Below are positions 1-64,000 of a stretch of 64,000 nucleotides of DNA, one piece after another. Origin of the DNA: Pseudomonadota bacterium. Its GTDB lineage: Bacteria > Bdellovibrionota > UBA1018 > CAIMNF01. Positions within the stretch are counted from its first letter, which is position 1. Each line of letters opens with the position of its first letter. The stretch is taken from contig JAIYBN010000004.1 in NCBI GenBank assembly GCA_027488515.1, forward strand, positions 177,252 through 241,251. The letters run 5' to 3'. The notes beneath the pieces are model-generated. The model was not told the DNA's origin and searched no databases. It saw only the letters and a program-made list of their open reading frames with translations. Position numbers and translations under genes: made by a program.

Positions 1-1055
1 ACCGGCCGTTTCGGATCCTGGATCATGGATGCAGGTTCGATATCTCTTTGGATTTCGTTCGGATCAGAGGGAAGCTCACGTCCGTTCAGAAGAGTGTACT
101 TGCCTTTGAAGATGTTCGCATCCGGAACCGGCTCGTACTTCCGGAGTTGGCAGGAAACCTTGATTGCCTCTGTCAAAGGGTCTGCAGGCCTATCCTTCTT
201 GCGCAACATCCCTTGGTAGCGGGACAAGATGTCCATGAAGATCATGTCGGATCTTGCTTTTTGATAAGAGGCCTCGTCGGGAAAGTAGCGACGATCTTCA
301 GGGTCCGGGAATTGATTGTCAGCTGGAATGATTGCCACTTTCGAAAAGAACGCCATTTTGATGGTGAGTGTGCTTTCAGATTGGATGGAGGCGGTCGGAG
401 TGAAGGCGTCTTTGAGTACCCCTTCGCATCCCAAGGGTTGTCCCATTTCGCGCCCTTCTATCAAGACCGCATCGGTACCGGCTGTCAGCACCTCTTCTTC
501 CATTTGGGTCCGGGCACTGTCGAGTTCGGTGGGGTCTTTGATGCCTGCCAGATGGCTCACCCCGAGAAAACGGGTTTGATCGAACCTGACCTCACGAACG
601 ATTTCAGAACTCCCTGCCGGTGCCCGGAATCGACAGGTTTGCTCAGCAGTCGAAGAGGCGAGGACCCAGGGTTCGCTCGGATCGGAACGGTAGCGCTCGG
701 GAATGAGGCGGTTCTGCTCTTGGAAGAAGAACAGGCTCTCCTGGAATTTCCTGACGGACATGCCTTTCGGTCCGTGTTCCTCGAGCAAAGAACGGGCACC
801 CTTCTTGTCCAGAAGCTCACGGAATTCGGATGCGGAGAGTTTCATGTTCTCCGGATCACATGAAAACCGGATCAGATCTTGGAGGTCTTTGAATCCGTCC
901 ACCCGTTGGCGAGGTTTGAAACACTCTTTTCTAACTTCGTTGATGAGTTGGAAGGTGTGGAGGACCCGGTCTGCCAAAAGGGTAGGGGACTGCGAGGGCG
1001 GTTGGGCCCGGACGGGAATCGAAATCAAAAGGGCTAAAACACAGATCTGAATCAT
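1..1055 (-). CDS. hypothetical secreted protein, partial (C-terminus beyond left window edge)
   Basis: Manual reverse-strand translation from ATG at 1055..1053 stays open for >350 codons to position 1. It is absent from the ORF track because no stop lies inside the window. The N-terminus MIQICVLALLISIPVRAQ looks like a signal peptide. The long + strand ORF 48..863 is its antisense shadow. Confidence 0.55.
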   Translation of the reverse strand, partial: MIQICVLALLISIPVRAQPPSQSPTLLADRVLHTFQLINEVRKECFKPRQRVDGFKDLQDLIRFSCDPENMKLSASEFRELLDKKGARSLLEEHGPKGMSVRKFQESLFFFQEQNRLIPERYRSDPSEPWVLASSTAEQTCRFRAPAGSSEIVREVRFDQTRFLGVSHLAGIKDPTELDSARTQMEEEVLTAGTDAVLIEGREMGQPLGCEGVLKDAFTPTASIQSESTLTIKMAFFSKVAIIPADNQFPDPEDRRYFPDEASYQKARSDMIFMDILSRYQGMLRKKDRPADPLTEAIKVSCQLRKYEPVPDANIFKGKYTLLNGRELPSDPNEIQRDIEPASMIQDPKRP

Positions 1056-1220
1056 GTTCCTCGATCAGGATATCACAGTGATGAAATAAAATGGTTGAAC
1101 GAGCAGGTATTTCATTTCAACGGAGGAGGGTTGAAAATGACACAGTATACAGGGAGTTTGGTTTAAGGGATCATCAAATCAGACACTGAATCATCCTATT
1201 GAAATAGGGGAACGGGGATC

Positions 1221-1421
1221 ATGATGAGAGCGTTTGTTTTTTTGAGTGTTTTGTTCGGAATGGTATCCGTCAATGCTCATGCCACTCACTGGGCACCCTG
1301 CGGGAGCGGGTATCACCACGGGGGTAATCCGGTAGGCAGCAAGTGTTGTCGTGGGCCCGATTGCTACGACAACGTCCCTGCCAAGGTCACCAAACCGGCA
1401 TTAGTGATTAAAAAGAAATAA
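1221..1421 (+). CDS. small secreted Cys/His-rich peptide (66 aa)
   Basis: ATG preceded by GGGGA. Signal-peptide-like N-terminus MMRAFVFLSVLFGMVSVNA, then about 46 aa with 4 Cys and several His and a Lys-rich tail. Followed by an intrinsic terminator. Confidence 0.4.
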   Translation: MMRAFVFLSVLFGMVSVNAHATHWAPCGSGYHHGGNPVGSKCCRGPDCYDNVPAKVTKPALVIKKK

Positions 1422-1459
1422 TCTGCCGGGAGTTAAGAATTCGGGAGCTGAGTAAGAAG

Positions 1460-1493
1460 AAGGCCGTGCCTGATCGAAGGTGCGGCCTTTTTT
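1460..1493 (+). terminator. rho-independent terminator
   Basis: aaggccgtgcc / ggtgcggcctt form an 11-bp stem (2 G-U) with loop tgatcgaa, followed by TTTTTT. Confidence 0.5.
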
Positions 1494-1566
1494 CGTTGGG
1501 ATCACTTGCCTGATTTCAAGATTCGCATCCTGCTCGTCGCCCTACGGGCAAACCTTCGGTTTGTGC

Positions 1567-1589
1567 AAAAATGCCATCCTGGCATTTTT
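1567..1589. repeat. perfect 10-bp inverted repeat hairpin (AAAAATGCCA-tcc-TGGCATTTTT)
   Basis: Read directly: perfect 10-bp stem with a 3-nt loop and A5/T5 flanks. It lies in the gap between convergent genes at the GC-normal edge of the AT-rich islet. It could be a bidirectional terminator or a protein-binding site. Confidence 0.5.
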
Positions 1590-1838
1590 GTGAACTGACG
1601 GGACTCGCTTCGCTCGCGCGCCAGTTCTCACCATGACCCAAACAAGAGTGTTCGAATAAAAAAGCCCCAGTCTTGCGACTGAGGCTTTTTATTCGAATGG
1701 TTGCATCGTACTGACCTAAATGCTTGCAATTATTTGTGTTGCTGGGCATCCAGTCGGCATTTTTGCGTTTTTGGGCTGATTGACCCCCTAGTACACAAGC
1801 CGGAAGGGTTATGAGACAGACGAGCAACTTCGAATTGT

Positions 1839-2267
1839 TCAACTTTCTATTAGGCTATTTGATCTAATTCTTTTGGCAGCTTTCGAATTACTTTTTGTGG
1901 CAAATTCTCCCCACTCTTTCATATGCTCAATGATTGGCAATAGTGTTTCTCCAAAAATGGTCAACGAATACTCCACTTTTGGCGGGACTTCTGTGTAAAT
2001 TTTACGATCGATAATTCCATCCATTTCAAGGTCTCTTAATTGGGATGTGAGCATTTGTTTTGTGATCGAAGGGATTGATCTTTGGAGTGCGCCAAAACGG
2101 TTGATTTTATTTTTCACCAGGAAAATAATCACTGGCTTCCATTTTCCTCCAATGACTTTTAAACATAAAGTGACCGGGCAGTTCTGAGCTTCAACTGATT
2201 TAGTAATCGAAGACTTCGCCTTTCCTTTTTTAGGAAATGAAGAAGAATTAGTTATTTTGTTATCCAT
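1839..2267 (-). CDS. HxlR-family (DUF24/MarR-like winged-helix) transcriptional regulator
   Basis: 142 aa. The motif CPVTLCLKVIGGKWKPVIIFLV ... RFGALQRSIPSITKQMLTSQLRDLEMDGIIDR is typical of HxlR regulators. It is transcribed divergently from an oxidoreductase gene, the classic HxlR arrangement. Low-GC codon usage. Confidence 0.8.
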   Translation of the reverse strand: MDNKITNSSSFPKKGKAKSSITKSVEAQNCPVTLCLKVIGGKWKPVIIFLVKNKINRFGALQRSIPSITKQMLTSQLRDLEMDGIIDRKIYTEVPPKVEYSLTIFGETLLPIIEHMKEWGEFATKSNSKAAKRIRSNSLIES

Positions 2268-2290
2268 TTTAATTTACCTTATTCTTTATA

Positions 2291-2328
2291 TAGTATGAAA
2301 AAACATACTAGGTCATAAATATGTGACT
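2291..2328. promoter_or_regulatory. two palindromes in the HxlR/oxidoreductase divergent promoter region (candidate operators)
   Basis: TAGTATG-aaaaaa-CATACTA (2291-2310) is a perfect 7-bp inverted repeat. GTCAtaaatatgTGAC (2313-2328) is a second one. Both sit between the divergent starts at 2267 and 2391. Confidence 0.35.
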
Positions 2329-2390
2329 AATTGTTAAAAACACTCTATTGCTCCATCATAACTTAAGAAAGACAAATGAAGGAGTAAAAT

Positions 2391-3347
2391 ATGAGAAAGC
2401 TCATTTATCAGCTTTATGGAAAAAGTCATGATAGCAAATTAGTTGAAATTGCCCCACCTGTTATATCAACTGCTAGCCAGGTTTTAGTAAAAGTAAAAGC
2501 AGCATCCCTTAATCCTGTTGATTGGAAAATTCGTCAGGGAGAGATGAAGTTGTTCACTGGCAGTCAGTTCCCTCGTGGAATGGGGTGCGATTTTTCAGGA
2601 GTAGTTTTAGATGCGGGAAGTAATGCATATCGATTTAAAAAAGACGATCGTGTTTTCGGTTTCATTCCATTCAAAGAAGCTGGTGCGTTTGCTGATATTG
2701 TGATTTGTGATCACTCCTTAGTTGGTCATATTCCAGATCATTTATCGTTTGAAGAAGCTAGTTGTCTTCCGATGGCCGGATCAGCAGCTCTTACATCGCT
2801 AGAATTAAAGGTGCATATAAATAAAGGCGATCGGGTATTTATTGGAGGTTGCACCGGTGGTGTAGGGCATTTGGCTGTTCAGTATGCCAAATCAAGAGGA
2901 GCGGTTGTTATTGGAAGTTGTGGTTCAATTGATTTTGAAAAAGCAAAATTAATAGGTGTTGATGAAATTTACGATTATTCGAACCTATTGAGTCAGAACA
3001 TTCGTGAGTGTTCTATTGTTTTTGATACTTCAGGGAAAATGAGTCGCCAAGAAGTGCTTAAACTCTTGCCTAGTCGCTTGTTTGGAATGATTAAAGGTGG
3101 AAGTTTTGTGAATTTGAATCCAACTCCAGCGTCTATGCTTAGAAGTGTTTTTTCGAATGTCTATAAAGTTGTCATTACTAAAGTAACTCCCAGCTTGATT
3201 CAGCGATTGGCCGAGCTGGCTAAAGATAAAAAACTAAGTCCATTAATTGGGGAGAAATTTGAATTTAGTGAATCGATCAAGATCATCGAAGGTTTGGAAA
3301 CAGGAAAGAAGCGATCGAATGGGAAAGTTGTATTTACGTTTAAATAA
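2391..3347 (+). CDS. NADPH:quinone oxidoreductase / zinc-type alcohol dehydrogenase-like (MDR superfamily)
   Basis: 318 aa with strong RBS GAAGGAG. Contains ASLNPVDWKIRQG and GGCTGGVGHLAVQYAK, a Rossmann GxGxxG typical of quinone oxidoreductase-like MDR proteins. Confidence 0.8.
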   Translation: MRKLIYQLYGKSHDSKLVEIAPPVISTASQVLVKVKAASLNPVDWKIRQGEMKLFTGSQFPRGMGCDFSGVVLDAGSNAYRFKKDDRVFGFIPFKEAGAFADIVICDHSLVGHIPDHLSFEEASCLPMAGSAALTSLELKVHINKGDRVFIGGCTGGVGHLAVQYAKSRGAVVIGSCGSIDFEKAKLIGVDEIYDYSNLLSQNIRECSIVFDTSGKMSRQEVLKLLPSRLFGMIKGGSFVNLNPTPASMLRSVFSNVYKVVITKVTPSLIQRLAELAKDKKLSPLIGEKFEFSESIKIIEGLETGKKRSNGKVVFTFK

Positions 3348-3370
3348 TAGAAACTGAAAAGGAGAAGAAA

Positions 3371-4024
3371 ATGAAAGTATTAATTTTTTTAATGAGTATG
3401 AGTGTCGGTTTTAATTGTCTTGCGAAAGATGAAAATCTAATTTCACAGAAGAGAGTAGCCAGTCATATTAAGGGTAAATGGGTAAGTATTTCATGTGAAC
3501 TTCGCCCTCGTGAAAATCGCGGTACTGGGGGAAGTGTTGAGTCATTCTGGTTAAAGAGGGAATTTTTCTTTGATGGTAAAGATGGCTTTAAAGGAATAAT
3601 TAGAGGATTCGCAGATCCACTCTGCGAACAACCTGTACAGGATTTTGAGTTCGAAGGGAATTTAATCTGGCGTGGCCCTCATCCAGTAGCAAAAGAAGCG
3701 CAGTCAGTTGATTATGAACTCTCAAAAGAATTTGCAATTATTCCAAGATCACAAGCAGCCGTAGATCAAATGAACTCTCTACCGCCTGGTGCTTGTGGCG
3801 ATAAAAAGTATGCACTGAATGAGCGTCAGAGTATTTTAAAAAAACAGTGTATTCTTTTTAACATAAAAGCTGGCGAAGCAGTTAAGGATCACGATCTCGT
3901 TTACCTTTACGGATTTAATAACCTTCTTTTCATGGGCGCCAAACACGTGAATGGACAAGGGTTTTACACTGAAGATTTAAGGCCTAAGGGCGGACTTCAA
4001 ATCCCTCTTGTGAAAGCAAAATAA
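3371..4024 (+). CDS. hypothetical secreted protein (low-GC islet)
   Basis: 217 aa with RBS GGAGAAG and N-terminal signal peptide MKVLIFLMSMSVGFNCLA. No recognisable motif. AT-rich codon usage unlike the rest of the window. Confidence 0.6.
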   Translation: MKVLIFLMSMSVGFNCLAKDENLISQKRVASHIKGKWVSISCELRPRENRGTGGSVESFWLKREFFFDGKDGFKGIIRGFADPLCEQPVQDFEFEGNLIWRGPHPVAKEAQSVDYELSKEFAIIPRSQAAVDQMNSLPPGACGDKKYALNERQSILKKQCILFNIKAGEAVKDHDLVYLYGFNNLLFMGAKHVNGQGFYTEDLRPKGGLQIPLVKAK

Positions 4025-4054
4025 ATTGCGGAAATCTTTGTTGTAGATATTTGA

Positions 4055-4084
4055 GCCCACAATAAATTGTTGTGGGCTTTTTTT
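4055..4084 (+). terminator. rho-independent terminator
   Basis: gcccacaa / ttgtgggc form an 8-bp stem with loop taaattg, followed by TTTTTTT, just after the stop at 4024. Confidence 0.6.
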
Positions 4085-4091
4085 AATGTAA

Positions 4092-4247
4092 CTACTCGAT
4101 GATGTTAGCCTTTGGCCACTTCGATGCCTGAGAATCCTTAATCATCTGAATTTGCGCCTTACGCACTTCAAAAAGAATTCTAGGTAGATTTCCAGATGCG
4201 ACTGCAACGAAAGCTAGAGTTACTGCAATAGTGACTAGTGATTTCAT
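4092..4247 (-). CDS. possible small secreted peptide (51 aa, below ORF-track cutoff)
   Basis: Manual translation gives MKSLVTIAVTLAFVAVASGNLPRILFEVRKAQIQMIKDSQASKWPKANIIE. RBS AAAGGA lies 7 nt upstream of the ATG. Signal-peptide-like N-terminus. No homology support. Confidence 0.3.
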   Translation of the reverse strand: MKSLVTIAVTLAFVAVASGNLPRILFEVRKAQIQMIKDSQASKWPKANIIE

Positions 4248-4595
4248 AAATACGTCCTTTCAAATTTACGATCTAAAATCTAGATCGTAGGTTTTTAAGT
4301 TTTTCCCTCCAGACAAAGCAGTGCTTTTACCTAGAGGGATGAAAAAACCCTTTTAAATTTCGACTCTTGCAACGCTATGGATGCCCGTAAATTTTAGGCA
4401 TCCATTTTTTATGAGAAGTTTCTTTCAGGCATCTTCGGGGAGTACATTGGGCATCCACGTAGGTGTCTTTTGCGTGACTTCCAGTGACGTCGAACAATCA
4501 GAAAAACTCGATAGAAAATTATTACTTTTCCTCTGTTTTCTTCTTTGTTTTAAGTGATTTGTGATTGATTTTGATGAGTTATTTTTGGTTCGGCA

Positions 4596-4624
4596 GCCGG
4601 TTTTCAAATTTGATGAAAACCGGC
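4596..4624. repeat. perfect 9-bp stem hairpin (GCCGGTTTT-N11-AAAACCGGC) 10 nt beyond the 3' end of tRNA-fMet
   Basis: Read directly. Not followed by a T-tract on either strand. Possible tRNA 3' processing/termination structure or part of an islet junction. Confidence 0.4.
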
Positions 4625-4633
4625 TCCGAAAAT

Positions 4634-4710
<77 letters not shown>

Positions 4711-4940
4711 TCAAAAACTTCAGGTGTTTCCTGTGCTTCGAAGCCTAATCCCGAGGGGATGCGAAGTCAACGAGATTCATGGATGAGGGAACAAAACTCT
4801 CAGAATTCAGGCCACTTGGACCGGGGGTCGGGTAGGACAAATCGTACGAATTCAGCCTGATTTCAGCATAAAACTGGAAATTATTTATTTACTTTATCAA
4901 AACACTCAGGTAATATTCGAACCTCGCAAAGGAACCCTTC

Positions 4941-7430
4941 ATGAAAAAACTCCCCCTCATCCTTCTCGCACTGTTTACCTTGAGCTTCATGAGCGCGTGC
5001 ACCCGCCAGGCACGCCCCCCGATGGTCTCGGACGTGAAGACGGCCGATGCGGGCCTTCGGGTGAGTGTGGCGCCTTCGTCTGACACCCCCGCGAATGCCA
5101 CCTCTGCGACAAAGCCCGAGGAAGGGAAGGTCAAGGCGATCACTGCCGAGATCATGCTGAAGAAAAGCGAGATTCTGGGAAAGGAATTCTTGTACGGGGC
5201 CGACCTCCAGTATTCCTCCCTGTATGACGAGGACATGGATCTTTACAACCAGAGCATGGCGATCGGCCACGTTCCGGTTTACTTCAAAATCAACGGAAAA
5301 GAACTCCAGCTGATCGAAGATGCGAAGCGCTCTTACCCGAGCGATGTGAATCACCCCGATCGTCTGGTCAGCCGCTACAAGATTCTCGCTGAAACCGAAG
5401 AAACCCTCACGGTTTCGGATGCCGATTCTTCCGAGTTTTTGACCGGCGCAGTGGTCGGAAGCCAGAAGTCTCCGAAGGACCGTTGGACCCGGTCGCTCGA
5501 GTTTGTGAAGGAGGGGAACTTGGTTCTCCAGGAAACCAGTATGCTCCTGGCTGATGGATCGGTGGTCGAGATGATGGAGTCCGTGATGCCCAAGGAGGCG
5601 ATCGCTCCTTCGTCTTCTTTCGAGGCGATCCGCATGGACCCGACCGATCCGACCGGCGGACTCGAAGGCAAATTGTCCCGCTTCCGGATGTTGTCCGGCG
5701 AAACCATCCGCAAGGGTGAAGAGAAGCTCGCATTCGCCCAGCATTTTGACATTGGCGATGGCAAGACCATCGATTGGTATGTGACGTCGAACATCAAGGA
5801 CGAGCATCTTCCGGTGGTGAGGGACGCTCTTCTCGGTTGGAACCGTTATTTCAAGAACTTCGCAGGGATCGAGCGCGAAGTGGTGCGCTTCATGGGGCGC
5901 CTGCCGGAAGGCGTGAAGCTCGGAGATCCCCGTTACAATGTGATCAACTGGGACAGCCGTCTCGTGGCCGGTGCGGCGTACGAGTCCCAGGCGTCCGACC
6001 CTTTCACCGGAAAGCAAAGTCACAGTCTGATCTACATGCCGGTTGCCTGGTTCCAGATCGGAGCCGATTATTGGTCGAACGGGAAGTATTCTGACAAAGT
6101 CGAAGAGTCCGGTACCCCTGGCAAAAAACAAGATGACAGTCGCGCCTTCCGGAACCGTTGCATGCGCGACCTGAAGGCTGTGAATGAGTCCCTCCGCTCC
6201 GGTCGGATGACCCGGGAAGCCGCTGAAAAATTCGCCATCCAACTCATGAAAGGGACTCTTTTCCATGAAGTCGGGCATGCGCTCGGGCTCGCCCACAATT
6301 TCAAGGGTTCGCTCACTTTCGACCGGAGCAAGCCGGACAGTTTGTTTTCGAGCTCGATCATGGATTACAACGACTACGAGATCGAACGTCAGGTGTTCCA
6401 GGACGACAGCGCCGAAGGGCCTGTGCTCGAGTACGACCGCCAGGCCTTGAGTGCGCTCTACAACGGGATGAAAGACGTGAAGAGCTCGGACCCGGTGATG
6501 CCGGTCTGTAACGACGCCGAAGCCGACACTGAAGAGGCTGGTGCAGTGGACCCGACCTGCATGCGCTACGACATCGAGAAAGATCCGACCCTGTCTGTTG
6601 AGACGGCGATCCAGCGATTGAGCGAGGAAAGCTTGTCCGGAGATGTTTCGCTGGCAGAAGCACTTCAAAACATGCAAAAGGCGGTACTGACCCCCGAAGC
6701 CATCGCAGCGGTGAATACGGAGAGCGATCTGAACGGCTTGATGACCCGCCTGGTTTCGGATTTGACCGGGGTCCTTCGCTTTTATCACTTGTCCGGGAAA
6801 GCCTCACTGGCTTCAACGGTGCGGAGCAATTTGAAGTCCCTCAGGCCTTTTTTCGCCGATGTGATCGGTGATCTTTCTGAGGCTGGAATGAGGAACCGGG
6901 CTTTGAACGGACTCAAGCATGCACTCGGACTCAAATCCCTTTCCGCTGCCGCCCAGAAGCAGATCCTGGTTTTGGCCGAGACCGCGGCAGAGTCACTGAA
7001 GGCGAGTCCCTTCATGCAGGCCCAAGGGAGTTCCGCAGACGCCATCGCCATGAACATCAAGATCGGAGTCTTCTCCTTCGGCAAGCGGTTCGAGCGTGAC
7101 AGCAGGGGAGGGTTGCCCCGTCTTCGTGCCTCGATCCTGGCGAGGCTCGGTCACATCGAGGGTTTGCCCTTCTACTTCGGTCAGCTGGACGGAGCCAGCC
7201 TGGATGTCGAATCGGAAATCACCGGGATCCTTGCCCGGACCGCCGGAGATCTGAGCGCCACCCTGAACGAGCGCTTGTATGCGGCACGCTCACTGAAGAC
7301 CTTCAGTGGTCGTCCGGGGGTCGATGCGATGATCTCCATCTTGAAGTCACAGGTCGAATCCGAGCTCCGGTCGGCAAAGAGTCATGAAGAGCGCGAAGCG
7401 TTTCTCTTGATGAAGCGCCTCCTGGGCTGA
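4941..7430 (+). CDS. lipoprotein zinc metalloprotease, metzincin-type (HEVGHALGLAH + Met-turn)
   Basis: 829 aa. Lipobox LSFMSAC after a signal peptide. Extended zinc motif HEVGHALGLAHNF (HExxHxxGxxH) with a downstream SIMDY Met-turn. Confidence 0.85.
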   Translation: MKKLPLILLALFTLSFMSACTRQARPPMVSDVKTADAGLRVSVAPSSDTPANATSATKPEEGKVKAITAEIMLKKSEILGKEFLYGADLQYSSLYDEDMDLYNQSMAIGHVPVYFKINGKELQLIEDAKRSYPSDVNHPDRLVSRYKILAETEETLTVSDADSSEFLTGAVVGSQKSPKDRWTRSLEFVKEGNLVLQETSMLLADGSVVEMMESVMPKEAIAPSSSFEAIRMDPTDPTGGLEGKLSRFRMLSGETIRKGEEKLAFAQHFDIGDGKTIDWYVTSNIKDEHLPVVRDALLGWNRYFKNFAGIEREVVRFMGRLPEGVKLGDPRYNVINWDSRLVAGAAYESQASDPFTGKQSHSLIYMPVAWFQIGADYWSNGKYSDKVEESGTPGKKQDDSRAFRNRCMRDLKAVNESLRSGRMTREAAEKFAIQLMKGTLFHEVGHALGLAHNFKGSLTFDRSKPDSLFSSSIMDYNDYEIERQVFQDDSAEGPVLEYDRQALSALYNGMKDVKSSDPVMPVCNDAEADTEEAGAVDPTCMRYDIEKDPTLSVETAIQRLSEESLSGDVSLAEALQNMQKAVLTPEAIAAVNTESDLNGLMTRLVSDLTGVLRFYHLSGKASLASTVRSNLKSLRPFFADVIGDLSEAGMRNRALNGLKHALGLKSLSAAAQKQILVLAETAAESLKASPFMQAQGSSADAIAMNIKIGVFSFGKRFERDSRGGLPRLRASILARLGHIEGLPFYFGQLDGASLDVESEITGILARTAGDLSATLNERLYAARSLKTFSGRPGVDAMISILKSQVESELRSAKSHEEREAFLLMKRLLG

Positions 7431-7680
7431 GCTTGACTGACTGCATCAAGTATATGCAAGCATGATGCTTTATTGAAAGCTGTCGGGCCGGCGAGCGGGA
7501 AAACCCTTGCCGGTCCCGGCATTTTGTGGGATTGTGTCAAAGTACCCGGTTTCAGTTCCAGTCCGAGTTCGCGTTCCGCTTCTCCGGTCAAATTGAGTCC
7601 TGGTTCGAGTGCCCCCGGTTCATGGACTCGCAATAGGGCGATCATGGATCAGGGCCAATTTAACAAGGAGTAGCCCAAAC

Positions 7681-8064
7681 ATGGGAAAACGTATTTTCGT
7701 AGGGAATCTTCCCTTTTCTGCAACCGATCAAGTCCTGATGGACACTTTCGCCCAATACGGAACGGTTGAGTCGGCGAAAGTGATCACTGACCGCGCCACC
7801 GGCCGGTCCAAGGGTTTCGGATTTGTGGAAATGGCCACGGACGCAGAAGCACTCGCAGCCATCGAGAAGCTCAATGGCGCCGATTATGAAGGTCGCACGA
7901 TCACCGTGAACGAAGCTCGCGAAATGCAGCCTCGCGAAGGCGGTGGCGGCGGTCGTGGCGGACGTCCGGGCGGTGGCGGCGGTGGCGGCGGTGGATACCG
8001 TGGCGATCGTTCTGGTGGTGGCGGCGGCGGTGGATACCGCGGCGGCGGAGGCGGATACCGCTAA
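7681..8064 (+). CDS. RRM-domain RNA-binding protein with Gly/Arg/Tyr-rich tail
   Basis: RBS AAGGAG. RNP-2 IFVGNL and RNP-1 KGFGFVEM motifs. C-terminal GGGGRGG ... GGYRGGGGGYR low-complexity tail. The ORF-track start at 7609 lies further upstream; 7681 is preferred. Confidence 0.85.
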   Translation: MGKRIFVGNLPFSATDQVLMDTFAQYGTVESAKVITDRATGRSKGFGFVEMATDAEALAAIEKLNGADYEGRTITVNEAREMQPREGGGGGRGGRPGGGGGGGGGYRGDRSGGGGGGGYRGGGGGYR

Positions 8065-8098
8065 GCCCGAAACTTTCGAGATTCAATGAAAGTTCGCA

Positions 8099-8130
8099 GA
8101 GCCCCGGGGGAACACCCCGGGGCTTTTTTC
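8099..8130. terminator. rho-independent terminator (GCCCCGGGG-gaacac-CCCGGGGC-TTTTTT)
   Basis: Perfect 8-9-bp GC stem plus T6 directly after the RRM gene. It can also terminate the convergent rluB. Confidence 0.7.
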
Positions 8131-8131
8131 A

Positions 8132-9061
8132 TCACTTTCTTTTGGGTGAGAATTTTTTAGGCGTGATCTTGTTGGAGGAGGCCTTGATCGGGGAGATCTT
8201 CTTCGGAGTGATTTTCGAAGGACGGCCTTTGCGCTTCCTGTCAGCGTCCGATTTCAGCGCTGCTTCAGACAGGGCCTTCACCTTCGCCTCTTTGGCGCCC
8301 ACCAGTTTTTCGATCTTTTTCTTCGCGAGTTCCGGCTGGGTGAGCAGGGCTTTTACCGAAGAGGGCTCGAGGCGTTTGTAGGCTCCGGGTTGGAGCGATT
8401 CGGCCGAGATGTGCCCGATTGCGACGCGTGCCACTTTTTCGGGGAAGAAGCCTTTCAGCTCGAAATACTTCCGAACATCGATCGCGCCCATTCCTTCAAA
8501 GGAGATCTCAATCAGGGCATTTCTCGTGTAAGCCTCGACCACCCGGACATGGTACGGTTGCATGACGCGGCCTTCGATCCGACCTCCTCGGGCCAAGCGA
8601 GCGAGATCTTCCTGCGAGGGAGTCCGATCGACCTTGACCTGGTAGCGTCTCACGATGTTTTTTGACTTGAGGATCTGTTGAGTGAGTTCTCCGTCGTTGG
8701 TCAGGAGAATGGCGCCTTCGCCGGCATAATCCATGCGGCCGACCGTGAACACACGCTCTTTGATCCTCGGGATCAGGTTTTTCAGAGTGGTGCGCCCTTC
8801 TTCGTCCTCGGCGACCATGGCAATCACATGTTTCGGTTTGTAGATGAGGTAATAGACTCTCTGGGATGGAGCGCTAAGGAGCTTCCCTTTGACCTTGATC
8901 GCGTCCTGACCGAGTTCGGCCTTGTCACCGAGGACCGCCACTTTTCCGTTCACGGTGACGAGACCGTCACGGATCCATTCTTCGGCTGTCCGGCGCGAGG
9001 CAATCCCCGCTTGAGCGATGAGTTTTTGAAGGCGTTCGGCGCCTTTGGATGAAGAGGACAT
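8132..9061 (-). CDS. rluB: 23S rRNA pseudouridine synthase, RluB/RsuA family, with Lys-rich C-terminal tail
   Basis: S4 domain (LQKLIAQAGIASRRTAEEWIRDGLVTVNG) plus pseudouridine synthase core (YYLIYKP ... RMDYAGEGAILLTNDGEL). About 60-aa tail with repeats KITPKKISPIK/KITPKKFSPKRK. Confidence 0.85.
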   Translation of the reverse strand: MSSSSKGAERLQKLIAQAGIASRRTAEEWIRDGLVTVNGKVAVLGDKAELGQDAIKVKGKLLSAPSQRVYYLIYKPKHVIAMVAEDEEGRTTLKNLIPRIKERVFTVGRMDYAGEGAILLTNDGELTQQILKSKNIVRRYQVKVDRTPSQEDLARLARGGRIEGRVMQPYHVRVVEAYTRNALIEISFEGMGAIDVRKYFELKGFFPEKVARVAIGHISAESLQPGAYKRLEPSSVKALLTQPELAKKKIEKLVGAKEAKVKALSEAALKSDADRKRKGRPSKITPKKISPIKASSNKITPKKFSPKRK

Positions 9062-9187
9062 GAGACCTTTCCGCCCTGCCTTCCCGGCAGTGCTGTTGTT
9101 TTGACGGTCATAGCCCGTCAGGTCAAAAAAATCAAGTCAACTCAAAGATTTACATGTCTGACTCCCTCGGGCCATAATTGGAAAAGC

Positions 9188-10567
9188 ATGAATCAAGCCC
9201 AAAATTCCGAACAAAACATCGATGTGCTCCTGGTTTTCACGGAGATGGCCGTTCTGGATTCGGTTCACAAAGAGGTCGAGGACCATTTCAAGCGGCCGAT
9301 CGCGGCAGCAAGATTCCAGAACTTGTTGGATGCTGTCGATCATCTCGAAAAAACCGGCAAGAAATACGGATTGATCGTGTTTGAACACCGGTCCAGTTCG
9401 TTGACCATTCTGCGGGCGTTTCTCGAATTGGGTGGGAATGGCGCGTACGTTTTGTGTGGTCTGGATCCGAAAATCGTCCAGGGGCTGGAAGGATCCGACA
9501 CCACGATTGAATTCATCCAGGCCGATGCGGTTTTGAGTGAGCTTCCGAAAACGATCAACCGCCTGGAAGTGACCGGTCGGATGCCGATGATGCATCGGGA
9601 GGAGTCCGAGTACATCCTGGTCCGCCCGGATTACCTGCCCTCGATGGGCCCGCTCGAAGCCACGGTGTACGCGCAGTTGATCGACGGGCATTATGTTCCG
9701 GTATTCAACCAGGGAGACCTGGTCGAAAAACAGGAGGTGGAGAAATTCCTCGAGTCGAAGAAGCTCACTCACTTCTATTTCAGACGCGAAGATTGCGCCG
9801 GCATTCTCGGAAGCCGCCAAAAAGATCTGGATCGTGCCCTTTCCAAGGAACCGATCGACGAGAAAGCGACCACCAAAGCGATCGAGCGCGGGCACAGCAT
9901 GGTCCGGGACGTCGTCGCGACGATGGGATTCACCCCGGAGGCCCAGAAAGTCGCCGTGAGCAGCGTGAGCGCCACCATCAAGTTGATGGGTGCCAAGCCC
10001 AAATTGAGCACCATCCTGGTGGATCTGAAGAACAAAGACGGGAACTACCTCACCGCCCACAGTCTGATGCTCGGGAAAGTCTGTTGTGCTTTGGCTTTCA
10101 AGATCGGCTGGACCTCCAATACGACCTATTTCAAGCTCACCCTCGCGGCATTCTTGCACGACCTCCCCTTGAGCAACGACAAGCTGGCCACGGTGTTCTC
10201 ACTCGACAAGGCGTCCGAGTCGGGGAACTTCTCGACCGATGAGCTGAAGGAAATCCGGATGCATTCGAACAAGGCCGCCGACCATGCCCGGAGCATGAGC
10301 GAGGTGCCCTCGGATGTGGAGCAGATCGTGGCCCAGCATCACGAGCGCCCGGACGGGACGGGCTTTCCGCGTGGATTGAACTCGAAATTCATCACGCCGC
10401 TCTCGGCCCTGTTCATCATCGCCCAGGACATCATCGAATACAGCCAGACGTTCAAGAACAAAGAGGTCGATCTGGCTTCCTACTACGACGCCCGTGAGGC
10501 TTATTTCAACTCAGGTGTGTTCAAAAAGATCATCCACGCCCTGAAACACGACCTGAAAATCCTTTAG
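9188..10567 (+). CDS. HD-GYP-type phosphodiesterase variant (HHExxDGxGFP) with N-terminal pseudo-receiver region
   Basis: HD motif LAAFLHDLPL and AQHHERPDGTGFPRGL, which is the HD-GYP signature with Y to F. The N-terminal 180 aa is REC-like but lacks the acidic pocket and phospho-Asp. Start chosen at ATG 9188. Confidence 0.7.
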   Translation: MNQAQNSEQNIDVLLVFTEMAVLDSVHKEVEDHFKRPIAAARFQNLLDAVDHLEKTGKKYGLIVFEHRSSSLTILRAFLELGGNGAYVLCGLDPKIVQGLEGSDTTIEFIQADAVLSELPKTINRLEVTGRMPMMHREESEYILVRPDYLPSMGPLEATVYAQLIDGHYVPVFNQGDLVEKQEVEKFLESKKLTHFYFRREDCAGILGSRQKDLDRALSKEPIDEKATTKAIERGHSMVRDVVATMGFTPEAQKVAVSSVSATIKLMGAKPKLSTILVDLKNKDGNYLTAHSLMLGKVCCALAFKIGWTSNTTYFKLTLAAFLHDLPLSNDKLATVFSLDKASESGNFSTDELKEIRMHSNKAADHARSMSEVPSDVEQIVAQHHERPDGTGFPRGLNSKFITPLSALFIIAQDIIEYSQTFKNKEVDLASYYDAREAYFNSGVFKKIIHALKHDLKIL

Positions 10568-11979
10568 TCGTTCGTCAGCTCTTCGGTGGGTGATTCTTCT
10601 TTGGATGCATGAAGTCCTGCGATCTGGGCCAACTCGTCGGCACTCAGGGTTTCAGGATCTTCTTGAACCGGTTCGCCTCCGGCAAGGGTCGTATTCATCT
10701 TGAACTCCGCCATGAGGATCGCTTCCGCTTCCTCTCCGACGATCCCTTGGTCGGCCAGTTCTTTTTGGCGGGTCAGGTAAGGCGTCGAGATGTCGATCGA
10801 CTTCACCCGGTCACGGATCTCCTGGAGGATCCGTTCGTCTTCACGGGCGTCATAGTCGAGATGATTCGACTCGGTCTTCATCTGATTCACCATTTTACGC
10901 ATCTGGAGAACACGCGGATCTTCGGCCCCTTCTTCGGCTGCGGCCATCTGGGGAACCATCGCCTCGATCTCACGAAGAGGAGGAAGTCCCTTCAGGTCCA
11001 TCAACCCGAAGACTTCGAGGAAGGTGTCGGTGGTGGAGTAAATCATGGGTCTGCCGGCAGCTTCGGAACGGCCCGAGACTTCAACGAGCTTACGATCGAG
11101 CAGGGTACGGATGAAGTGGGAGCTGTCCACACCCCGGACCTGATCGATGTCGTCTTTGGTGCAGGGCTGTTTGTAGGCGACGATGGTCAGGGTTTCCATC
11201 GCCCCACGGGAAAGACGCTGGATCTGTACTTTTGCCAGCTTACGGAGCAAAGGGGCCTTCGAGGTCTTCGTCCTGAACTGGTACCCGCCTGCGATTTCGG
11301 CGATCTCAAATCCGCGCGAAGCGGTCTGATAGCTTTCTTTCAGGAGGCTGATCGCTTCGAGCAGAGGCTCGTCCGAAGCTTCGGGCATTTCGAGCATGTC
11401 TTTCATGCGCTTCAAGCTGACCGGACGGTCCGAATAGAAGAGAAGGGTGTCGATGCAGCTTTGCAAGTCATCGAGGTCGTAGTTCCCTGATGCGTCCGGC
11501 TTGGGAAGTGCGGCCCGGAGCGCGGCGTCTTCCTCGCTCATTTCTTCCTCGGACGGAGTCTCATCCCCGTCCTCGACTGAAGCGGCATTTTCCTGGGCGA
11601 TTTTTGTTTCGAGAAGACGGTCTTCTTCGATGAAGACCTGGTTCAAGGCCTTCAGCTCCTCGGCGGTCTCGAGCGAAAGGGCTTCCATGACTTCGAGTTG
11701 CTCGACTTCCTGTTTCTCGACAGCAGCGGCGATCCGTTCGAGGTTTTCATTGCTTTCTTGAGCGTCGAAGCCCTCGAGAACGTCTTTCTGGAGCTCAGGG
11801 TCCTCGTTCAGTTCCTCGAGAATCAAACGGGCTTCCTCGTCGAGGTCTCCGTCCATTCCGGCCTGGGCTTTCCTGAGCTCGCCGATGTCGATTACGCTCG
11901 AACCGGGTACGAAGGCGAGTGCTTCATCGGTGGAAGGTTCTTGGGCGAGGTTTTCGTTCTGGGAGTTGTGGTCGCTCAT
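10564..11979 (-). CDS. scpB: segregation and condensation protein B (ScpB) with long acidic N- and C-terminal extensions
   Basis: ScpB core (GFEIAEIAGGYQFRTK ... ETLTIVAYKQPCTKDDIDQVRGVDSSHFIRTLLDRKLVEVSGR ... GRPMIYSTTDTFLEVFGL) embedded in a 471-aa protein. Typical ScpB is about 180-200 aa. ATGA-coupled to scpA. Confidence 0.8.
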   Translation of the reverse strand: MSDHNSQNENLAQEPSTDEALAFVPGSSVIDIGELRKAQAGMDGDLDEEARLILEELNEDPELQKDVLEGFDAQESNENLERIAAAVEKQEVEQLEVMEALSLETAEELKALNQVFIEEDRLLETKIAQENAASVEDGDETPSEEEMSEEDAALRAALPKPDASGNYDLDDLQSCIDTLLFYSDRPVSLKRMKDMLEMPEASDEPLLEAISLLKESYQTASRGFEIAEIAGGYQFRTKTSKAPLLRKLAKVQIQRLSRGAMETLTIVAYKQPCTKDDIDQVRGVDSSHFIRTLLDRKLVEVSGRSEAAGRPMIYSTTDTFLEVFGLMDLKGLPPLREIEAMVPQMAAAEEGAEDPRVLQMRKMVNQMKTESNHLDYDAREDERILQEIRDRVKSIDISTPYLTRQKELADQGIVGEEAEAILMAEFKMNTTLAGGEPVQEDPETLSADELAQIAGLHASKEESPTEELTND

Positions 11980-12785
11980 GCTGGTGTTTCTCCTGTTCGG
12001 ACGTAATCAAAGCCGGAAGCCTGGTGCAGATCCATTTCGTCGATTTTTTCGAGCAATTCGACATAAATCGGATCGAAGGTTTTTTCTTGGTGGATTTTGA
12101 GTTTCTTCAACCGGGAAAGCTCGAGTGAAGCCAGGAATCCGACCACCCATTCCCCCTTCAGTTTCTTGTCGGCGATCAAGGTCTCGAGAGCCGTGATCTG
12201 CTTCGGGGTGAGGCGGTTTCCGAATTCTTTGAGTTTTTCCGACAGGGAGACGGTCTCTTTCTTCATCACCACGCGGGCACGGCGCTGCTCGCGGATCAGG
12301 AGATCCTGGTAGGTGGTGGCGATGCTGCTGACATTCATCTCTTTCCAGATCTTCTCGACCGGGGGACGCTTGTTCGGCCGGGTGAACACGTCGTGACCGA
12401 GCAGGGGATTCTCGGCGACTCTCCCCGCCATTTCCAGGTACCGCTGCCGCATCAGGAGCTGTTGGACCAACTCCTCCTGGGTCAGAGGGATCTCGATGTC
12501 GGCAGTGTCCGCCTGACCGTCGTCCTCTTTGGGCATGAGGGCTTTGGATTTCCAGAGGATCAGGGTCGCCGCCATGAGAAGGAACTCTGACGCGATGTCG
12601 AAATCCATCTCCTGCATGAGCTTCAGGGCTTGCAGGTATTGGTCGGTGATCTTGGAAATCGAGACTCCGGAAATGTCGAGTTCCTGGCTCTGGATCAGAT
12701 AGAGCATCAGGTCGAGTGGACCCTCGAATTGTTCCAGCCGGATGGTGAACGGGCGCGTTGAAGGTGCTGGGGCTGTCAGACTCAT
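11976..12785 (-). CDS. scpA: segregation and condensation protein A (ScpA)
   Basis: N-terminal ScpA signature FEGPLDLMLYLIQSQELDISGVSISKITDQYL. Start at ATG 12785, 4 nt after the trpS stop. ATGA overlap with scpB. Confidence 0.8.
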   Translation of the reverse strand: MSLTAPAPSTRPFTIRLEQFEGPLDLMLYLIQSQELDISGVSISKITDQYLQALKLMQEMDFDIASEFLLMAATLILWKSKALMPKEDDGQADTADIEIPLTQEELVQQLLMRQRYLEMAGRVAENPLLGHDVFTRPNKRPPVEKIWKEMNVSSIATTYQDLLIREQRRARVVMKKETVSLSEKLKEFGNRLTPKQITALETLIADKKLKGEWVVGFLASLELSRLKKLKIHQEKTFDPIYVELLEKIDEMDLHQASGFDYVRTGETPA

Positions 12786-12789
12786 GACG

Positions 12790-13812
12790 CTATTCTCGAA
12801 CGAATCCGAGCCGTTTGTAAACCTCGGAGAGTGTTTTTTCTGCACGAGCTCTCGCCGCAGTGCGTCCTTGTTTCAGGATGCCTTCCAAGTAAGCACGATC
12901 CTTGAGGATTGCTTCGGTTCTCTCCCGGATTGGACGCAGGTGTTCAACGGCAATGTTCGCCGTGTCAACCTTCAGGTAGCCGTATTGCTTCCCCACATAG
13001 CGCTGAAGCACCGTGTTGTAGTCCTGATTCAGAAAAGAGGCCTGGATTTGGATCAGATTCCGGACCCCGGCGGACTGTTCTTCCGAACGGACCTCCGAGC
13101 CGGAGTCGGTGACGGCCCGTTTGAACTTCTTTTCGATTTCCTTGTCCGAATCACTCAAAAACACGCAGGCTCCCGGGGCGGGATCGGACTTGGACATTTT
13201 CGATTCCGGATCCTGAAGGCTCATCACGCGGGCACCGGTCTTGGCGATCATCGGTTCAGGAACACGGAAAAGTGCGGACTCCTCTCCGGACGAGGATTCG
13301 GGGAATCGGTGGTTCATCCGTTCGGCGAGGTCGCGGGTCAGTTCGAGGTGCTGTTTCTGGTCCTCTCCCACTGGCACGAGATGCGTCCCGTACAGGAGGA
13401 TGTCGGCCGCCATCAACACAGGATAAGTGAAGAGCCCGGTCGGGATATGGGACCCGTGTTTCTGGCTTTTGTCCTTGTACTGGGTCATGCGGGAGAGTTC
13501 CCCCATGCTCGAGTGGCAGGTCAGGACCCAGGCGAGCTCGGCATGTTCGGGAACCTGGGACTGGACGAACAGGACGGCCTTGGCGGGATCGATGCCACAA
13601 GCGATGTAGGAGGCGATGGACCGGTAGGTATTTTCGCGAAGGGCCAGGGGATCCTGTTCAACGGTGATGGAGTGCAAATCGACCGCAAAAAAGATGCAGT
13701 CGTACTCGTCGAGGTAGGGAATCCAGTTCCGGACCGCACCGAGGTAGTTGCCGATGTGCATCGAGTTGGTAGGTTGGACGGCGGACAGTACGGTCTTGCG
13801 TGTGGCGTTCAT
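12790..13812 (-). CDS. trpS: tryptophan--tRNA ligase
   Basis: Class I HIGN motif (SMHIGNYLG) and KMSKS. 340 aa. Confidence 0.9.
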   Translation of the reverse strand: MNATRKTVLSAVQPTNSMHIGNYLGAVRNWIPYLDEYDCIFFAVDLHSITVEQDPLALRENTYRSIASYIACGIDPAKAVLFVQSQVPEHAELAWVLTCHSSMGELSRMTQYKDKSQKHGSHIPTGLFTYPVLMAADILLYGTHLVPVGEDQKQHLELTRDLAERMNHRFPESSSGEESALFRVPEPMIAKTGARVMSLQDPESKMSKSDPAPGACVFLSDSDKEIEKKFKRAVTDSGSEVRSEEQSAGVRNLIQIQASFLNQDYNTVLQRYVGKQYGYLKVDTANIAVEHLRPIRERTEAILKDRAYLEGILKQGRTAARARAEKTLSEVYKRLGFVRE

Positions 13813-13821
13813 GTCGGGGTT

Positions 13822-14724
13822 TTACCAAAGGTAGGATCGGAAGATCCAGTCGCTTTTCGGATAGAGGACGGCGTCGACTTCGGCTTCTTCCGAATATTCG
13901 TTGCCGGCGTCCTCGAGGCATGCAGAAGTGTCGAGGATGGTACCCGGCGCCAGGCGGGCATTCCGGTCGCAGAGCGAGCGGAGCTCCTGAACCGGTACCG
14001 AGATCACGATGACCCGCCCGGGACCCGGAGTGCCTTCATCCGGTGTCGCAAAGGATCGGGCCACGGTCGGATCGGAGGAGAAGGAGATCAGCGGATCAAT
14101 GCCGGTGTCCCGCCCGTCCGGTTCGCGGTAATATAGATAAGACGCTTCAACGTGGAATGAGTAGGCCGTGAAAGCGGCCGGCTTCGGTGACTTCAGGTTG
14201 TCATAAGGGCGGATGGTTTCCTCGCCTGAGCGCCAGACCCATCCCGGCTTCCCGCCCGGGCTCGCTTTGAGGAGTACCGGTTCCGACTGGGGGCCGTACT
14301 CGAAGTACCGGAGGACTCCGAGTGACTTCACAAACCTTTCCATGAGCGCCTCGGCACCGAGGGTACCCGTGTAGCGGCTCCCCTTCAGGTGAGCCCGGTA
14401 GAGGGCCGAAGTGGATGCGAGTTCGAAGGCCTGATCTTCGCCCCGGAAAAAGAGGGCCCGGTCTTTACGGCATTTCGAACCGGGGAAGGCCTCACACTCG
14501 GTGATGCGGCACTGGGCCGAAGGGGAATCTCCGCACTTCGCACGGTGGAGCTCCACGAGTCGGTTCACGGAGTCGCGCCCCGGTTCGGCCCGTTCACGGA
14601 GCAAGTGGACGCTCCGTTCTGCATCGGACCAATGGAGGTCCGGATCCGTACCGGCCCGGGCACCGCCCGAGGCCAACACCATTCCGAGAAAGAATCCGGA
14701 CAAAAAACGGGGCAAGCTCAACAT
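13822..14724 (-). CDS. hypothetical secreted protein
   Basis: 300 aa. Signal peptide MLSLPRFLSGFFLGMVLASGGARA. Cys-containing N-terminal region. No recognisable catalytic motif. Confidence 0.55.
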   Translation of the reverse strand: MLSLPRFLSGFFLGMVLASGGARAGTDPDLHWSDAERSVHLLRERAEPGRDSVNRLVELHRAKCGDSPSAQCRITECEAFPGSKCRKDRALFFRGEDQAFELASTSALYRAHLKGSRYTGTLGAEALMERFVKSLGVLRYFEYGPQSEPVLLKASPGGKPGWVWRSGEETIRPYDNLKSPKPAAFTAYSFHVEASYLYYREPDGRDTGIDPLISFSSDPTVARSFATPDEGTPGPGRVIVISVPVQELRSLCDRNARLAPGTILDTSACLEDAGNEYSEEAEVDAVLYPKSDWIFRSYLW

Positions 14725-14792
14725 AGGAGCGGAATTCTACCCATTTTTTACATGCAAGTCATGTAAAAAAACTCTAAATGGATTCCGTGGAA

Positions 14793-15464
14793 TCAGAGCA
14801 GGCCGAAAAGGCGGGCGTTCCATTCGAGGGTCAGCATCCCCAAAAATTGCACGGGAACTCCGAGGAAATTGATCGCCCCGGTGAGGATCAGGGCGAGGAG
14901 GATGAATGTGCTGTACTGGGCGACTTGCTCGTAACGTTGCATGGCCGGATAAGAAAGCGTGCTTTCGATGATTTTGCTGCCGTCGAGGGGGGGGATCGGA
15001 AGCAGGTTGAAAATCCCGAGACCGAAGTTGATGTACACGCCGTTCTTCAGCATTTCAGTGAATTCGCGTTGAAACATGAAATCCGGGGGTGCGAAACGGA
15101 GCAATACCATGCAGAGGAATCCGCAAAAAAAAGCGGTGATGGCATTGGCCAAAGGACCGGCCAGGGCCACCCAGAACAGTCCGGGTCGGAATTTCTTGAA
15201 CCTCCGCGGATCGATCGGGACCGGACGGGCCCATCCGAACAACAAAGGAAGTCCGGTGATCATGCCGAGGATCGGGAACAGCAGGGTTCCGATCGGATCG
15301 ATGTGAGGAACAGGACTCAAGGTGAGGCGACCTGAATCCTTCGCCGTGGAATCCCCCCACAGGTTGGCTGCGAATCCGTGTCCGAATTCATGGACCACCA
15401 CACCGAGCAGGAAGGGGACGAACTGGGAACCGAGCCGCAGCAAGCCTTCTTGGAGACTGTTCAT
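14793..15464 (-). CDS. site-2 protease family (M50) membrane zinc metalloprotease
   Basis: HEFGH zinc motif in the first TM helix, multiple TM segments and a downstream LDG-type motif (PLDGSKI). Confidence 0.75.
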   Translation of the reverse strand: MNSLQEGLLRLGSQFVPFLLGVVVHEFGHGFAANLWGDSTAKDSGRLTLSPVPHIDPIGTLLFPILGMITGLPLLFGWARPVPIDPRRFKKFRPGLFWVALAGPLANAITAFFCGFLCMVLLRFAPPDFMFQREFTEMLKNGVYINFGLGIFNLLPIPPLDGSKIIESTLSYPAMQRYEQVAQYSTFILLALILTGAINFLGVPVQFLGMLTLEWNARLFGLL

Positions 15465-15498
15465 CTGTTCTCTATACCGGAAAGGGCCGGGGGTCGCA

Positions 15499-16398
15499 TC
15501 ATTTTTTACCCCGGGGGTGGTATTGGTCGATCACTTGACGAAGGGCCTCCGGAACGATGTGTGTGTAAATCTGGGTGGTTTGCAGGTCCGCATGTCCGAG
15601 AAGGCTTTGGAGGGAGCGGAGGTTCATCCCGGCCCGCAACAAATCACTCGCAAAGGTATGACGAAGCATGTGGGGATGGAGATTCACGGGCACGCCGCCC
15701 AGTGTCGCAAGGCGTTTGAGCGTTTTCCAGAACGCCTGACGCGTGAGAGGGAGTCCCGTCTGTCCGAGGAACAATCGATCGCTTCTCGGTTCGAAGAGCG
15801 GACGTCCCCGTTCGAGGTACTCGAGCACCAGTTCTCCTGCAACGGGTGCGAACGGGATCACGCGCTCCTTGTTGCGTTTACCGAGAACGCGGATCAGTCC
15901 GGCTTCAGTGTCGATCCGGGTCCGCTCGAGTCCGATCAGTTCGGAGACCCGGACTCCTGTGGCGTACAGGAGGTACACCATGGCACGGTCCCGGATCCGA
16001 AGTGCGTCACCGATCGCCCCCTGGTACGGGATCCCGCGATCTACCGAGAGGAGGAGTGCCGCCACCGCACGCTCGTCGAGAGCCTTCGGAAGCTTCTTGG
16101 GGAGTGTCGGGCTACCGATGAAGAGTGTGGGATCCTCGGAAACGAGGTCTTCCCTCAGGAGGAATTTGTAGAATTGTTTCAGAGCCGAGATCTTCCTTGC
16201 GATCGAGGCGGCCTTCTGGTTCCGGTCACGGAGTATCGCGAGCCACTGTTCGATATCGGCGTCTTTCCTGGAGATCAAAGGAGTCCCGGAAGATCCGGCG
16301 AACTGGACCAAGTCGCGCCCGTAGGAGTCGAGGGTGTGCGAAGAGGCACCTTTGTCGATCCGAAGGTGGCGGATGAACATCTCGACCAGAGGATCCAT
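15499..16398 (-). CDS. tyrosine recombinase XerC/XerD family
   Basis: Phage-integrase fold. R...HxxR...Y catalytic residues (LRHTFASDLLRAGMNLRSLQSLLGHADLQTTQIYTH). 299 aa, the size of XerC/D. Start lies 6 nt after the Snf2 stop. Confidence 0.8.
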   Translation of the reverse strand: MDPLVEMFIRHLRIDKGASSHTLDSYGRDLVQFAGSSGTPLISRKDADIEQWLAILRDRNQKAASIARKISALKQFYKFLLREDLVSEDPTLFIGSPTLPKKLPKALDERAVAALLLSVDRGIPYQGAIGDALRIRDRAMVYLLYATGVRVSELIGLERTRIDTEAGLIRVLGKRNKERVIPFAPVAGELVLEYLERGRPLFEPRSDRLFLGQTGLPLTRQAFWKTLKRLATLGGVPVNLHPHMLRHTFASDLLRAGMNLRSLQSLLGHADLQTTQIYTHIVPEALRQVIDQYHPRGKK

Positions 16399-16404
16399 AT
16401 CCGG

Positions 16405-19400
16405 TCAAACCCCGAGCAGGTACTCGAAATCACTCTGTGACAGCGAGAGTGACCCACCTTCCGGCATTTCCTTGTCCACGTTCTCGACATCGGAGAACAA
16501 CGAGTTGAACTGCGTGGACTTCCGGCTCTTCAAGATTTCGATCTTCTCCTCGACCGACTCGCTCATGATGTAACGGTACACCTGGACGGGTTTGGTCTGC
16601 CCGATCCGGTGGGTCCGGTCCGTGGCCTGGTTCTCGACCGCCGGGTTCCACCAGGGCTCGAGGTGGAAAACATAGCTCGCTTTGGTGAGGTTGAGACCGA
16701 CACCGCCGGTTTTCAAAGTCATGAGCATGACCCCGCCACCCTGATGCTCCTGGAAGCTCCTGAGTTGGTTTTCACGCTCTTTCCTGCCCACCTTGCCGTG
16801 CATGGCGAAGAAGGGGATGCCTTCTTTCTTCATCGCCTCGGCGAGCAGGTTGAAGGTTCCGAGGAACTGGGTGAACACCAAGGCGCTTTCCCCGGTTTCG
16901 ATGATGCCCTTCAAGTTGTCGATCAGGAGATTCAGTTTGGGCGGAGTCTCCTTGTAGTCCACATTCGGGATGGAGCTCGGAGCGGAGCACACCTGGCGCA
17001 GGCGCAGGAGTGCGGTCAGCATGATGAGCTGGCTCTTCGCCTCGCCCCCTTCGGTGATGGCTTCACGAACCTTGCTGTTCCAGGAAAGTGCGATGTCACG
17101 GTAGATCGCCAGCTGCTTCTCGGTGAACGGGATCTTGACCGTGCTCTCCTGTTTCTGGGGGAGCTCCTTCAGGATCGAAGACTTGTTCCGACGCAACACC
17201 AGCGGCCTGGTTTTCATTTTTAGGTACTGGATACGCTCCGGTTCAGGTGCGTAGGATTGCATGTAGGTTTTCCGGAATTGATCGTAACCCCCGAGGCAGC
17301 CCGGAACGACCAGATCCATCAATGAGAAGAACTCACCCATGTGATTTTCGAGCGGGGTACCGGTGAGGGCCAGTTTGAATCGGGCAGGAAGTTTGCGGGA
17401 CACAGTGGTTCGCTTGGCGGTGATGGTTTTCAGGTTCTGGGCCTCGTCGTACACATGGACCGTCCAGCGATAGCTCGAGAAGAAAGCCTCATGCTCCGCG
17501 AGAAGCCCGTAGGTGCAGATGATCATTCCCTGAGGATGAGTGTCGAGGAACTCCTTGGCTTTCTGGATCTCACGGGATTGGAAAATGTGGATCGGAAGAT
17601 CGGGGGTGAAGCGGGTCGCTTCGCTGAACCAGTTGTAAGTGAGTGAAGTGGGAACCACGATCAGGCTGTGTCCGAGACCGTTCGTTTCCCTCAACAATTC
17701 GAGGAACACGAGTGTCTGTACCGTCTTACCCAGACCCATGTCGTCTGCGAGGATCCCGCCGAGTCCGAGCCGGTAAAGATCATGGATCCATTGGACTCCC
17801 CGGTTCTGGTAGGGCTTCAAGTCCCCTTTGAAGTGTTTCGGCAAGGGAAGCGGAGGACGATCCTCGTTCAGAGAATCGTAGAACTTAACGATTTCCTCCC
17901 AGATCGGTCCACCCTTCACCCGGACACCGGAGGCCCGGAGCGCGAGCAGTTCGAGCGTTGAATGCTTGGGAAGACGGTAGATCCGGTCGGTCTTGCGTTG
18001 CCCACGTTTCCCGCCGGCGTTACCTGCGAGTTGATCCCAGAACAGTGCGAGTTTTTCGAGGGAGGGAATCGAGGCCTTGTTGAGCCTGTAAATCTTGCCT
18101 TGGAAGGTGAGCATCCCGCTCTCTGACAGTTTCCGGGCCTGTTCCTCGTCGATCTCCACGCCTTTGAAGAAGAACTTGGGTTGGAGCTCGAACCAGTCGA
18201 TCCGACCTTCTTGATCCTGTTTTTCGTCGAGGACGAACTCCGAGACGAAATCACTCTCTTCCAGTTCCTCGATGGACTGTCCGTCCAAGGAAAGCGTGAC
18301 ACCTTCGTTCTGGAGCGGGAGGAATGCACGGATCAGGGTTTCAGCACCGGGTTGTTTGCGGTTGAAAACGATTTTGAAGTGCTCCCCGTGCCGGCCCGTC
18401 TCCGGAACCCATCCGAGATCGGGCATCTGACCGGGGTCTTTGAATCCCGGGTTCTGGATGACCGGTGTCTTCAGGTCCAGACTTTTGGTGCCACTTTCAC
18501 GTTGAGTGCGGGCGATCCAGGCATAGATGAGCTTCAGGTAGAACGGATACGCTCCCGACACCAGCAAAGACTTGCCGGGGAGGATCAGCGGGAGCGTTTT
18601 TTCCTGCCAAAGATCCTCAAGGGAGAGCGTGTAGTTCCGCAGGTACTCGATCGCGGCTTTCGAACAGAAAAGCTCGAGCGACATGCGTGCGGAGCTCGGG
18701 GTCTCCAACTTGGAATTGAACAGGTTCACGATCCGCTTCTTCAGGATCTCGAAGAAAGCATCGAACGGACGGTCTTTTTTCAGAAGGTAACGGACGGTTT
18801 CGAGTTGGACCAGCGCAGCCACGCCGGGCTGGTTGAGGAGGTCCCGATCGAACGAGCGCTTGGCCTGTTTCCGGGTGTCTGAAAGTCCCTCAGCGAGTTC
18901 CGGTTTCCACGATTCGATTCCGTCACAGAGGATTTTCAGTTGGGCGAGCACCGGCCCGGGAAGCCCTTCGACGACCGTTCCTTCGAAATCCAACTCCACC
19001 GAGAAGGTGCCGTTCGAAAACACCCGGATCTGGGGTTGGAAGGATTCGGCCCGTACCGATTTGAAGGGTGGATGGGCATGGATTTCCCCCATGCTCACAC
19101 CGAAATCATCCTGGATCAGATTGAAGACACTTTCGAACTCACGATGTCCGCCCAGCACGGTTTCAGCGGGGTAGCGTTCGAGCCAACGGTGGAAAGAGTG
19201 GAAGAAAAGCGCCCGTTTTCCGGGATGCAAGGCGAACGTGGGGAACCAGGTCCACTCGGGGTGGAGATCGAGCCTCACCCGTGTCGCAAGTTTTTCAGGA
19301 TGTTCCCCGTTTGCGGCTTCGAAATGGAAACCCGACTTCAGCGAGGAGGGAGGGGCGAAATCCACGCTCTCGAGAGGAAGAACACGTCCGGAGGTGTCGA

Positions 19401-20415
19401 GCACTTCCGAATGGGAGAAGTAGAGGTTCAGCTTGCCCCGTTTGGCCAGTCGGGAGGCGGCCTCGGTGATCGAAAGCAAGATCGAGTCGAGGCGGTCTTC
19501 TTTGGCTTTGTCGGAAAGAACCGGGTCACTCACTGAATCGGACTGTCTCGGAAAGAACCGGTTCGAGGTGAGATCCTGGAACGTGGGGCTGATACTGGAT
19601 CCAACCGGGTGCAGCTCGCCCGGAACCAGTGTGCAGAACTTGTGGTAGAGGATGTCCGAAACCGGGAGTCGCGTTCCATCGGAAAACAGGTAAACGAGAC
19701 TCTTCTTCTTGGCGAGCATCCAGTCCTGGGACTTCTGGAAGAGTGCGTAAGATCCGCCTTGTGCATCGAGAGGGGAGATCCACCTCGGATGAGGAAGGTC
19801 GGAGTGGGAATAAAACTGGATTGCCGGCCTCGGCAAAAGACTTTCGCGGTAAGGGTGGCTCTCCGGCAGGGCGATCCACTCACCCGTGGGAAGATCCTCA
19901 CCTTTCAAGCGTTGTTCGGGAAGGCACAGGACCAAGCCGGTGAAGGTGACGCCGAGATCGGGATGGGTCAGGTATTCACGATCCCGATGCAAAATCGTCT
20001 GGGGCTGGGGAGCCGAGGAACTCTTGAGCTTCTGGAATTCTTCCTCGTAGGTCTGGACGATCCGGAGGATTTCCGGATCCACCCGGTTCAGCTCGTATTG
20101 TTTCCGGGCTAGAGTCATGGTGACCCACGCCGCGATCGCCTGGTGTTTGCAAAGCTTGGCCGATTGGGCCATGTAGCAGTTGCACTCGGAGTACAGGGGT
20201 TGCGAAGAGGTCGTCATGTCGATTCGGGCGGAACAATCCTCATCGAGTGCGAATTGGATCTGGAATCCTCTCGATCCGACCACCGCCACTTCCAGTCCGC
20301 GGAATCCCCCTTCGCGGAGGTATTGGAGGCCTCGCTCCAGAGCGGACGGGTCCAGCTTCTTGGTCAACGCGTCGGGACCAAGGCGTTTCAGATCCTGGAG
20401 TGAGGGAAGTTGCAT
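16405..20415 (-). CDS. SWIM zinc-finger + SNF2-family (Rad54/RapA-like) helicase, 1336 aa
   Basis: N-terminal SWIM CxC...CxH (CNCYMAQSAKLCKHQAIAAW). SNF2_N motifs ILADDMGLGKTVQTL and DEAQNLK. Helicase-C motifs HLEPWWNPAVENQATDRTHRIGQTKPVQVYRY. Confidence 0.85.
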   Translation of the reverse strand: MQLPSLQDLKRLGPDALTKKLDPSALERGLQYLREGGFRGLEVAVVGSRGFQIQFALDEDCSARIDMTTSSQPLYSECNCYMAQSAKLCKHQAIAAWVTMTLARKQYELNRVDPEILRIVQTYEEEFQKLKSSSAPQPQTILHRDREYLTHPDLGVTFTGLVLCLPEQRLKGEDLPTGEWIALPESHPYRESLLPRPAIQFYSHSDLPHPRWISPLDAQGGSYALFQKSQDWMLAKKKSLVYLFSDGTRLPVSDILYHKFCTLVPGELHPVGSSISPTFQDLTSNRFFPRQSDSVSDPVLSDKAKEDRLDSILLSITEAASRLAKRGKLNLYFSHSEVLDTSGRVLPLESVDFAPPSSLKSGFHFEAANGEHPEKLATRVRLDLHPEWTWFPTFALHPGKRALFFHSFHRWLERYPAETVLGGHREFESVFNLIQDDFGVSMGEIHAHPPFKSVRAESFQPQIRVFSNGTFSVELDFEGTVVEGLPGPVLAQLKILCDGIESWKPELAEGLSDTRKQAKRSFDRDLLNQPGVAALVQLETVRYLLKKDRPFDAFFEILKKRIVNLFNSKLETPSSARMSLELFCSKAAIEYLRNYTLSLEDLWQEKTLPLILPGKSLLVSGAYPFYLKLIYAWIARTQRESGTKSLDLKTPVIQNPGFKDPGQMPDLGWVPETGRHGEHFKIVFNRKQPGAETLIRAFLPLQNEGVTLSLDGQSIEELEESDFVSEFVLDEKQDQEGRIDWFELQPKFFFKGVEIDEEQARKLSESGMLTFQGKIYRLNKASIPSLEKLALFWDQLAGNAGGKRGQRKTDRIYRLPKHSTLELLALRASGVRVKGGPIWEEIVKFYDSLNEDRPPLPLPKHFKGDLKPYQNRGVQWIHDLYRLGLGGILADDMGLGKTVQTLVFLELLRETNGLGHSLIVVPTSLTYNWFSEATRFTPDLPIHIFQSREIQKAKEFLDTHPQGMIICTYGLLAEHEAFFSSYRWTVHVYDEAQNLKTITAKRTTVSRKLPARFKLALTGTPLENHMGEFFSLMDLVVPGCLGGYDQFRKTYMQSYAPEPERIQYLKMKTRPLVLRRNKSSILKELPQKQESTVKIPFTEKQLAIYRDIALSWNSKVREAITEGGEAKSQLIMLTALLRLRQVCSAPSSIPNVDYKETPPKLNLLIDNLKGIIETGESALVFTQFLGTFNLLAEAMKKEGIPFFAMHGKVGRKERENQLRSFQEHQGGGVMLMTLKTGGVGLNLTKASYVFHLEPWWNPAVENQATDRTHRIGQTKPVQVYRYIMSESVEEKIEILKSRKSTQFNSLFSDVENVDKEMPEGGSLSLSQSDFEYLLGV

Positions 20416-20511
20416 TGGTCATAATTGTGACTGATCGGATGGAGGGATTCAAGAGATAAATTGCGGTCTTGCATCCGCGGAGGAACAGGAAAACAATGGG
20501 AGAAAAGGAGA

Positions 20512-20832
20512 ATGCAGATGAAGATTGAAAGAAGGAATTTCCTGAAAACTCTCGTAGTGGGTGGTGTGGCACTGGCGGTGGCCCCTGTTCTCCGCATCCG
20601 TGACGCAATCGCAGATCTGGTGAAAGCCGATGATCCCCTCGTCGTCGCATTGGGTTATGTGGCGGTTGCCAAGAACTCCAAGGACCGCAAGGACAAGAAA
20701 GCGAATTGCAAGAACTGTCAATTTTACTCTGACACCACCGGTAAGGAAAAGCAGGCCAAGTGCCAGTTGATCCCGAGCGGCGAAGTGGCTGCCGAGGGAT
20801 GGTGCCGTTCTTACTCCAAGCGTAAGGCTTGA
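20512..20832 (+). CDS. high-potential iron-sulfur protein (HiPIP) with Tat signal
   Basis: Twin-arginine signal ERRNFLKTLVVGGVALAVAP. Mature part ALGYVAVAK...CKNCQFY...KCQLIPSG...EGWCRSY matches the HiPIP four-Cys pattern CxxC...C...WC. RBS AAAGGAGA. Confidence 0.8.
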   Translation: MQMKIERRNFLKTLVVGGVALAVAPVLRIRDAIADLVKADDPLVVALGYVAVAKNSKDRKDKKANCKNCQFYSDTTGKEKQAKCQLIPSGEVAAEGWCRSYSKRKA

Positions 20833-23447
20833 TGCAGAACCCTTGGATGGAGCAGATCCGGGAGTGGGGTGACGACCCCACTCCCGAAAACGCCCGTAAT
20901 CTGATTCGCGCTTTCCGGCAGTGCGAGTCCGGCGAAGTCAGGCTCGAGGTGTTGAGCCTGCTCGGGCGGTGCCGCGATCCCCGTTCGCACCGGTTTCTGG
21001 TCGACTTGGTCCGATCCGGGAAGGACTTGGCGGAGCGGGAGTTCGCTGTCCGTTCGATCGGAAGGCGGGGAGGCCCCGCCTCCAGGAGAATTCTGTCGCG
21101 TCTCTGGGACGAGGTGCCATCGTCCTTGGAGTGTTCAGTGATCACGGCTTTGGGGCATGCCCGGGTTTTCGGTGCCGTGCCGAGCTTGTCCGTGCGTCTG
21201 GAGTCAGCGGTCCAGGATCGTGACCGGTCTGTTTTGAAGGCGATTGTCGTCGCACTGGGCGAGTTGAAAGGTGTTTCCGCCCTCGGCTCATTGAGGGCCT
21301 TGTTGGAGCTCGATTGGGTGCGCTCGGAGCGGGATCTTTCCCTGCCGGTCCTGTTTGCATGGGGGCGCTTGGGACGTGATCCGGGATTTTTGGAACCTTA
21401 CGGGCGATTCTTCAGAGAGGATCCTTTTTCCTGGCAGGTGTTCGAAAGCGCTTTGAACCAGGTTCAACTCCGGAGTCAGGTCCGGATCGAAGACTATCTG
21501 CACCGGGTGTTCCATTCTCCTGATCCTCATCCGAGTCTGCCTCTTGAACTCCGCGCCTTCGATCCGGAAGAGCTGGCGGCCGGATTGTCCGTGTTCGACC
21601 GGAGCGTCCACTGGCGCCGTCACCTTTTCTGTTTGAGGGCCCTCGATGCCCGGGCTCAAAGACGTTTGTTCGAAGGTTGGGTGATTCCGGAGTCCGACCG
21701 GGACGGGTTCTTGTCTGCGCTCGCCGATCTCGATGAGGTGGAGGATCCTGCGATGATGCTCCGGGAGCTCGATCACTCCATGCCCGGATGGTGCGATTCT
21801 CCGGACAGGCGTTCGGCGCGGATTGCCGCCGTTCCGCAAACGGTGGACTGGATCGCCGAAGCCCGTCGTTTTGCGGGTGAAGATGAAAAGCGTGTCATCC
21901 TCCTTTTGAATCAATGGAGTGATTGGAGTCCGGTACTGTCCGACGAGGAGCGATCCAGAGTTCACGATGGTTGGGTTCCGTTCGTCCGGACCTCCGGGGC
22001 GAAAGCCCGTTTGTGCCGTTCGGCAGGAGAGTCCGGTCAAAGTGTCCCCGCTTTGAATCGCGTATTGGTCGATTGGTTCTCGGATCCGATGGTCCGGGAC
22101 AGTGCCTTGATCTTCGCTGAAAAAACAGGTTCCCCGCTCCTTTTGGACGGGGTGACGGCCCTTTCTCCTGCGGATCGATCTCCCCACTTGGGCGGGATTT
22201 TGCGGTACCTGGAGGCCATGTTGCGTGTCCGGTCGGATGAGCGGTTGTCGGGAGCGGTGAAGTCGATCCTCTCTGAAGCGAGCGGAATCGGATCCGAAGA
22301 GGTCAAATTGGCGGCACTTCGGGTGCTTCAACTTCTTCCGCTTCCGGATTACGAGAGTCAGGTGGTTTCACTGGTCGAGGACCGCGATCAACAGGTGGGA
22401 CTCCAAGCCGTGATGGCACTGCGAGGCTACCCGGATTCCGTCCGGGCTGTTGCCGTTCTGGGTGCATGCCTGGATTCGCCCGTGCCTGCGTTGCGGGAAC
22501 GCGCTCTCGAGGCCTTGTGTGTATCGCGCGTTCCGGCGGCTCGATCCTTCCTTCTTTCCCACCTCGCGAAAAATGCCCGCGATGAATCAGTGGTGGACAG
22601 GGTATTTCGTGGGTTGCTGCCCGGTTTTTCAGATGATCTCGATACCGCACGCATCCTCGGCGAAATTCTCGCAGCCGACCGTTCCAACCCCCAGTCGACC
22701 AGGCTGGAGGAGGTTCTCGGACGGTTCACGCTGAAATCAATCGTGTCCCGCCAGACCAATTCCGAGATGGAGCAGATTGATTCCAGGCTCCGGAGTGCGA
22801 TTCCCCGTTTTGACGAATTGGACGGGACGATCCAGCTGGCATTGAGGGCGGCGGAGCAACCGTTTTTGCAGTCGGGTCTTTTGGAGCGTCTTCCCATCGA
22901 CAAGGCTCCCACCGTCCTGCAGTACTGCAAGGCCATCGACCTCGTCCTGGACCGGTATCTCGGGCAACAGCTCCTGTTTCCGAAAATCGATTCTGCATTG
23001 CCGGAGTTCCAGCAGATCTGGCACCGTTTGGGGTTCGTGGAAGAATATCCTCTGGTGGACCGGGTGATTTTCATCACCGGGTTGAAAGGGCGGGTGGCCC
23101 CCGAGCACTTTCCCTTGCACAAGGCGAAGATGATGTGTGGGACCTTCTTCAACGGTCGGATCATGCAGGATCGCTACAAGGTGTTCGACGGACTCCGGGC
23201 GTGGGCTGTGATTTTTTTGCTTTTCACCCGCAAGATTCCCGGTAAAGACGGCGGAGTGGGGCCGTTGGTCACACTTCGTGATGCGGAAGAAGCCGATTGC
23301 GTGAAAGTGGCGGTCAAACTGATGAACCTCCAGGATCTCAGAAACCCGGCCGCGCATCGACAGACTTATCCGGATCTGGATTCGGTCCGGGCGGTCCGGG
23401 AGGATTCGCTCGATCTGGTGAACCGGATTCTGAAGTGGGTCCTTTAA
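20832..23447 (+). CDS. HEAT/PBS-lyase-repeat protein (872 aa) with C-terminal HEPN-like RNxxAH motif
   Basis: ATG overlaps the HiPIP stop (TGATG). Repeated helical HEAT-like units, e.g. VRAVAVLGACLDSPVPALRERALEALC. The last roughly 110 aa are helical and contain LQDLRNPAAHRQ, which fits R-x4-6-H / RNxxxH. The HEPN assignment is inference. Confidence 0.65.
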   Translation: MQNPWMEQIREWGDDPTPENARNLIRAFRQCESGEVRLEVLSLLGRCRDPRSHRFLVDLVRSGKDLAEREFAVRSIGRRGGPASRRILSRLWDEVPSSLECSVITALGHARVFGAVPSLSVRLESAVQDRDRSVLKAIVVALGELKGVSALGSLRALLELDWVRSERDLSLPVLFAWGRLGRDPGFLEPYGRFFREDPFSWQVFESALNQVQLRSQVRIEDYLHRVFHSPDPHPSLPLELRAFDPEELAAGLSVFDRSVHWRRHLFCLRALDARAQRRLFEGWVIPESDRDGFLSALADLDEVEDPAMMLRELDHSMPGWCDSPDRRSARIAAVPQTVDWIAEARRFAGEDEKRVILLLNQWSDWSPVLSDEERSRVHDGWVPFVRTSGAKARLCRSAGESGQSVPALNRVLVDWFSDPMVRDSALIFAEKTGSPLLLDGVTALSPADRSPHLGGILRYLEAMLRVRSDERLSGAVKSILSEASGIGSEEVKLAALRVLQLLPLPDYESQVVSLVEDRDQQVGLQAVMALRGYPDSVRAVAVLGACLDSPVPALRERALEALCVSRVPAARSFLLSHLAKNARDESVVDRVFRGLLPGFSDDLDTARILGEILAADRSNPQSTRLEEVLGRFTLKSIVSRQTNSEMEQIDSRLRSAIPRFDELDGTIQLALRAAEQPFLQSGLLERLPIDKAPTVLQYCKAIDLVLDRYLGQQLLFPKIDSALPEFQQIWHRLGFVEEYPLVDRVIFITGLKGRVAPEHFPLHKAKMMCGTFFNGRIMQDRYKVFDGLRAWAVIFLLFTRKIPGKDGGVGPLVTLRDAEEADCVKVAVKLMNLQDLRNPAAHRQTYPDLDSVRAVREDSLDLVNRILKWVL

Positions 23448-24454
23448 GGTCCTGTAAATGTCCTGAGCACGGCTTCCAAAGCACGGTTCCGGTGGAGGTC
23501 GCTTTCGGCGAACACTTCGTGTCGGGAGCCTTCGAGCACGATGGCGTTGCACTTCGCTTCCGGACTTCCACAAATCCGGATGAGTTCTTCCGGGACGGCG
23601 TAGCTGTCATCGGTCGGCACCAGCATGGTCACGGGTCGCTGAAGTTGAGATGCATCCCGGGCAATCCGCTCCGATGCATCCAGTGCCGCATTCACCCAGG
23701 AGTTGGTCGGTCCGCCCACCCATCGATCCGGGTACAATCGGGCCAGTCTTTGTTCAAAGGCGTAGCGGAAGGTGCTTGAAGTGCCCCGGTTCGATTCGAA
23801 GGGGCGCTCCGGATCCCGTGGACCTTTGGTCGGAGCGTATCGTTCCCCGAGGCCAAGGGTGACCAGAAACGAGGTGATCACCCGGGCAATGGGGCGGGGA
23901 AAAGGATCCGTCCGGATGGCCAACATCGGAGCGTTGACGACGATCCGACCCAGCTGCGGGTTCGCATGCTTCCCGGCCCAATCGAGTGCCAGCGCGCCTC
24001 CCATCGAATGCGCAAGCACATGCATCCTTCGCTTCGGTGCGACTTCCAGGAAGCGACTGAGGTCCGATACGTGGTCTTCGAAGTGTTCAAGATGGACGGC
24101 GTCCGGATTGCTGCGGGCCAGGCGGGGAGAGGTGCCCTGTCCCCGATGATCGTAGGTGAGGATCTCGTACCCCCTCCGGTGGAGGTCATGGAGCAGCTCG
24201 ATGTACTTGAGCCAGGGTTCCGAAAACCCGGGAAGGAAAAGCACGGTTTCGGTCGCAGACCGGTTCGGAAACCGGATTCCTTTCAAAGAGAGTCCGTCCT
24301 CGCTCCGGAAATCGATCGGAACTCCGGTGAGGAAAAAGGGTTCGAGGGTGGTTTTCCAAGCGTCGCCCCCGAGAGTTTGCTCTGGTAATGCCAGGGCGGG
24401 AATCGGTCGGGCCAGGAGCAACCATCCGATCCAGAGGATCATCCAGCGTCGCAT
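23444..24454 (-). CDS. secreted alpha/beta-hydrolase (lysophospholipase/monoacylglycerol-lipase-like)
   Basis: Signal peptide MRRWMILWIGWLLLARPIPALA. Nucleophile elbow HSMGG. Start at 24454, 3 nt after the upstream gene stop. The longer ORF-track start at 24754 is Arg/His-rich and judged non-coding. Confidence 0.7.
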   Translation of the reverse strand: MRRWMILWIGWLLLARPIPALALPEQTLGGDAWKTTLEPFFLTGVPIDFRSEDGLSLKGIRFPNRSATETVLFLPGFSEPWLKYIELLHDLHRRGYEILTYDHRGQGTSPRLARSNPDAVHLEHFEDHVSDLSRFLEVAPKRRMHVLAHSMGGALALDWAGKHANPQLGRIVVNAPMLAIRTDPFPRPIARVITSFLVTLGLGERYAPTKGPRDPERPFESNRGTSSTFRYAFEQRLARLYPDRWVGGPTNSWVNAALDASERIARDASQLQRPVTMLVPTDDSYAVPEELIRICGSPEAKCNAIVLEGSRHEVFAESDLHRNRALEAVLRTFTGP

Positions 24455-24456
24455 GA

Positions 24457-25266
24457 TCAGAACCCCACTCCGAGGAACGTTCCCATGGTGTGATATCCGG
24501 CGGAATCGAAGCTCCCCTCGATTCCCAATCTGAGTCCGGTGGCGCCCGGGATCCTGAACTTCACGCCGGTGAAGGCGTAGGCCGATCCGGCCGAGCCTGT
24601 TTTGGAAAGATCGGTACTGACGGTGAGGGGTCCCACGGTGGTCGTGACGGTGGCCTTCATGGTTCCGGAAACGAAACGTCCCCCGATCCCGATCCAACTT
24701 TCGGCAAAAGAGAGGGGTTGGGAAACGACCAGCTCGGGAGAGATCACCGTGCATCGATCGATGTAAAGCATGGGTATGGAAATCCAGGTGTAGAGCATCC
24801 TCAGCGCAAGCGAGGGGCCTTCCTCGGCAGAGACGAGTGAGAACTTCAAGTCCGCTCCATACACGGCCTGGCGCTTGAAGGTGAGGGCTGACAGGCCGAA
24901 TTCAGAGGATTCTCCGATGCTTTTCCGGAGGTGGGCCTTGATCATGGGAATGGCGGGAACCGCAGTCGCGTTCACGGGAATGCCGTTCGCAGTCAAAGCA
25001 TCCGGGAGGCCTTCTCCGATCTTGACCAAAGTGGTCTCGATGCCGAGATCTAGCAAGCTCCCGGTCGAGCGGGCGACCGCTCCCGAATAGGGACGGTGCG
25101 CGGCGTAAGATCCGACCAAAAGGAGAGCCTCGTCGGCGACGGCCTGCGGAATGGCGGATCCGAGCTGGTTGGGATCGAAGATGCCCGTGTCGAGAAATCC
25201 TGCACCTTCGGCCGGGCCCGACAGGATGGCGAGCAGGAAGGGCAGGATCAGCCAACGATCACGCAT
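24457..25266 (-). CDS. hypothetical secreted protein
   Basis: 269 aa. Signal peptide MRDRWLILPFLLAILSGPAEGAG. Gly/Ala/Ser-rich beta-type composition. No known motif recognised. Confidence 0.5.
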   Translation of the reverse strand: MRDRWLILPFLLAILSGPAEGAGFLDTGIFDPNQLGSAIPQAVADEALLLVGSYAAHRPYSGAVARSTGSLLDLGIETTLVKIGEGLPDALTANGIPVNATAVPAIPMIKAHLRKSIGESSEFGLSALTFKRQAVYGADLKFSLVSAEEGPSLALRMLYTWISIPMLYIDRCTVISPELVVSQPLSFAESWIGIGGRFVSGTMKATVTTTVGPLTVSTDLSKTGSAGSAYAFTGVKFRIPGATGLRLGIEGSFDSAGYHTMGTFLGVGF

Positions 25267-25921
25267 CCGTCTTTTTTTTCAGGTTCTTCAGGACGGAAAA
25301 CGGATTTTCGCGCAGGGGCTGTTCCGCCTCCCGGTGAAAAGAGCTCTGATTCCTTCCACACTTGGAGCAATCCCCTTTGTCATCAGCCTCGGGTTTGGGC
25401 TGCATCGGCAGGGTCAGCACGATCTGCTCGTGGAGGATCTCTTTCAGGTCTGCCAGAGGTTCCTTCACCACCGTGATCTCGAAGTCGGAAGCATTCAGGT
25501 TGAAGGGGGCTTCTTCGCCCTCGTCATCGTCTTCCTCGTCCGAGAGCCACTCCTGGAGTCCTTCGTCATGTTCGAAGTTGTTCTTCCGGGAAGATTCACG
25601 GGGGGCTTCCGCGTACATCTCGGTCTGGGTCAACAAAGTGTGGAATTGGAGCTGAATCGGGAACTGGAAAGCATCCGCGCACAGGGAACAGAGCAGGTAG
25701 AGGTTGGTCTTGGCCTTGCCTGAAACATGGATCAGGTCATCCACCCTGCGCAGCGTGAAGCTGACCTGGGTCGGCCGGGAGCGTGGTTTCCAGTTCGGTG
25801 GGCGTTGGATCCTGTCCATCCGTTCGTCCAGACTTCCGATGACATCCATCACCCAGGGCGTCGATTCGTCGAAATGGTAGTCGAGATCCTGGTCTTTGAT
25901 CTCATGGAAGTAGACTTTCAT
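25259..25921 (-). CDS. YceD/DUF177 family protein
   Basis: 220 aa with two Cys pairs (CSLCADAF ... CSKCGRN) and an acidic stretch, as in DUF177/YceD. It lies outside the canonical rpmF-plsX context. Confidence 0.65.
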   Translation of the reverse strand: MKVYFHEIKDQDLDYHFDESTPWVMDVIGSLDERMDRIQRPPNWKPRSRPTQVSFTLRRVDDLIHVSGKAKTNLYLLCSLCADAFQFPIQLQFHTLLTQTEMYAEAPRESSRKNNFEHDEGLQEWLSDEEDDDEGEEAPFNLNASDFEITVVKEPLADLKEILHEQIVLTLPMQPKPEADDKGDCSKCGRNQSSFHREAEQPLRENPFSVLKNLKKKTDA

Positions 25922-25983
25922 TTCCCTAGTTCTCGGACTTTATCCGTTGATCTGCAAGACCTATTTGGCTAAAATGGGCCATT

Positions 25984-26862
25984 ATGCGAATTGTCATGGA
26001 TTTTGACGGGGTCTTCACCGACCCGAGCCACGAGGGTGATGCTTGTTCCCGCCAGTTCCGGAACAAGATTGTTTCCCTTTCCCTGAAAGAACTGTCTCTG
26101 GAAACGGAAGAGAAAGTCGACTCCTGGTTGGGTGAGTTGCGGGCGCGTCAGGCGTCCTGTCCGTTCGAGTATGGATGGAGGAGCGAAGGAAGGATCTCGG
26201 CATTCACCTTCGAGGACCCGTTCATCCGGAATATCGGTCTTGCGGATTTCATGGACGGTCTCGTGGCCGAAGGCGATGTCCGGGCCAAGAAAGTGCTGGG
26301 CGAGTTGAAGGCCAAGGACAAGATTCCGAGCTACGGCCAGTTGTCCGAGTGGGCCTTCCACCAGTTGCACATGAAGAAGTCGCCGGATCCTGCTGCCAAG
26401 GCATGGGTGATGGAAGCGATCGACCGGGGGCACGAAGTGTTCATCGTGTCGAACTCGGCCACTGACAAGATCCAGGAGTTTTTGGATCAAGCGGGTTTTC
26501 CTGCAGAAAAACGTCCTACCGTCCGGGGCGGAGCCCGGAAATTCGGTCTGGGGAATCGCCCGCAGACCATCGATCTCGGACAGCTCGGAGACCGCGCGGT
26601 GGAGGTGGATACGGATCGTCCGTTTTATGAATCCGCCTTGCTCGAGTTGAACCCGGATGCCGTGATCGGCGATGTGTTTTGTCTCGATCTTTCGCTTCCG
26701 ATCCGTCTGAAGCGCCAGAAGAAACTCGATTTCAAGTGGGGGATTTTTTACCGCCACCGGGATTACACACCGACTTCGATGGTCGAGTTGGTGACCGGAA
26801 GGTTCTCCAAGGTACCCGAAGTCAAGTTGGTCCGTGAATGGTCCCAGGTGTGGCCTTCATGA
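25984..26862 (+). CDS. HAD-superfamily hydrolase
   Basis: N-terminal motif I MDFDGVFTDP (DxDGV) and later VSNSATDK (motif II-like). Confidence 0.7.
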   Translation: MRIVMDFDGVFTDPSHEGDACSRQFRNKIVSLSLKELSLETEEKVDSWLGELRARQASCPFEYGWRSEGRISAFTFEDPFIRNIGLADFMDGLVAEGDVRAKKVLGELKAKDKIPSYGQLSEWAFHQLHMKKSPDPAAKAWVMEAIDRGHEVFIVSNSATDKIQEFLDQAGFPAEKRPTVRGGARKFGLGNRPQTIDLGQLGDRAVEVDTDRPFYESALLELNPDAVIGDVFCLDLSLPIRLKRQKKLDFKWGIFYRHRDYTPTSMVELVTGRFSKVPEVKLVREWSQVWPS

Positions 26863-27977
26863 TCCGATTCTTGGTCGTTCTGGCGTTGTTTGTGGCGGGT
26901 GGTACGGTCTATTTGAAAAAAACCCAAGGTATCGGCTTGGGAGAATGGATTTTTTCCCAGGTTGCAAGGAACTTCGGGAAGAAAACCGGTGTGGATACCC
27001 TGGTGACAGGGGGTGAGACCCGGAAGATCACCGCTTTGTTGTACGCTTCCAAACCCCAGCTGAACGCCATTTTGCAGACTTCGGTGGTGATTCCCGCCTG
27101 CAAGACATTCTTCGAGAAGCTCGCGGCCCTCGAATTGAACGGACATGACGAAACAGGGGGGCCTCATTATCTTTTTGTGAAGGACCTTCCTCGAGTCGGT
27201 GCCGACTGTGAATTGACCGATCCGGATCTGAAGTGGGCTTCTCAGAATTATTTTGAATCCTGTTTCGCCTCCAATCCCTCCACCTTGGCCGCACCGGATG
27301 CAAGGTGCTTCCGGTCACTGGTCTGGATCCGGGCAGCGGTGACCCGGCATTTTTTGTCAGAGCCTTCGAAGTTGGATTCGCTTGAGAAAGAGGAATTGGC
27401 CGATTTGCTTCTCGCATCCGTGTTCGTGCCCAAAGGTCGGGGAGCGATTCCCGCTTACGGAGAGATCCGGGAAGTGGCGGAGCGACTCGACAAGAAGCAT
27501 CCGTCGATGCCTCTGATCCAGAAAGTCCTGTTTGTCGCCCGGGCGAACCTTTGGAAAGTGTATCGGGAGTCGCTGACGTACCCGGAACAGGCCAAGTTCT
27601 GGGAGGACATGAAGGGGATCCATCTCCGTGGACGGGATCTCGGATTGCCTCCCGGTGATTTGAAAAACATGGAGCTTGTCCTGGAGACCCGCGGGTTTGA
27701 GCCCTCTCAGATCAAGAAGTTGGTCGACTCGTTGGCCGGATCGCCTGAAAACGCTGCGAAGCGTTCCTTGCTCACCGCTTTTTACCACTGGAAGCAGGCC
27801 GAGGCCGCCGCCGCCCTCGAGCAGATCGAAGCGGCGATCCGGACCCAGCCGGGAGAGAAGATTTTCCCGGCACTCTTCAAGGAACTAAGTGTTTCCGGCG
27901 CCGGTGAGGAAGTTTTCATGAGGGCGCTGAATGTGGACCTTGATCCGACCGATTTTGAGAATCGTCCTGCTCTGTGA
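26859..27977 (+). CDS. hypothetical membrane-anchored protein
   Basis: ATGA overlap with the HAD gene. Single N-terminal TM helix MIRFLVVLALFVAGGTVYL. No recognisable motif. Confidence 0.5.
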   Translation: MIRFLVVLALFVAGGTVYLKKTQGIGLGEWIFSQVARNFGKKTGVDTLVTGGETRKITALLYASKPQLNAILQTSVVIPACKTFFEKLAALELNGHDETGGPHYLFVKDLPRVGADCELTDPDLKWASQNYFESCFASNPSTLAAPDARCFRSLVWIRAAVTRHFLSEPSKLDSLEKEELADLLLASVFVPKGRGAIPAYGEIREVAERLDKKHPSMPLIQKVLFVARANLWKVYRESLTYPEQAKFWEDMKGIHLRGRDLGLPPGDLKNMELVLETRGFEPSQIKKLVDSLAGSPENAAKRSLLTAFYHWKQAEAAAALEQIEAAIRTQPGEKIFPALFKELSVSGAGEEVFMRALNVDLDPTDFENRPAL

Positions 27978-27991
27978 TAGAGTGGTGGTAA

Positions 27992-28068
27992 GCGCCCGTA
28001 GCTCAGCTGGATAGAGCATCGCATTTCTAATGCGAGGGTCCCGTGTTCGAATCGCGGCGGGCGCGCCA
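27992..28068 (+). tRNA. tRNA-Arg (anticodon TCT)
   Basis: 77-nt cloverleaf GCGCCCG...CGGGCGC-G-CCA. Anticodon loop TTTCTAA. D-arm GCTCAGCTGGATAGAGC. T-loop GTTCGAATC. Confidence 0.9.
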
Positions 28069-28070
28069 TT

Positions 28071-28922
28071 TCACTCCGTGGTGAATGTCGTACTGAGGCC
28101 GTAGTGATCCGAGTACCATGGCCTCTCGTTCAGGATCAATCGACTCGACTCCGCTCGCAGGGTTCCTGTGGCACCGTTCCGGTACAGAACATAGTCGATC
28201 CGCTCGCGAGTCAGAGGAAAATGGGTCCGGATGGCATAATCGCGGGCATAGGCGTTCTCAAACGCGTCGTAGGTGTAACCCGGCTCCGAGGAGGAATGGG
28301 TCTCGGCCCAAGCGTCCGCAAGTGCCAGCTCGGATCCGAGCCAGGTATGGGGTTGGCTCCCCGGCGTGAAATTCAGATCTCCTGCGAGGACCAGGGGGGC
28401 ATCCGGGTCGGCCTCACGCTGGATGAGATCCCGGATCTGGATCAATTGGTCGATACGGATCGGATCTCCGCCGCGGGCATTCAAATGGGTGCCCAGAAGG
28501 TTCAGTTTCTTTCCGTCAGGCATTTGGATCAAAGCCAGGACGACCCCTTTTCGGGAAAGGCAGTCATCCCCCTTGCACTTGCAGAAATCGATTTTGGAAG
28601 CGCGCAAGATGGGGTGTTTCGAGAGGATCCTGATGCCCGAAGAAACGAGTTTCGGGAAGGCATTCGGTCCGTCCACCCAATACGGGAACTTGCCGCTGTG
28701 AAAGGCCCGCTTGGCCCGTGCGGTGAACACCTCACTCAGAACAATGAAATCCGGGTCGAGCTCTTCGAGTTGCTCCATGGCGAAGGCGTAACGGAAGGTG
28801 TCCTTGACCGCCAGAGGTACCCCCCAGGTGTTGAACTCCACCACGGTGAAGGATCCGGCCAACGCAGAAGCCGGTCCGGACGCCAAAAGCCATCCGGCCA
28901 AAAGAAGAAGCCATTTCGACAT
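28071..28922 (-). CDS. secreted endonuclease/exonuclease/phosphatase (EEP) family protein
   Basis: Signal peptide MSKWLLLLAGWLLASGPASALA. EEP-type motifs (VVEFNTWG, LSEV, LAGDLNFTP, SDHYGL C-terminal His). Confidence 0.7.
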   Translation of the reverse strand: MSKWLLLLAGWLLASGPASALAGSFTVVEFNTWGVPLAVKDTFRYAFAMEQLEELDPDFIVLSEVFTARAKRAFHSGKFPYWVDGPNAFPKLVSSGIRILSKHPILRASKIDFCKCKGDDCLSRKGVVLALIQMPDGKKLNLLGTHLNARGGDPIRIDQLIQIRDLIQREADPDAPLVLAGDLNFTPGSQPHTWLGSELALADAWAETHSSSEPGYTYDAFENAYARDYAIRTHFPLTRERIDYVLYRNGATGTLRAESSRLILNERPWYSDHYGLSTTFTTE

Positions 28923-28953
28923 GGGTTGGACTTAACGGAATTTCTGCAGGGTG

Positions 28954-29958
28954 TCAAGACCCGACGGATTCTCCATAGCTGAATTCGATCCAGAACTGGC
29001 CGCTCGGGATTTTCAAGGGCACCACGATCGTGTTCCGCCCCTTGATCTCGGCCGACGAAGAGCGGATGTCCTTACCGAGAATCAGGTTGGGAAGGGCCAT
29101 GGTGATGGCATGTCCGTTCGAGTTCAGAACCTGCTTGGCGACCCCGAAACAGATGTTGGTGATTTCGCTCGCACCGTCCTGGACTTCGGAGTCCAGTTCC
29201 TTGAAATCGCTTCCCAGCATGTCATTCATCAGGGTCAGGAAGGGGGCTGTTTCGTAAAACAATCCGAAGTAACCCGAGAAGCCGGACTCGTTGACACCGA
29301 TGACCGAACCGACGTCGAAAAGGAAGTTCTTTTCGGGGGTTTTTTTGAAGGGGCTACCGATTTCAATCTTGGCGTTGAATTGGACCTCGAGGGTTTTTCT
29401 GACAGCTCGTACGAACTCGAGGAGCATGTCCGCACTCCACTCCGCCTTCTTTTCTTGAGACTGGGCGGGGGGGGCCACATCGGTCGTTTTCTTTTTCAGA
29501 TCGAACACGACGTAGAATGATTCGCCGTCCGTTTTGAATTCGATGCCCTCGGCATCTCCGGAGGCCACACTCTGGATGCTGGTTCCGGTGAGGAGGGTCG
29601 GAATCGCCATTTGGATCCCGAACCCGTTCTCGTTCAGGGAGACTTTCGCATTTCCGAAAATGATATTGGTGAGCTCTGCGGCACCGTCTTCCATGCCCGG
29701 TGCCAGCTCGGTCATCTCTTCCCCGAGCATGCCGTTCATGACATCCAGAAAGGTCGAACGCGGGAACTGGATGCTCATGGATCCTTGGATGGCGGGGGAG
29801 GTGATGCCGATCAATCCTGCCACCGAGATCTCTTTTCCTGAAAGCTCACCGGGTTTCATGCGGCGATGACCCCGGATCGGAATCCGGCAAAGATCCTGCA
29901 AGGTCAATTCGGTGGCCTGGATGAACGCGTTCAAGAACGGATCGAACTGTGGGGTCAT
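28954..29958 (-). CDS. tandem CheX/CheC-like domain protein
   Basis: Two internal repeats with CheX-like signatures (ELTNIIFGNAKVSLNENGFGIQMAIPTLLTG and ASEITNICFGVAKQVLNSNGHAITMALPNLILG). ATG at 29958 preferred over the upstream TTG at 29994. Confidence 0.6.
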   Translation of the reverse strand: MTPQFDPFLNAFIQATELTLQDLCRIPIRGHRRMKPGELSGKEISVAGLIGITSPAIQGSMSIQFPRSTFLDVMNGMLGEEMTELAPGMEDGAAELTNIIFGNAKVSLNENGFGIQMAIPTLLTGTSIQSVASGDAEGIEFKTDGESFYVVFDLKKKTTDVAPPAQSQEKKAEWSADMLLEFVRAVRKTLEVQFNAKIEIGSPFKKTPEKNFLFDVGSVIGVNESGFSGYFGLFYETAPFLTLMNDMLGSDFKELDSEVQDGASEITNICFGVAKQVLNSNGHAITMALPNLILGKDIRSSSAEIKGRNTIVVPLKIPSGQFWIEFSYGESVGS

Positions 29959-30001
29959 GAATCCATTAGAGCCTGAAACATCCCCGGGGTTCAAGCGGAA
30001 G

Positions 30002-30077
30002 TGGCGGTCCCGGCAGGAATCGAACCTGCAACAGCCCTTTAGGAAAGGGCCGTTATATCCATTTAACTACAGGACCG
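30002..30077 (-). tRNA. tRNA-Arg (anticodon CCT)
   Basis: The reverse complement gives a 76-nt cloverleaf CGGTCCT...GGGACCG-CCA with anticodon loop TTCCTAA. The ORF 29912..30109 overlapping it is spurious. Confidence 0.85.
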
Positions 30078-30124
30078 GCGCTAATATTTTGACCGAAGTA
30101 GAAGGATAGCATACCGTGTGGGCC

Positions 30125-30676
30125 ATGAAAACGATCTTTGCGTTGTCATTCGGGATCCTGCTCGGGATCAGTCTGATTCCTGCCCGGTCTTCGGCACTGG
30201 GACATTCCGGGAAAGACCTTTTGACGGGTCGCGAGGTCCGGTTTCCTTCCAAGGAAGATCGGATTCCGGTTTTGGTGTTCCTCTCCGCGAAGTGTCCTTG
30301 CTCCAGGAGTCATGAGCCCGAGTTGAAACGACTCCATGCCCGGTTTGCCGGGGCCGGGTTCGAGTTCATCGGTGTTCATTCGAACCAGGACGAGACTTCC
30401 GCCGAATCGAAGAAGCATTTCAAAGAGGCGGCTTTGCCGTTCCCGGTGATCGAAGACCGGGGAGCCAAACTGGCAGACGAGTTTCGCGCCCTCAAGACCC
30501 CCCATGTCTTCGTGTTGAAGGGGAATGAAGTGGTGTTTCAGGGTGGCGTGGACGACTCCGCAGACGGAGCTCGTGCCAAGAAACGGTTCCTGGAGGACGC
30601 ACTGGCCACCCTTCAACAAGGGAAGCCGTTGGAAGTGTCCCGGGCCCGTGCACTCGGTTGCGCGATTCAGAGGTGA
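30125..30676 (+). CDS. TlpA/ResA-like periplasmic thiol-disulfide oxidoreductase (thioredoxin fold)
   Basis: Signal/anchor MKTIFALSFGILLGISLIPA. Redox motif in VLVFLSAKCPCS (CxC/CxxC-type). Thioredoxin-like spacing. Confidence 0.65.
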   Translation: MKTIFALSFGILLGISLIPARSSALGHSGKDLLTGREVRFPSKEDRIPVLVFLSAKCPCSRSHEPELKRLHARFAGAGFEFIGVHSNQDETSAESKKHFKEAALPFPVIEDRGAKLADEFRALKTPHVFVLKGNEVVFQGGVDDSADGARAKKRFLEDALATLQQGKPLEVSRARALGCAIQR

Positions 30677-30678
30677 CG

Positions 30679-31179
30679 ATGAACAGAAAACTTCTGGGTC
30701 TGATCTTGTGTTGTATTCCTCAATTGGCCTGTGGGGCATCGCCCTTGTTGAATCACCGCAGTCCGGTTCGAAACCAGGCTCTCACAGGGCCGTCGGACGG
30801 AGTTCCTGACTCCTGCTCACTCCGGTTCGAACGTTCGGGAATGTGTGGCCGCCTGGATTGGGTGAGGTTTCCGTCCGAAGAGGAAACCGGGATGTTTTTG
30901 CTCAGATTCACCCGTGTCGAGAACGGATCCTCCATTCCCGCGGATGCACCGTCCGGTTTGAGGGTTGCGGTGAAGCTGTGGATGCCGGACATGGGACACG
31001 GTTCGAGTCCGGTCAAAGTGGTGCGGCCATTGAACGCTTCCGGGACCCCGGAAACCGGACTGTACCGTGCCGAAGAGGTTCACTTCGTGATGCCGGGAGC
31101 TTGGGAAATCCGTGTGATTTTCAAGGACGAATCCGGCGCTCCGGTGGATCAAGCGGTATTGCCTTATCAGGCGGGCTGA
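30679..31179 (+). CDS. YtkA/FixH-like (PCuAC-type) periplasmic lipoprotein, putative copper chaperone
   Basis: Lipobox LILCCIPQLACG. Motif LWMPDMGHG and downstream HFVMPG (His/Met), reminiscent of YtkA/FixH-family Cu-binding proteins. Assignment by motif memory only. Confidence 0.5.
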   Translation: MNRKLLGLILCCIPQLACGASPLLNHRSPVRNQALTGPSDGVPDSCSLRFERSGMCGRLDWVRFPSEEETGMFLLRFTRVENGSSIPADAPSGLRVAVKLWMPDMGHGSSPVKVVRPLNASGTPETGLYRAEEVHFVMPGAWEIRVIFKDESGAPVDQAVLPYQAG

Positions 31180-32102
31180 TGTTCCGGTTTCTTCTGACTC
31201 TCATCGCAGTCACCTTCTCCGGTCCGAGCGCCCGTGCGGCACCCTGCTGTGCCCAGGCGGGGAGTGTGCCTTCGCTCATCACGGGAGACGAGCGGATCAG
31301 CATCGGAGCGAGTCTGTCGAACGGTAATGTGATCGGAGATGCACCTGCTGCGGGTGGGGGACTTCCTGTTTTCCGTGATGCCCTTTCCACCCGCGAGAGT
31401 CGTTCGGTGCTGTTGCTCAATGCCGCGAGTCTGATTGATGGAGACCGCCTGCAAGCGGGTGTGTCCGTACCTCTGCAGTGGAACCGGATCGGAACGGGGT
31501 CCCGGGAGTCAAGTCGTGTCGCAACCGGGGATGTATCACTGACCGTCGGCCACGAAACCTTACCTGAATGGGACTACTCGCTTTGGAGGCCCAGGGGGTT
31601 CACCTTTCTTCAACTCACCTTGCCGACCGGCAGGTCCATGTTCGAGTCGACCGATTCCTCGGCAAGCGATGTCACGGGTCTCGGTCATGTGGCGCTCTCG
31701 GCCGGTTTTGTCGCATTGAAGCGTTGGTCGGTGTGGGATGCCAACGCACTTGTCCGGCTGGGGCGGGTCTTCGGTCGGGGATTCGATTCAGGAATCTCCA
31801 CCCGGTCCGCCTGGTCCGGAGCCTTCAGTCTCGGGGGTGGAATTTCTTTCGCCGAGCGCTTCAGGTTCGGTGGGACGCTCGGTGTGGATGCGGTTTCAGC
31901 CCAGGCCGTTTCAGGTGGCGGACTGGACAGTGCCGGGGCGGGGCGCTTGGTCTGGATCGCCGGGGCCAACCTGTCCTGGCTCCGTGGGGATGACGACACC
32001 CTCGTTCTGGGCTATGCCGATCAGACCCTGTTCGGTCCGGCGTACAACACCTCTCTCGCCCGGACCTTTTCACTGTCCTTTATGCACCGGATCGAGCGCT
32101 GA
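31179..32102 (+). CDS. putative outer-membrane beta-barrel protein
   Basis: Overlaps the upstream stop (TGATG). Signal peptide MFRFLLTLIAVTFSGPSARA. Alternating Gly/Ser-rich amphipathic strands. C-terminus ends in an aromatic-containing stretch (SFMHRIER, weak). Confidence 0.45.
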   Translation: MFRFLLTLIAVTFSGPSARAAPCCAQAGSVPSLITGDERISIGASLSNGNVIGDAPAAGGGLPVFRDALSTRESRSVLLLNAASLIDGDRLQAGVSVPLQWNRIGTGSRESSRVATGDVSLTVGHETLPEWDYSLWRPRGFTFLQLTLPTGRSMFESTDSSASDVTGLGHVALSAGFVALKRWSVWDANALVRLGRVFGRGFDSGISTRSAWSGAFSLGGGISFAERFRFGGTLGVDAVSAQAVSGGGLDSAGAGRLVWIAGANLSWLRGDDDTLVLGYADQTLFGPAYNTSLARTFSLSFMHRIER

Positions 32103-32142
32103 TTTCCGGTGCCTTTCCGGACGTTTCCGGTAAACTAGCGCC

Positions 32143-32946
32143 ATGTCATACCAAACCCTGAGTTGTACGTTCCCGATGCCGGGAATCCTGGAGATCGCTC
32201 TGAACCGTCCGGAGATCCGGAACGCCTTCAATGAGAAAATGATCGAAGAGTTGTCTCGAGTGTTCCGCAATGAGGCCATGGATCCGAAGGTCCGCGCGGT
32301 GGTGTTGAGAGGGAACGGTTCTGTTTTCTGTGCAGGCGGTGACCTGAACTGGATGCGTAAGTCGATCGAGCTGACTCTCGAGGGGAATCTCGAGGACACC
32401 CTGACTCTCACCCGCATGTTCGAGACGATGAACGAGTTTCCGAAACCACTGGTAGGCGTGATCCACGGTGCCGCGATCGGTGGCGGGGTGGGGCTGGTGT
32501 CGGTTTGTGACATCGTCCTGGCCGAGAAAGAAACCGTTTTCAGTTTGAGTGAGGTGCGTCTCGGAGTGGTTCCTGCCTGTATCGGACCCTTTGTGACATC
32601 CAAGATCGGTGCTTCGAGAGCCCGCGCACTCTTCATCAGTGCCGAACGCTTCAAGGCTGAAAAAGCGAAGGAAGCGGGACTGGTGCACGAGGTTTTCGGA
32701 ACCCGTGCCGAACTCGATGCTCATCTCAAATCCCTACTGGGCAATTTGCTCGAGTGCGGGCCGAATGCGATGGCGGTGGCCAAGCAGCTGGTGCTCGACC
32801 TCACGTGGCCCGAAAAACGGGCGCGCATCCCTGATTGCATCGAACATGTGGCCCGGACTCTGGCCGAGCTCCGCGTACGTCCCGAGGCGCAGGAAGGGGT
32901 CACCGCATTCCTCGAGAAGCGCAAGCCGGGGTGGATCCAATCATGA
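32143..32946 (+). CDS. enoyl-CoA hydratase/isomerase (crotonase) family, likely methylglutaconyl-CoA hydratase
   Basis: Crotonase oxyanion-hole region VVLRGNGSVFCAGGDL and GVIHGAAIGGGVGL. Sits upstream of MCC/HMGL genes. Confidence 0.8.
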   Translation: MSYQTLSCTFPMPGILEIALNRPEIRNAFNEKMIEELSRVFRNEAMDPKVRAVVLRGNGSVFCAGGDLNWMRKSIELTLEGNLEDTLTLTRMFETMNEFPKPLVGVIHGAAIGGGVGLVSVCDIVLAEKETVFSLSEVRLGVVPACIGPFVTSKIGASRARALFISAERFKAEKAKEAGLVHEVFGTRAELDAHLKSLLGNLLECGPNAMAVAKQLVLDLTWPEKRARIPDCIEHVARTLAELRVRPEAQEGVTAFLEKRKPGWIQS

Positions 32947-34445
32947 AACCGCACAAACTCATGGTGGCGAACCGGTCTGAAATCGCCTGCCGTATTTTCC
33001 AAGCGGCATACGAGCTCGGGATTCCGACTCTCGCGGTGTACGCACCGGGCGATGAAGGTGCCCGTCATGTGACCCTGGCCGACGAGGCTTGGCCTGTGAC
33101 TTCTTACCTTGATGTCGAGTCGCTCGTGTCGGTTGCCAAGGCACGGGGTGTGACGCTCATTCATCCCGGCTACGGGTTTTTGTCGGAGCGCCCCCATTTT
33201 GTGAAGGCCGTGATCGAGGCAGGAATCGGATTTCTCGGGCCGCTTCCCGAAACCATGGAGGCGATGGGCGGGAAGATCGCTGCAAAAGAACTGGCCGAGG
33301 AACTCGGTGTTCCCACCGTGCCTTGGGCGAAGCTCGATTTGGCCCGCACGAGTGACGAAGAATTGCGCCGGACCGCCGAGTCGATCGGATTCCCGATTTT
33401 GATCAAGGCCCATGCCGGGGGTGGCGGTAAGGGCATGCGTCGCGTGGAGGACTTCGAGTCCCTGAAGTCCGAGGCCGAGAGTGCCGCCCGCGAGGCGCTC
33501 TCTTCGTTCGGAGACGGGACTCTCTTTTTTGAACGCTATGTCCAGAACCCACGCCACATCGAGGTTCAGGTTTTCGGTGACGGAAAAGGGGGAGGCATCC
33601 ATCTGTTCGAGCGGGAATGTTCTCTCCAGCGTCGACACCAAAAGGTCTGGGAAGAAGCACCCGCCCCGCATCTGCCCGAGAAGATCCGCCAAGGATTGTT
33701 CGAGAGCGCCCTCAAACTCGTCGCCCACACCCGGTACCGCTCCGCAGGGACGATCGAATTCCTCGTCGAGACTCTTGCCGATGGAACCGTCCGCGACTTC
33801 TTTTTCATCGAGATGAACACCCGGCTTCAAGTGGAACATCCGGTGACCGAATCGGTGACCGGAGTGGATCTGGTTCATGAACAGATCCGTCTCGCTGTCG
33901 ATCCAGCCTACCGACTGCCCGAACTCCGGGGAACGGATGGACATTCGATCGAGGTCCGGGTTTACGCCGAGGACGCGGCCCAGGGGTTCATCCCTGTCAC
34001 CGGTCGGGTGGATCATCTGATCTGGCCGAGTGGCCCCGGGATCCGGATCGACCGCGGAGTCGAGGTGGGTCAAGAGATGGGCACCCAGTTCGATTCCATG
34101 TGCGCCAAACTGATTGTCAAGGCTCCGACCCGGGAGCTCGCGGTGAAGCGGATGCAATACGTGCTCCGTGAGACCGTGATCAGCGGGATCGGGACGAATC
34201 TCGAGTACCTGAATGCGATCGCCCATGATCCACGCGTCGTTTCGGGCAAGGTCAGCACGCTCTTGTTGGACCGGGAGTTCAAAACCTTCGCTCCCGTCGT
34301 CGAAGAGGGGGCACTCGATTTGATCGAAGCGTTCGAGCATTCGGAAGCATTCCGTTCCGGTGGCGTAGGCTCGGGTGCCTCACAGGCACTGCCCTCGGAT
34401 GGTGCTGCGTTCACCCGTGAGCTGTGGAGCAAAACCCGTCTATGA
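32943..34445 (+). CDS. biotin carboxylase (ATP-grasp) component of a biotin-dependent acyl-CoA carboxylase alpha subunit, without BCCP
   Basis: ATGA overlap with the hydratase. Biotin carboxylase motifs (KANRSEIACRIFQAAYELGI, GYGFLSE, IKAHAGGGGKGMRRV, EMNTRLQVEHPVTE). It ends before any biotinyl domain. Confidence 0.85.
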   Translation: MKPHKLMVANRSEIACRIFQAAYELGIPTLAVYAPGDEGARHVTLADEAWPVTSYLDVESLVSVAKARGVTLIHPGYGFLSERPHFVKAVIEAGIGFLGPLPETMEAMGGKIAAKELAEELGVPTVPWAKLDLARTSDEELRRTAESIGFPILIKAHAGGGGKGMRRVEDFESLKSEAESAAREALSSFGDGTLFFERYVQNPRHIEVQVFGDGKGGGIHLFERECSLQRRHQKVWEEAPAPHLPEKIRQGLFESALKLVAHTRYRSAGTIEFLVETLADGTVRDFFFIEMNTRLQVEHPVTESVTGVDLVHEQIRLAVDPAYRLPELRGTDGHSIEVRVYAEDAAQGFIPVTGRVDHLIWPSGPGIRIDRGVEVGQEMGTQFDSMCAKLIVKAPTRELAVKRMQYVLRETVISGIGTNLEYLNAIAHDPRVVSGKVSTLLLDREFKTFAPVVEEGALDLIEAFEHSEAFRSGGVGSGASQALPSDGAAFTRELWSKTRL

Positions 34446-34924
34446 AAACCTTGTTGAGAATTTCCGGTCAAAAAATCCAATCCCCCGAATCTTTCGACGC
34501 GGGTTGGACCTTCGAGGTCCGTCCCGGTGGATGGGTCCTCGCCAGCCGCAGTCGCGATGACGGTACGGTCGAACGCAAGCGGTTCTTCTATTCGAGGGAG
34601 CGTAAGCGTTTCTTCGCCAAGTTCACGGACGGGATCTCGCATGATTTTTACGGCGAGCGCATGGAGCAGTCGAGGGGCAGTTCCGCCAATGATTCGGCAT
34701 CCGACTACACCGCACAGTTTCCGGGCAAGGTCCGGAAGATCCTCGTGAAAGAGACCGAGATCGTCAATGCCGGCACGGCACTGCTCATGGTCGAGGCCAT
34801 GAAGATGGAGTTCGCCGTCAAAGCAGGCACCCCCGGAAAAGTGATCCGGATCCATGTGGAAGAAGGAGCCATTCTCGCTCCGGGCCAGAAGCTGCTCGAT
34901 TTCGAGGAAGGAAAGCATGAGTGA
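34442..34924 (+). CDS. biotin carboxyl carrier (linker + biotinyl domain) as a separate ORF
   Basis: ATGA overlap with the BC gene, in a different frame. C-terminal biotinyl-lysine motif EAMKME inside a lipoyl-like fold. The N-terminal roughly 90 aa resemble the BC-BCCP linker of fused MccA/PccA. Confidence 0.75.
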   Translation: MKTLLRISGQKIQSPESFDAGWTFEVRPGGWVLASRSRDDGTVERKRFFYSRERKRFFAKFTDGISHDFYGERMEQSRGSSANDSASDYTAQFPGKVRKILVKETEIVNAGTALLMVEAMKMEFAVKAGTPGKVIRIHVEEGAILAPGQKLLDFEEGKHE

Positions 34925-35846
34925 TTCCAAGATCACCCTGTTCGAAGTCGGGCCGCGCGACGGGCTTCAGAATGAGTCCCGGATTCTCCCCCTTGCCGAC
35001 AAACTCGATCTCATCGCGGCGCTGACCCGCGCTGGCATCAGAAAGCTCGAAGCGGGAGCCTTCGTCCGTGCCGATCGTGTTCCTCAAATGGCCGACAGCG
35101 AGGCCGTTCAGGACGGTCTACTGGCATCCGGGCTTCCGGGTGAGTTTTACTTTCTCGTCCCGAACCGCAAAGGACTCGGACGCGCCATCGAAAAGGGCGT
35201 GAAGCACATCGCGGTTTTCACGGCGGTGAGCGAAGAGTTCAACCGCAAGAACATCGGAATGGGAGTCGAAGACTCTTTCAAGGAAATCGAAGCCGTGGTC
35301 TCAGAAGCCATTGCCGCCGGGATCCGGGTGAGGGGTTATGTTTCGACCGTGTTCGGATGTCCCTTCCAGGGGCGTATCGATCCGAAGCAAGCCATCGCCG
35401 TGATCGAGCGGATGGCAGCCTTGCCGGTGGACGAGGTCTCGGTCGGAGACACGATCGGAGTGGCCGCTCCTCGTGGAGTCTCGGATGTGTTCGGGCCTTT
35501 GATCCGGAATGCAGGTGCGGGGCGCTATGCAGCTCATTTTCATGACACCCGGGGGACGGCATTGTCGAATGCCGTTCGAGCGCTCGAGCACGGGGTTCGA
35601 ACTTTCGATTCTTCCGTCTCCGGTCTCGGAGGCTGTCCCTTCGCTCCCGGTGCGAGCGGAAATCTGGCCACCGAAGACCTCGTGTATTTCTTGAAAGAGA
35701 ACGGAATGGAGACCGGAGTGGATTACCGCGCGCTCTGCGAGACCGGGGCCCGCCTGAGTCAGCTCATGGGTCATTCCCGTCCGGTCTCGAGGGCCTTGCA
35801 GGCCTATCTCGCCAACTGCACCCGGAATTCGACATGGGACTCTTGA
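34917..35846 (+). CDS. hydroxymethylglutaryl-CoA lyase
   Basis: TIM-barrel DRE family. FEVGPRDGLQNE near the N-terminus and HFHDTRGTALSNAVRALEHGV ... GGCPFAPGASGNLATEDLVY. RBS AAGGAAAG. Confidence 0.85.
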   Translation: MSDSKITLFEVGPRDGLQNESRILPLADKLDLIAALTRAGIRKLEAGAFVRADRVPQMADSEAVQDGLLASGLPGEFYFLVPNRKGLGRAIEKGVKHIAVFTAVSEEFNRKNIGMGVEDSFKEIEAVVSEAIAAGIRVRGYVSTVFGCPFQGRIDPKQAIAVIERMAALPVDEVSVGDTIGVAAPRGVSDVFGPLIRNAGAGRYAAHFHDTRGTALSNAVRALEHGVRTFDSSVSGLGGCPFAPGASGNLATEDLVYFLKENGMETGVDYRALCETGARLSQLMGHSRPVSRALQAYLANCTRNSTWDS

Positions 35847-36595
35847 AGGCGTTTTTCCTGCTGGTCGGATTCATTTCTTCCGGCGTGTTCGCACTCCTGG
35901 TCGGATTCGTTTCGCTCCCCCTGTTGCCGCTGATTCCTTCTTTACGTTATCGACTGAACGAGGTGTTCATCAGGCCGTTCAGTGTCTACGCACGCGCGTT
36001 GGTGGGATTGAAGCTGGTGATCGATCCCGCTCAAAAAGCATCGATTCCACGGCCGTCCGTGATGATCGGAAATCATCAAAGCGGGCTCGATTTCGCGTTG
36101 ATCAGTCAGTCCTGCCCGACCGGTGTGTTGATCGTCGGGAAGCGGGAGTTGCTCCGGATTCCCCTCTTCGGGTGGTTTTTCTGGCTTGCTGGCAACCTGC
36201 TCATCGATCGCAAGGATCGCTCGGGTTCCCTGGCGAAGCTCTCGGCAGTGAGGGACCGGTTGGTGGAACACGGGCTCAACCTTGCGATTTTTCCGGAGGG
36301 AACCCGGAGCAAGACGGGAGAGTTCCTTCCTTTCAAAAAAGGGGCGTTCCAGATCGCAGCCGAGAGCGGGCTCCCTCTGGTTCCGGTGGTGTGTTCGAGT
36401 CTGAGGGGCAAGGGTGTCTGGGAGAGCTTCGAGTTAGCGGGCGGACATGTCGTGGTTTCGATTCTGCCGGCTGTGGACACCGCAGAGTGGAAGGGGAAGG
36501 ATCTCGGACCCTTGATCGCCTCGGTCCATGCCCGGATGGTGGAGGAATTCCATCGCGTGAATGCCAGGGCCGAGGAGCTCGATGCGAAGGGTTGA
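35834..36595 (+). CDS. plsC: 1-acyl-sn-glycerol-3-phosphate acyltransferase
   Basis: Acyltransferase motifs NHQSGLD (HxxxxD) and FPEGTRS. N-terminal TM helix. Confidence 0.8.
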   Translation: MGLLKAFFLLVGFISSGVFALLVGFVSLPLLPLIPSLRYRLNEVFIRPFSVYARALVGLKLVIDPAQKASIPRPSVMIGNHQSGLDFALISQSCPTGVLIVGKRELLRIPLFGWFFWLAGNLLIDRKDRSGSLAKLSAVRDRLVEHGLNLAIFPEGTRSKTGEFLPFKKGAFQIAAESGLPLVPVVCSSLRGKGVWESFELAGGHVVVSILPAVDTAEWKGKDLGPLIASVHARMVEEFHRVNARAEELDAKG

Positions 36596-37316
36596 TCTCC
36601 CGGGGCAGGGTCGGCTTCTGGCTGTGTTCACGGGGTTCATGTTGCTCACCGTTTCGTGTGCCGGCCCCGTGGTCAAGGAAGGGGGCGGTGCCCGGTACGA
36701 GGTCAGGCGGATCGATCTCACCCGCGTCCGCTTTCACCGGCCCGAGCTGGTTCCGGTTTCACCGGGAGAGCTGGATGAGTCCGACAGGAAGGACGAAGTC
36801 CGATCCTGTCTCCGTCCCTCGGTTCTTTGGTCGGAGGTGTTGTCCCGTCACGGGTCAGTCACGAAGTGTCTGAACGGGCTCAAGGCGGGGACGGTGGCCT
36901 ACCGACTGACGAAGCAGGCCTCGCTCGAGTTGGTGTTCGAGCCCGAGTCTGAAAATGATCCGTCCTGCCTCGCCCGGGAGTTACCGAGGATTCCTCTTCC
37001 CCGGGAGCTCTATTTTTATGCCGAGACGGAACCGTCCGGAACCCTCGATGTGCTTTCCCTCAGTCTCAATCCGAAACACCACGCCTGGGTGGACTGGAAT
37101 TTCCTGACCCCGCGTCCGAGAATCCGGTTTCCGGTACCACCTTCCCGCGAGTTGAGGGGGGAGAGGGATCTGGAAGCCTGGCTCCTGACCTCGGTCTTTT
37201 CTTTGTTTTTCCCCGATCAGGGCCCGATCCGGGCGGCCTATGTGCCCGAGTTCGATGCGAAATCGTGCTTTGACGGGCAGCGAAACCCGGGTGTTCCCGC
37301 GGTCTTTTGGCCTTGA
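36582..37316 (+). CDS. hypothetical lipoprotein
   Basis: Signal peptide with lipobox LLTVSCAG. No known motif. Start at the internal ATG 36582. Confidence 0.5.
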   Translation: MRRVDLPGQGRLLAVFTGFMLLTVSCAGPVVKEGGGARYEVRRIDLTRVRFHRPELVPVSPGELDESDRKDEVRSCLRPSVLWSEVLSRHGSVTKCLNGLKAGTVAYRLTKQASLELVFEPESENDPSCLARELPRIPLPRELYFYAETEPSGTLDVLSLSLNPKHHAWVDWNFLTPRPRIRFPVPPSRELRGERDLEAWLLTSVFSLFFPDQGPIRAAYVPEFDAKSCFDGQRNPGVPAVFWP

Positions 37317-37351
37317 CGGGGAATCGTATCCTTGGCTACGCTCGCGGCACT

Positions 37352-37651
37352 ATGACGACTTGGGTGATCATCAGTTGGGTGTTCGTGGCAATTCTGACCG
37401 CAGTGAACGTGTTCGTGTTCTTGAAGCTCAAAAAAGCTTCCGAGCAAATGATGAAGATGGCGTTCCCCGGTTCCAAAAACATGAACGATGCCATGGGCCA
37501 GATGCAAAAAATGATGAGCGGTGCCGGTGGCATGCCTCCGAATCTGGGCGCATTGATGGGACAGATGAACAACCCCCAGATGCAGGCTCAAATGAAAGCC
37601 GCCATGGACATGCTTGCAAAAATGCAGCAGGGCTCAAAGGGGCGTCGCTAA
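37352..37651 (+). CDS. small Met/Gln-rich membrane protein
   Basis: One TM helix (TTWVIISWVFVAILTAVNVFVFL), then MMKMAFPG...MNDAMGQMQKMMSGAGGM...MGQMNNPQMQAQMKAAMDMLAKMQQ. The 3' end overlaps the convergent DTW gene by 18 nt. Confidence 0.4.
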   Translation: MTTWVIISWVFVAILTAVNVFVFLKLKKASEQMMKMAFPGSKNMNDAMGQMQKMMSGAGGMPPNLGALMGQMNNPQMQAQMKAAMDMLAKMQQGSKGRR

Positions 37652-38230
37652 TTTCCGGAGCGTCTCAGAAAAGCGGCTCTTGAGGATGGATTCGATCTCA
37701 GGATCGAGTCCCAGAAACGAGAGTGTTTCCGCGGCAGCTTCGAGGGTCGAGACGCATTCGGGTCTGGGCTCCTTGCGGATGTTGCCGTAGCGTGATTTCT
37801 CTTTCGGAATGATGTAGATCCTCTTGGTTTTGAGGAGCCACGCATTCCTCCACCAGAGTGTTTTGGCCTGGGCCCAGGTTCCATCGAGAAGGATCAGTCC
37901 ACCGACTTCGGGCGATTCCGGTGGATCCTTCGGATTCCCTTTTTTATCGAGGTAGTAAATTCCCGGTTCGAGGCGGCCGCCGGTCTCTGAATGCTTCTTC
38001 GTGCCGAGGTACAGGGTGTGCCAGAGTCCGGGCCGGGCGAGTTCCGGGTGATCTTCAACGCCTTTCCAGCCTTTCAGGGCTTGGGGAAGGCTCCTCCACG
38101 ACAGTCCGGTTGCCACGTGGCAGGGGTCGAGCATGGAGGTGAGCATGGCCGCAGAGCCGGCTTCCTTGTCCTTTCGCGAAGGCTCCTGGGGATGCTGCAG
38201 GATCAGAACCGGGACCGGGATTTTGAACAT
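37634..38230 (-). CDS. DTW-domain protein (tRNA acp3U aminocarboxypropyltransferase-like)
   Basis: Conserved LILLDGTWAQAK (DTW motif) with upstream Cys/His. Confidence 0.7.
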   Translation of the reverse strand: MFKIPVPVLILQHPQEPSRKDKEAGSAAMLTSMLDPCHVATGLSWRSLPQALKGWKGVEDHPELARPGLWHTLYLGTKKHSETGGRLEPGIYYLDKKGNPKDPPESPEVGGLILLDGTWAQAKTLWWRNAWLLKTKRIYIIPKEKSRYGNIRKEPRPECVSTLEAAAETLSFLGLDPEIESILKSRFSETLRKLATPL

Positions 38231-38294
38231 GGCACCGTTTTACCGATTTCAGCCTTCTCAGTCCACCCTGCTGTGAGCTATTCTCAAGAACATC

Positions 38295-39224
38295 ATGAGT
38301 CCCGACCAAATCCTGGACCGTTTTCACGACCTCGCCCCTTGGACCCGTTTCGACGAGTGGACGGGCATCTGGATGGAGATTGGCGAACAGAGCGTCTGCA
38401 TCCTCTTTGGTGAAGACCAGGAGGCTGATTTCCGGATGTTGATCCTCCGGGGTCCGGATCCGGCTCAACGTTACCTCGGTTACCGCAGTGGGGATTGGAT
38501 TCCCGAGTTCGGACTCGATTTCGCCACAACGGACGGGATCCGTGTTGGAATTTCGGAAGACCATGTCGAACACTATGAGTCCTGCCGTCCCGGCCTTCCG
38601 CCCGAGCCCCTCCGGCTCGACGAAAAACAGCTTCTTTTCGAAGTCCTCGACGGGATCAATTTCCTGGTCGGTCGATTGGATGACGACAAGATCCCCGTCC
38701 TCGGGGAGACGGAGGACTACTGTTACCACCTCTGGAAAGTGGCGGGAACCTGGAGAGGCGAAGTGAAGGAATTCCCGGAAGAGGTGTTCTCGCGTTTCGA
38801 CCCGATTGAAGTCCAGGAGTCCCGCATCCAACGGATTCAGGCTGCAAAGCTGCCACAAGACGGAGTTTGGGAAGCCTCACCGTTTTTCCTGCCTGCGACG
38901 CGGTTCCAGGGGAACCAAGAAGTCTTTGTCCAGTGTGCGGCTGTGGCCGAGCGGGGCACGGGATTGCTCGGTCTGGTGACCCTTGAGGCACATGCCAGTC
39001 CCGAACAGGAAACCGCTGAGGCGTTGCTCGGGTCCATCGAACAGCAAAAGAGATTGCCTCATTTTCTCGTGGTCAAGGAAGAGCGTCTCGCAGAGCGGCT
39101 GCTCCCCTTGGTTCAAAGGCTCGGAGTCCAGCTCCGCTTGAGGAAACGTCTCCGTGAATTGGAAGAGATCCGGGAAGGCATGATTGACGAATTTCCCGAC
39201 GAGGACAACGAAGGGTCAGCCTGA
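38295..39224 (+). CDS. hypothetical protein
   Basis: 309-aa ORF with good coding character. Acidic C-terminus. No recognisable motif. Confidence 0.5.
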   Translation: MSPDQILDRFHDLAPWTRFDEWTGIWMEIGEQSVCILFGEDQEADFRMLILRGPDPAQRYLGYRSGDWIPEFGLDFATTDGIRVGISEDHVEHYESCRPGLPPEPLRLDEKQLLFEVLDGINFLVGRLDDDKIPVLGETEDYCYHLWKVAGTWRGEVKEFPEEVFSRFDPIEVQESRIQRIQAAKLPQDGVWEASPFFLPATRFQGNQEVFVQCAAVAERGTGLLGLVTLEAHASPEQETAEALLGSIEQQKRLPHFLVVKEERLAERLLPLVQRLGVQLRLRKRLRELEEIREGMIDEFPDEDNEGSA

Positions 39225-40274
39225 AACGCGGTACGCCTCGAATTCGCCGTCACCGTCTTGTGACTTGTACAGGACCGCGTAGAGTCTGCTTCCCAATGCG
39301 GTTTTCATACGCAGGTATGCACGACTTCTCGCCCCACCGGTCAGATCCAGGTAGGAGGCGCTCACTCCCGGGTCGAGGACGAAGGCATGGTAGCTGATGA
39401 TCCTGCCCCGGGTGTCGAAGATGGTCACCCCGTCGGTTTCCAACATGTTCCGGATCAGATTGGAATAAGCGAAGAGCGCGCTGGTCGTTTCGGATGACTT
39501 CCGGGTGAGGTGGGCGCTCAAAACTTGTACCGGATCAAGCGGAGGATGGAGATGAATCCCGTCTTTCAGCAGTTCAGGTGGCGGGTGACCGGCCTCGAGA
39601 ATCGCGATCAGGCATCCGTGAGGTCCTGTGAAAAGGGCTTCCATGATTTTTTCGTAAAACCTGCGGAGCTTGTTCCGGAGCGGGGGAGGGGCATCCCGAC
39701 TCACAGCTTTCGAAACCGACTGGATGAGAAGAGCCGGGTGGTCCCGCTTCTCTTTTTTTCCAGAGGTGTCGAAGTAGATGACCGGTCCTCCGAATGCGCG
39801 GATCTCGACGACCGATTCACCCGATCGCTGCACCCCGATCAGAAGGGTGTCGGATTCGGCGACGGTTCTGAGTCGATGAAAGCTCGGTTCATGGAGGGGC
39901 GAGGGGGAGTTCCGGAAGATTCCGTAACGGATACGATCCTGGTCCATCAGCAGGTAGACCGCCCAGTCCCGGTCGCGGGTGAGGGGGCCACACGACTTCA
40001 GGGCCTTTTTCACAGTCAGGGAGTGGAAGGGGCCCTCTCCAATGGGGATGGGATCCGCTCCTTTCAGCCGCGTTTGAATTTCTGCCAGATCCGACATGAG
40101 GAACACATCGGGTGCTTTTCCGGAACCTTCCTCACGAAAACCGACCACACCGAGGACCACTTCGAGCAACAGTTCGCGGAAGGGTTTCGGAATCCGGAAC
40201 TCCCGTTGCTGGTTGTGGATCAACTCTTCCAAAGTCTGCCTGGGTGAACCGAAAACGGCCATCGATGCGGACAT
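39216..40274 (-). CDS. DAC (diadenylate cyclase / DisA_N)-like domain protein with non-canonical RSR in place of RHR
   Basis: The C-terminal half aligns by eye with the CdaA/DisA DAC domain. GCLIAILE matches GALIVIE. ETDGVTIFDTRGRIISYHAFVL matches LHDGAVIIRNGRI. LTGGARSRAYL matches GTRHRAAIG. The N-terminal roughly 190 aa are unknown. 352 aa. Confidence 0.5.
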   Translation of the reverse strand: MSASMAVFGSPRQTLEELIHNQQREFRIPKPFRELLLEVVLGVVGFREEGSGKAPDVFLMSDLAEIQTRLKGADPIPIGEGPFHSLTVKKALKSCGPLTRDRDWAVYLLMDQDRIRYGIFRNSPSPLHEPSFHRLRTVAESDTLLIGVQRSGESVVEIRAFGGPVIYFDTSGKKEKRDHPALLIQSVSKAVSRDAPPPLRNKLRRFYEKIMEALFTGPHGCLIAILEAGHPPPELLKDGIHLHPPLDPVQVLSAHLTRKSSETTSALFAYSNLIRNMLETDGVTIFDTRGRIISYHAFVLDPGVSASYLDLTGGARSRAYLRMKTALGSRLYAVLYKSQDGDGEFEAYRVSG

Positions 40275-40347
40275 TAGAGCGATTCAGATTTTTTGAAAAG
40301 GCGGGGCGTGCAAAGCCCGCAATGAAAAGTCCGCAGAGAGGTTCGTG

Positions 40348-41793
40348 TCAGCGGGCCAATTCGACCCGCACCCTGCGTCCTTTGACTCTTCCTGTCTCCA
40401 AACCGGACAGCGCCCGTCTGGAAACCCGCTTCGAGATCGCGACGAATGAGATATAATCCTGGATCTCGATTTTACCGATATCTTCTCCTGCAATGCCGCA
40501 TTCCCCGGTCAGAGCTCCCAGAATGTCACCCGGGCGGATTTTGTTCTTCCTTCCTGCCCCGATGAAGAGGGTTTCCATTTCAGAATCGAGCTTCAAGTCC
40601 GCACTCAGCTCGTTCAGTGATCGGTTCCTCAAGTCGGGTCCTTCCCGTGACTGGATCTTCATCCCGGTCAGTTGTTCGAGTGGTGTGAGTTTTTCGAGTT
40701 GTTTTGCGAGGATCAATGTCATCGACACTCCGGACCTTCCGGCCCGTCCGGTCCTTCCGATACGGTGAACATAGACTTCAGGCTTGAGGGGGAGTTCAAA
40801 ATTCACCACAGTGTCGACCGATTCGACATCAATCCCTCTGGCGGCGACATCGGTGGCGATCAGGATCCTGATGCTGCGGTTTCTGAATCTCGCCATCACC
40901 CGTTCACGTTCCGGTTGTTCGAGGTCGCCGTACAGGGCTCCGGCGCTCACTCCCATCCGTTTGAGTTCACGTTCGAGGGCCGAGGCGTCCGCTTTGAAGT
41001 TGACGAATACGATGCAACTTGCCGGATCGCGCTCTTTCAGCAGGTGGAGCATCAGCTTCAAACGGTCATTGAAGTCGACGCGATTTCCATGCAGTGGCTC
41101 GACCATGTAGGCCTGTTGTTCGATGTCAGGCCGGGTGAGTGTCTCGGGTTCGATCACGATCCGGACCGGATCTTTTTGGATCGATCGACTCCATGTTTCG
41201 ATGGTGGTCGGAAAAGTCGCCGAGAAAAGCATCGTGTGTCGGGAGGAAGGGAGTCGGGTGAAAATGAAGTCCATTTCTTCCTGGAATCCCATCTCGAGCA
41301 TCCGGTCCGCTTCGTCGAGCACCAAGGTCCGGATCGATTCGATCTCCAGGGTGTTTCTCCTGAGGTGGTCTCCGATCCGCCCGGGGGTTCCGACGACGAT
41401 GTGGATTCCTTTTTCCAAAGCGACGATCTGAGGTCCGATCGGAACTCCACCGGTGACCGGAAGGACTTTCAATCCGATGTGTTTTTTACCGAGTTTCCGG
41501 ATTTCGCCTGAGACCTGAATGGCGAGTTCACGGGTGGGGCACAGGATCAACGCTTGGAGTGCCCTGTTCCGTTGGAGATCCGGGCAGTCCCGGTCCAGCC
41601 GTTCGAGCAAGGGTAAGGTGTAGGCGGCGGTTTTTCCGCTGCCGGTCGCAGACTGTCCGATCAGGTCCCGACCCTGGAGCAAATGGGGCAGGCTTTGTGC
41701 CTGGATCGGAGTCGGCGTGGAGTAGCCCAGTTCCGTCAGGACCGCCTTCAGTTTGTCTGACAGGAGAAAATTTTCAAATGTGTTCATGAGCAT
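40348..41793 (-). CDS. dbpA: DEAD-box ATP-dependent RNA helicase with DbpA-type C-terminal RNA-binding domain
   Basis: Q-motif, GSGKT, PTRELA, DEADRM, SAT and HRIGRTGRAG motifs. C-terminal DbpA-like RBD (GALTGECGIAGEDIGKIEIQDYISFVAI). Confidence 0.85.
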   Translation of the reverse strand: MLMNTFENFLLSDKLKAVLTELGYSTPTPIQAQSLPHLLQGRDLIGQSATGSGKTAAYTLPLLERLDRDCPDLQRNRALQALILCPTRELAIQVSGEIRKLGKKHIGLKVLPVTGGVPIGPQIVALEKGIHIVVGTPGRIGDHLRRNTLEIESIRTLVLDEADRMLEMGFQEEMDFIFTRLPSSRHTMLFSATFPTTIETWSRSIQKDPVRIVIEPETLTRPDIEQQAYMVEPLHGNRVDFNDRLKLMLHLLKERDPASCIVFVNFKADASALERELKRMGVSAGALYGDLEQPERERVMARFRNRSIRILIATDVAARGIDVESVDTVVNFELPLKPEVYVHRIGRTGRAGRSGVSMTLILAKQLEKLTPLEQLTGMKIQSREGPDLRNRSLNELSADLKLDSEMETLFIGAGRKNKIRPGDILGALTGECGIAGEDIGKIEIQDYISFVAISKRVSRRALSGLETGRVKGRRVRVELAR

Positions 41794-41818
41794 CGGGACT
41801 GACCGGAATCCGGAAATG

Positions 41819-41840
41819 AAAAAGCCGGCGGTGCGCCGGC
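41819..41840 (-). terminator. hairpin + T5 after tRNA-Ala (minus strand)
   Basis: GCCGGCG-gtg-CGCCGGC followed on the minus strand by TTTTT. It lies only about 26 nt upstream of the dbpA start, so it may act as a partial terminator or processing site. Confidence 0.45.
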
Positions 41841-41855
41841 TTCATTGGAGTTGAA

Positions 41856-41931
41856 TGGTGGAGGTACACGGATTCGAACCGAGGACCTTTTCCATGCCAT
41901 GGAAACGCTCTACCAACTGAGCTATACCCCC
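41856..41931 (-). tRNA. tRNA-Ala (anticodon GGC)
   Basis: The reverse complement gives a 76-nt cloverleaf GGGGGTA...TACCTCC-A-CCA with the G3:U70 alanine identity pair and anticodon loop ATGGCAT. One U-U mismatch in the T-stem. Confidence 0.85.
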
Positions 41932-42081
41932 ACAACGGTGATCGAATCCCCTGAACCGTAACCGACTCCCTTCAATTCTGCAAGTCATCTGATGGTTGAC
42001 GGGGTGGGTCATTTTGAGTCGGGTTGTCTTGCGAATCCTGGATTCCTCTGGAACAATCGAACGACAGGCAGGAGTTCAGTG

Positions 42082-43416
42082 ATGCTAAAAATCGATCAGG
42101 TCGTTTCTCGTGAAGTTCTCGATTCCCGTGGTTATCCCACGGTGGAAGTCGAACTCATTTCAGGTTCCATCCGGGCTTCGGCCATCGTTCCGTCCGGTGC
42201 CTCCACCGGTGAGGGCGAGGCGCTCGAACTTCGGGACGGCGATGCCAAACGCTATCTCGGCAAGGGTGTCCTGAAGGCCATCGCACACGTCGATCGGGAG
42301 ATCGCTCCGGCCATTGTCGGGAGAGAATTCCACAACCAGGCGATTTTCGATGACTTGCTCCGCGATCTCGACGGGACTCCGAACAAGTCCAAGTTCGGCG
42401 CCAATTCGATCCTCCCGGTCAGTATGGCTTTCGCCCGCTTGCACGCGCTCAATCTCGACGCAAGCCGGATCCATCCCTTGGCTTTGACCGAGCATCTGGC
42501 CGGTCTTTTCGGATCCCGTGGAGTGACCCTCCCGGTTCCCCTCATGAATGTGTTCAACGGAGGAAAGCACGCAGACAACGGGATCGCCATTCAGGAATTC
42601 ATGATCATTCCTGTGGGGTTCGATCGTTTTTCCGAAGCCTTGAGGGCGGGAGTGGAAGTGTTCCATTCGTTGAAAAAGATCCTTCACAAGCGGGGTCTCA
42701 CCACGGCAGTCGGGGATGAAGGAGGCTTCGCTCCGAAGCTCGGCGTTGAAGCCGAGGCAGGTCCCGGCTCTCACGAAAAAGTCCTGACCCTTCTGCTCGA
42801 CGCGATTGAAACCGCCGGTTACCGGGCCGGATCCCAGATCGCGTTGGCGCTGGATTGCGCCTCGAGTGAGTTTTCCAAGAAGGACGGGAACGGATGTGTT
42901 TACCAGTTCGAAGGATCACCACGGACTTCGGCGGACATGGTCCAATTATACGAGAAGTGGGTGTCCCAGTACCCGATCCTTTCCATCGAAGACGGGCTCG
43001 CTGAACACGATTGGGAAGGTTGGAAGTTGCTCACCACCCGACTCGGTAGCCGGATCCAGTTGGTCGGTGACGATCTGTTCGTGACCAATCCCGAGTATCT
43101 CAAAAAGGGGATCGAGCGGGGAGTCGCCAATTCCCTTCTCGTGAAGTTGAACCAGATCGGTACCGTGACAGAAACTCTCGAGGCCATGCGGATGGCTCAT
43201 CATTCGAATTACACCACCGTGATCTCCCACCGGAGCGGCGAGAGCGAGGACAGTTTCATCGCCGACCTCGCGGTTGCTTCCGATGCCGGTCAGATCAAAA
43301 CGGGTTCCGCCTCCCGGACCGATCGACTCGCCAAGTACAATCAGCTGATTCGTCTTGAACAAGCCCTGGGGACCCGTGCTAAATTCAAAGGTAGGGAGAC
43401 ATTCAAGTCCTGGTGA
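42082..43416 (+). CDS. eno: enolase
   Basis: N-terminus [23 protein letters not shown]. Active-site regions ([27 protein letters not shown]). RBS AGGAG. The ORF-track start at 41992 is too long. Confidence 0.95.
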
Positions 43417-43715
43417 GCCTTCGAAAAAAGATCGACATCAATCGCATTTGGCTCGGATTTTTCGGTGTTTGGCTCATCTTGTTGAGCGGCCTCCTGGATT
43501 TTTGGCTGAAGAGCCCCGGACTCAAGCAGTGGTACCGGGTCGCGTCGGCACTCTCTGACCGCCGCCAAGAGATTGGCGCTATCGAGGATCGTTCCACCAC
43601 GCTCCAGCATGTGGCCCGTGAGCTCGAGTCCAACCCCTTGGCGCAGGAGCGCGAAGTGAGGAAGGTGCTCGGGTATTTGGGTGAGCAAGAAGCGGTTTTT
43701 GAATTTTATCCTTGA
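43413..43715 (+). CDS. ftsB: FtsB/DivIC-like septum formation initiator
   Basis: 100 aa. GTG start overlapping the eno stop (GTGA). N-terminal TM helix then coiled-coil. Conserved eno-ftsB synteny. Confidence 0.65.
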
Positions 43716-43731
43716 TGGCGCGTTTCGTTGT

Positions 43732-43761
43732 TTGACAGTCCACCCGGATTCCCGTCAAAAT
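43732..43761 (+). promoter_or_regulatory. sigma70-like promoter for cspA (-35 TTGACA, 17-18 nt spacer, -10 TCAAAA/CAAAAT)
   Basis: TTGACA at 43732-43737, then TCAAAAT at 43755-43761. RBS GGGGAGG (43768-43774) lies 12 nt before ATG 43787. Confidence 0.4.
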
Positions 43762-43786
43762 GGAAACGGGGAGGCATCAGGGGACG

Positions 43787-43990
43787 ATGCATATCGGACA
43801 TGTGGTGTGGTTCAATGATTCGAAGGGATTCGGCATCATCGAGATCGAGGACGGGCAGACCGTGTTCGTCCATTACAACGATATCCAGGGAGCCGGTTTC
43901 AGGAGTTTGAAACAAGGCCAGAAGGTGGAGTTCGACCTGTACGAGGATGATGCCAAAGGCTACCTCGCACGGAATGTAATTTCCTGCTGA
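43787..43990 (+). CDS. cold-shock protein (CspA family, S1-like OB fold)
   Basis: 67 aa. [19 protein letters not shown] ... VFVHY, with RNP1-like KGFGFI and RNP2-like VFVHY motifs. Confidence 0.85.
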
Positions 43991-44011
43991 AGCAGGCTGA
44001 ACAAACAGAAA

Positions 44012-44038
44012 CCCCCACCCGGAGGACTCGGGCAGGGG
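44012..44038. terminator. GC-rich hairpin between convergent cspA and lipoprotein genes (likely bidirectional terminator)
   Basis: CCCCCACCCG ... CGGGCAGGGG is an imperfect stem with a 2-nt internal mismatch. A-rich upstream and TT downstream. Confidence 0.4.
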
Positions 44039-44069
44039 TTCTTGAGAGAGAGTTCGGACGTTCAGGAGA

Positions 44070-44762
44070 TCAGAAGACGAAGGGGCCGATCGGGGTTCCG
44101 CTGTTCAGGTACAGGTAGACCAGGGCGTTCAGGATCTGTCCGGTTCCGCCGGTTGCGCCGATTTGATTGGTCATCCCACCGTAAGGATTGTAGCCGCCGT
44201 AAGGGTTGTTCTGATTGAGAATGAGGTTCTGGTAGGCGCGGATGGCGATCGAGCTCACGCAAGGACCGGTGGTGTTGGTCGGCATACCGCCGTTCATTCC
44301 ACCGTTCATTCCGCCCCACATTCCGCCGGAGGCGTACATCACGGTTTGGATCACTGAAGGCGCGAGTTGGATCATGCCGGTGATGTTGGCTTGTCCGCTT
44401 TGATTGAGGGTCGCGCCGAGTTGAAGGGTTCCGTTTCCGCTCTGTTTGGGTTGGTACTGGATCATTCCCGCACCCATTCCGCCGAGAGAAGTTCCTCCCA
44501 TGGCCACTTGGCCGAACTGGCCTGCACCCGGGATGTTACCGGCGTAGAGTGCGCCCGTGTTCATGCTGGCATTGGTGGCGGAGAAACCGAAGGAACCGGT
44601 CTGCAGAGGAACGCACCCTCCTTGAGTCGGGATCTGTCCCATTCCGGTACCGTTCGTATTGAGACCGAACTGATTGTAGCTCAGGGGTTGAGCGTTTTGG
44701 CCACAGGCCGACAGAGCCAGGGCAGTCACAGCCAAACTGAAAAAGCGGGTAAAGGTTTTCAT
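44070..44762 (-). CDS. Gly/Asn/Met/Gln-rich low-complexity lipoprotein
   Basis: Start at the internal ATG 44762. Lipobox LALSACG. Repeats GGMNGGMNGGMP and NPYGGYNPYGG. Upstream is a roughly 190-nt AT-rich region with the near-palindrome GTATAAAATTTATAC (44934-44948). Confidence 0.55.
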   Translation of the reverse strand: MKTFTRFFSLAVTALALSACGQNAQPLSYNQFGLNTNGTGMGQIPTQGGCVPLQTGSFGFSATNASMNTGALYAGNIPGAGQFGQVAMGGTSLGGMGAGMIQYQPKQSGNGTLQLGATLNQSGQANITGMIQLAPSVIQTVMYASGGMWGGMNGGMNGGMPTNTTGPCVSSIAIRAYQNLILNQNNPYGGYNPYGGMTNQIGATGGTGQILNALVYLYLNSGTPIGPFVF

Positions 44763-44960
44763 AGTCCTCATTTCCTTTCGCATAAATGAACTCTCTATCC
44801 GAGTAAGGTGCAAGAGGGGTGCCAATGGGTGATCGAATGAGTTCTGTAATTCAAGTTATTGGAATCATTGATTAATTAAACGAGCCGATCCGAAGCTGAT
44901 CCAAACGAGACCCCAGATGGGTCCCTGAGGAGCGTATAAAATTTATACACCTGTCGGGTT

Positions 44961-45980
44961 TCAGTTGGGCAGAAGGCGATCGAGAGCTGGAAAGAGATCT
45001 TCCGGCCTGGAGCTCGCACGGAGACCTTTCGAGGAGAGGAAGGCCGGATTGTACACCTTGGAAACATACTTCTGGCCCGAGTCACACAGGATCGAGACCA
45101 CCCGTTTCCCCGGCCCGAGAGTTTTTGCAAGCAGGTAGGCTGCGCAGAGATTCGCGCCGGACGAGGTTCCGAGAAAGATCCCTTCCTTTTGGACAATGTA
45201 ATGAACCATGTTCAAGATCGTTTGATCGTCCACCCTGTGGGAGACATCGACCTGGCAGGGGCGGACGTTCGCCGTCACAGCGCCTTGGCCGATTCCCTCG
45301 GTGATGGACTCCCCCGGGCTCACTTCAGCGACTCCACTGGTGAAGTACGAGTGCATGGCCGATCCGACCGGGTCCACACAGCCGATTTTCACGGCCGGGT
45401 TCTTCTCCTTCAGGTACATCGAGACACCGGCAAGAGTGCCGCCCGATCCGATCGCACAAGCGAAACCGTCGACAGTCCCATCCGTCTGGTTCCAGATCTC
45501 GGGACCGGTGGTGCGATAATGTGCGAGGTAATTGGCCTCGTTCTCGAACTGGTTGATGTAGTAGGCGCCTTCTTCTTCGGCCATCCGTGCGGCGATGATC
45601 CGGTAGTTCTTGGGATCAGGATAGGGGGCGGGAGGGACCACGAGCACTTCAGCGCCCATGCCTCTCAGGGTGTCGACTTTTTCCTGGGATTGGGTGCTCG
45701 GAACCAGGAGCTTCACATTGTAGCCCTTGATGTTACCGATCAGGGCCAGTCCGATCCCGGTATTCCCGGCGGTGCCTTCGATGATGACCGAGCCGGGTCG
45801 GATCAGACCCTTCTTCTCGGCATCTTCGATCATGCCGAGAGCCGCCCGGTCCTTGACCGAGCCGCCCGGGTTCATGAATTCGGCTTTACCGTAAATCTCA
45901 CAACCGGTCAGCGAGGACAGGGACTTCAAGTGGATCAGAGGAGTGTTTCCGATGCTGGAGATGAAATCTTTTTTTTCCAT
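44961..45980 (-). CDS. cysK: cysteine synthase (O-acetylserine sulfhydrylase, PLP-dependent)
   Basis: PLP-lysine region GNTPLIHLKSL...NPGGSVKDRAALGMI. GTAGNTGIGLA and SGGTLAG motifs. Start at ATG 45980 with RBS GAGGAAGG. Confidence 0.8.
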   Translation of the reverse strand: MEKKDFISSIGNTPLIHLKSLSSLTGCEIYGKAEFMNPGGSVKDRAALGMIEDAEKKGLIRPGSVIIEGTAGNTGIGLALIGNIKGYNVKLLVPSTQSQEKVDTLRGMGAEVLVVPPAPYPDPKNYRIIAARMAEEEGAYYINQFENEANYLAHYRTTGPEIWNQTDGTVDGFACAIGSGGTLAGVSMYLKEKNPAVKIGCVDPVGSAMHSYFTSGVAEVSPGESITEGIGQGAVTANVRPCQVDVSHRVDDQTILNMVHYIVQKEGIFLGTSSGANLCAAYLLAKTLGPGKRVVSILCDSGQKYVSKVYNPAFLSSKGLRASSRPEDLFPALDRLLPN

Positions 45981-45991
45981 GGTTCCCTTCC

Positions 45992-46828
45992 TCATGCCGG
46001 AACGAAATACAATACAGTGAAAAAGACCGCTACCAGGATGTTCAGCCACTGGAAGGTCTTGAAGGTGGTTTCAGACAAGGTCTTCTGGAGGTGCTCGAGA
46101 CCGATCCAGAACACGCTGAAGCTCAGGACCAGAATCGCGAGAGCGTTCAATGCTCCGAGCTGCTCGAATGCCGATTTCAGACCGGTGTGCCCCAGCAGTC
46201 CGATCGTTTGGAACACCAGGTGGAGTCCTAGCGTCAGCATCGAGTACTTGAAAACAGCTTCGTAATGATAATTCGTGAGGGCGAATCCGATCCAGAGGAG
46301 TCCGATGAGTGAAAATGCAGGGTGGGCGCAAAGCAAGGTGACTCCCGCGATGAGCAATCCGTGGAACAGCTTCAGATGGTTCAAGCCGAAGATGCGTTTG
46401 TTCCACCGATGGGAGAACCGGAAGAGGAACGCGAGTACCAGCGACAGCCCACCTGCGATCAGGGGATGGGAAAGATTCTCATTCTCCTGGATGAGGGGAC
46501 GGACAAAATGAGAAACGAGAAAGGAAGGGATGAAGACGAGGGAAAGAAAAATCAAGGTGTGTTGGTCGAGGGTCCTGCGATCAGGTCTCAGGCTGAAAGG
46601 ACGTGCGATGGTGGTCAGTCCGGCTGAAATCATTCCGAGCCAGTCGTAGCGGAAAAAAACCAGGAAGGCGATCGATCCTGTCAGGAGGACCAGGAATTCG
46701 AGTTCCTGGACCGGAAGGGACCAGTGGAGCAGTCGGTGGGCCAAGCTCTCGTTGATGGCCGGTGCCAGCGGGATGAGCCGGGTGAGGGCGAGGAAGAGTG
46801 CTTCCATCAAAACCTGGAATGTAGTCAT
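45992..46828 (-). CDS. uppP: undecaprenyl-diphosphate phosphatase
   Basis: 8-TM BacA/UppP-like protein. The stop lies 12 nt before the cysK start. Confidence 0.7.
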   Translation of the reverse strand: MTTFQVLMEALFLALTRLIPLAPAINESLAHRLLHWSLPVQELEFLVLLTGSIAFLVFFRYDWLGMISAGLTTIARPFSLRPDRRTLDQHTLIFLSLVFIPSFLVSHFVRPLIQENENLSHPLIAGGLSLVLAFLFRFSHRWNKRIFGLNHLKLFHGLLIAGVTLLCAHPAFSLIGLLWIGFALTNYHYEAVFKYSMLTLGLHLVFQTIGLLGHTGLKSAFEQLGALNALAILVLSFSVFWIGLEHLQKTLSETTFKTFQWLNILVAVFFTVLYFVPA

Positions 46829-46937
46829 GATTTCCCGACCTTATCATGGAGTCGGCCACGGATATCAAAAAAAACACTTACAGAAGACTTACGTTGCGTT
46901 GCTTCAGCTTTCCGGTGGTTTGTGGTCTCCTGAGTCC

Positions 46938-50297
<3,360 letters not shown>

Positions 50298-50301
<4 letters not shown>

Positions 50302-51545
50302 GCCGCGCGGTCATCAGTCGTTTATTCCGTTCTCTTTACTTCTGGGTGATCTTCGCCATTGTGGGTGGGGCTTTGCTCGGAATCCTTTCGCCATCGACCG
50401 GTGCCGCTGTCCATCCTTTGGCTGACGGATTCGTCAGGATCATCAAGTTGTTGGTGGGGCCGGTGATCTTTTGTTCGGTGGCCCTCGGAATCGCAGGAGC
50501 AGAGAGTAAAAAAGAGGCCGGCAGGATCGCTTTCAAGGCTTTCATTTATTTTGAATTGGTTTCGACCTTCGCTCTCGCCATCGGTCTTGCCGTTGCGAAC
50601 CTGCTGAAGCCCGGCGCCGGGTTCCCGCTGGACCCGACTCGCTTGGATGCGAGCCTGGTGTCCGCCTACACCTCTCCCCGGGGCCATCTCCTGAATCCGC
50701 TTCAGGGTGTGAACCTGATCCAGGTCTTGGTGCTTTCGATTGTCTCGGGAGTGGCTCTCCTCTTCGCTCCCGGAAGTTTCAAGGCCCGCGCTGTTTCAAA
50801 ATTGAAAAAGTGGAACCATACTCTTTTCGGCTGGATGGGGAAAGTGATGCTCCTGGCTCCCATCGGTGCCGGAGCCGCCATGGCTTACACCACGGGTAAG
50901 TTCGGTGCCGACTCCCTCCGTCCACTCCTGTTCCTCATGTTTTGTTTTTATCTGACCTGTGCCTTGTTCATTCTCGGTGTGCTCGGCGCGATCGCCCGGG
51001 TTTGCGGATTTTCGATTCTATCTTATCTCCGTTATCTCAAAGCCGAGATCCTCCTGGTGCTCGGGACTTCTTCTTCCGAGAGCGCTCTGGCACCTCTCAT
51101 GGAAAAGCTCGAGAGACTCGGCTGTCCCAGAACCGTCGTGGGCTTGGTGGTTCCGACCGGGTATTCCTTCAATCTCGACGGGACCAACATTTACCTGACT
51201 TTGGCTGCGGTGTTCATCGCGCAGGCTTTCGGCATCGAGCTTTCGCTCGGACAACAGCTGGGGATCCTGTTGGTGGCGATGGTGTCATCGAAGGGAGCTT
51301 CCGGCGTCACAGGGGCTGGGTTCATTACCCTGGCTGCGACCCTGGCCATTGTTCCCGAAATTCCGGTCGCCGGCCTCACTTTGATTCTCGGGGTGGACCG
51401 CTTCATGTCCGAGGCCCGGGCACTCACGAACATGCTCGGAAACGGGATTGCGACTCTGGTCATCGCCCGTTGGGAAGGCAGGCTCGACTCCGCCCGAATG
51501 AATGAAGAATTGGGTCATCCGCACCGGGCCATGCTCGATGCCTGA
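50298..51545 (+). CDS. dicarboxylate/amino acid:cation symporter (DAACS; GltP/DctA-like)
   Basis: ATGA overlap upstream. 8+ TM helices with reentrant loops. Characteristic GTSSSESALAPLM and VDRFMSEARALTNMLGN regions. Confidence 0.85.
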
Positions 51546-51993
51546 AGGCCTGTGGGTTTTGGGCCTCGCCGGGATACTCGGGTTCGCCTCTTGGCGAGCC
51601 GGAGAAGTTTCGGTGTTCATGCGGTCCTGGATTCCCTCGTGGAGGTTCTTTGAGAACACGGGGAACCTTCCGGTGTTCGAGTTCTCCTGTGACGGGGATT
51701 CCGTGGCTGACCGCTGGAGTCCTGTGCCGAATCCGACCGGGTCCGGTAAGGCCCGCTTGCTTTACAGTCCCGGCTCGAATTCTTTCCATGCTTTTGAAAC
51801 GCTGGTCCTCGATTTTGCATTGAACCCTTCCCATGAAGATCTGGTGTCCTGCCTGGTCGATGAAGGGGTGAGGAGGGTCCTGGCGTTTCATCCTGATACG
51901 AAGACGATCCGGTTCAAGGTGAGCTGGACGGATCACGAGGGGACCTTTTCGGATCCGGTTTGGGAGGGCGTGTGGAATTCACCCAACTCCTGA
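51538..51993 (+). CDS. hypothetical protein (possibly the 5' part of a frameshifted gene)
   Basis: ATG inside the gltP stop region. 151 aa. Overlaps the next ORF by 34 nt in a different frame. Confidence 0.35.
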   Translation: MPEGLWVLGLAGILGFASWRAGEVSVFMRSWIPSWRFFENTGNLPVFEFSCDGDSVADRWSPVPNPTGSGKARLLYSPGSNSFHAFETLVLDFALNPSHEDLVSCLVDEGVRRVLAFHPDTKTIRFKVSWTDHEGTFSDPVWEGVWNSPNS

Positions 51994-52745
51994 TCAGGAT
52001 CCAGGAAATGCTTCTTGCGGTCTCTTTGACGGTCCAGAGTGTGGAGTTCCTGTTTGCAGGGGACGGGATGGGGTTCATCCCCCGTTTTTCGAGGTTCCCG
52101 ACTTGGATCCGTTCGCCACTCAGGGTTCTTTGTACTCCGGGCGTTTTCAGGCTCATGCACGGGGTGAGGGCGGTAGCGGCCCTCGGCTTGATGATTCTGC
52201 CTGGAAATCTGGCACTGATGGGAGTGTTGATGGCGCTCCAGATCCTGTTGCCGTTCAGGCATCGCGGCGCATACAACGGCGGGAGCGATTTCATGACCGC
52301 ACAAGTTCTCGGGGGGACGTTCTTGATGACCGTGTTCTCCGCACATCCTGGCCTGGTCCGTGCGATCTTCTGCTATCTCGGCTTTCAGACGGTCTTTTCG
52401 TACTTTGTGTCCGGCCTGGCCAAAATACGGCATCCCGGTTGGAGGAGTGGTGAGGCTCTTCAGGGATTCTTGAGAGTCAATCGTTACGGAACTCCGGATT
52501 GGATTCTCGGATTGCTCCGGCTCCCCGGCTCGGCGAAAGCCATGGCCCGAGCGGTCCTCTTCTTCGAGGTTCTGTTTCCTCTGTCGTTGGCGGGTCCGTG
52601 GCCTGCGTGGATCTTCATGTCGTCAGGAATGGGGTTCCATTATCTCGTGTTCCGGATTTACGGGCTCAATCGTTTTTTCTGGGCTTGGATCTCGGCCTAT
52701 CCCGCTCTTTACTTTCTTTCGATGCAACGGTGGATTGCGCCATGA
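51960..52745 (+). CDS. hypothetical polytopic membrane protein
   Basis: 261 aa with about 6 hydrophobic helices. No secure family assignment. Confidence 0.45.
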   Translation: MGGRVEFTQLLIRIQEMLLAVSLTVQSVEFLFAGDGMGFIPRFSRFPTWIRSPLRVLCTPGVFRLMHGVRAVAALGLMILPGNLALMGVLMALQILLPFRHRGAYNGGSDFMTAQVLGGTFLMTVFSAHPGLVRAIFCYLGFQTVFSYFVSGLAKIRHPGWRSGEALQGFLRVNRYGTPDWILGLLRLPGSAKAMARAVLFFEVLFPLSLAGPWPAWIFMSSGMGFHYLVFRIYGLNRFFWAWISAYPALYFLSMQRWIAP

Positions 52746-52770
52746 TTCGGATTCCGTTTATACTGATTCC

Positions 52771-54120
52771 ATGGTGAAAAAGAGTCCTTACAGGGTTTCG
52801 GCCCGGTTCAAGGAAATCCTCGAAGTTCTGGTCCGGGCCCGGAAAGAAGGGTTGAACCATCTCTGGAAATCCAACCGGCGCAAACTGGTACCGCTGACCA
52901 TCACCCAGATCAATCCGAACGACAATCTCATCCGGGTGGCGATCGATCCCCGTTCCGACCTGAAAGTCCAGTCCGGGGATACCGTTTACCTGAAGCTCGA
53001 GATCCGTGATTCCGCATTCAAAACCGAGGTGGTGGGGGTCGACGGCGATCAGCTGATGCTCCACTTTCCGGATGAAATCGCGCTGACGGAAAACCGGGCC
53101 GAGAAACGCGTTTACTTCCATCCGACCGACCAAAAACAGGTCCTCGCCCGGAAGATCAAGAATGTGAGTTCACCGGTGGCGGCAAGGTCCATTTCCGCCA
53201 CTCTCGCCGACATCAGCCAGACCGGGATGGCCCTCATTCTCAGTCCTCAACAATCGAACGTGATCCAGCTTCGAGACCGGGTCAGTCTCGAGATGCTCGG
53301 ACCATACCGGATTCATCCTCCGATTCATGGAGAGATCGTGTTCAAGATCGAGCATCAGTCAAGAGGGGCCCTCGGCGGCCTCGAGGTCGGTTCCAAGGTC
53401 GGAGTCCACCTGGAGCGCAGGATCCCCAAGGCGACCTATGACGCATTTTGCGTCCGGGACAGTGCATTCGATGTTTCCGATCCCCAATTGGTCCGGGATC
53501 AGGCTTTCCGAAGTGACGTCAGTGAAAAAATGGATTCCTTGGTCAAGCGGATGCGCAAGCGGAAGGGTGGAGCGACCCTGATCCAGCGATTCGAGAAGGG
53601 TAGCAAGAACTCCCCTTATTTGAAGAAACACGTGGAGCTGCTCTGTGAGGTGATGTGCGGACTCGGGACCCGTTTGGGTTGGGTGTCGAGTGCCACTCTC
53701 GACAAGTTGATCTATATCGCTTACCTGCATGATGCCCGTTATTTCGCATTGCCGGCCTTGGCCCGGATCCGTGACCTGCGGGAATTTCAAAAGGTTTTCG
53801 GGACGCTGAGTGCGGAAGAACAGCGCGCGTACCTTGAGGGTCCGGCTTATGCCGCTGAATTGGCAAGGCAGGACAGCGAGTCTCATCCGGATGCTGCGAA
53901 GATCCTCCTTCAGCAAAAAGAACTCCCGGATGGTTCCGGATTTCCGGGCAGGTTGACCGGATCCCAACTGTTGCCTCTGAGTTGCCTGTTTCTGGTGAGC
54001 CACGCGTTTGTGGATTACGTGTACGATCATCCGGATTGGAGTGTTCAGGATTTCGTGAAGACACACCGGAAGATCTACAAGGGGACTTATTTCCAGAAGA
54101 TCTTCCAAGCCATGATCTAG
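52771..54120 (+). CDS. YcgR-like PilZ-domain protein fused to a degenerate HD-GYP-like domain
   Basis: PilZ c-di-GMP motifs RAEKR (RxxxR) and DISQTG (DxSxxG). The C-terminal HD domain (YLHDARY) has ELPDGSGFP in place of HHExxDGxGYP, with no HHE. ATG 52771 preferred over the upstream TTG. Confidence 0.7.
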   Translation: MVKKSPYRVSARFKEILEVLVRARKEGLNHLWKSNRRKLVPLTITQINPNDNLIRVAIDPRSDLKVQSGDTVYLKLEIRDSAFKTEVVGVDGDQLMLHFPDEIALTENRAEKRVYFHPTDQKQVLARKIKNVSSPVAARSISATLADISQTGMALILSPQQSNVIQLRDRVSLEMLGPYRIHPPIHGEIVFKIEHQSRGALGGLEVGSKVGVHLERRIPKATYDAFCVRDSAFDVSDPQLVRDQAFRSDVSEKMDSLVKRMRKRKGGATLIQRFEKGSKNSPYLKKHVELLCEVMCGLGTRLGWVSSATLDKLIYIAYLHDARYFALPALARIRDLREFQKVFGTLSAEEQRAYLEGPAYAAELARQDSESHPDAAKILLQQKELPDGSGFPGRLTGSQLLPLSCLFLVSHAFVDYVYDHPDWSVQDFVKTHRKIYKGTYFQKIFQAMI

Positions 54121-54142
54121 GAGAGTTGACCGGGGTCGGAGA

Positions 54143-54219
54143 TGGTGGCTCGGGGCAGACTTGAACTGCCGACCCCCGCGTTATGAATGCGGTGCTCTAA
54201 CCAGCTGAGCTACCGAGCC
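54143..54219 (-). tRNA. tRNA-Met (elongator, anticodon CAT; tRNA-Ile2/lysidine not excluded)
   Basis: The reverse complement GGCTCGGTAGCTCAGCTGGTTAGAGC ... TTCATAA ... GGTTCAAGTC ... CCGAGCC-A-CCA gives 77 nt with normal 1:72 pairing. Confidence 0.85.
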
Positions 54220-54278
54220 TCTCAAGAATGGGAATAGGGTAGTTTTTAACTGGAAACGCCCCCCACGGCAAGTCCCTT

Positions 54279-55250
54279 TTAGGGACGTTCTGCAAACCGG
54301 TCGGTCGCCGCCACCAGTGCCCGGGCGTTTCCGGGCTCCCGGGAGGCGTGCCCGGCGTCCGGGGTCAGGTGGAGTCTGGCCTCCGGCCAGGCCCGGTACA
54401 GGTCCCAAGCGCTCTTGGGAGGGCAGACCACGTCATAGCGACCTTGAACAATGACCGCAGGGATGTGGCGGATCCGGTCCACACGTTTCAAGATCCAGTC
54501 ATCTTCGGGGAAGAATCCACCGTGAATGAAATAATGGCATTCGATCCTCGCGAATTTGATCGCGAACTCGTCCGTCACAGCCGATTCGATCACTTCTTTC
54601 GGCGTGTGGAGTCTGGAGGTGGACATTTCCCAGGTGGTCCAGGGGCGGGCGGCTGCCACCCTGACCGTCGGATCCGGATCGGTCAGTCGACGATAGTAGG
54701 CCTTCACGAACTCCCCGCGTTCCGACTCGGGAATATGGTCCCGATAGGGCTCCCAGGCGTCCGGGAACATGAAGGAGGCCCCTTCCTGGTAATACCAGTC
54801 GATCTCCTGCTTCCGGATCATGAAAATTCCGCGGAGGACGAGCTCGGTGACCCGGTCGGGATGCTCGATGGCGTAGGTGAGGGCGAGAGTGCTGCCCCAC
54901 GAACCTCCGAACACCATCCAGCGCTCGAGCCCGAGGTGCTCCCTCAATTTTTCGATGTCCCGGACCAGGTCCCAGGTCGTGTTTTCATCCAGATTTGCGG
55001 CAGGGGTGCTTTTCCCCGCACCTCGCTGATCGAACAGGATGATTCTGTACCGGTCGGAATTGAAGAACCGCCTGTCCTGGGGGCCGCAACCGCCCCCCGG
55101 GCCCCCGTGGATGAAGACCACGGGCTTTCCGCGTGGATTCCCACACTCTTCGAAGTACAAAGTGTGAACCGGTGAAACGGCAAGAGTGCCGGTCCGGTAG
55201 GGTTCGATCTCCGGATAAAGCCAGGTCTGTGGGTCGGGAATCATTTCCAT
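54279..55250 (-). CDS. pip: proline iminopeptidase (S33 alpha/beta hydrolase)
   Basis: GGPGGG region, nucleophile GGSWGSTLAL, and length and spacing typical of Pip. Confidence 0.85.
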   Translation of the reverse strand: MEMIPDPQTWLYPEIEPYRTGTLAVSPVHTLYFEECGNPRGKPVVFIHGGPGGGCGPQDRRFFNSDRYRIILFDQRGAGKSTPAANLDENTTWDLVRDIEKLREHLGLERWMVFGGSWGSTLALTYAIEHPDRVTELVLRGIFMIRKQEIDWYYQEGASFMFPDAWEPYRDHIPESERGEFVKAYYRRLTDPDPTVRVAAARPWTTWEMSTSRLHTPKEVIESAVTDEFAIKFARIECHYFIHGGFFPEDDWILKRVDRIRHIPAVIVQGRYDVVCPPKSAWDLYRAWPEARLHLTPDAGHASREPGNARALVAATDRFAERP

Positions 55251-55933
55251 GCCTCCAGGTAATAAGCGCGCAGGGCCTCGATCAGAAACTGTTTGATCTC
55301 GGTGCGGATGTTCTCATTGAGGCCGGCGAAACGGGTGCCCGAACCTTTGTCGGTCCGATGGGTCAGGGTGGCTGTGAATTCAGTGGTGCTGATCACCCAT
55401 CCGTTCACCAGCAACTCGCAGCCAGTGAGTTCGTGGAGTTTGCGACTCTGATCCGGCGTCATGAGGATCCTGGCACCTCCGACACTCAGATCTTCGATGG
55501 CGAAGGTTCCCTCGTTCGTCCTGAGTTTCCCGACGCCACGGGCGAGAGGAACCCGAAGAGCTCCGCGCTTCTGCTGCTTGTAGAGTTCCTTTGGAAACCG
55601 GTAGTGGTAACTCCCGTCGGGAAGTCGCCGGACCGCCTCCGCACGGAATACCAGTTGTGTCGTGAAGAGACTGACTTTGAAATAACTCCGTAGGCCCGCA
55701 CCCGATCCGGTCCTCTGATGAAAACTGTCTGATAGGGAATCCCACTTCACAGTGAACGCTTGACGCTGGGGATTCCATTCGGTGATCCGCCCGGTGAGGA
55801 CTTCGTGCGAACCCTCGAGGCTCACCTCGGTCTTGGGTTTGATTTTGACGAGTTCCTGAATCAGACGGGTGCGTTCTTGGGGGTCCTCGACTTGGGTGAA
55901 GCTCGGCGCTTCGTGGACTCTTCTCGTGCTCAT
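55241..55933 (-). CDS. YcgR-like PilZ-domain c-di-GMP receptor
   Basis: RGALR (RxxxR) and DLSVGGARI (DxSxGG) motifs in the C-terminal half. PilZN-like N-terminal half. 230 aa. Confidence 0.75.
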   Translation of the reverse strand: MSTRRVHEAPSFTQVEDPQERTRLIQELVKIKPKTEVSLEGSHEVLTGRITEWNPQRQAFTVKWDSLSDSFHQRTGSGAGLRSYFKVSLFTTQLVFRAEAVRRLPDGSYHYRFPKELYKQQKRGALRVPLARGVGKLRTNEGTFAIEDLSVGGARILMTPDQSRKLHELTGCELLVNGWVISTTEFTATLTHRTDKGSGTRFAGLNENIRTEIKQFLIEALRAYYLEAWK

Positions 55934-56919
55934 GCATCCTCCGAATGATGTGCTGTTTCATGGGCCAACAAGGCGGCTCCGATCATTCCCGCTGAATCGC
56001 CGATCCTGTGTTTCAGGATGGAGGGCGGATTCTCGGTCAAAAAACAGGTTTCCTTGAGACGCTCCTCCAGGCCTGCATAGAGGCGATCCTGGGTACTGAG
56101 CCCGCCTCCGAGAACAATGACGTGTGGGTCGAGGATATTCGACACATTGGACAGGAAGGTGGTGAGGTCCTCGCGGTAGGACTCCACAGTGGCCAAGGCG
56201 AATGGATTCGCTTCATCGAGTCTCCGGAATATCTCCCTTGCCGACAAGCGTTCCTTGCCGGAAGTCCGCGCGAAATAAGATTGCTCGAGTCCTCCTCCGG
56301 AAAGGTACTGTTCGGCACATCCGAGTTTCCGGCAGTAGCAAGGACGGCCCGACGGGAACAGAGTGGAGTGCCCGATCTCACCGGCCCCGCCCCGTTTGCC
56401 ACGGATGAGTCGCCCGTTCATGATGATGCCCCCTCCGACACCTGTCCCGAGGGTCACGCCCAGCATGCAGAGGTCTTCCTGACGGATGCCGTTCCGCCCG
56501 GCCCATTCGGCACCGGCTCCGAGCCTCGCCTCGGCCAGGGCAAAACAGTTGGCGTCATTTTCGAGTGTCGACGGTCCCAGGTCCGGAAGCGCGGTTTCAA
56601 AAACCTCTTTCAAGGTGAGACCCGAGAGAAAAGGGATGCTGGATTGGGAAAGGACACCGGTTCGGGGGTGAAGCGCACCCGGAACACCGATTCCGGTACC
56701 ACGGACATTTGCCCGCCCGAGCCCCTTTTCTTCGAGCAAACGGTCGATTTGGTGGGAAAGGCGCTTCAAAAACGAATCCAGGCCCGAATTGGGCTCTGTC
56801 GGAAAGCGCTGGGAACCGAGGACTTCATGGGTGTCCGGCTGCGCACCTGCCGACAAACGAACCAGACAGAGCTCCGTTTTGGTCCCGCCGATGTCCAGTC
56901 CGAGGAGTGTGTCCCGCAT
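55930..56919 (-). CDS. ROK-family sugar kinase (glucokinase / N-acetylglucosamine kinase-like)
   Basis: N-terminal LGLDIGGTK ATP-binding motif. ROK Cys-rich zinc motif region (CYCRKLGCAEQY). 329 aa. Confidence 0.8.
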   Translation of the reverse strand: MRDTLLGLDIGGTKTELCLVRLSAGAQPDTHEVLGSQRFPTEPNSGLDSFLKRLSHQIDRLLEEKGLGRANVRGTGIGVPGALHPRTGVLSQSSIPFLSGLTLKEVFETALPDLGPSTLENDANCFALAEARLGAGAEWAGRNGIRQEDLCMLGVTLGTGVGGGIIMNGRLIRGKRGGAGEIGHSTLFPSGRPCYCRKLGCAEQYLSGGGLEQSYFARTSGKERLSAREIFRRLDEANPFALATVESYREDLTTFLSNVSNILDPHVIVLGGGLSTQDRLYAGLEERLKETCFLTENPPSILKHRIGDSAGMIGAALLAHETAHHSEDA

Positions 56920-57020
56920 GGGCTGATTATATGCTAATCCCTTGGAATTGCCCCTCTTTTATTGGATTGCGCATCGCTTTCAAATGCATTATCTTCCGGG
57001 GAACCGTACCTGGGGGGGAT

Positions 57021-58241
57021 ATGAAGCGTTTTGCATTTCATCTCGGATTTCTTTCGACCTGTTTCATCCTGTCTGGAGCCTTTCCGGCATTCGCCCAAGG
57101 CAACTCCCGGACCCTGGTCCGCATTCAAGGATCTGAGATTCCCGGGTCCGAGCCGGGATTCGAGATGGATGACGCCGACCGGGGATCCTTCGAAGCGGGA
57201 TCCCGTGAGGGCTTGAAGGCGGCCCTGACCCGTCAGCTCGAACGCTGCCAGGACGACAAGGCCGTTTGGAACTTTGCGGGGAAAAAGATCACCCAGAAAC
57301 GGTGGTGTACGGATACTGCGAACTGGTTTCTCTCCAAGCTGAAGACCGTGAACAGTCTCGATGAATTGCTCGCACTCGCCAGGACCGAGCTCGAGTGGTA
57401 CCGGTCCACGGGCAAGCCCGACTCCGGGGACGTGCAGTTCACCGGGTACTTCAATCCGATCCATCGCGCGAAGGCCAAGCGAGAAGGTGTTTATCAGTAC
57501 CCCATCTACCGTCTTCCGCCCGATATCCGGAGTCCTTACTTCACCCGGGAGCAGATCGAGAAGGGGGCGTTGGCCGGTAAGGGGCTCGAGCTCGCTTGGC
57601 TCGACAATCCGGTCGATCCCTTCATCATGCAGGTTCAGGGTTCCGGAACGATCTTGATGGATCAAGGGGACGGTAAAGAAGTCCGCCTCAACATCAATTA
57701 TGCCGGTGAGAACGGACATCCTTACGTGTCGCTTGGAAAAGTGATGCGCGCCGCGGGCGTGCCCGAGGAGTACATCAGTCTCCAGGGGATCCGGAAATAC
57801 TTCCTCGAGGTTCACCCGGAAGAATGGTCGAAATTCTCGAATCAGAACCCGAGCTATGTCTTCTTCAAACAGGATGCGGACGGTCCCTACGGCTATTCGG
57901 GAGCGATCCTCACCCCCAAGCATTCCATTGCGGTCGATAAAACCGTGTTTCCGATGGGAGCCGTCGGAATGATCACTACGGAAAGGCCCTCGGTGATCTC
58001 CGGCGACCAGGCGGTGGCTTGGAAGCGGTTTTCACAGTTCATCGTGGCCCAGGACACCGGAGGCGCAATCAAAACTCCAGGAAGGGTCGACGTGTACTGG
58101 GGAGAAGGTGCTTATGCCGAAGTGGCTGCAGGCCGGACCGATCGCCTCGGAAACCTCTACTTCATGCTGGTGCCTTCGAACAAAAGGAAACTCAGCTCCG
58201 GATCCCGTGGCGCTCGAGTTCGCCGTTCAGGCCGCCACTGA
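57021..58241 (+). CDS. mltA: membrane-bound lytic murein transglycosylase A (MltA family, 3D domain)
   Basis: Signal peptide MKRFAFHLGFLSTCFILSGAFPAFAQG. MltA/3D-domain regions (FTGYFNPI, SIAVDKTVFPMG, AQDTGGAIK). The Arg-rich C-terminal tail overlaps the convergent gene. Confidence 0.8.
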   Translation: MKRFAFHLGFLSTCFILSGAFPAFAQGNSRTLVRIQGSEIPGSEPGFEMDDADRGSFEAGSREGLKAALTRQLERCQDDKAVWNFAGKKITQKRWCTDTANWFLSKLKTVNSLDELLALARTELEWYRSTGKPDSGDVQFTGYFNPIHRAKAKREGVYQYPIYRLPPDIRSPYFTREQIEKGALAGKGLELAWLDNPVDPFIMQVQGSGTILMDQGDGKEVRLNINYAGENGHPYVSLGKVMRAAGVPEEYISLQGIRKYFLEVHPEEWSKFSNQNPSYVFFKQDADGPYGYSGAILTPKHSIAVDKTVFPMGAVGMITTERPSVISGDQAVAWKRFSQFIVAQDTGGAIKTPGRVDVYWGEGAYAEVAAGRTDRLGNLYFMLVPSNKRKLSSGSRGARVRRSGRH

Positions 58242-58524
58242 AAAACAAGAACATCATTTTGAAGTCCGCCAAGAAAGACCAGCGTGGATACTTGAAGGTG
58301 GCAGGACGGTTCTTTTCGAATCCGAAATGTCCGGTCCATGCGAATCCGTAGCCGATCACCGGTGCGAGGAAAATCCAGGCCGGCGTCTGGCGGATGATGC
58401 ATCCTGTGAGCCACACGAGGCTGAGCAGGGTTCCGATCACATGCAGCCGTCGGCAGATGTCGTTGGAGTGTTGGGACAGGTAAAAAGGCCAGAATTCTTC
58501 GAATGTTCGGTAGTCCTTGCTCAT
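58192..58524 (-). CDS. DUF962-family small membrane protein
   Basis: 110 aa with two TM helices. Conserved pattern FEEFWPFYLSQHSN ... AWTGHFGFEKNRP ... FLADFKM. Confidence 0.55.
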   Translation of the reverse strand: MSKDYRTFEEFWPFYLSQHSNDICRRLHVIGTLLSLVWLTGCIIRQTPAWIFLAPVIGYGFAWTGHFGFEKNRPATFKYPRWSFLADFKMMFLFFSGGLNGELERHGIRS

Positions 58525-58537
58525 ACGGGAAGTGTAG

Positions 58538-59863
<1,326 letters not shown>

Positions 59864-59866
59864 ATC

Positions 59867-60340
59867 ATGAAAACTTTTACAGCTCTTGTGTTTTTCATCG
59901 GTCTTGTCCATTTGAGCCCCGCAGTGGCGGGTGAGGGTCAGGTTTCTGCTCCGAACGTGGTCGCACCAGCGACCACCACAGAGAGTGCCCCGGCTTCTGC
60001 CACGACTGTGGCGACCACCACGGCGACCACCGGTCAGCAGACGCTCGGTGCCCAGGCTCAGCCCGGTTTGTTGGGAATGGCGATGCCCTTCCTCATCATG
60101 CTCGGGATCATGTACTTCTTGATGATCCGCCCCCAGCAAAAGCGGATGAAGGAGCACCAAACGCTCATGTCCGGACTGAAGAAGGGCGACCAAGTGGTCA
60201 CTTCCGCAGGTATTTTCGGTACGATCTCCGAACTCGACGAGAAAACCGTGATGCTTGATGTTTCCAAGAATGTTTCGATGAAGGTGCTGAAAAGCCAGGT
60301 CAATCAGGTGCTCACCGGTCCTGTTCGCGAAATCCAGTAA
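59867..60340 (+). CDS. yajC: preprotein translocase subunit YajC with extended Thr/Ala-rich N-terminus
   Basis: YajC core GLLGMAMPFLIMLGIMYFLMIRPQQKRMKEHQTLMSGLKKGDQVVTSAGIFG. It follows tgt by 3 nt. An alternative shorter start is possible. Confidence 0.8.
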   Translation: MKTFTALVFFIGLVHLSPAVAGEGQVSAPNVVAPATTTESAPASATTVATTTATTGQQTLGAQAQPGLLGMAMPFLIMLGIMYFLMIRPQQKRMKEHQTLMSGLKKGDQVVTSAGIFGTISELDEKTVMLDVSKNVSMKVLKSQVNQVLTGPVREIQ

Positions 60341-60363
60341 TCCCCGCTCCAAGGAGTCCAGTC

Positions 60364-62067
60364 ATGTCTAAGAAATGGTGGGTGAAATTCACCCTGCTCA
60401 TCGTGGTCACTCTCTTCTCGGTCGCCTATGTGCTTCCGACTTTCAAGAAGACGGCTCCCGCCAAGGGAGCCTGGTTCTCCAAAAAGATCAACCTCGGTCT
60501 CGACCTTCAGGGTGGTCTTTACCTGGTGATGGGTGTCGACTTCAACAAGGTGTTCAAAGAGATCGCCGACCGTCAGTCTGGCTCACTCGGTGACCGCTTG
60601 AAAACCAAATCTGTGATCCTGGTCGATAACAAGGTGCGGACCGATGGAGTCCCCGGTGACGACCCCAGGATCGTGATCCGGTTCACAGCGGGCCAGAAGA
60701 AAGACGTCGGAGAATTGCTTTCGAAGGAATTCCCGAATCTCCGGATCACCGAAGACAAGCCGGATTGGTATGAGCTCGGTCTTTCCAACGACTATCGGAA
60801 CGACATCCGCGAGAAGACCGTGAACCAGAGCATCGAAGTGATCCGGAACCGGATCGACGAATTCGGTGTGGCCGAACCCCAGATTTCCTCCCAGGGGAAC
60901 GACCGGGTCGTGGTGGAACTTCCCGGAATCAAGGATGTGGACCGGGCCAAGGACCTCATCGGACGGACCGCCAAGCTCGAGTTCAAGATGGTGGACGAAG
61001 ACGGGTCGAGAAACGTGATGGTTTCGGATCTGATCGCCCAGATCGAAAAAGAAAAGAACCTGAAATACGAAGAGGGCGGCGCCCTCAAGTTCTCGGAATA
61101 TGTGCGTCAGATCAACGATGCGGCGAAGACGAAGATTCCCGCCGGTGACGAGATCGCTTTCGAGAAGTCCGAAATGGGCCGTACCCCGCTTCTCCTGAAA
61201 TGCAAGGCCGAAGTGACCGGTAACGATCTTCAGGACGCCCAGGTTTCATTCAACCAGGAATCCCGCAGGCCGGAAGTCTCTTTCGAGTTGAATCCTCGCG
61301 GGGCCGTGAATTTCGAAAAACTGACCGGAGACAACGTCGGCAAGCGTCTGGCGATCGTTCTCGACGGAATCGTCCACTCGGCTCCGAACATCAATTCCAA
61401 GATCGGTGCCCGGGGTGTGATCACCACCGGCCGTGGCGGATACGATGAAGCCTTGCGTGAGTCCAAGGACCTGGCCATTGTTTTGCGTGCCGGTGCCCTT
61501 CCTGCGCAGTTGGAGCTCATGGAACAGCGTGTGGTCGGACCGAGTCTCGGCGCGGATTCCGTCTCCAAGGGCGCTTTTGCGAGTGTTCTCGGCATTCTCG
61601 CGGTGTTCCTGTTGGCCGCTGTGTACTACCGGATCTCCGGTGTCATCGCAGTGATGTCATTGATGATGAACGTCGTTCTGGTGCTGGCCATTCTGGTCTG
61701 GCTCGAAGCGACGCTCACTTTGCCCGGTATCGCGGGTATCGCTCTCACCGTCGGGATCGCAGTTGACTCGAACGTCGTGATTTACGAGAGGATCCGGGAG
61801 GAGCTCGGGCTCGGGAAAACCATCGTTGCGGCGGTTGAAGCCGGATTCGACAAGGCTTTCAAGACCATTCTCGATGCGAACGTTGCGAACGGGATTGCCG
61901 CCATCATCCTGATGATTTACGGCACCGGCCCTGTGAAGGGCTTCGCAGTGACCATGATGATCGGGATTGTGACGACTCTGTTCACCGCGGTTTTCGTGTG
62001 CCGCGTGTTGTTCGACTATTATCTGAAGCGCATGGTAGACCGTGACGCGAAAACCCTCAGTATCTGA
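60364..62067 (+). CDS. secD: protein translocase subunit SecD
   Basis: RBS AAGGAG. Periplasmic domain plus 6 C-terminal TM helices. Conserved LDLQGG and GPSLGADS motifs. Confidence 0.95.
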   Translation: MSKKWWVKFTLLIVVTLFSVAYVLPTFKKTAPAKGAWFSKKINLGLDLQGGLYLVMGVDFNKVFKEIADRQSGSLGDRLKTKSVILVDNKVRTDGVPGDDPRIVIRFTAGQKKDVGELLSKEFPNLRITEDKPDWYELGLSNDYRNDIREKTVNQSIEVIRNRIDEFGVAEPQISSQGNDRVVVELPGIKDVDRAKDLIGRTAKLEFKMVDEDGSRNVMVSDLIAQIEKEKNLKYEEGGALKFSEYVRQINDAAKTKIPAGDEIAFEKSEMGRTPLLLKCKAEVTGNDLQDAQVSFNQESRRPEVSFELNPRGAVNFEKLTGDNVGKRLAIVLDGIVHSAPNINSKIGARGVITTGRGGYDEALRESKDLAIVLRAGALPAQLELMEQRVVGPSLGADSVSKGAFASVLGILAVFLLAAVYYRISGVIAVMSLMMNVVLVLAILVWLEATLTLPGIAGIALTVGIAVDSNVVIYERIREELGLGKTIVAAVEAGFDKAFKTILDANVANGIAAIILMIYGTGPVKGFAVTMMIGIVTTLFTAVFVCRVLFDYYLKRMVDRDAKTLSI

Positions 62068-62084
62068 CAGGAGAGGAACTTCAC

Positions 62085-63056
62085 ATGTTTCATCTGATTC
62101 GTCCTGATTCGAATATCGATTTCGTCGGCAAAAGGAAGATCTGGCTCGGATTGTCCGTGGTCATGATCCTTGCAACCTTCGTCCTGCTGTTCACCAAAGG
62201 CCTCAACTACGGAATCGACTTCACCGGTGGAGCCGAAGTCAAGGTGCGGGTTCCCCAAACCTGGGACACCGGCAAGCTGCGTTCCGTGCTTGAAAAGGGT
62301 GATGTCAACGGACTGAAGATCCTCGCTTTGGGTGACCCCAAGGACAGTGAGTTCATGATCCGTACCCAACAGCAGGAAGGCAAGGATCTCAATGTCGCGG
62401 TCAAGAAGATCGGTGACATTCTCGGTGCCGAATTGAAGGCGGGTGAGTTCGAGATCAAGGCCGCAGACATCGTCGGTCCTTCGGCAGGGGGGCTGCTCAG
62501 GAAGAACGGGTTTCTGGCCATGTTCTACTCCTTGATCGCGATCCTGCTTTACGTCGCGATTCGATTCGATTTCCGTTACGCTCCCGGTGCGATTCTCGCC
62601 CTTTTCCACGATGCCGTGATCGTCCTCGGGATTTTCATCCTGACAGGGAAGGAGTTCGATCTCACCGTGCTGGCTGCGATCCTGGCGCTGATCGGATACT
62701 CGAACAACGACACGATCATTGTTTATGACCGCGTCCGCGAGACCCTGAAAATGAATCCTTCTGCCACGATCGAACAAGTGGTGAACCAGTCGGTCAATCA
62801 GACCCTGGGCAGGACCATCATGACCTCACTCTCGACTTTTGTCAGTGTGGCGATGCTGTGGGCGTTCGGAGGCCATGTCCTCGAGCCTTTCGCTTTCGCA
62901 CTGATGTGCGGGATCGTGGTCGGGACTTATTCTTCCGTGTTCATCGCTTCCTCCATGGTGATCGTGTTGACGCACTACCGTGAAAACCAGAAGCGGACGG
63001 GTGGACGTAAGCGCCGTGAAGTGAAGCTCGCCCCGGAAGCTCACATCGGTATTTGA
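62085..63056 (+). CDS. secF: protein translocase subunit SecF
   Basis: RBS AGGAGAGG. GIDFTGG motif. 6 TM helices. Confidence 0.95.
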   Translation: MFHLIRPDSNIDFVGKRKIWLGLSVVMILATFVLLFTKGLNYGIDFTGGAEVKVRVPQTWDTGKLRSVLEKGDVNGLKILALGDPKDSEFMIRTQQQEGKDLNVAVKKIGDILGAELKAGEFEIKAADIVGPSAGGLLRKNGFLAMFYSLIAILLYVAIRFDFRYAPGAILALFHDAVIVLGIFILTGKEFDLTVLAAILALIGYSNNDTIIVYDRVRETLKMNPSATIEQVVNQSVNQTLGRTIMTSLSTFVSVAMLWAFGGHVLEPFAFALMCGIVVGTYSSVFIASSMVIVLTHYRENQKRTGGRKRREVKLAPEAHIGI

Positions 63057-63068
63057 TCCGGATTTCCG

Positions 63069-64000
63069 ATGCTCGAACATGAATGGATTTTTTCTGAATC
63101 TCCAGAAGGAGGGTCGCCCGAAGAGGCGGCCCTTTTTTTGTCCAAAAGCACCGGGCTCGGTCGACTGGCCGCCACGGTTTGCGTCAACCGGGGAATTGCG
63201 ACTCCCGAGGCGGTGAAGACCTTCTTGAATCCGAGGCTGGATTCCCTGACCCATCCGTTCAAGATCCGCGACATGGAGCAGGCGGCAAGGGAAATCCTGG
63301 AGAGCCAGGTTGGCGATCAGCCGAGGAATTTGCGGGTGTTCACGGACTACGATGTGGACGGGACGACAGGCGCAGCGCTCTTGACCTGGTTCTTCCGTGA
63401 CCTGGGTTTCCGTTTTGACGTGGTTCAGCCGGACCGTTTCCGGGACGGGTACGGGTTGCAAGTCCGTGCTGTCGAAGACGCCCATCGGGACGGGGTCGAC
63501 ATCCTGATCACCGTCGATTGCGGGATCACCAGTTTTGAGGCCGCTGAAAGGGCGCGTGAGCTCGGGATCCGCCTGATCATCGTGGATCACCATCAAATCG
63601 ACCCCGTCAAGGGGTTGCCGGCCGCTTTTGCGGCGGTCGATCCACAACGCTCCGACGATGAGTCGGGACTCAAGCAACTCTGCGGATGTGCGCTCGCTTT
63701 TTACCTTTGCATGGGTATCCGGATGCTCGGTCGCGAATCCGGTTTTTTCTCTTCACGGGGAACGGTCGAGCCCAACTTGAAGTCCTTGCTCGATCTGGTG
63801 GTGATCGCCACCGCAGCCGACATGGTTCCGCTCACCGGAGACAACCGTACTCTGGTGAAGCACGGTCTGGACGTCCTCCGGAACACCGAGAAGCCCGGGT
63901 TGCGGGAGTTGATGAAGGTGGCCGGGATCGAGGTGAAGAGTGTCGGACCCTCGAATCTCGGATTCGCGCTCGGGCCCAGGATCAATGCATCAGGCAGGAT
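63069..64000 (+). CDS. recJ: single-stranded-DNA-specific exonuclease RecJ, partial (3' end beyond window)
   Basis: DHH motifs VFTDYDVDGTTG, ILITVDCG and IIVDHHQ. Runs off the right edge, so it is absent from the ORF track. Confidence 0.9.
   Translation, partial: MLEHEWIFSESPEGGSPEEAALFLSKSTGLGRLAATVCVNRGIATPEAVKTFLNPRLDSLTHPFKIRDMEQAAREILESQVGDQPRNLRVFTDYDVDGTTGAALLTWFFRDLGFRFDVVQPDRFRDGYGLQVRAVEDAHRDGVDILITVDCGITSFEAAERARELGIRLIIVDHHQIDPVKGLPAAFAAVDPQRSDDESGLKQLCGCALAFYLCMGIRMLGRESGFFSSRGTVEPNLKSLLDLVVIATAADMVPLTGDNRTLVKHGLDVLRNTEKPGLRELMKVAGIEVKSVGPSNLGFALGPRINASGR

What the first reader, a model, noticed from the sequence alone, without database searches (positions are those of the whole stretch)
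20512..23447. HiPIP gene translationally coupled to an 872-aa HEAT-repeat protein with a HEPN-like C-terminus
A Tat-secreted high-potential iron-sulfur protein gene ends in TGATG, the start of a large cytoplasmic HEAT/PBS-lyase-repeat protein. The last roughly 110 residues of that protein are helical and contain LQDLRNPAAHRQ, matching the HEPN RNase R-x4-6-H / RNxxAH signature. HEAT-scaffold plus HEPN architectures occur in abortive-infection and antiphage proteins. Pairing with a periplasmic electron carrier is unexpected, and the locus is divergent from the SWIM-Snf2 helicase. This is my best candidate in the window for an undescribed system, but the HEPN call rests on a short motif.
Basis: inference. 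Interest (0 to 1): 0.6.

Follow-up and report, generated by a model that had tools for sequence, protein, structure and literature searches.

The report
HEAT-solenoid HEPN RNase beside HiPIP
A large cytoplasmic protein of predatory-type bacteria (Bdellovibrionota) joins a long helical-repeat scaffold to a previously uncatalogued RNA-cutting (HEPN) domain; it looks like an inherited chromosomal gene, not an antiphage system, and its pairing with a small iron-sulfur electron carrier gene is confined to one sublineage.

Summary
A Tat-signal HiPIP gene (20512-20832) ends in TGATG, which overlaps the ATG of an 871-aa ORF (20832-23447).

The HEPN guess is supported.
- The last ~230 residues, not ~110, model as a helical bundle.
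- R837-N838-x3-H842 sits at the end of helix 3.
- It is invariant in 38 relatives that fall to 16% identity. All 11 invariant columns of the whole protein lie in this domain.
- No Pfam, NCBIfam or PADLOC model covers the domain.

The "defence system" reading is not supported.
- About 237 clusters (50% identity) carry the domain. Most of the 150 listed are 800-1020 aa with the domain at the C-terminal end, and every named source is Bdellovibrionota-type.
- Neighbours are ordinary chromosomal genes.
- There are no defence neighbours and no plasmid or phage copies.

HiPIP lies directly upstream in all ~20 loci of one subclade and in 0 of ~25 others. In that subclade it always travels with the SNF2 gene, so linkage cannot be told apart from inherited synteny.

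Best reading: an undescribed HEPN family, probably a regulated endoribonuclease with a HEAT/ARM scaffold. Its substrate is unknown.

The parts
16405..20415 (-). Divergently transcribed 1336-aa SNF2-family helicase with an N-terminal SWIM-like CxC...CxH motif. It is a neighbour, not shown to be part of any system.
   Evidence: Pfam SNF2-rel_dom 1.5e-53 and Helicase_C 1.2e-18. PADLOC DpdE/ZorD hits cover only residues ~813-1310, the helicase core. It is 46-97% identical and adjacent in every HiPIP-linked locus with upstream sequence. The SWIM motif CNCYMAQSAKLCKH is read from the translation; Pfam SWIM was not hit.
20416..20511 (.). 96-nt divergent intergenic region between the SNF2 and HiPIP genes; presumably holds both promoters.
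   Evidence: Sequence. GGAG lies at 20507-20510. No sigma-70 consensus match.
20512..20832 (+). HiPIP gene: 106 aa, a Tat-exported high-potential [4Fe-4S] protein precursor. An alternative start is ATG 20518.
   Evidence: Pfam HIPIP 6.2e-15, above cutoff; TAT_signal 5e-4; TIGR01409 20.4 bits (cutoff 16.7). RRNFLK and four Cys are read from the translation. Orthologues are 40-97% identical and lie directly upstream in all loci of one subclade.
20829..20835 (+). Stop/start overlap TTGATGC: the HiPIP stop TGA (20830-20832) shares its A with the ATG (20832-20834) of the large ORF.
   Evidence: Sequence. The same overlap or a 0-3 nt junction occurs in the closest relatives L001 and L007-L009. More distant relatives have spacers of about 18-60 nt.
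20832..22742 (+). N-terminal ARM/HEAT alpha-solenoid (residues 1-637, about 40 helices) of the 871-aa protein. No signal peptide.
22761..23444 (+). C-terminal HEPN-fold domain (residues 644-871). Layout: helix 1 665-683, helix 2 692-733, insert 734-819, helix 3 820-841, helix 4 849-870.
23340..23357 (+). [quoted passage not shown]
   Evidence: Translation. R, N and H are invariant in 38 of 38 diverse members; variants include RNEVAH, RNSAAH, RNRAVH and RNHSAH. The placement matches the rule stated in PMC3710099.
23444..24454 (-). Convergent alpha/beta-hydrolase gene (likely ~336 aa; the 436-aa ORF listed from 24754 overlaps the next gene). Its stop overlaps the stop of the HEAT-HEPN gene. It is a variable neighbour.
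   Evidence: Pfam Hydrolase_4 1.8e-33. Orthologues are 336-356 aa. It is absent between HEAT-HEPN and the 269-aa gene in L012-L014.

Best explanation
The 871-aa ORF encodes a cytoplasmic two-module protein. A ~640-residue ARM/HEAT alpha-solenoid is followed by a ~230-residue HEPN-fold domain that belongs to no catalogued HEPN family.

What is shown:
- The fold.
- The invariant R-N-x3-H at the end of helix 3.
- Seven further invariant polar residues plus one invariant Trp (W791), all inside this domain.
- An architecture that recurs in most listed members of a Bdellovibrionota-type family.
- A chromosomal, non-mobile, non-defence gene context.

What is inferred:
- The domain is an active, metal-independent endoribonuclease that leaves 2',3'-cyclic phosphate ends, as characterised HEPN RNases do.
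- The solenoid is the platform that selects the RNA or RNP substrate, or binds a partner, and keeps the nuclease in check.
- The protein serves cellular RNA processing, turnover or a stress response rather than phage defence. In logic it resembles RNase L/Ire1 (repeat or sensor module plus HEPN nuclease) or Las1.

The HiPIP gene is a real Tat-exported periplasmic electron carrier. In one subclade it lies directly upstream and is probably co-transcribed. This is most simply a lineage-specific neighbour fixed once inside the SNF2 | HiPIP - HEAT-HEPN block, not a functional partner.
For: HEPN fold:
- In the pLDDT-91 full-length model, R837 lies in the last turn of helix 820-841 and H842 is the first loop residue. 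That is where PMC3710099 places the motif.
- N follows R, as is typical of HEPN domains. An invariant acidic residue (D703) lies in helix 2.
- Weak Pfam hits fall on four different HEPN families.

Catalytic constraint:
- Across 38 members down to 16% identity, the only invariant columns are 11 residues in this domain.
- Column conservation is 0.44-0.56 in the domain and 0.23-0.44 in the solenoid.

Family and architecture:
- 237 cluster representatives reach E<=1e-3 and 164 reach <=1e-10. Most of the 150 listed are 800-1020 aa with the domain at the extreme C-terminus; the ~37 shorter entries may be fragments.
- All 48 metagenome pattern hits are true members.
- Every named source is Bdellovibrionales, Oligoflexia, Silvanigrellales or Bdellovibrionota, apart from two bins labelled otherwise (Proteobacteria bacterium, Nitrosovibrio sp.).

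Not defence, not mobile:
- The surrounding synteny with ordinary chromosomal genes is conserved.
- Neighbours elsewhere are varied and ordinary: MurJ, HPF, Dus, RsgA, an MnmC-like methyltransferase, GlnRS, L19, PPK, Ppx, GAF, HAD and others.
- PADLOC finds nothing in the neighbours, and there is no hit in plasmids, phages or viral contigs.

HiPIP linkage is clade-specific:
- It is present in all ~20 loci of one subclade and in 0 of ~25 others.
- In that subclade it is always accompanied by SNF2.
Against: - No enzymatic evidence exists. Some HEPN domains only bind ligands (Roquin, sacsin, MtlR).
- Foldseek against PDB gave nothing significant (best E 0.8).
- hhalign of the family profile against E. 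coli RnlA gave nothing.
- No HEPN Pfam model reaches threshold (best E 0.025).
- The first domain model had only pLDDT 76.5. The residue-level superposition of R and H on RnlA could not be inspected.
- The canonical E-x3-[KR] second motif is not present as such.
- Most characterised prokaryotic HEPN proteins work in conflict systems. A fast-evolving repeat module joined to a conserved nuclease is also what an immune sensor-effector looks like.
- The HiPIP-HEAT junction stays short (overlap to ~60 nt) across a subclade in which the large protein has fallen to ~36% identity. That leaves room for a real functional link.
- The idea of an RNA or ribosome substrate rests only on a loose excess of translation-related neighbours, which was not tested statistically.
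Confidence: 0.55

Rival explanations
1. Single-protein antiphage or abortive-infection sensor-effector. The HEAT solenoid would recognise a phage component and release the HEPN RNase to shut down the cell.
For: - The HEPN fold with an intact Rx4H motif is typical of Abi, toxin-antitoxin and CRISPR effectors, and the best structural matches are the antiphage toxins RnlA/LsoA.
- The solenoid evolves much faster than its neighbours: ~36-40% identity against 58-65% for SNF2 and YceD in the same loci.
- There is a weak PADLOC hit to a candidate HEAT-ARM defence protein (3.7e-7, repeats only).
Against: - The chromosomal position is stable within a conserved block of ordinary genes across a whole subclade.
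- About 30 independent contexts show no defence, toxin-antitoxin, integrase-cargo or restriction neighbours.
- The adjacent Xer-type recombinase is part of the conserved block.
- No copies occur on plasmids, phages or viral contigs.
- The architecture and length are nearly fixed, unlike the modular shuffling usual in defence genes.
- The PADLOC hit covers only 78 residues of repeat.
Confidence: 0.2
2. A functional HiPIP / HEAT-HEPN module. The cytoplasmic protein would bind the HiPIP precursor or its Tat signal (chaperone or proofreading role), or would couple respiratory or redox state to RNA cleavage.
For: - The stop/start overlap, or a short spacer, is kept in all ~20 loci of the subclade, while the downstream hydrolase comes and goes.
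- HEAT solenoids are peptide-binding scaffolds (established knowledge).
Against: - HiPIP is absent next to the gene in every other subclade (0 of ~25 loci), although the HEPN active-site residues are the same there.
- No locus keeps HiPIP-HEAT without SNF2, so the linkage carries no information beyond inherited synteny.
- No conserved Cys cluster or other redox-sensing motif is specific to the HiPIP-linked proteins (alignments).
- No paper in the searched library links HiPIP with HEAT repeats.
Confidence: 0.13
3. A non-catalytic HEPN-like helical domain. The protein would be purely a scaffold or adaptor, with the conserved polar residues binding a nucleotide, RNA or partner.
For: - Several HEPN-fold proteins among the hits are binders, not nucleases (Roquin, sacsin, MtlR/YggD, HI0074).
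- No sequence-level match to a catalytic HEPN family passes threshold.
Against: - According to PMC3710099, non-catalytic HEPN lineages typically lose the Rx4-6H motif.
- Here R, N and H are invariant over very deep divergence, together with seven other polar residues and one Trp.
Confidence: 0.12

Closest known systems
RnlA / LsoA (RNase LS) HEPN toxin domains of E. coli (PDB 6y2r, 7aex, 5hy3)
   Different: No detectable sequence similarity (hhalign E 0.17). RnlA has N-terminal NTD/NRD domains and an adjacent antitoxin gene, rnlB, inside a prophage. Here the N-terminus is a 640-residue HEAT solenoid, there is no antitoxin-like neighbour, and the context is stable and chromosomal.
HEPN superfamily as defined by Anantharaman et al. 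2013 (PMC3710099)
   Same: [quoted passage not shown]
   Different: Not captured by any Pfam or NCBIfam HEPN model. The domain is large (~230 aa) with an ~85-residue insert that carries three invariant residues. The exact E-x3-[KR] motif is missing. [quoted passage not shown]
RNase L / Ire1 (KEN domain) and Las1: HEPN nucleases recruited to cellular RNA processing and stress responses
   Same: In logic: a conserved HEPN nuclease at the C-terminus of a large sensor or scaffold module (ankyrin repeats in RNase L), vertically inherited and not part of a mobile conflict system. This rests on established knowledge.
   Different: These are eukaryotic families with no specific sequence or structural relationship shown here. 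There is no kinase or pseudokinase module. Function here is inferred, not shown.
Bacterial HEAT_2 / PBS-lyase-type repeat proteins (CpcE/F, NblB, YibA) and eukaryotic HEAT scaffolds of nuclease complexes (INTS4)
   Different: These are generic solenoid similarities. None of these proteins carries a HEPN domain. NblB scored 16 bits against a cutoff of 300.
HiPIP (PF01355), periplasmic high-potential iron-sulfur electron carriers
   Same: The upstream gene is an ordinary member: Pfam score above cutoff, twin-arginine signal, four cluster-binding Cys.
   Different: Nothing unusual in the protein itself. Only its position directly upstream of a HEPN protein gene is unusual.

Membership tests
HEPN superfamily | Four-helix up-and-down bundle core | tested here: met
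HEPN superfamily | Rx4-6H motif at the end of helix 3 / start of the helix 3-4 loop | tested here: met
   R837-x4-H842. R lies in the last turn of helix 820-841 and H is the first loop residue. Both are invariant in 38 of 38 members. The rule is taken from PMC3710099.
HEPN superfamily | Polar residue (N/D/H) immediately after the conserved R | tested here: met
   N838 is invariant.
HEPN superfamily | Second conserved acidic residue in the N-terminal half (helix 2), typically E-x3-[KR] | tested here: inconclusive
   An invariant D703 (with K700) lies in helix 692-733 and an invariant E675 in helix 665-683.
HEPN superfamily | Significant match to a curated HEPN sequence model | tested here: not met
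   No Pfam, NCBIfam or PADLOC hit for the domain. Only sub-threshold hits: HEPN_RiboL-PSP in 8 of 31 members (best E 0.025), HEPN_Swt1, DUF4145, Csm6_HEPN. This argues for a new family within the superfamily, not against the fold.
HEPN superfamily | Metal-independent endoribonuclease activity giving 2',3'-cyclic phosphate ends; dimeric composite active site | not testable with these tools
   Needs biochemistry, or at least a multimer prediction; none was available.
RnlA/LsoA-type toxin-antitoxin | Adjacent antitoxin gene (rnlB-like); NTD/NRD or RNase H-like N-terminal domains | tested here: not met
   The upstream gene is a HiPIP, the downstream gene is a convergent hydrolase, and the N-terminus is a HEAT solenoid. 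Compare the E. coli locus.
Antiphage defence / abortive-infection system | Location in defence islands or mobile elements; defence-gene neighbours; patchy, horizontally spread distribution | tested here: not met
   Conserved block of ordinary chromosomal genes. About 30 contexts without defence genes. PADLOC is negative for the neighbours. Absent from plasmids, phages and viral contigs. Presence or absence among closely related complete genomes was not tested.
HiPIP (PF01355) | Pfam model above gathering score; four Cys ligands; Tat signal peptide | tested here: met
   55.7 bits against a cutoff of 22. TIGR01409 20.4 bits against 16.7. RRNFLK and CxxC...C...C are read from the translation.
Translationally coupled operon pair | Same strand; stop/start overlap or a very short spacer; arrangement conserved in relatives | tested here: met
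   The TGATG overlap is in the window. A 4-nt overlap occurs in L001, and spacers of 0-60 nt in about 20 loci of the subclade. Co-transcription itself was not tested. The arrangement is absent outside the subclade.
HEAT/ARM repeat proteins | Tandem helix-turn-helix repeats forming a solenoid | tested here: met

The most novel reading that the evidence does not exclude
A phylum-restricted, vertically inherited HEAT-solenoid HEPN endoribonuclease would be a core cellular RNase of Bdellovibrionota. It would be a bacterial counterpart of RNase L/Ire1/Las1-type 'domesticated' HEPN nucleases, acting on rRNA, tRNA or bulk mRNA, for example at the switch between attack and growth phases or in ribosome hibernation. 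In one subclade it would be wired to respiratory status through co-expression with HiPIP.
Probability: 0.2. Interest if true: 0.7.

Novelty: new variant of a known kind. Interest (0 to 1): 0.42.

Why it matters
Nearly all studied prokaryotic HEPN nucleases belong to conflict systems: toxin-antitoxin pairs, Abi systems, and the CRISPR effectors Cas13, Csm6 and Csx1.

This family differs in several ways.
- It has about 240 clusters at 50% identity and no Pfam model.
- Its architecture recurs across most listed members.
- Its active-site constellation is very strongly conserved.
- Its genomic behaviour is stable and chromosomal.

If it is an active RNase, it would be an example of a HEPN nuclease recruited to cellular RNA metabolism in bacteria. 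It occurs in a phylum known for predatory lifestyles, where large-scale RNA turnover matters. It would also add a defined new family to the HEPN catalogue.

The practical lesson for scanning is that a HEPN motif plus a repeat scaffold does not by itself indicate defence. Gene context across relatives decides.

Tried and rejected
- Sequence searches of the domain profile against PDB chains gave only chance-level hits (PDI E 0.03; haemagglutinin E 0.13).
- Foldseek of the domain model against PDB gave nothing below E 0.8. The afdb50 library was unavailable.
- hhalign of the family profile against E. coli RnlA showed no alignment of the motifs.
- NCBIfam gave only a 16-bit NblB repeat hit, and PADLOC only a repeat-level HEAT-ARM_XIII hit.
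- The search for homologous proteins with the domain alignment returned mainly fragments. With the full-length alignment it was swamped by unrelated cyanobacterial HEAT/NACHT proteins. Neither search added taxonomy or names.
A hand-built degenerate DNA pattern replaced it.
- DpdE/ZorD membership of the SNF2 helicase was rejected. The hits cover only the helicase core, and no other Dpd or Zorya genes are nearby.
- The small ORFs upstream of non-HiPIP members were checked for hidden HiPIPs (the 84-aa ORF in L004 and the 124-aa ORF in L021). They have no Cys pattern and no similarity.
- The promoter and terminator scan of the locus did not exceed shuffled expectation. Rfam found only tRNAs in the window.
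- Literature searches found no prior description of a HiPIP-HEAT or HEAT-HEPN Bdellovibrionota protein.
Full report
OBSERVATION

The first ORF (20512-20832, 106 aa) is a bona fide HiPIP precursor.
- Pfam HIPIP scores 55.7 bits against a cutoff of 22. The twin-arginine signal domain TIGR01409 scores 20.4 bits against 16.7.
- The translation shows RRNFLK and four cysteines.
- The GGAG at 20507-20510 is better spaced for the ATG at 20518 than for 20512, so the true start may be 6 nt downstream.

The HiPIP stop codon overlaps the ATG at 20832 (cttGATGcag). That ATG opens an 871-aa ORF ending at 23447. Orthologues are 870-871 aa and share the N-terminus from that Met.

Pfam sees only HEAT_2 repeats in the large protein (1e-19). 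Nothing in Pfam, NCBIfam or PADLOC covers its last 270 residues.

IS THE C-TERMINUS A HEPN DOMAIN?

It is the best-conserved part of the protein. Four lines of evidence support a HEPN fold.

2. Structure, full-length model. With a 38-sequence alignment the model reached pLDDT 91 and pTM 0.86. It gives this layout:
- helix 1, 665-683
- helix 2, 692-733
- an ~85-residue insert
- helix 3, 820-841
- helix 4, 849-870
R837 and N838 lie in the last turn of helix 3, and H842 is the first residue of the following loop. The HEPN survey PMC3710099 places the Rx4-6H motif exactly there. It also notes a polar residue after R and an acidic residue in helix 2. Here those are N838 and D703.

3. Conservation. 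A full-library profile search found 237 cluster representatives. In an alignment of 38 of them, 16-45% identical to the window protein, only 11 columns are invariant: E675, D690, K700, D703, K764, D786, W791, Q834, R837, N838 and H842. All lie in this domain. That pattern fits an active site, not a structural helix.

4. Weak sequence signal. When 31 domain sequences were scanned individually against Pfam at permissive thresholds, the recurrent weak hits were HEPN families: RiboL-PSP-HEPN in 8 of 31, Swt1-HEPN, DUF4145 and Csm6-HEPN.

Evidence against:
- Foldseek against PDB was negative.
- Profile-to-RnlA hhalign was negative.
- No curated model reaches threshold.
- I could not inspect the residue-level superposition.

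I conclude that the HEPN call is right at the level of fold and motif. The domain represents an uncatalogued family within the superfamily. RNase activity is inferred, not shown.

THE REST OF THE PROTEIN

Residues 1-637 form an ARM/HEAT solenoid of about 40 helices. Its structural neighbours are generic: designed armadillo proteins, Integrator subunit 4, importins, CpcE and YibA. There is no signal peptide or membrane segment. The solenoid evolves faster than the nuclease domain.

FAMILY AND DISTRIBUTION

- Most of the 150 listed relatives (about three quarters) are 800-1020 aa with the domain at the extreme C-terminus. About 37 are shorter than 600 aa and may be fragments.
- A degenerate DNA pattern spanning W791 to T845 returned 48 metagenome loci, all confirmed as family members.
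- Every record that names an organism is Bdellovibrionales, Oligoflexia, Silvanigrellales or Bdellovibrionota. Two bins labelled otherwise (Proteobacteria bacterium, Nitrosovibrio sp.) are the exceptions.
- No source gives a functional name.

CONTEXT: DEFENCE OR ORDINARY CHROMOSOMAL GENE?

In the window and in all loci of its subclade, the surrounding genes follow one conserved order:
- ScpB-ScpA, a class-I tRNA synthetase, an M50 peptidase and a Xer recombinase
- the SNF2 helicase on the minus strand
- HiPIP and HEAT-HEPN on the plus strand
- then, on the minus strand, a variable alpha/beta hydrolase, a 269-aa unknown protein and YceD

None of nine window neighbours matches a PADLOC model. 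The SNF2 protein's strong PADLOC hits to DpdE/ZorD cover only the helicase core, and no other components of those systems are present.

In other subclades the gene sits among unrelated ordinary genes:
- MurJ and a ribosome hibernation factor
- GntR and Dus, with RsmE nearby
- an MnmC-like methyltransferase
- polyphosphate kinase and RsgA
- IF2-RbfA-TruB a few genes away
- GlnRS, ribosomal protein L19, Ppx/GppA, GAF, HAD, MgtC, an ABC transporter and glycosyltransferases

The domain has no tblastn match in 72,556 plasmids or 50,697 phage records, and no confirmed match in IMG/VR contigs.

The first half is not, because the contexts are not generally redox. The defence reading loses its support. 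It is not excluded, because HEPN proteins are mostly conflict enzymes and a fast-evolving repeat module joined to a conserved nuclease resembles a sensor-effector.

THE HiPIP PAIRING

HiPIP lies immediately upstream on the same strand in every locus of the subclade nearest the window, provided the locus has upstream sequence. That is about 20 loci, with junctions from a 4-nt overlap to about 60 nt. It lies upstream in none of about 25 loci from the other subclades.

Every linked locus with enough sequence also keeps the divergent SNF2 gene. The downstream side is more plastic: the hydrolase is present or absent, and extra DNA occurs in L060 and L075.

The pair is therefore real and probably co-transcribed. 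But the block was fixed once and inherited, and no rearranged genome separates HiPIP-HEAT from the rest. The conservation gives no independent evidence of a functional link.

The nuclease residues are the same with or without HiPIP, and no Cys or redox motif is specific to the linked proteins. I rate a functional coupling at roughly one in eight.

MECHANISM (best estimate)

Shown:
- a solenoid plus a HEPN fold with an invariant R-N-x3-H
- seven further invariant polar residues and one invariant Trp in the same domain
- a cytoplasmic location
- a recurrent architecture
- vertical, chromosomal inheritance

Inferred:
- a metal-independent endoribonuclease
- access to RNA governed by the solenoid, through substrate or partner binding and autoinhibition
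- a role in RNA processing, turnover or a stress response

A loose excess of translation-related neighbours (YceD, HPF, RsgA, Dus, an MnmC-like methyltransferase, GlnRS, L19) hints at rRNA, tRNA or ribosome-associated substrates. I did not test this statistically, so it is only a lead.

COMPARISON AND NOVELTY

The domain works like a HEPN RNase and passes the fold and motif tests for the superfamily. It is not a member of any curated HEPN family. It is not an RnlA-type toxin-antitoxin: it has no antitoxin neighbour and a different N-terminus.

The HEAT-solenoid plus C-terminal HEPN architecture, restricted to Bdellovibrionota-type bacteria and behaving as an ordinary chromosomal gene, was not found in the literature searched. 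[quoted passage not shown]

I class it as a new variant of a known kind.

VERDICT

- Observation: confirmed.
- HEPN interpretation: supported.
- 'Undescribed defence system coupled to HiPIP': not supported.
- Interest is moderate (0.42). This is a sizeable unannotated HEPN family with unusual genomic behaviour. It is still a member of a well-known superfamily, its function is inferred, and the eye-catching HiPIP pairing is most likely incidental.

Noticed in passing
window 2001-4000 (ORFs 2391-3347 and 3371-4024), next to tRNA-Met at 4634-4710: A 2-kb stretch with GC 0.376 against ~0.57 for the rest of the window. It carries a zinc-type alcohol dehydrogenase-like gene and an APCDD1-domain (PF14921) gene, beside a tRNA gene. 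It may be a small horizontally acquired islet.
   Followed up: partly
window 16405-20415 (-): The 1336-aa SNF2 helicase has a SWIM-like CxC-x9-CxH motif near its N-terminus, but Pfam SWIM was not hit. Its 900-residue N-terminal part has no annotated domain. It is far better conserved (46-97% identity) than the HEAT-HEPN gene across the same loci.
   Followed up: partly
window 23444-24754 (-) and 24457-25266 (-): The alpha/beta-hydrolase ORF as listed (436 aa) overlaps the next gene by about 300 nt. Orthologues are 336-356 aa, so the real start is probably near 24454. Its stop overlaps the stop of the HEAT-HEPN gene (convergent 3' ends sharing 4 nt). The hydrolase is missing from this position in L012-L014.
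   Followed up: partly
window 24457-25266 (-), 25984-26862 (+), 26838-27977 (+): Three conserved genes of the syntenic block have no Pfam or PADLOC match. The 269-aa gene next to yceD is 37-94% identical across the clade.
   Followed up: no
L020, L021, L023, L027, L049, L062 (neighbours of divergent family members): Genes directly adjacent to the HEAT-HEPN gene in other subclades include several translation or RNA-modification functions: Dus, an MnmC-like Methyltransf_30, RsgA, ribosome hibernation factor S30AE, GlnRS and ribosomal protein L19. YceD is two to three genes away in the window. The pattern is suggestive but was not tested against a background rate.
   Followed up: partly
L004/L005/L006 7725-7979 (and equivalents): In the P0007 subclade an 84-aa ORF with a signal-peptide-like hydrophobic stretch and no Cys pattern occupies the position directly upstream that HiPIP holds in the window's subclade. 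A GT87 glycosyltransferase follows downstream.
   Followed up: partly
   Followed up: no
window 28071-28922 (-), 28954-29994 (-), tRNA-Arg 27992-28068 and 30002-30076: An Exo_endo_phos family gene and a CheX-domain gene flanked by two tRNA-Arg genes. The same two genes follow the syntenic block in the P0005 contig.
   Followed up: no

Follow-up and report, generated by a model that had tools for sequence, protein, structure and literature searches.

DAC (c-di-AMP cyclase) domains were long viewed as a uniform family that makes c-di-AMP only. The canonical members DisA, CdaA/DacA, CdaS, and CdaM/DacM are found with the Pfam model PF02457 and carry the motifs DGA and GTRHR. They require a head-to-head dimer (PMC8573169), and RHR is described as an ATP/ribose/phosphate-binding motif, with mutagenesis limited to an RHR-to-AAA triple mutant (PMC3328451; 10.1101/2022.03.11.483894). 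Preprints from August 2026 reported signals other than c-di-AMP, cUA among them, for divergent DACs of defence islands. Defence DACs that retain no more than 'select residues' of DGA/RHR are still active, and 3'3'-cUA is a product that they can form (10.64898/2026.08.10.743927). PanS (Panoptoo/PanDA) has a divergent DAC domain with partial DGA/RHR and is active, with a product that can be 3'3'-cUA (10.64898/2026.08.10.743927). It is a DAC-only protein of ~150 aa encoded in a two-gene operon with the 2TM-beta membrane effector PanE, in accessory or defence contexts. DS-2C/CdaG (CBASS-DAC) consists of DACNG, DACNH, and DAC in ~550-575 aa (10.64898/2026.08.10.743927; PMC13069673; PMC13092281). 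Cyclic dinucleotides are the products of all DAC domains so far characterised, the recent defence examples included (10.64898/2026.08.10.743927; 10.64898/2026.08.10.743972).

The gene studied here lies in a window of 64 kb (the whole stretch of DNA that was analysed) and runs convergently into a second gene with a 9-nt overlap. The ORF list contained both frames, of 352 aa and 309 aa, as described in an earlier reading made from the letters of the window (hereafter the sequence-only reading). The features of the locus are given below, with residue counts taken from the columns of an alignment of 130 diverse family members.

39216..40274, minus strand: DAC-like gene from the ORF list, encoding a two-domain protein of 352 aa.
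39741..40274, minus strand: N-terminal alpha/beta domain, about residues 1-178, with E48, E49, P55, K93, W104, and G118 conserved.
40125..40136, minus strand: REEG motif, R47-G50 (E48 128/130, E49 130/130).
39219..39689, minus strand: C-terminal DAC-fold domain, about residues 196-352.
39615..39620, minus strand: H219-G220, start of the first core strand (H 123/130, G 130/130).
39426..39434, minus strand: D281-G282-V283, checked by translation as DGV, counterpart of the DAC 'DGA' (D 130/130, G 129/130).
39318..39338, minus strand: G313-G-A-R316-S317-R318-A319, checked by translation as GGARSRA, counterpart of the DAC 'GTRHRAA' (R316 130/130, R318 123/130).
39252..39263, minus strand: S338-Q-D-G341, checked by translation as SQDG, in the penultimate strand (S 129, Q 110, D 128, and G 129 of 130).
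38295..39224, plus strand: DUF6930 neighbour gene, 309 aa (Pfam PF22007, E 3.8e-15), given as context only.
41856..41931, minus strand: tRNA-Ala(GGC), called by ARAGORN and Rfam.

Translation of the DAC-like gene probably starts at Met5 (40262), which gives 348 aa at 39216-40262, because most of the closest homologues have 348 aa and begin at the Met5 position. An identical 348-aa protein was present in NCBI-derived data. The gene is under strong purifying selection, with dN/dS of 0.04-0.08 against loci L057 and L042.

Unlike the canonical DACs the 352-aa protein is not found by PF02457, it has no transmembrane segment, DisA linker/HhH, or YbbR, and the family to which it belongs has Ala for the Thr of GTRHR, R-x-R for RHR, and DG[IV] for DGA. 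The DAC domain of the family is C-terminal, behind a ~180-aa domain absent from the DAC architectures checked. Like PanS, the family has a divergent DAC domain with partial DGA/RHR, and its paired clades (those with a downstream partner gene) likewise combine two genes in an operon with accessory or defence surroundings. However, PanS is minimal whereas our protein of 352 (348) aa has the extra 180-aa domain, and the partner in the family is soluble, ~440 aa, and without the transmembrane segments of PanE. The downstream space at our locus is taken by the convergent DUF6930 gene rather than by an operonic 2TM-beta (S2TMbeta) effector. In DS-2C/CdaG, as in the family, the DAC domain follows uncharacterised N-terminal sequence, for which a sensory role is supposed in DS-2C/CdaG. 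DS-2C/CdaG is associated with CBASS or defence islands, and one paired relative in the family adjoins a patatin and nucleotidyltransferase pair. Its DAC domain is Pfam-detectable whereas that of the family is not, and the protein here is 350 aa with no Pfam match in the N-terminal region (DACNG/DACNH models are assumed to be in Pfam).

The sequence-only reading had matched the C-terminal half to DAC domains, and three kinds of comparison bore this out. An hhalign comparison of the C-domain profile with a DisA-type DAC profile, built from 46 PF02457-positive sequences, aligned 100 columns (Prob 90.5%, E 1.3e-6), and a repeat with an independently derived alignment gave Prob 90.3% and E 1.5e-6. 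The predicted monomer structure (pTM 0.88) had the DAC alpha/beta fold in its C-terminal half, and its nine best Foldseek matches were all DisA/CdaM. The only PDB sequences matched by the C-domain profile were DisA, the DisA D75N mutant (with a lower score), and CdaS, at E 0.013-0.15. The C-terminal half is thus a true but very divergent DAC-fold homologue, similar beyond chance and visible to sensitive methods only. A PF02457 HMM search, which had been proposed as a check, gave no match to the 352-aa protein at E<=1, nor when the cutoff was relaxed to E<=10. Single-sequence searches of Pfam, NCBIfam, and PADLOC returned nothing useful, and phmmer against PDB sequences returned noise alone. 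PF02457 was the commonest Pfam family across the 130 family members, yet it matched 8/130, all below threshold (best E 0.0023). Two other matches were dismissed as spurious, NF006263 to the 352-aa protein (E 0.007) and a herpesvirus capsid protein to a 6-sequence profile searched against the PDB (E 0.006).

Alignment of the catalytic residues placed RSR exactly on the RHR motif and D281-G282 on DGA, as the sequence-only reading had proposed. D281-G282-V283 aligned with MDGAIVL of DisA and HDGAVLV of CdaS, so the Asp and Gly of DGA are retained, and the third position is V here and I/V in the family vs Ala in canonical DACs. R316-S317-R318 aligned with the RHR of GTRHRT/GTRHRA, with S317 instead of His, and the Thr ahead of the first Arg is Ala in our protein and in the family. 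H219-G220 aligned with the G-A-L strand of DACs, which reads HGALIVV in CdaS. S338 is probably equivalent to the conserved Ser of DisA 'ISQRR' (consensus ISISQRR), judged from order and spacing in a region that hhalign left unaligned.

Five residues were invariant across the 130 members (E49, G118, G220, D281, R316), and E48, P55, K93, W104, H219, D238, G282, F298, G313, G314, R318, S338, D340, and G341 were conserved in at least 90%. This core was identical between paired clades and solo clades (those without the partner), and the conservation of E48/E49 held in both alike. Position 317 was variable (R 59, S 27, K 16, T 13, Q 5, L 5; n = 130), and His was outside these six commonest residues. 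The replacement of His by Ser is therefore real but not specific to this protein, since His is lacking family-wide, and R-x-R is a trait of an old, large family rather than a local loss. That the His is 'catalytic', as had been stated, is not established, because the published descriptions are of a binding motif. An inactive cyclase had also been suggested, but full inactivation looks unlikely, because the DGA Asp and its Gly, the two Args, and the Ser downstream of them vary little or not at all and dN/dS is so low.

The N-terminal ~180 aa had no recognisable relative in Pfam, profile, or Foldseek searches, consistent with the ~190 aa previously described as lacking any recognisable domain. 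No Pfam family was found in this region in the 352-aa protein or in the 130 relatives. The possibility that it is a degenerate second DAC was rejected at the sequence level, as hhalign of the N-terminal domain against the C-terminal domain and against DisA was negative.

An exhaustive profile search with a cutoff of E<=1e-3 recovered 680 representatives (clusters at 50% identity), of which 288 passed E<=1e-30. Almost all were ~350 aa with full-length matches. A word-index homologue search had returned 6 proteins, which made the family look tiny. We gathered 107 genomic loci from at least 10 phyla with a back-translated motif pattern. The 352-aa protein matched the family HMM over its full length (348 bits, E 1e-105) and contained the invariant set of the family, E48/E49, K93, W104, G118, H219-G220, D238, D281-G282, F298, GGARxR, and SQDG. 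By these sequence criteria it is a member of a large uncharacterised 'N-domain + DAC-like' family, an architecture defined here. Longer members (413-678 aa) offered neither an informative Pfam domain nor a fusion to the partner, and at the sensitivity used no members were found in phage records or complete E. coli genomes. Because the Pfam DAC model fails on its members, the family may well go unnoticed in surveys that rely on Pfam signatures, despite its size and phylogenetic breadth.

In many phyla the DAC-like gene forms an operon with the ~440-aa partner, which was co-directional and immediately downstream in 49/85 loci with room for it. The partner had no match in Pfam, PADLOC, or PDB sequences. 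Five of six partners checked for hydrophobicity had no window above threshold, and the other had two borderline windows. Examples of paired members are WP_118121356.1 of Vibrio sp. dhg (partner WP_118121355.1) and WP_174012849.1 of A. tumefaciens (partner WP_174012848.1). Paired loci often had defence genes close by, and the neighbours listed included pAgo, SIR2-APAZ, DrmD, Cas1, ThsB, a CBASS phospholipase, Dsr2, and capP. On pAtCG920 the paired operon adjoins a patatin and nucleotidyltransferase pair, and on a Vibrio plasmid it adjoins an R-M system and IS3. The apparent association with defence islands, read from lists of neighbours, belongs to the paired clades and not to the clade of our protein. 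Bdellovibrionota and Myxococcota, including the gene at 39216..40274, have solo chromosomal copies; the Myxococcus xanthus orthologue lies on NZ_JABFNS010000001.1 at about 41.6-42.8 kb. No downstream partner was found in their loci, and a search of the full 64-kb window for partner homologues came back empty even at E<=10. The solo loci of the two phyla had assorted housekeeping genes around them and no neighbours in common. Paired copies were also found in Gamma- and Betaproteobacteria, which usually have no c-di-AMP signalling, and this argues against a role as a pure c-di-AMP receptor.

The best overall explanation is a divergent member of the DAC-fold family that acts as a nucleotide-signal synthase, and we give this reading a probability of roughly 0.5. 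An active synthase is the most likely state, for which the active defence DACs with partial motifs are a precedent. The locus is a real, selected gene of a Bdellovibrio-like genome, encoding a cytoplasmic protein in which a novel ~180-aa alpha/beta domain precedes a highly divergent DAC/DisA_N fold. The DAC-like domain retains the residues with which canonical DACs bind ribose and phosphates and form the bond, namely the DGA Asp and Gly, both RHR Args, the downstream Ser, and an aromatic residue of the intervening hairpin. Our inference is of an NTP-binding protein that produces a nucleotide signal when it self-associates. The signal might be c-di-AMP, although the altered motifs make some other (cyclic) nucleotide more likely. 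The N-terminal domain, itself conserved, may be a regulatory or ligand-sensing module, or may help to complete the active site. Several observations count against a synthase. The RHR His is lacking and the preceding Thr is Ala, either of which could abolish or alter catalysis, and PF02457 stays below significance. The solo copy has no recognisable effector or receptor nearby (none was found in the 64-kb window), and the defence-island neighbours are those of paired clades. The real activity might also sit in the conserved N-terminal domain, with the DAC-like domain a mere binding module. If active, the family extends DAC-fold chemistry and regulation, and a nucleotide signal may have gone unrecognised in a Bdellovibrio-like predator.

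A broader version of the synthase reading is more tentative and should be held as the less probable form. Here the family would be a new class of DAC-fold second-messenger synthase, with R-x-R, a novel sensor, and a signal other than 3'3'-c-di-AMP. The two-gene form would represent an anti-phage or stress-signalling system not described before, and the solo copies of predatory Bdellovibrionota and Myxococcota would have been domesticated for cell physiology. If the family is active, the paired operon is also a candidate two-gene signalling or defence module with a putative effector.

A pseudo-enzyme is a doubtful alternative, though the best of those without synthesis. The protein would bind a nucleotide (ATP, c-di-AMP, or one arising from phage or stress) without catalysis and relay occupancy to its N-terminal domain or to a partner protein, an option that the sequence-only reading put forward. 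The family-wide loss of the RHR His and preceding Thr fits such a sensor, as does a divergence so large that PF02457 fails, and the invariant acidic and basic residues of the N-terminal domain might serve as its output or form the actual catalytic site. However, enzyme-derived sensors usually lose the catalytic acid, whereas the DGA Asp is present in 130/130 members and G282, R316, R318, and S338 are conserved too. The form of DisA used for trapping product is the D75N mutant (PDB 4yxm title). The paired copies in proteobacterial hosts generally without c-di-AMP also count against a sensor. An inactive protein would be a case of a receptor derived from a DAC, and we found none described in the literature read.

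It is unlikely that the DAC scaffold carries out another chemistry, in which the N-terminal domain replaces the second DAC protomer and the reaction is NMP transfer to a protein or small molecule, or nucleotide hydrolysis, with no cyclic dinucleotide made. With a pTM of 0.88 the two domains are confidently predicted to pack as one unit, the invariant E48/E49/K93/W104 would fit a composite active site, and the motifs depart from those of canonical DACs, but we found no precedent among DAC-fold proteins in the literature.

The 309-aa neighbour was previously described as having no recognisable domain, but contains DUF6930 at residues 178-296. A functional pair of this protein with the DAC-like protein, implied by the sequence-only reading, is very improbable. 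The 9-nt convergent overlap and the retention of the layout in L042, L057, L089, and P0004's contig could suggest a pair. However, these are all close Bdellovibrionales relatives, the only group in which the two genes adjoin, and synteny in their genomes extends over the entire block (enolase, DTW, acyltransferase, and others), so the adjacency has no specific signal. In the ~100 other loci, among them those of Myxococcota and of further Bdellovibrionota, no DUF6930 homologue was adjacent, and the two genes are not co-transcribed because they are convergent. The DUF6930 gene is an unrelated neighbour in lineage-specific synteny and not a family-wide partner. The least credible alternative, that the 352-aa protein is unrelated to DACs and resembles them by chance, could draw on the missing Pfam and NCBIfam matches and on profile E-values in the PDB of 0.013 at best, but is practically dismissed by the hhalign and Foldseek results.

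No other DisA-type DAC was found within the 64-kb window, and the terminator scan made no call at the hairpin upstream of the DAC-like gene. In the relatives L057, L042, and L089 the tRNA-Ala(GGC) is directly upstream of the DAC-like gene, whereas here a dbpA helicase gene (40348-41793), assigned by its DbpA domains, separates the two.

The DAC-like gene belongs to a divergent family with the diadenylate cyclase (DAC) fold that is widespread but unstudied. The gene, its neighbour (both from the ORF list) and the motifs located by sub-range translation were as follows:

39216-40274, minus strand, DAC-like gene, 352 aa
40125-40136, minus strand, REEG motif
39615-39620, minus strand, HG motif
39426-39434, minus strand, DGV motif
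39318-39338, minus strand, GGARSRA motif
39252-39263, minus strand, SQDG motif
38295-39224, plus strand, neighbour gene, 309 aa

The second Met of the 352-aa ORF is the start of an identical 348-aa NCBI protein and of the closest homologues (mostly 348 aa), so the gene is likely 39216-40262; residue numbers below follow the 352-aa ORF. Nearby proteins were 88-98% identical to those of two MAGs, 'Bdellovibrio sp. ZAP7' (L057) and one of Bdellovibrionales (L042), which places the source of the window close to them within Bdellovibrionota. Purifying selection on the DAC-like gene is strong, with dN/dS of 0.04 and 0.08 against orthologues in two Bdellovibrionales MAGs, values that are approximate because dS is near saturation. 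Public annotation of the family was 'hypothetical protein', the sole exception being a Pyxidicoccus UniRef entry, 'DAC domain-containing protein'.

PF02457 did not match the 352-aa protein in a single-sequence Pfam scan, even with the cut-off relaxed to E ≤ 10; nothing meaningful came from NCBIfam or PADLOC. The protein is not PF02457 by the curated threshold and lacks an intact RHR. Because that Pfam scan was empty, there was formally no significant DAC profile match, the result that the sequence-only reading had set against its own DAC assignment, but more sensitive independent tests overturned it. An exhaustive profile search gathered 680 cluster representatives (288 at E ≤ 1e-30), nearly all ~350 aa and matched end to end. 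DAC was the most frequent Pfam family in 130 members, but weakly (8/130, best E 0.0023). The C-terminal-domain profile had only three matches among all PDB sequences, each a DAC protein: DisA (E 0.013), its D75N mutant (lower score) and CdaS. Aligned by hhalign with 46 PF02457-positive DisA-type sequences, this profile gave a probability of 90.5% (E 1.3e-6, 100 columns), and an independently derived C-domain alignment gave 90.3% (E 1.5e-6); the N-terminal domain, as control, gave 1.8%. AlphaFold2 on the 130-sequence alignment returned a confident model (pLDDT 93.3, pTM 0.88) whose top nine Foldseek matches were all DisA or CdaM. These PDB, hhalign and Foldseek matches bear out the DAC-like domain proposed for the C-terminal half. 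Profile-based surveys may well miss a family that, like this one, escapes the DAC model of Pfam; the Galperin 2023 survey reportedly covers 22 DAC architectures.

All alignments agreed on the motif register. H219-G220 fell on the G-A-L strand of DACs (HGALIVV in CdaS), D281-G282 on the D-G of DGA, and G314-A315-R316-S317-R318 on G-T-R-H-R, confirming the DAC resemblance and the placement of RSR on the RHR motif. The 352-aa protein shares its fold, motif order and key residues with canonical DACs, and these results show a DAC-fold homologue with the Asp/Gly/Arg/Arg/Ser set retained. Position 317 in the 130 members was R (59), S (27), K (16), T (13), Q (5) or L (5), with His not among these six commonest residues; on these alignments the Ser read there in place of His is a family trait and not specific to this protein. 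Surrounding positions were nearly invariant (D281 130/130, G282 129, G313 128, G314 129, R316 130, R318 123), as were H219 (123), G220 (130), D238 (117), F298 (125), S338 (129), D340 (128) and G341 (129). Clades with and without a partner gene (paired and solo) were equally conserved at positions outside the DNA search pattern. The Thr preceding the first Arg in canonical DACs was Ala in 115/130 members, and the Ala of DGA was Ile or Val. The hairpin that separates the DG and GGARxR motifs holds an invariant aromatic residue (F298, together with Y/F295), a possible counterpart of the adenine-stacking Tyr that CdaA and DacM have in this region (PMC10167629; 10.1101/2022.03.11.483894). Calling the RHR His catalytic was an assumption, since we found no literature test of that His alone: RHR is described as an ATP/ribose/phosphate-binding motif (PMC3328451; 10.1101/2022.03.11.483894), M. 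tuberculosis DisA carrying the triple change of RHR to AAA lost ATP binding and activity (PMC3328451), and the first Arg contacts ribose in DacM (10.1101/2022.03.11.483894). The invariant active-site floor of PanS is D71, G72, G107 and R108 (10.64898/2026.08.10.743927).

Residues ~1-178 formed a confident alpha/beta domain (AlphaFold2) with invariant or near-invariant E48, E49, P55, K93, W104 and G118. Searches of Pfam, NCBIfam and PDB sequences gave no match to this domain, which also had no Foldseek neighbour above noise and no sequence similarity to the C-domain, DisA or the partner protein, in keeping with its description as lacking recognisable domains. The pTM of 0.88 implies that, in the model, both domains pack as a single unit.

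We favour, at a probability of about 0.5, an active enzyme that would bind NTP and make a nucleotide signal on self-association, and that the N-terminal domain would regulate or complete. A product other than c-di-AMP is plausible because the motifs are altered, and PanS, whose product is cUA, offers a parallel (10.64898/2026.08.10.743927). The sequence-only reading was correct in its observation and partly right in its interpretation: the DAC-fold homologue and the place of RSR on the RHR motif hold, but Ser is a family trait, and the retained Asp/Gly/Arg/Arg/Ser set and the strong constraint make full inactivation unlikely. A non-catalytic nucleotide sensor is a possible but clearly less likely alternative. 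A dedicated c-di-AMP receptor is disfavoured because paired copies occur in proteobacteria that usually lack c-di-AMP. Different transfer or hydrolytic chemistry, at a composite N/C active site, is less likely still. A functional pair with the 309-aa protein is very doubtful. That protein is not without recognisable domains, as had been thought, and carries DUF6930 in its C-terminal part (PF22007, E 3.8e-15). The two genes are convergent, as first read, with their 3' ends overlapping by 9 nt, and therefore cannot be co-transcribed. Outside the window a DUF6930 gene adjoined the DAC-like gene only in three Bdellovibrionales loci (L042, L057, L089) and the contig of homologue P0004, all syntenic throughout (enolase, DTW-domain protein, acyltransferase and HMGL/biotin-carboxylase genes), and was absent beside it in all other loci among the matches listed; no functional link is evident. 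Given the profile and structural matches, it is scarcely credible that the 352-aa protein is unrelated to DACs.

One genome per species was scanned with a back-translated motif, which found at least 119 loci, at least 107 of them true family members. Loci listed span Myxococcota, Bdellovibrionota, Bacteroidota, Planctomycetota, Acidobacteriota, Alpha-, Beta- and Gammaproteobacteria, Clostridia/Christensenellales, Bacillus and others. Among the matches listed, 49 of the 85 loci with room carried a ~430-440-aa partner gene downstream in the same orientation, abutting the DAC-like gene or overlapping with it, an arrangement also present on the contig of homologue P0006:

L003-L119 (49 loci), partner genes downstream of the DAC-like gene
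L120 1900-3225, partner gene downstream of the DAC-like gene
L121 9043-10374, partner gene downstream of the DAC-like gene

The partner protein had no Pfam, PADLOC or PDB sequence match, and six members scanned for hydropathy were essentially devoid of hydrophobic segments. AHxGxNNFYNEP and LGNxYG are among its conserved motifs. Its relatives number at least 388, every one of them labelled 'hypothetical', and are scattered among strains of Acinetobacter, Achromobacter, Pantoea, Aeromonas, Vibrio, Burkholderia and Rhizobium. Strong PADLOC matches near paired operons included pAgo, SIR2-APAZ, DrmD, Cas1 (I-F), ThsB, CBASS phospholipase, Dsr2, RmrA and capP, and Pfam matches were HTH_3, Peptidase_M78, PIN, SIR2_2 and transposases. 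A Vibrio plasmid operon (HTH, DAC-like, partner and 204-aa genes) adjoined a BsuBI/PstI restriction-modification system and an IS3 element, and on A. tumefaciens pAtCG920 the paired operon was divergent from a CBASS-like patatin and nucleotidyltransferase pair. This context tentatively suggests a module of defence islands or of the accessory genome, and the DAC-like gene with its ~440-aa soluble partner is a candidate undescribed two-gene system. The 352-aa protein differs from PanS, a minimal protein of ~150 aa whose partner is of the 2TM-beta type (10.64898/2026.08.10.743927), and from DS-2C/CdaG, which is DACNG + DACNH + DAC of ~550-575 aa (descriptions of both: 10.64898/2026.08.10.743927; 10.64898/2026.08.10.743972; PMC13069673; PMC13092281). 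Significance would be much greater if the family makes a new signal or the paired form is a defence system. By identity clustering the 352-aa protein falls in a solo clade with other Bdellovibrionota, Oligoflexia and Myxococcota (30-38% identity); no partner gene occurred near any solo-clade locus or anywhere in the 64-kb window, and solo-clade neighbours were assorted housekeeping genes, none common to different phyla.

The DAC-like gene was the most diverged of its syntenic block: the L089 copy (4565-5671) was 38.7% identical to that at 39216-40274, with flanking DUF6930, DTW, orf114 and acyltransferase proteins at 51-84%, and clustered with Myxococcales and Bacteriovoracaceae copies. Either rapid evolution or the exchange of one allele for another in situ could explain this. 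The DTW-domain protein (PF03942, E 9e-25) and two ORFs without Pfam match (251 and 114 aa), in the region of 37634-38230 (minus) and 36561-37651 (plus), were kept with the block in Bdellovibrionales relatives. L057, L042 and L089 each have a tRNA-Ala(GGC), at 2942-3017, 1550-1625 and 5839-5914 respectively, immediately upstream of the DAC-like gene and in the same orientation. In the window, at 40348-41931, the two are separated by an inserted gene for a DbpA-type DEAD-box helicase (40348-41793), and P0004's contig has a 384-aa gene without Pfam match in the dbpA position; the spot resembles a small variable site beside a tRNA. The interval from the dbpA stop to the DAC-like start contains a G+C-rich hairpin (GCGGGC...GCCCCGC) and, after it, CTTTTCAAAAAA (about 40289-40320, minus strand). 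This hairpin is probably the dbpA terminator, and the DAC-like gene would therefore have its own promoter. Consensus scans did not call this terminator and found no sigma-70-like promoter in 38100-40500. A 251-aa ORF without Pfam match (44070-44825, minus strand) has an N-terminus resembling a signal peptide and a low-complexity body rich in Gly, Asn, Gln and Met, with repeats such as GGMNGGMNGGM. A GC-poor stretch (2001-4710; GC 0.376 vs ~0.57 elsewhere) adjoins a tRNA-Met (4634-4710) and may be a horizontally acquired islet. It carries genes for a zinc-type alcohol dehydrogenase (2391-3347) and for a protein of 217 aa (3371-4024) that has an APCDDC domain (PF14921, E 1e-7; named from the animal protein APCDD1).

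Follow-up and report, generated by a model that had tools for sequence, protein, structure and literature searches.

ORF A, a gene in a 64,000-nt window (the whole stretch of DNA analysed) of contig JAIYBN010000004.1, combines an N-terminal YcgR-type PilZN-PilZ module with a C-terminal HD-GYP-like domain, and probably encodes a soluble, non-hydrolysing c-di-GMP receptor or adaptor, a role as phosphodiesterase being disfavoured by its sequence. The protein has three domains with conserved PilZ motifs and has lost four metal ligands of the HD-GYP active site, and across its family this ligand loss co-occurs strictly with the PilZ fusion. Features of ORF A, of the neighbouring genes and of an HD-GYP paralog elsewhere in the window are listed in Table 1.

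Table 1. Coordinates of genes, domains and motifs discussed in the text (window positions)
Feature	Position	Strand	Description
ORF A	52771-54120	+	449 aa; PilZN-PilZ-(degenerate HD-GYP)
PilZN (YcgR-N-like) beta-barrel of ORF A	52771-53088	+	Residues 1-106
PilZ domain of ORF A	53089-53418	+	Residues 107-216; RAEKR 53095-53109, DISQTG 53209-53226
Helical linker/stalk of ORF A	53419-53610	+	Residues 217-280
HD-GYP-like domain of ORF A	53611-54117	+	Residues 281-449
H287 of ORF A	53629-53631	+	First metal site
H320-D321 of ORF A	53728-53733	+	HD motif
QQKELPDGSGFP in ORF A	53911-53946	+	Q382-K383-E384 instead of HHE, then DGSGFP
tRNA-Met(CAT)	54143-54219	-	ARAGORN; Rfam tRNA, 64.9 bits
pip, prolyl aminopeptidase	54279-55250	-	TIGR01249, 448.5 bits (cut-off 259.75); last operon gene
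ORF B	55241-55933	-	230 aa; stand-alone YcgR-like PilZN+PilZ
DLSVGG of ORF B	55475-55492	-	
RGALR of ORF B	55553-55567	-	
ROK-family sugar kinase	55930-56919	-	Pfam ROK, 187.6 bits; first operon gene
Paralogous HD-GYP gene	9188-10567	+	Possible start TTG 9101; intact HD and HHE but GFP
LHD/HD motif of the 9188 paralog	10157-10162 (HD)	+	
QHHERPDGTGFP in the 9188 paralog	10337-10369 (HHERPDGTGFP part)	+	

Domain organization of ORF A

All 34 aligned homologs begin where the ATG of ORF A lies, and none of them supports the alternative TTG start at 52735 (+12 aa). The PilZ domain has the expected beta-barrel fold and is immediately preceded by a PilZN barrel, as in YcgR-like proteins, while the C-terminal half has the helical fold of the HD superfamily with a GYP-loop insertion. 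In the AF2 model (pLDDT 86.6) the stalk between them comprises helices at residues 238-241, 244-263, and 265-280, and four of its residues (D243, F246, R247, V250) are conserved in the family alignment. A domain search of the two halves bore out the PilZ assignment, a marginal pass for Pfam PilZ (PF07238; 25.0 bits, cut-off 22.5), whereas HD_5 scored 25.3 bits and thus stayed under its gathering score of 27.2. Of 35 family members, 29 matched PilZ, and 26 matched HD_5 at E < 0.01.

Searches of PDB sequences recovered no chain at E ≤ 1 with the ORF A family profile and only marginal matches, PA4781 and DvhD, with the single sequence; homology to HD-GYP proteins was established via the fold search and a paralogous gene at 9188. 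The presence of a GFP-type HD-GYP gene at this position, proposed from the sequence-only reading, was confirmed together with its LHD motif and QHHERPDGTGFP. This HHE-bearing paralog, which matches the C-terminal half of ORF A with an E-value of 3e-21 and Bd1817 (3tm8) with 2e-8, is the closest catalytic-type relative of that half. A tblastn search of the window with both ORFs as queries found no paralogs besides the 9188 gene.

The motifs of both halves are strongly conserved. R109 and R113 of RAEKR (residues 109-113) and G152 of DISQTG (residues 147-152) are invariant across 35 homologs that are 35-92% identical, as are H287, H320, D321, E384, G390, and P392, and D147 is conserved in at least 90% of these sequences. 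This invariance indicates that the motifs are not chance matches.

Loss of metal ligands in the HD-GYP-like domain

Metal ligands were mapped by reference to Bd1817 (H150, H183, D184, N265, H212, H237, E238) and the columns of the family alignment. H287, H320, and D321 of the first metal site (H...HD) are each present in all 59 family members, while the three second-site histidines and the fourth first-site ligand are lost. The equivalent of H212 is G357 in ORF A (A, G, or S in 57 of 59 members), that of H237 is Q382 (Q in 54/59), and the second histidine of HHE is K383 (K or R in 57/59), leaving E384 alone of this motif. The fourth first-site ligand (PmGH D305, Bd1817 N265) is A412 in ORF A and varies among family members (Y, D, A, or E). 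D415, a second-shell residue (PmGH D308, Bd1817 D268), is kept in 55 of 59 members. In the DGSGFP loop, the D, both G, and P are conserved and the Y is replaced by F in 48/59 members, a replacement also found in 65 of 67 HHE-bearing members of the same clade.

In PmGH, alanine replacement of any of the second-metal-site histidines (H250, H276, H277) abolishes activity and D305A reduces it markedly. Because the corresponding ligands are lost, hydrolysis of c-di-GMP by ORF A is predicted to be absent. The initial description of a canonical PilZ domain fused to a probably non-catalytic HD-GYP-type domain without HHE thus held, with the PilZ motifs kept and the second-site histidines replaced. The same description also raised gating of a phosphodiesterase by the product it makes, which is unlikely: such an enzyme would take c-di-GMP as its substrate, and four ligands are gone whose mutants in PmGH are inactive or reduced in activity.

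The conserved HD site and D415 set the family apart from ECA3548 (HT) and DvhD (SQ), and one metal site may therefore persist. Given this retained HD site, ORF A may support some hydrolytic chemistry. A modified form of the gated-enzyme idea, which we regard as doubtful, has H287, H320, and D321 hold one metal and cleave some phosphoester, with PilZ-bound c-di-GMP as an allosteric switch of the activity and pGpG, a mononucleotide or another cyclic dinucleotide as candidate substrate. Beyond the conservation of these residues and of D415, it can draw on the strong purifying selection on the domain, on mononuclear-site HD-superfamily proteins reported as phosphomonoesterases, and on the invariant H411 and nearly invariant E356, which adjoin lost ligand positions and could substitute for them. 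It has to contend, however, with the four replacements themselves, which at the second site include a conserved Q and a cationic K/R, residues that do not coordinate metal. In addition, both characterised HHE-less relatives, ECA3548 and DvhD, are inactive, and even Bd1817, which retains more ligands, is without phosphodiesterase activity.

Conservation and distribution of the ORF A family

The PilZN-PilZ-HD-GYP-like family comprises at least 70 sequence clusters. Among about 140 relatives compared, none of the 67 sequences with an intact histidine triad had a PilZN-PilZ N-terminus, which was present in 67 of the 70 histidine-free sequences; the remaining three were fragments. The result is a clean natural experiment, one HD-GYP clade in which every member fused to PilZN-PilZ carries a conserved Q-K in place of the second-metal histidines. 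The HD-GYP-like domain has a mean pairwise identity of 0.60, with 51 of its 169 columns at least 90% conserved, as compared to 0.36 each for PilZN and PilZ. Degenerate in its ligands, it is the best-conserved part of ORF A and is under strong purifying selection, which makes the label of an HD-GYP remnant, given to it at first, misleading. Since the HD site is kept and the degenerate domain is more conserved than the sensor, the family is a good candidate for establishing the role of a "dead" HD-GYP domain. For annotation, proteins of the ORF A type should not be counted as phosphodiesterases.

The family is of Bdellovibrionales type, a group with many predatory bacteria. A single genome can hold as many as three paralogs, in unrelated contexts (SDF transporter-hypothetical-HTTM-like; miaB-like-hexapeptide transferase-dnaE; YkuD/TP_methylase/tgt). 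The conserved neighbours of the three paralog groups are housekeeping genes and indicated no partner or target.

ORF B and the ROK kinase-PilZ-pip operon

ORF B has the two-barrel fold with RxxxR and DxSxxG motifs. Its score against Pfam PilZ (17.3 bits) was under the gathering threshold of 22.5, and 6 of 25 homolog clusters had a precomputed PF07238 match. R123, R127, S150, and G153 are invariant in the 25 homologs, and Foldseek with the AF2 model (pLDDT 85.7) retrieved MrkH (E 7e-10), PP4397 (3e-9), YcgR (1e-8), and VCA0042 (1e-6). The initial assignment of ORF B, which carries RGALR and DLSVGG, as YcgR-like is thus supported by the fold search despite the sub-threshold Pfam score. The ROK kinase gene, for which the best NCBIfam match was N-acetylglucosamine kinase (166 bits, below cut-off), overlaps ORF B by 4 nt (ATGA), and pip overlaps the stop of ORF B. 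This ROK-PilZ-pip triplet is conserved at three further loci (L032-L034), recurring at 46-50% identity. The neighbourhood of ORF B contains no flagellar genes that would link it to a flagellar brake. ORF B is most likely an independent YcgR-like receptor inside the ROK kinase-PilZ-pip operon, which is the conserved unit at this locus.

ORF A, tRNA-Met, pip, and ORF B were all recovered with every sequence feature named for them, and had been interpreted as a c-di-GMP effector cluster. We consider a functional unit in which both PilZ proteins act together highly improbable and the cluster largely refuted by synteny. The arrangement does recur in L001 and L003 (91% and 78% ORF A identity), and the N-terminal half of ORF A is weakly similar to ORF B (25% identity, E 7e-4). 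However, ORF A and ORF B are transcribed towards each other with the tRNA and pip between them and are adjacent only in these nearest genomes, and the genes to which ORF B is coupled in translation are ROK and pip. Homologs of ORF B with 41-50% identity keep the ROK-PilZ-pip order with an ORF A homolog absent nearby, and homologs of ORF A occupy at least 20 other loci without nearby ORF B, pip, or tRNA-Met. In L033, an SDF-114aa-HTTM series follows downstream of pip as it does in the window, and the place of ORF A is taken by other genes. The tRNA-Met gene, whose position is shared by L001 and L003 only, is a neighbour and forms no functional unit with ORF A. An Rfam scan returned the tRNA only and no c-di-GMP riboswitch, and predictions of promoters and terminators did not exceed what shuffled sequence gives. 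The position of ORF A beside a second PilZ gene thus appears to be a lineage-specific accident.

Putative function of ORF A

We propose that the YcgR-type PilZN-PilZ module of ORF A binds c-di-GMP at RxxxR/DxSxxG. That this module is structural only, does not bind c-di-GMP, and leaves signalling to other means is most improbable, for the marginal Pfam score and the most divergent relatives (P0047, P0049, P0050), which have N at D147 and a changed S149, would suit such a reading, but across the 35 sequences RxxxR never varies and [D/N]xSxxG hardly does, N at the first position fits the accepted [D/N]hSxxG consensus, and the best fold matches of the N-terminal half were c-di-GMP-bound YcgR, PP4397, and MrkH.

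In the favoured reading of ORF A as a receptor or adaptor, binding would make PilZN-PilZ clamp, by analogy with YcgR, PP4397, and MrkH, and the clamping would be relayed via the helical stalk to the HD-GYP-like domain. This domain is predicted to be unable to build the binuclear or trinuclear metal centre required for c-di-GMP hydrolysis. It could serve as an output surface via its exposed DGSGFP loop, comparable to the RpfG-GGDEF contacts, and maybe also offer a further nucleotide site that needs no metal, like that of DvhD. For ORF A, c-di-GMP binding, the lack of hydrolysis, and the kind of output are predictions.

A more speculative version, to which we give a low probability, is a two-site receptor in which c-di-GMP or pGpG binds both to the PilZ domain and in a metal-free HD-GYP pocket, where K383 stands in for the lost second metal. 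If true, this would allow coincidence or two-threshold detection by a single protein chain, the three paralogs of a genome would be lineage-specific switches in Bdellovibrionales-type bacteria, and PilZ fusion and loss of the histidine triad would mark a single conversion from enzyme to receptor.

Comparison with known systems

The architecture of ORF A, initially regarded as unusual, is not new. ECA3548 of Pectobacterium atrosepticum (GenBank CAG76446) was already described as a PilZN-PilZ-inactivated HD-GYP protein that hydrolyses neither c-di-GMP nor pGpG, affects motility and the c-di-GMP level, and is thought to work by binding or protein-protein interaction (Galperin and Chou 2021, preprint; McKee et al. 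2014). Compared by description, ECA3548 and ORF A have the same three-domain order (PilZN, a canonical PilZ, HHE-less HD-GYP) and have both lost HHE; with at least 70 sequence clusters in the present family, the claim of rarity was overstated. The two differ in that ECA3548 has HT instead of HD and ANE for HHE, whereas HD is present in every member of the ORF A family together with a conserved QKE, and in that the HD-GYP half of ORF A belongs to a GFP-type clade together with the 9188 gene. A 2025 survey of YcgR homologues in ACS Omega leaves an HD-GYP fusion unmentioned.

DvhD of Desulfovibrio vulgaris (PDB 9rbz/9rc0) is a PAS-HD-GYP c-di-GMP receptor, in which the inactive HD-GYP domain binds c-di-GMP metal-free and the stalk helices move (Font et al. 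2026). DvhD is membrane-embedded, has PAS and periplasmic domains, and lacks the PilZ that ORF A carries in its PilZN-PilZ module. Its HD is SQ and the phosphate-contacting tyrosine of GYP is kept, whereas ORF A has F391 there. In DvhD a guanine is held by Y652, M646, and L577, for which W423, Y416, and L346 are the candidate counterparts in ORF A; this mapping of DvhD nucleotide contacts depends on a weak phmmer alignment with an E-value of about 1. Bd1817 of Bdellovibrio bacteriovorus (PDB 3tm8) is a DUF3391-HD-G-P protein (Lovering et al. 2011) with a complete binuclear site and another N-terminal domain; in ORF A the second site is missing altogether and the N-terminus is PilZN-PilZ.

The PilZN+PilZ fold with an RxxxR linker and DxSxxG, as in YcgR, PP4397 (FlgZ), MrkH, MotI, and VCA0042, is common to residues 1-216 of ORF A and to the entire ORF B. 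No flagellar or fimbrial genes near ORF A point to the targets of YcgR-type receptors. These receptors and ORF B stop after PilZ, while ORF A adds a 230-residue helical stalk and HD-GYP-like domain. Receptor function has repeatedly been taken on by degenerate domains of c-di-GMP enzymes, as in LapD, FimX, DvhD, and ECA3548.

Gene layout of the region

The region holds two convergent gene sets (see table of features). On the forward strand, the SDF-family transporter gene, the 163-aa ORF, and the HTTM-like gene overlap successively by 44 and 34 nt, and ORF A, encoding a 449-aa protein, starts 25 nt past the stop of the HTTM-like gene. On the reverse strand, the ROK kinase gene overlaps ORF B, which encodes a 230-aa PilZ protein, by 4 nt, and ORF B overlaps pip by 10 nt. 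Assignment of pip as prolyl aminopeptidase is secure (TIGR01249, 448 bits, cut-off 260). The tRNA was the sole match in the Rfam search, which yielded no riboswitch; it is one of two tRNA genes with CAT anticodon in the window.

Features of the window and of comparison loci
Feature	Sequence	Position	Strand
CAT-anticodon tRNA	window	4634-4710	-
Small RRM-type RNA-binding protein, long glycine/arginine/tyrosine-rich tail (GGGGRGGRPGGGGGGGGGYRGDRSGGGG...)	window	7609-8064	+
HD-GYP gene, GFP for GYP ("9188 gene")	window	9101/9188-10567	+
SDF-family transporter	window	50283-51545	+
163-aa ORF	window	51502-51993	+
261-aa membrane protein, HTTM-like	window	51960-52745	+
ORF A	window	52771-54120	+
tRNA-Met(CAT)	window	54143-54219	-
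pip, prolyl aminopeptidase	window	54279-55250	-
ORF B	window	55241-55933	-
ROK kinase	window	55930-56919	-
ROK-PilZ-pip triplet	window	54279-56919	-
mltA	window	57021-58241	+
ROK-PilZ-pip locus	L032	4027-6664	
ROK-PilZ-pip locus	L033	2721-6664	
ROK-PilZ-pip locus	L034	2282-6667	
SDF-114aa-HTTM genes	L033	9016-10696	
dnaE-context paralog locus (example)	L008	122-11112	

Domain architecture of ORF A

Taken alone, the Pfam scores of ORF A for PilZ (25.0 bits, cut-off 22.5) and HD_5 (25.3 bits, cut-off 27.2) were marginal, and its relatives were therefore gathered. The 52 full-length relatives (~450 aa, 35–92% identity) all derive from uncultured Bdellovibrionales-type bacteria, and alignment of the homologs showed the ATG at 52771 to be their common start. 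Among 35 aligned family members, PilZ was matched by 29 and HD_5 by 26. Invariant residues are R109 and R113 (RxxxR) and G152 (DxSxxG, with D147 conserved in at least 90%) in the PilZ domain, and H287, H320-D321 (HD), Q381, E384, P386, G390, and P392 in the C-terminal half, the last five within the near-invariant stretch QQKELPDGSGFP. The motifs reported for ORF A in the sequence-only reading are thus real and conserved. An AlphaFold2 model built from the family alignment (mean pLDDT 86.6) comprises beta-barrels at residues 7–106 and 123–214, a helical stalk at 238–302, and a helical domain up to residue 449. Foldseek agrees with this (MrkH 4e-9, Bd1817 3e-6), and the last 170 residues share 30% identity (E 3e-21) with the product of the 9188 gene. 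ORF A therefore has a PilZN-PilZ-stalk-HD-GYP-like architecture, and the proposed assignment of its halves to PilZ and HD-GYP is backed by both profile and fold searches.

The 9188 gene, previously noted as a GFP-type HD-GYP, is indeed one: it carries LHD and QHHERPDGTGFP, with HD and HHE intact, and Bd1817 (PDB 3tm8, Lovering et al. 2011) is its closest solved structure (sequence match E 2e-8). It stands for a large clade, as QHHE...GFP occurs in 58 of 201 retrieved family proteins and phenylalanine occupies the GYP tyrosine position in 65 of 67 long relatives without PilZ. Such HHE-bearing proteins may still be active, because the Y285A exchange in PmGH did not substantially reduce activity.

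Loss of metal ligands coincides with PilZ fusion

In Bd1817, metal 1 is bound by H150, H183, D184, and N265 and metal 2 by D184, H212, H237, and E238, while D268 orients H150. The metal-site residues of PmGH are E185, H189, H221, D222, H250, H276, H277, and D305, and alanine at H250, H276, or H277 abolishes activity. The corresponding columns were read from an alignment of 146 C-terminal domains, among them those of Bd1817 and the 9188 paralog. ORF A has lost all dedicated second-metal ligands and retains the first metal site minus one ligand; Q382-K383 confirms the previously noted absence of HHE. This ligand analysis argues against the label "c-di-GMP phosphodiesterase class II" that several database sources give to the family.

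Metal-site positions in 59 PilZ-fused proteins and 67 relatives without PilZ
Position	ORF A	PilZ-fused	Without PilZ
Bd1817 H150	H287	H 59/59	H 50/67
HD motif	H320, D321	H and D each 59/59	H 63/67, D 67/67
Bd1817 H212	G357	A/G/S 57/59	H 59/67
Bd1817 H237 (HHE first H)	Q382	Q 54/59	H 60/67
HHE second H	K383	K/R 57/59	H 59/67
PmGH D305 / Bd1817 N265	A412	variable, Y/D/A/E	D 49/67
PmGH D308 / Bd1817 D268	D415	D 55/59	D 27/67

An HMM of the PilZN-PilZ half served to classify N-termini, which were then compared in a cross-table with the triad at 357/382/383. None of 67 proteins with an HHH triad had a PilZN-PilZ N-terminus, which was present in 67 of 70 histidine-free proteins (the other three are fragments of 240–250 aa); six proteins had a mixed triad. 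Within this HD-GYP clade, c-di-GMP sensor fusion is paired with loss of the catalytic histidines. The degenerate domain shows no decay, since its mean pairwise column identity in the ORF A family is 0.60 (PilZN and PilZ 0.36, linker 0.34) and 51 of its 169 columns are conserved in at least 90%.

Genomic context of ORF A and ORF B

With one genome scanned per species, 25 loci encoding an ORF A relative were recovered, 24 of them in Bdellovibrionales, Oligoflexia, or Bacteriovoracaceae MAGs. The exception, L004 (CALPVV020000073.1), encodes a member 48% identical to ORF A in a MAG labelled Nitrosovibrio sp., probably a binning or labelling error and not a true betaproteobacterial occurrence. Some genomes contain up to three paralogs (D4_MAG_00031, "ZAP7", RE-26jul17-3). 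Only L001 (91% identity) and L003 (78%) share the window arrangement with tRNA-Met, pip, ORF B, and ROK; L002 ends at a contig edge, so the arrangement there is cut off. A second paralog group (L005–L011, L014, L029; eight genome-scan loci plus L029) always lies 3' of miaB-like radical-SAM, hexapeptide transferase, and dnaE genes on the same strand. Two conserved convergent proteins of ~455 and ~775 aa without Pfam match are encoded 3' of these paralogs. Members of a third group are flanked by a YkuD-domain gene and TP_methylase/tgt, and the context of homolog P0035 differs again. In a neighbour-joining tree, the window's group is sister to L004 and L005 and nested in the dnaE-context clade, which suggests a lineage-specific duplicate. 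ORF A also looks like a lineage-specific addition to the SDF/small ORF/HTTM-like operon, because in L033 the same three genes lie 3' of pip, as in the window, with other genes in the place of ORF A.

ORF B is, as previously proposed, YcgR-like in fold, and it has canonical binding motifs: R123, R127, S150, and G153 are invariant among 25 homologs, and its model (pLDDT 85.7) matched MrkH (7e-10), PP4397 (3e-9), YcgR (1e-8), and VCA0042 (1e-6) in Foldseek. Its own Pfam PilZ score is sub-threshold (17.3 bits). No flagellar link of ORF B was found. The genes for ROK sugar kinase, ORF B, and proline iminopeptidase are translationally coupled as a triplet, kept with overlaps in three distant contigs (L032, L033, L034; ORF B homologs 46–50% identical). 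In two of these, as in the window, a divergent mltA lies upstream. All three contigs lack a nearby ORF A relative. The postulated functional cluster of ORF A, tRNA-Met, pip, and ORF B is thus contradicted both by these contigs and by the other contexts of ORF A relatives. The best match of the ROK kinase is N-acetylglucosamine kinase, below cut-off. Together with the MltA lytic transglycosylase, the triplet hints at an apparently undescribed link of c-di-GMP to GlcNAc or peptidoglycan recycling.

Putative function and comparison with known systems

The best-supported reading of ORF A is that of a receptor. The PilZN-PilZ unit would bind c-di-GMP, as suggested by intact motifs and c-di-GMP-bound structural matches, and the signal would run via the stalk to the HD-GYP-like domain. 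This domain, presumably unable to hydrolyse c-di-GMP, could serve as an interaction surface, by analogy to RpfG, which binds GGDEF proteins through its GYP loop, or as a second, metal-free nucleotide pocket. The main alternative is a gated enzyme working with a single metal at the remaining H/HD site. In its favour, H287, H320, and D321 are perfectly conserved, which sets the family apart from ECA3548 and DvhD, but we consider this alternative unlikely; the receptor reading is supported by these same two proteins as experimental precedents.

The domains of Pectobacterium ECA3548 (Galperin and Chou 2021 preprint; McKee et al. 2014) are described in the order PilZN-PilZ-HD-GYP, as in ORF A, and its HD and HHE motifs read HT and ANE. 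The protein shows no hydrolysis of either c-di-GMP or pGpG, but it affects motility as well as the level of c-di-GMP. In Desulfovibrio DvhD (Font et al. 2026), HD is changed to SQ and HH to MN, and metal-free binding of c-di-GMP moves the stalk helices. A weak phmmer alignment pairs L346 and Y416 of ORF A with the guanine-clamp residues L577 and M646 of DvhD, respectively, and W423 approximately with Y652, which is only a hint of correspondence. The architecture, previously regarded as unusual, and the concept of an inactive HD-GYP as receptor are therefore already published. Specific here is a phylum-restricted family of ~70 sequence clusters that, in contrast to both proteins, retains the HD site, with HH replaced by a conserved Q-K, a phenylalanine for the GYP tyrosine in common with HHE-bearing members of the same clade, and an all-or-none tie of PilZ fusion to histidine loss.
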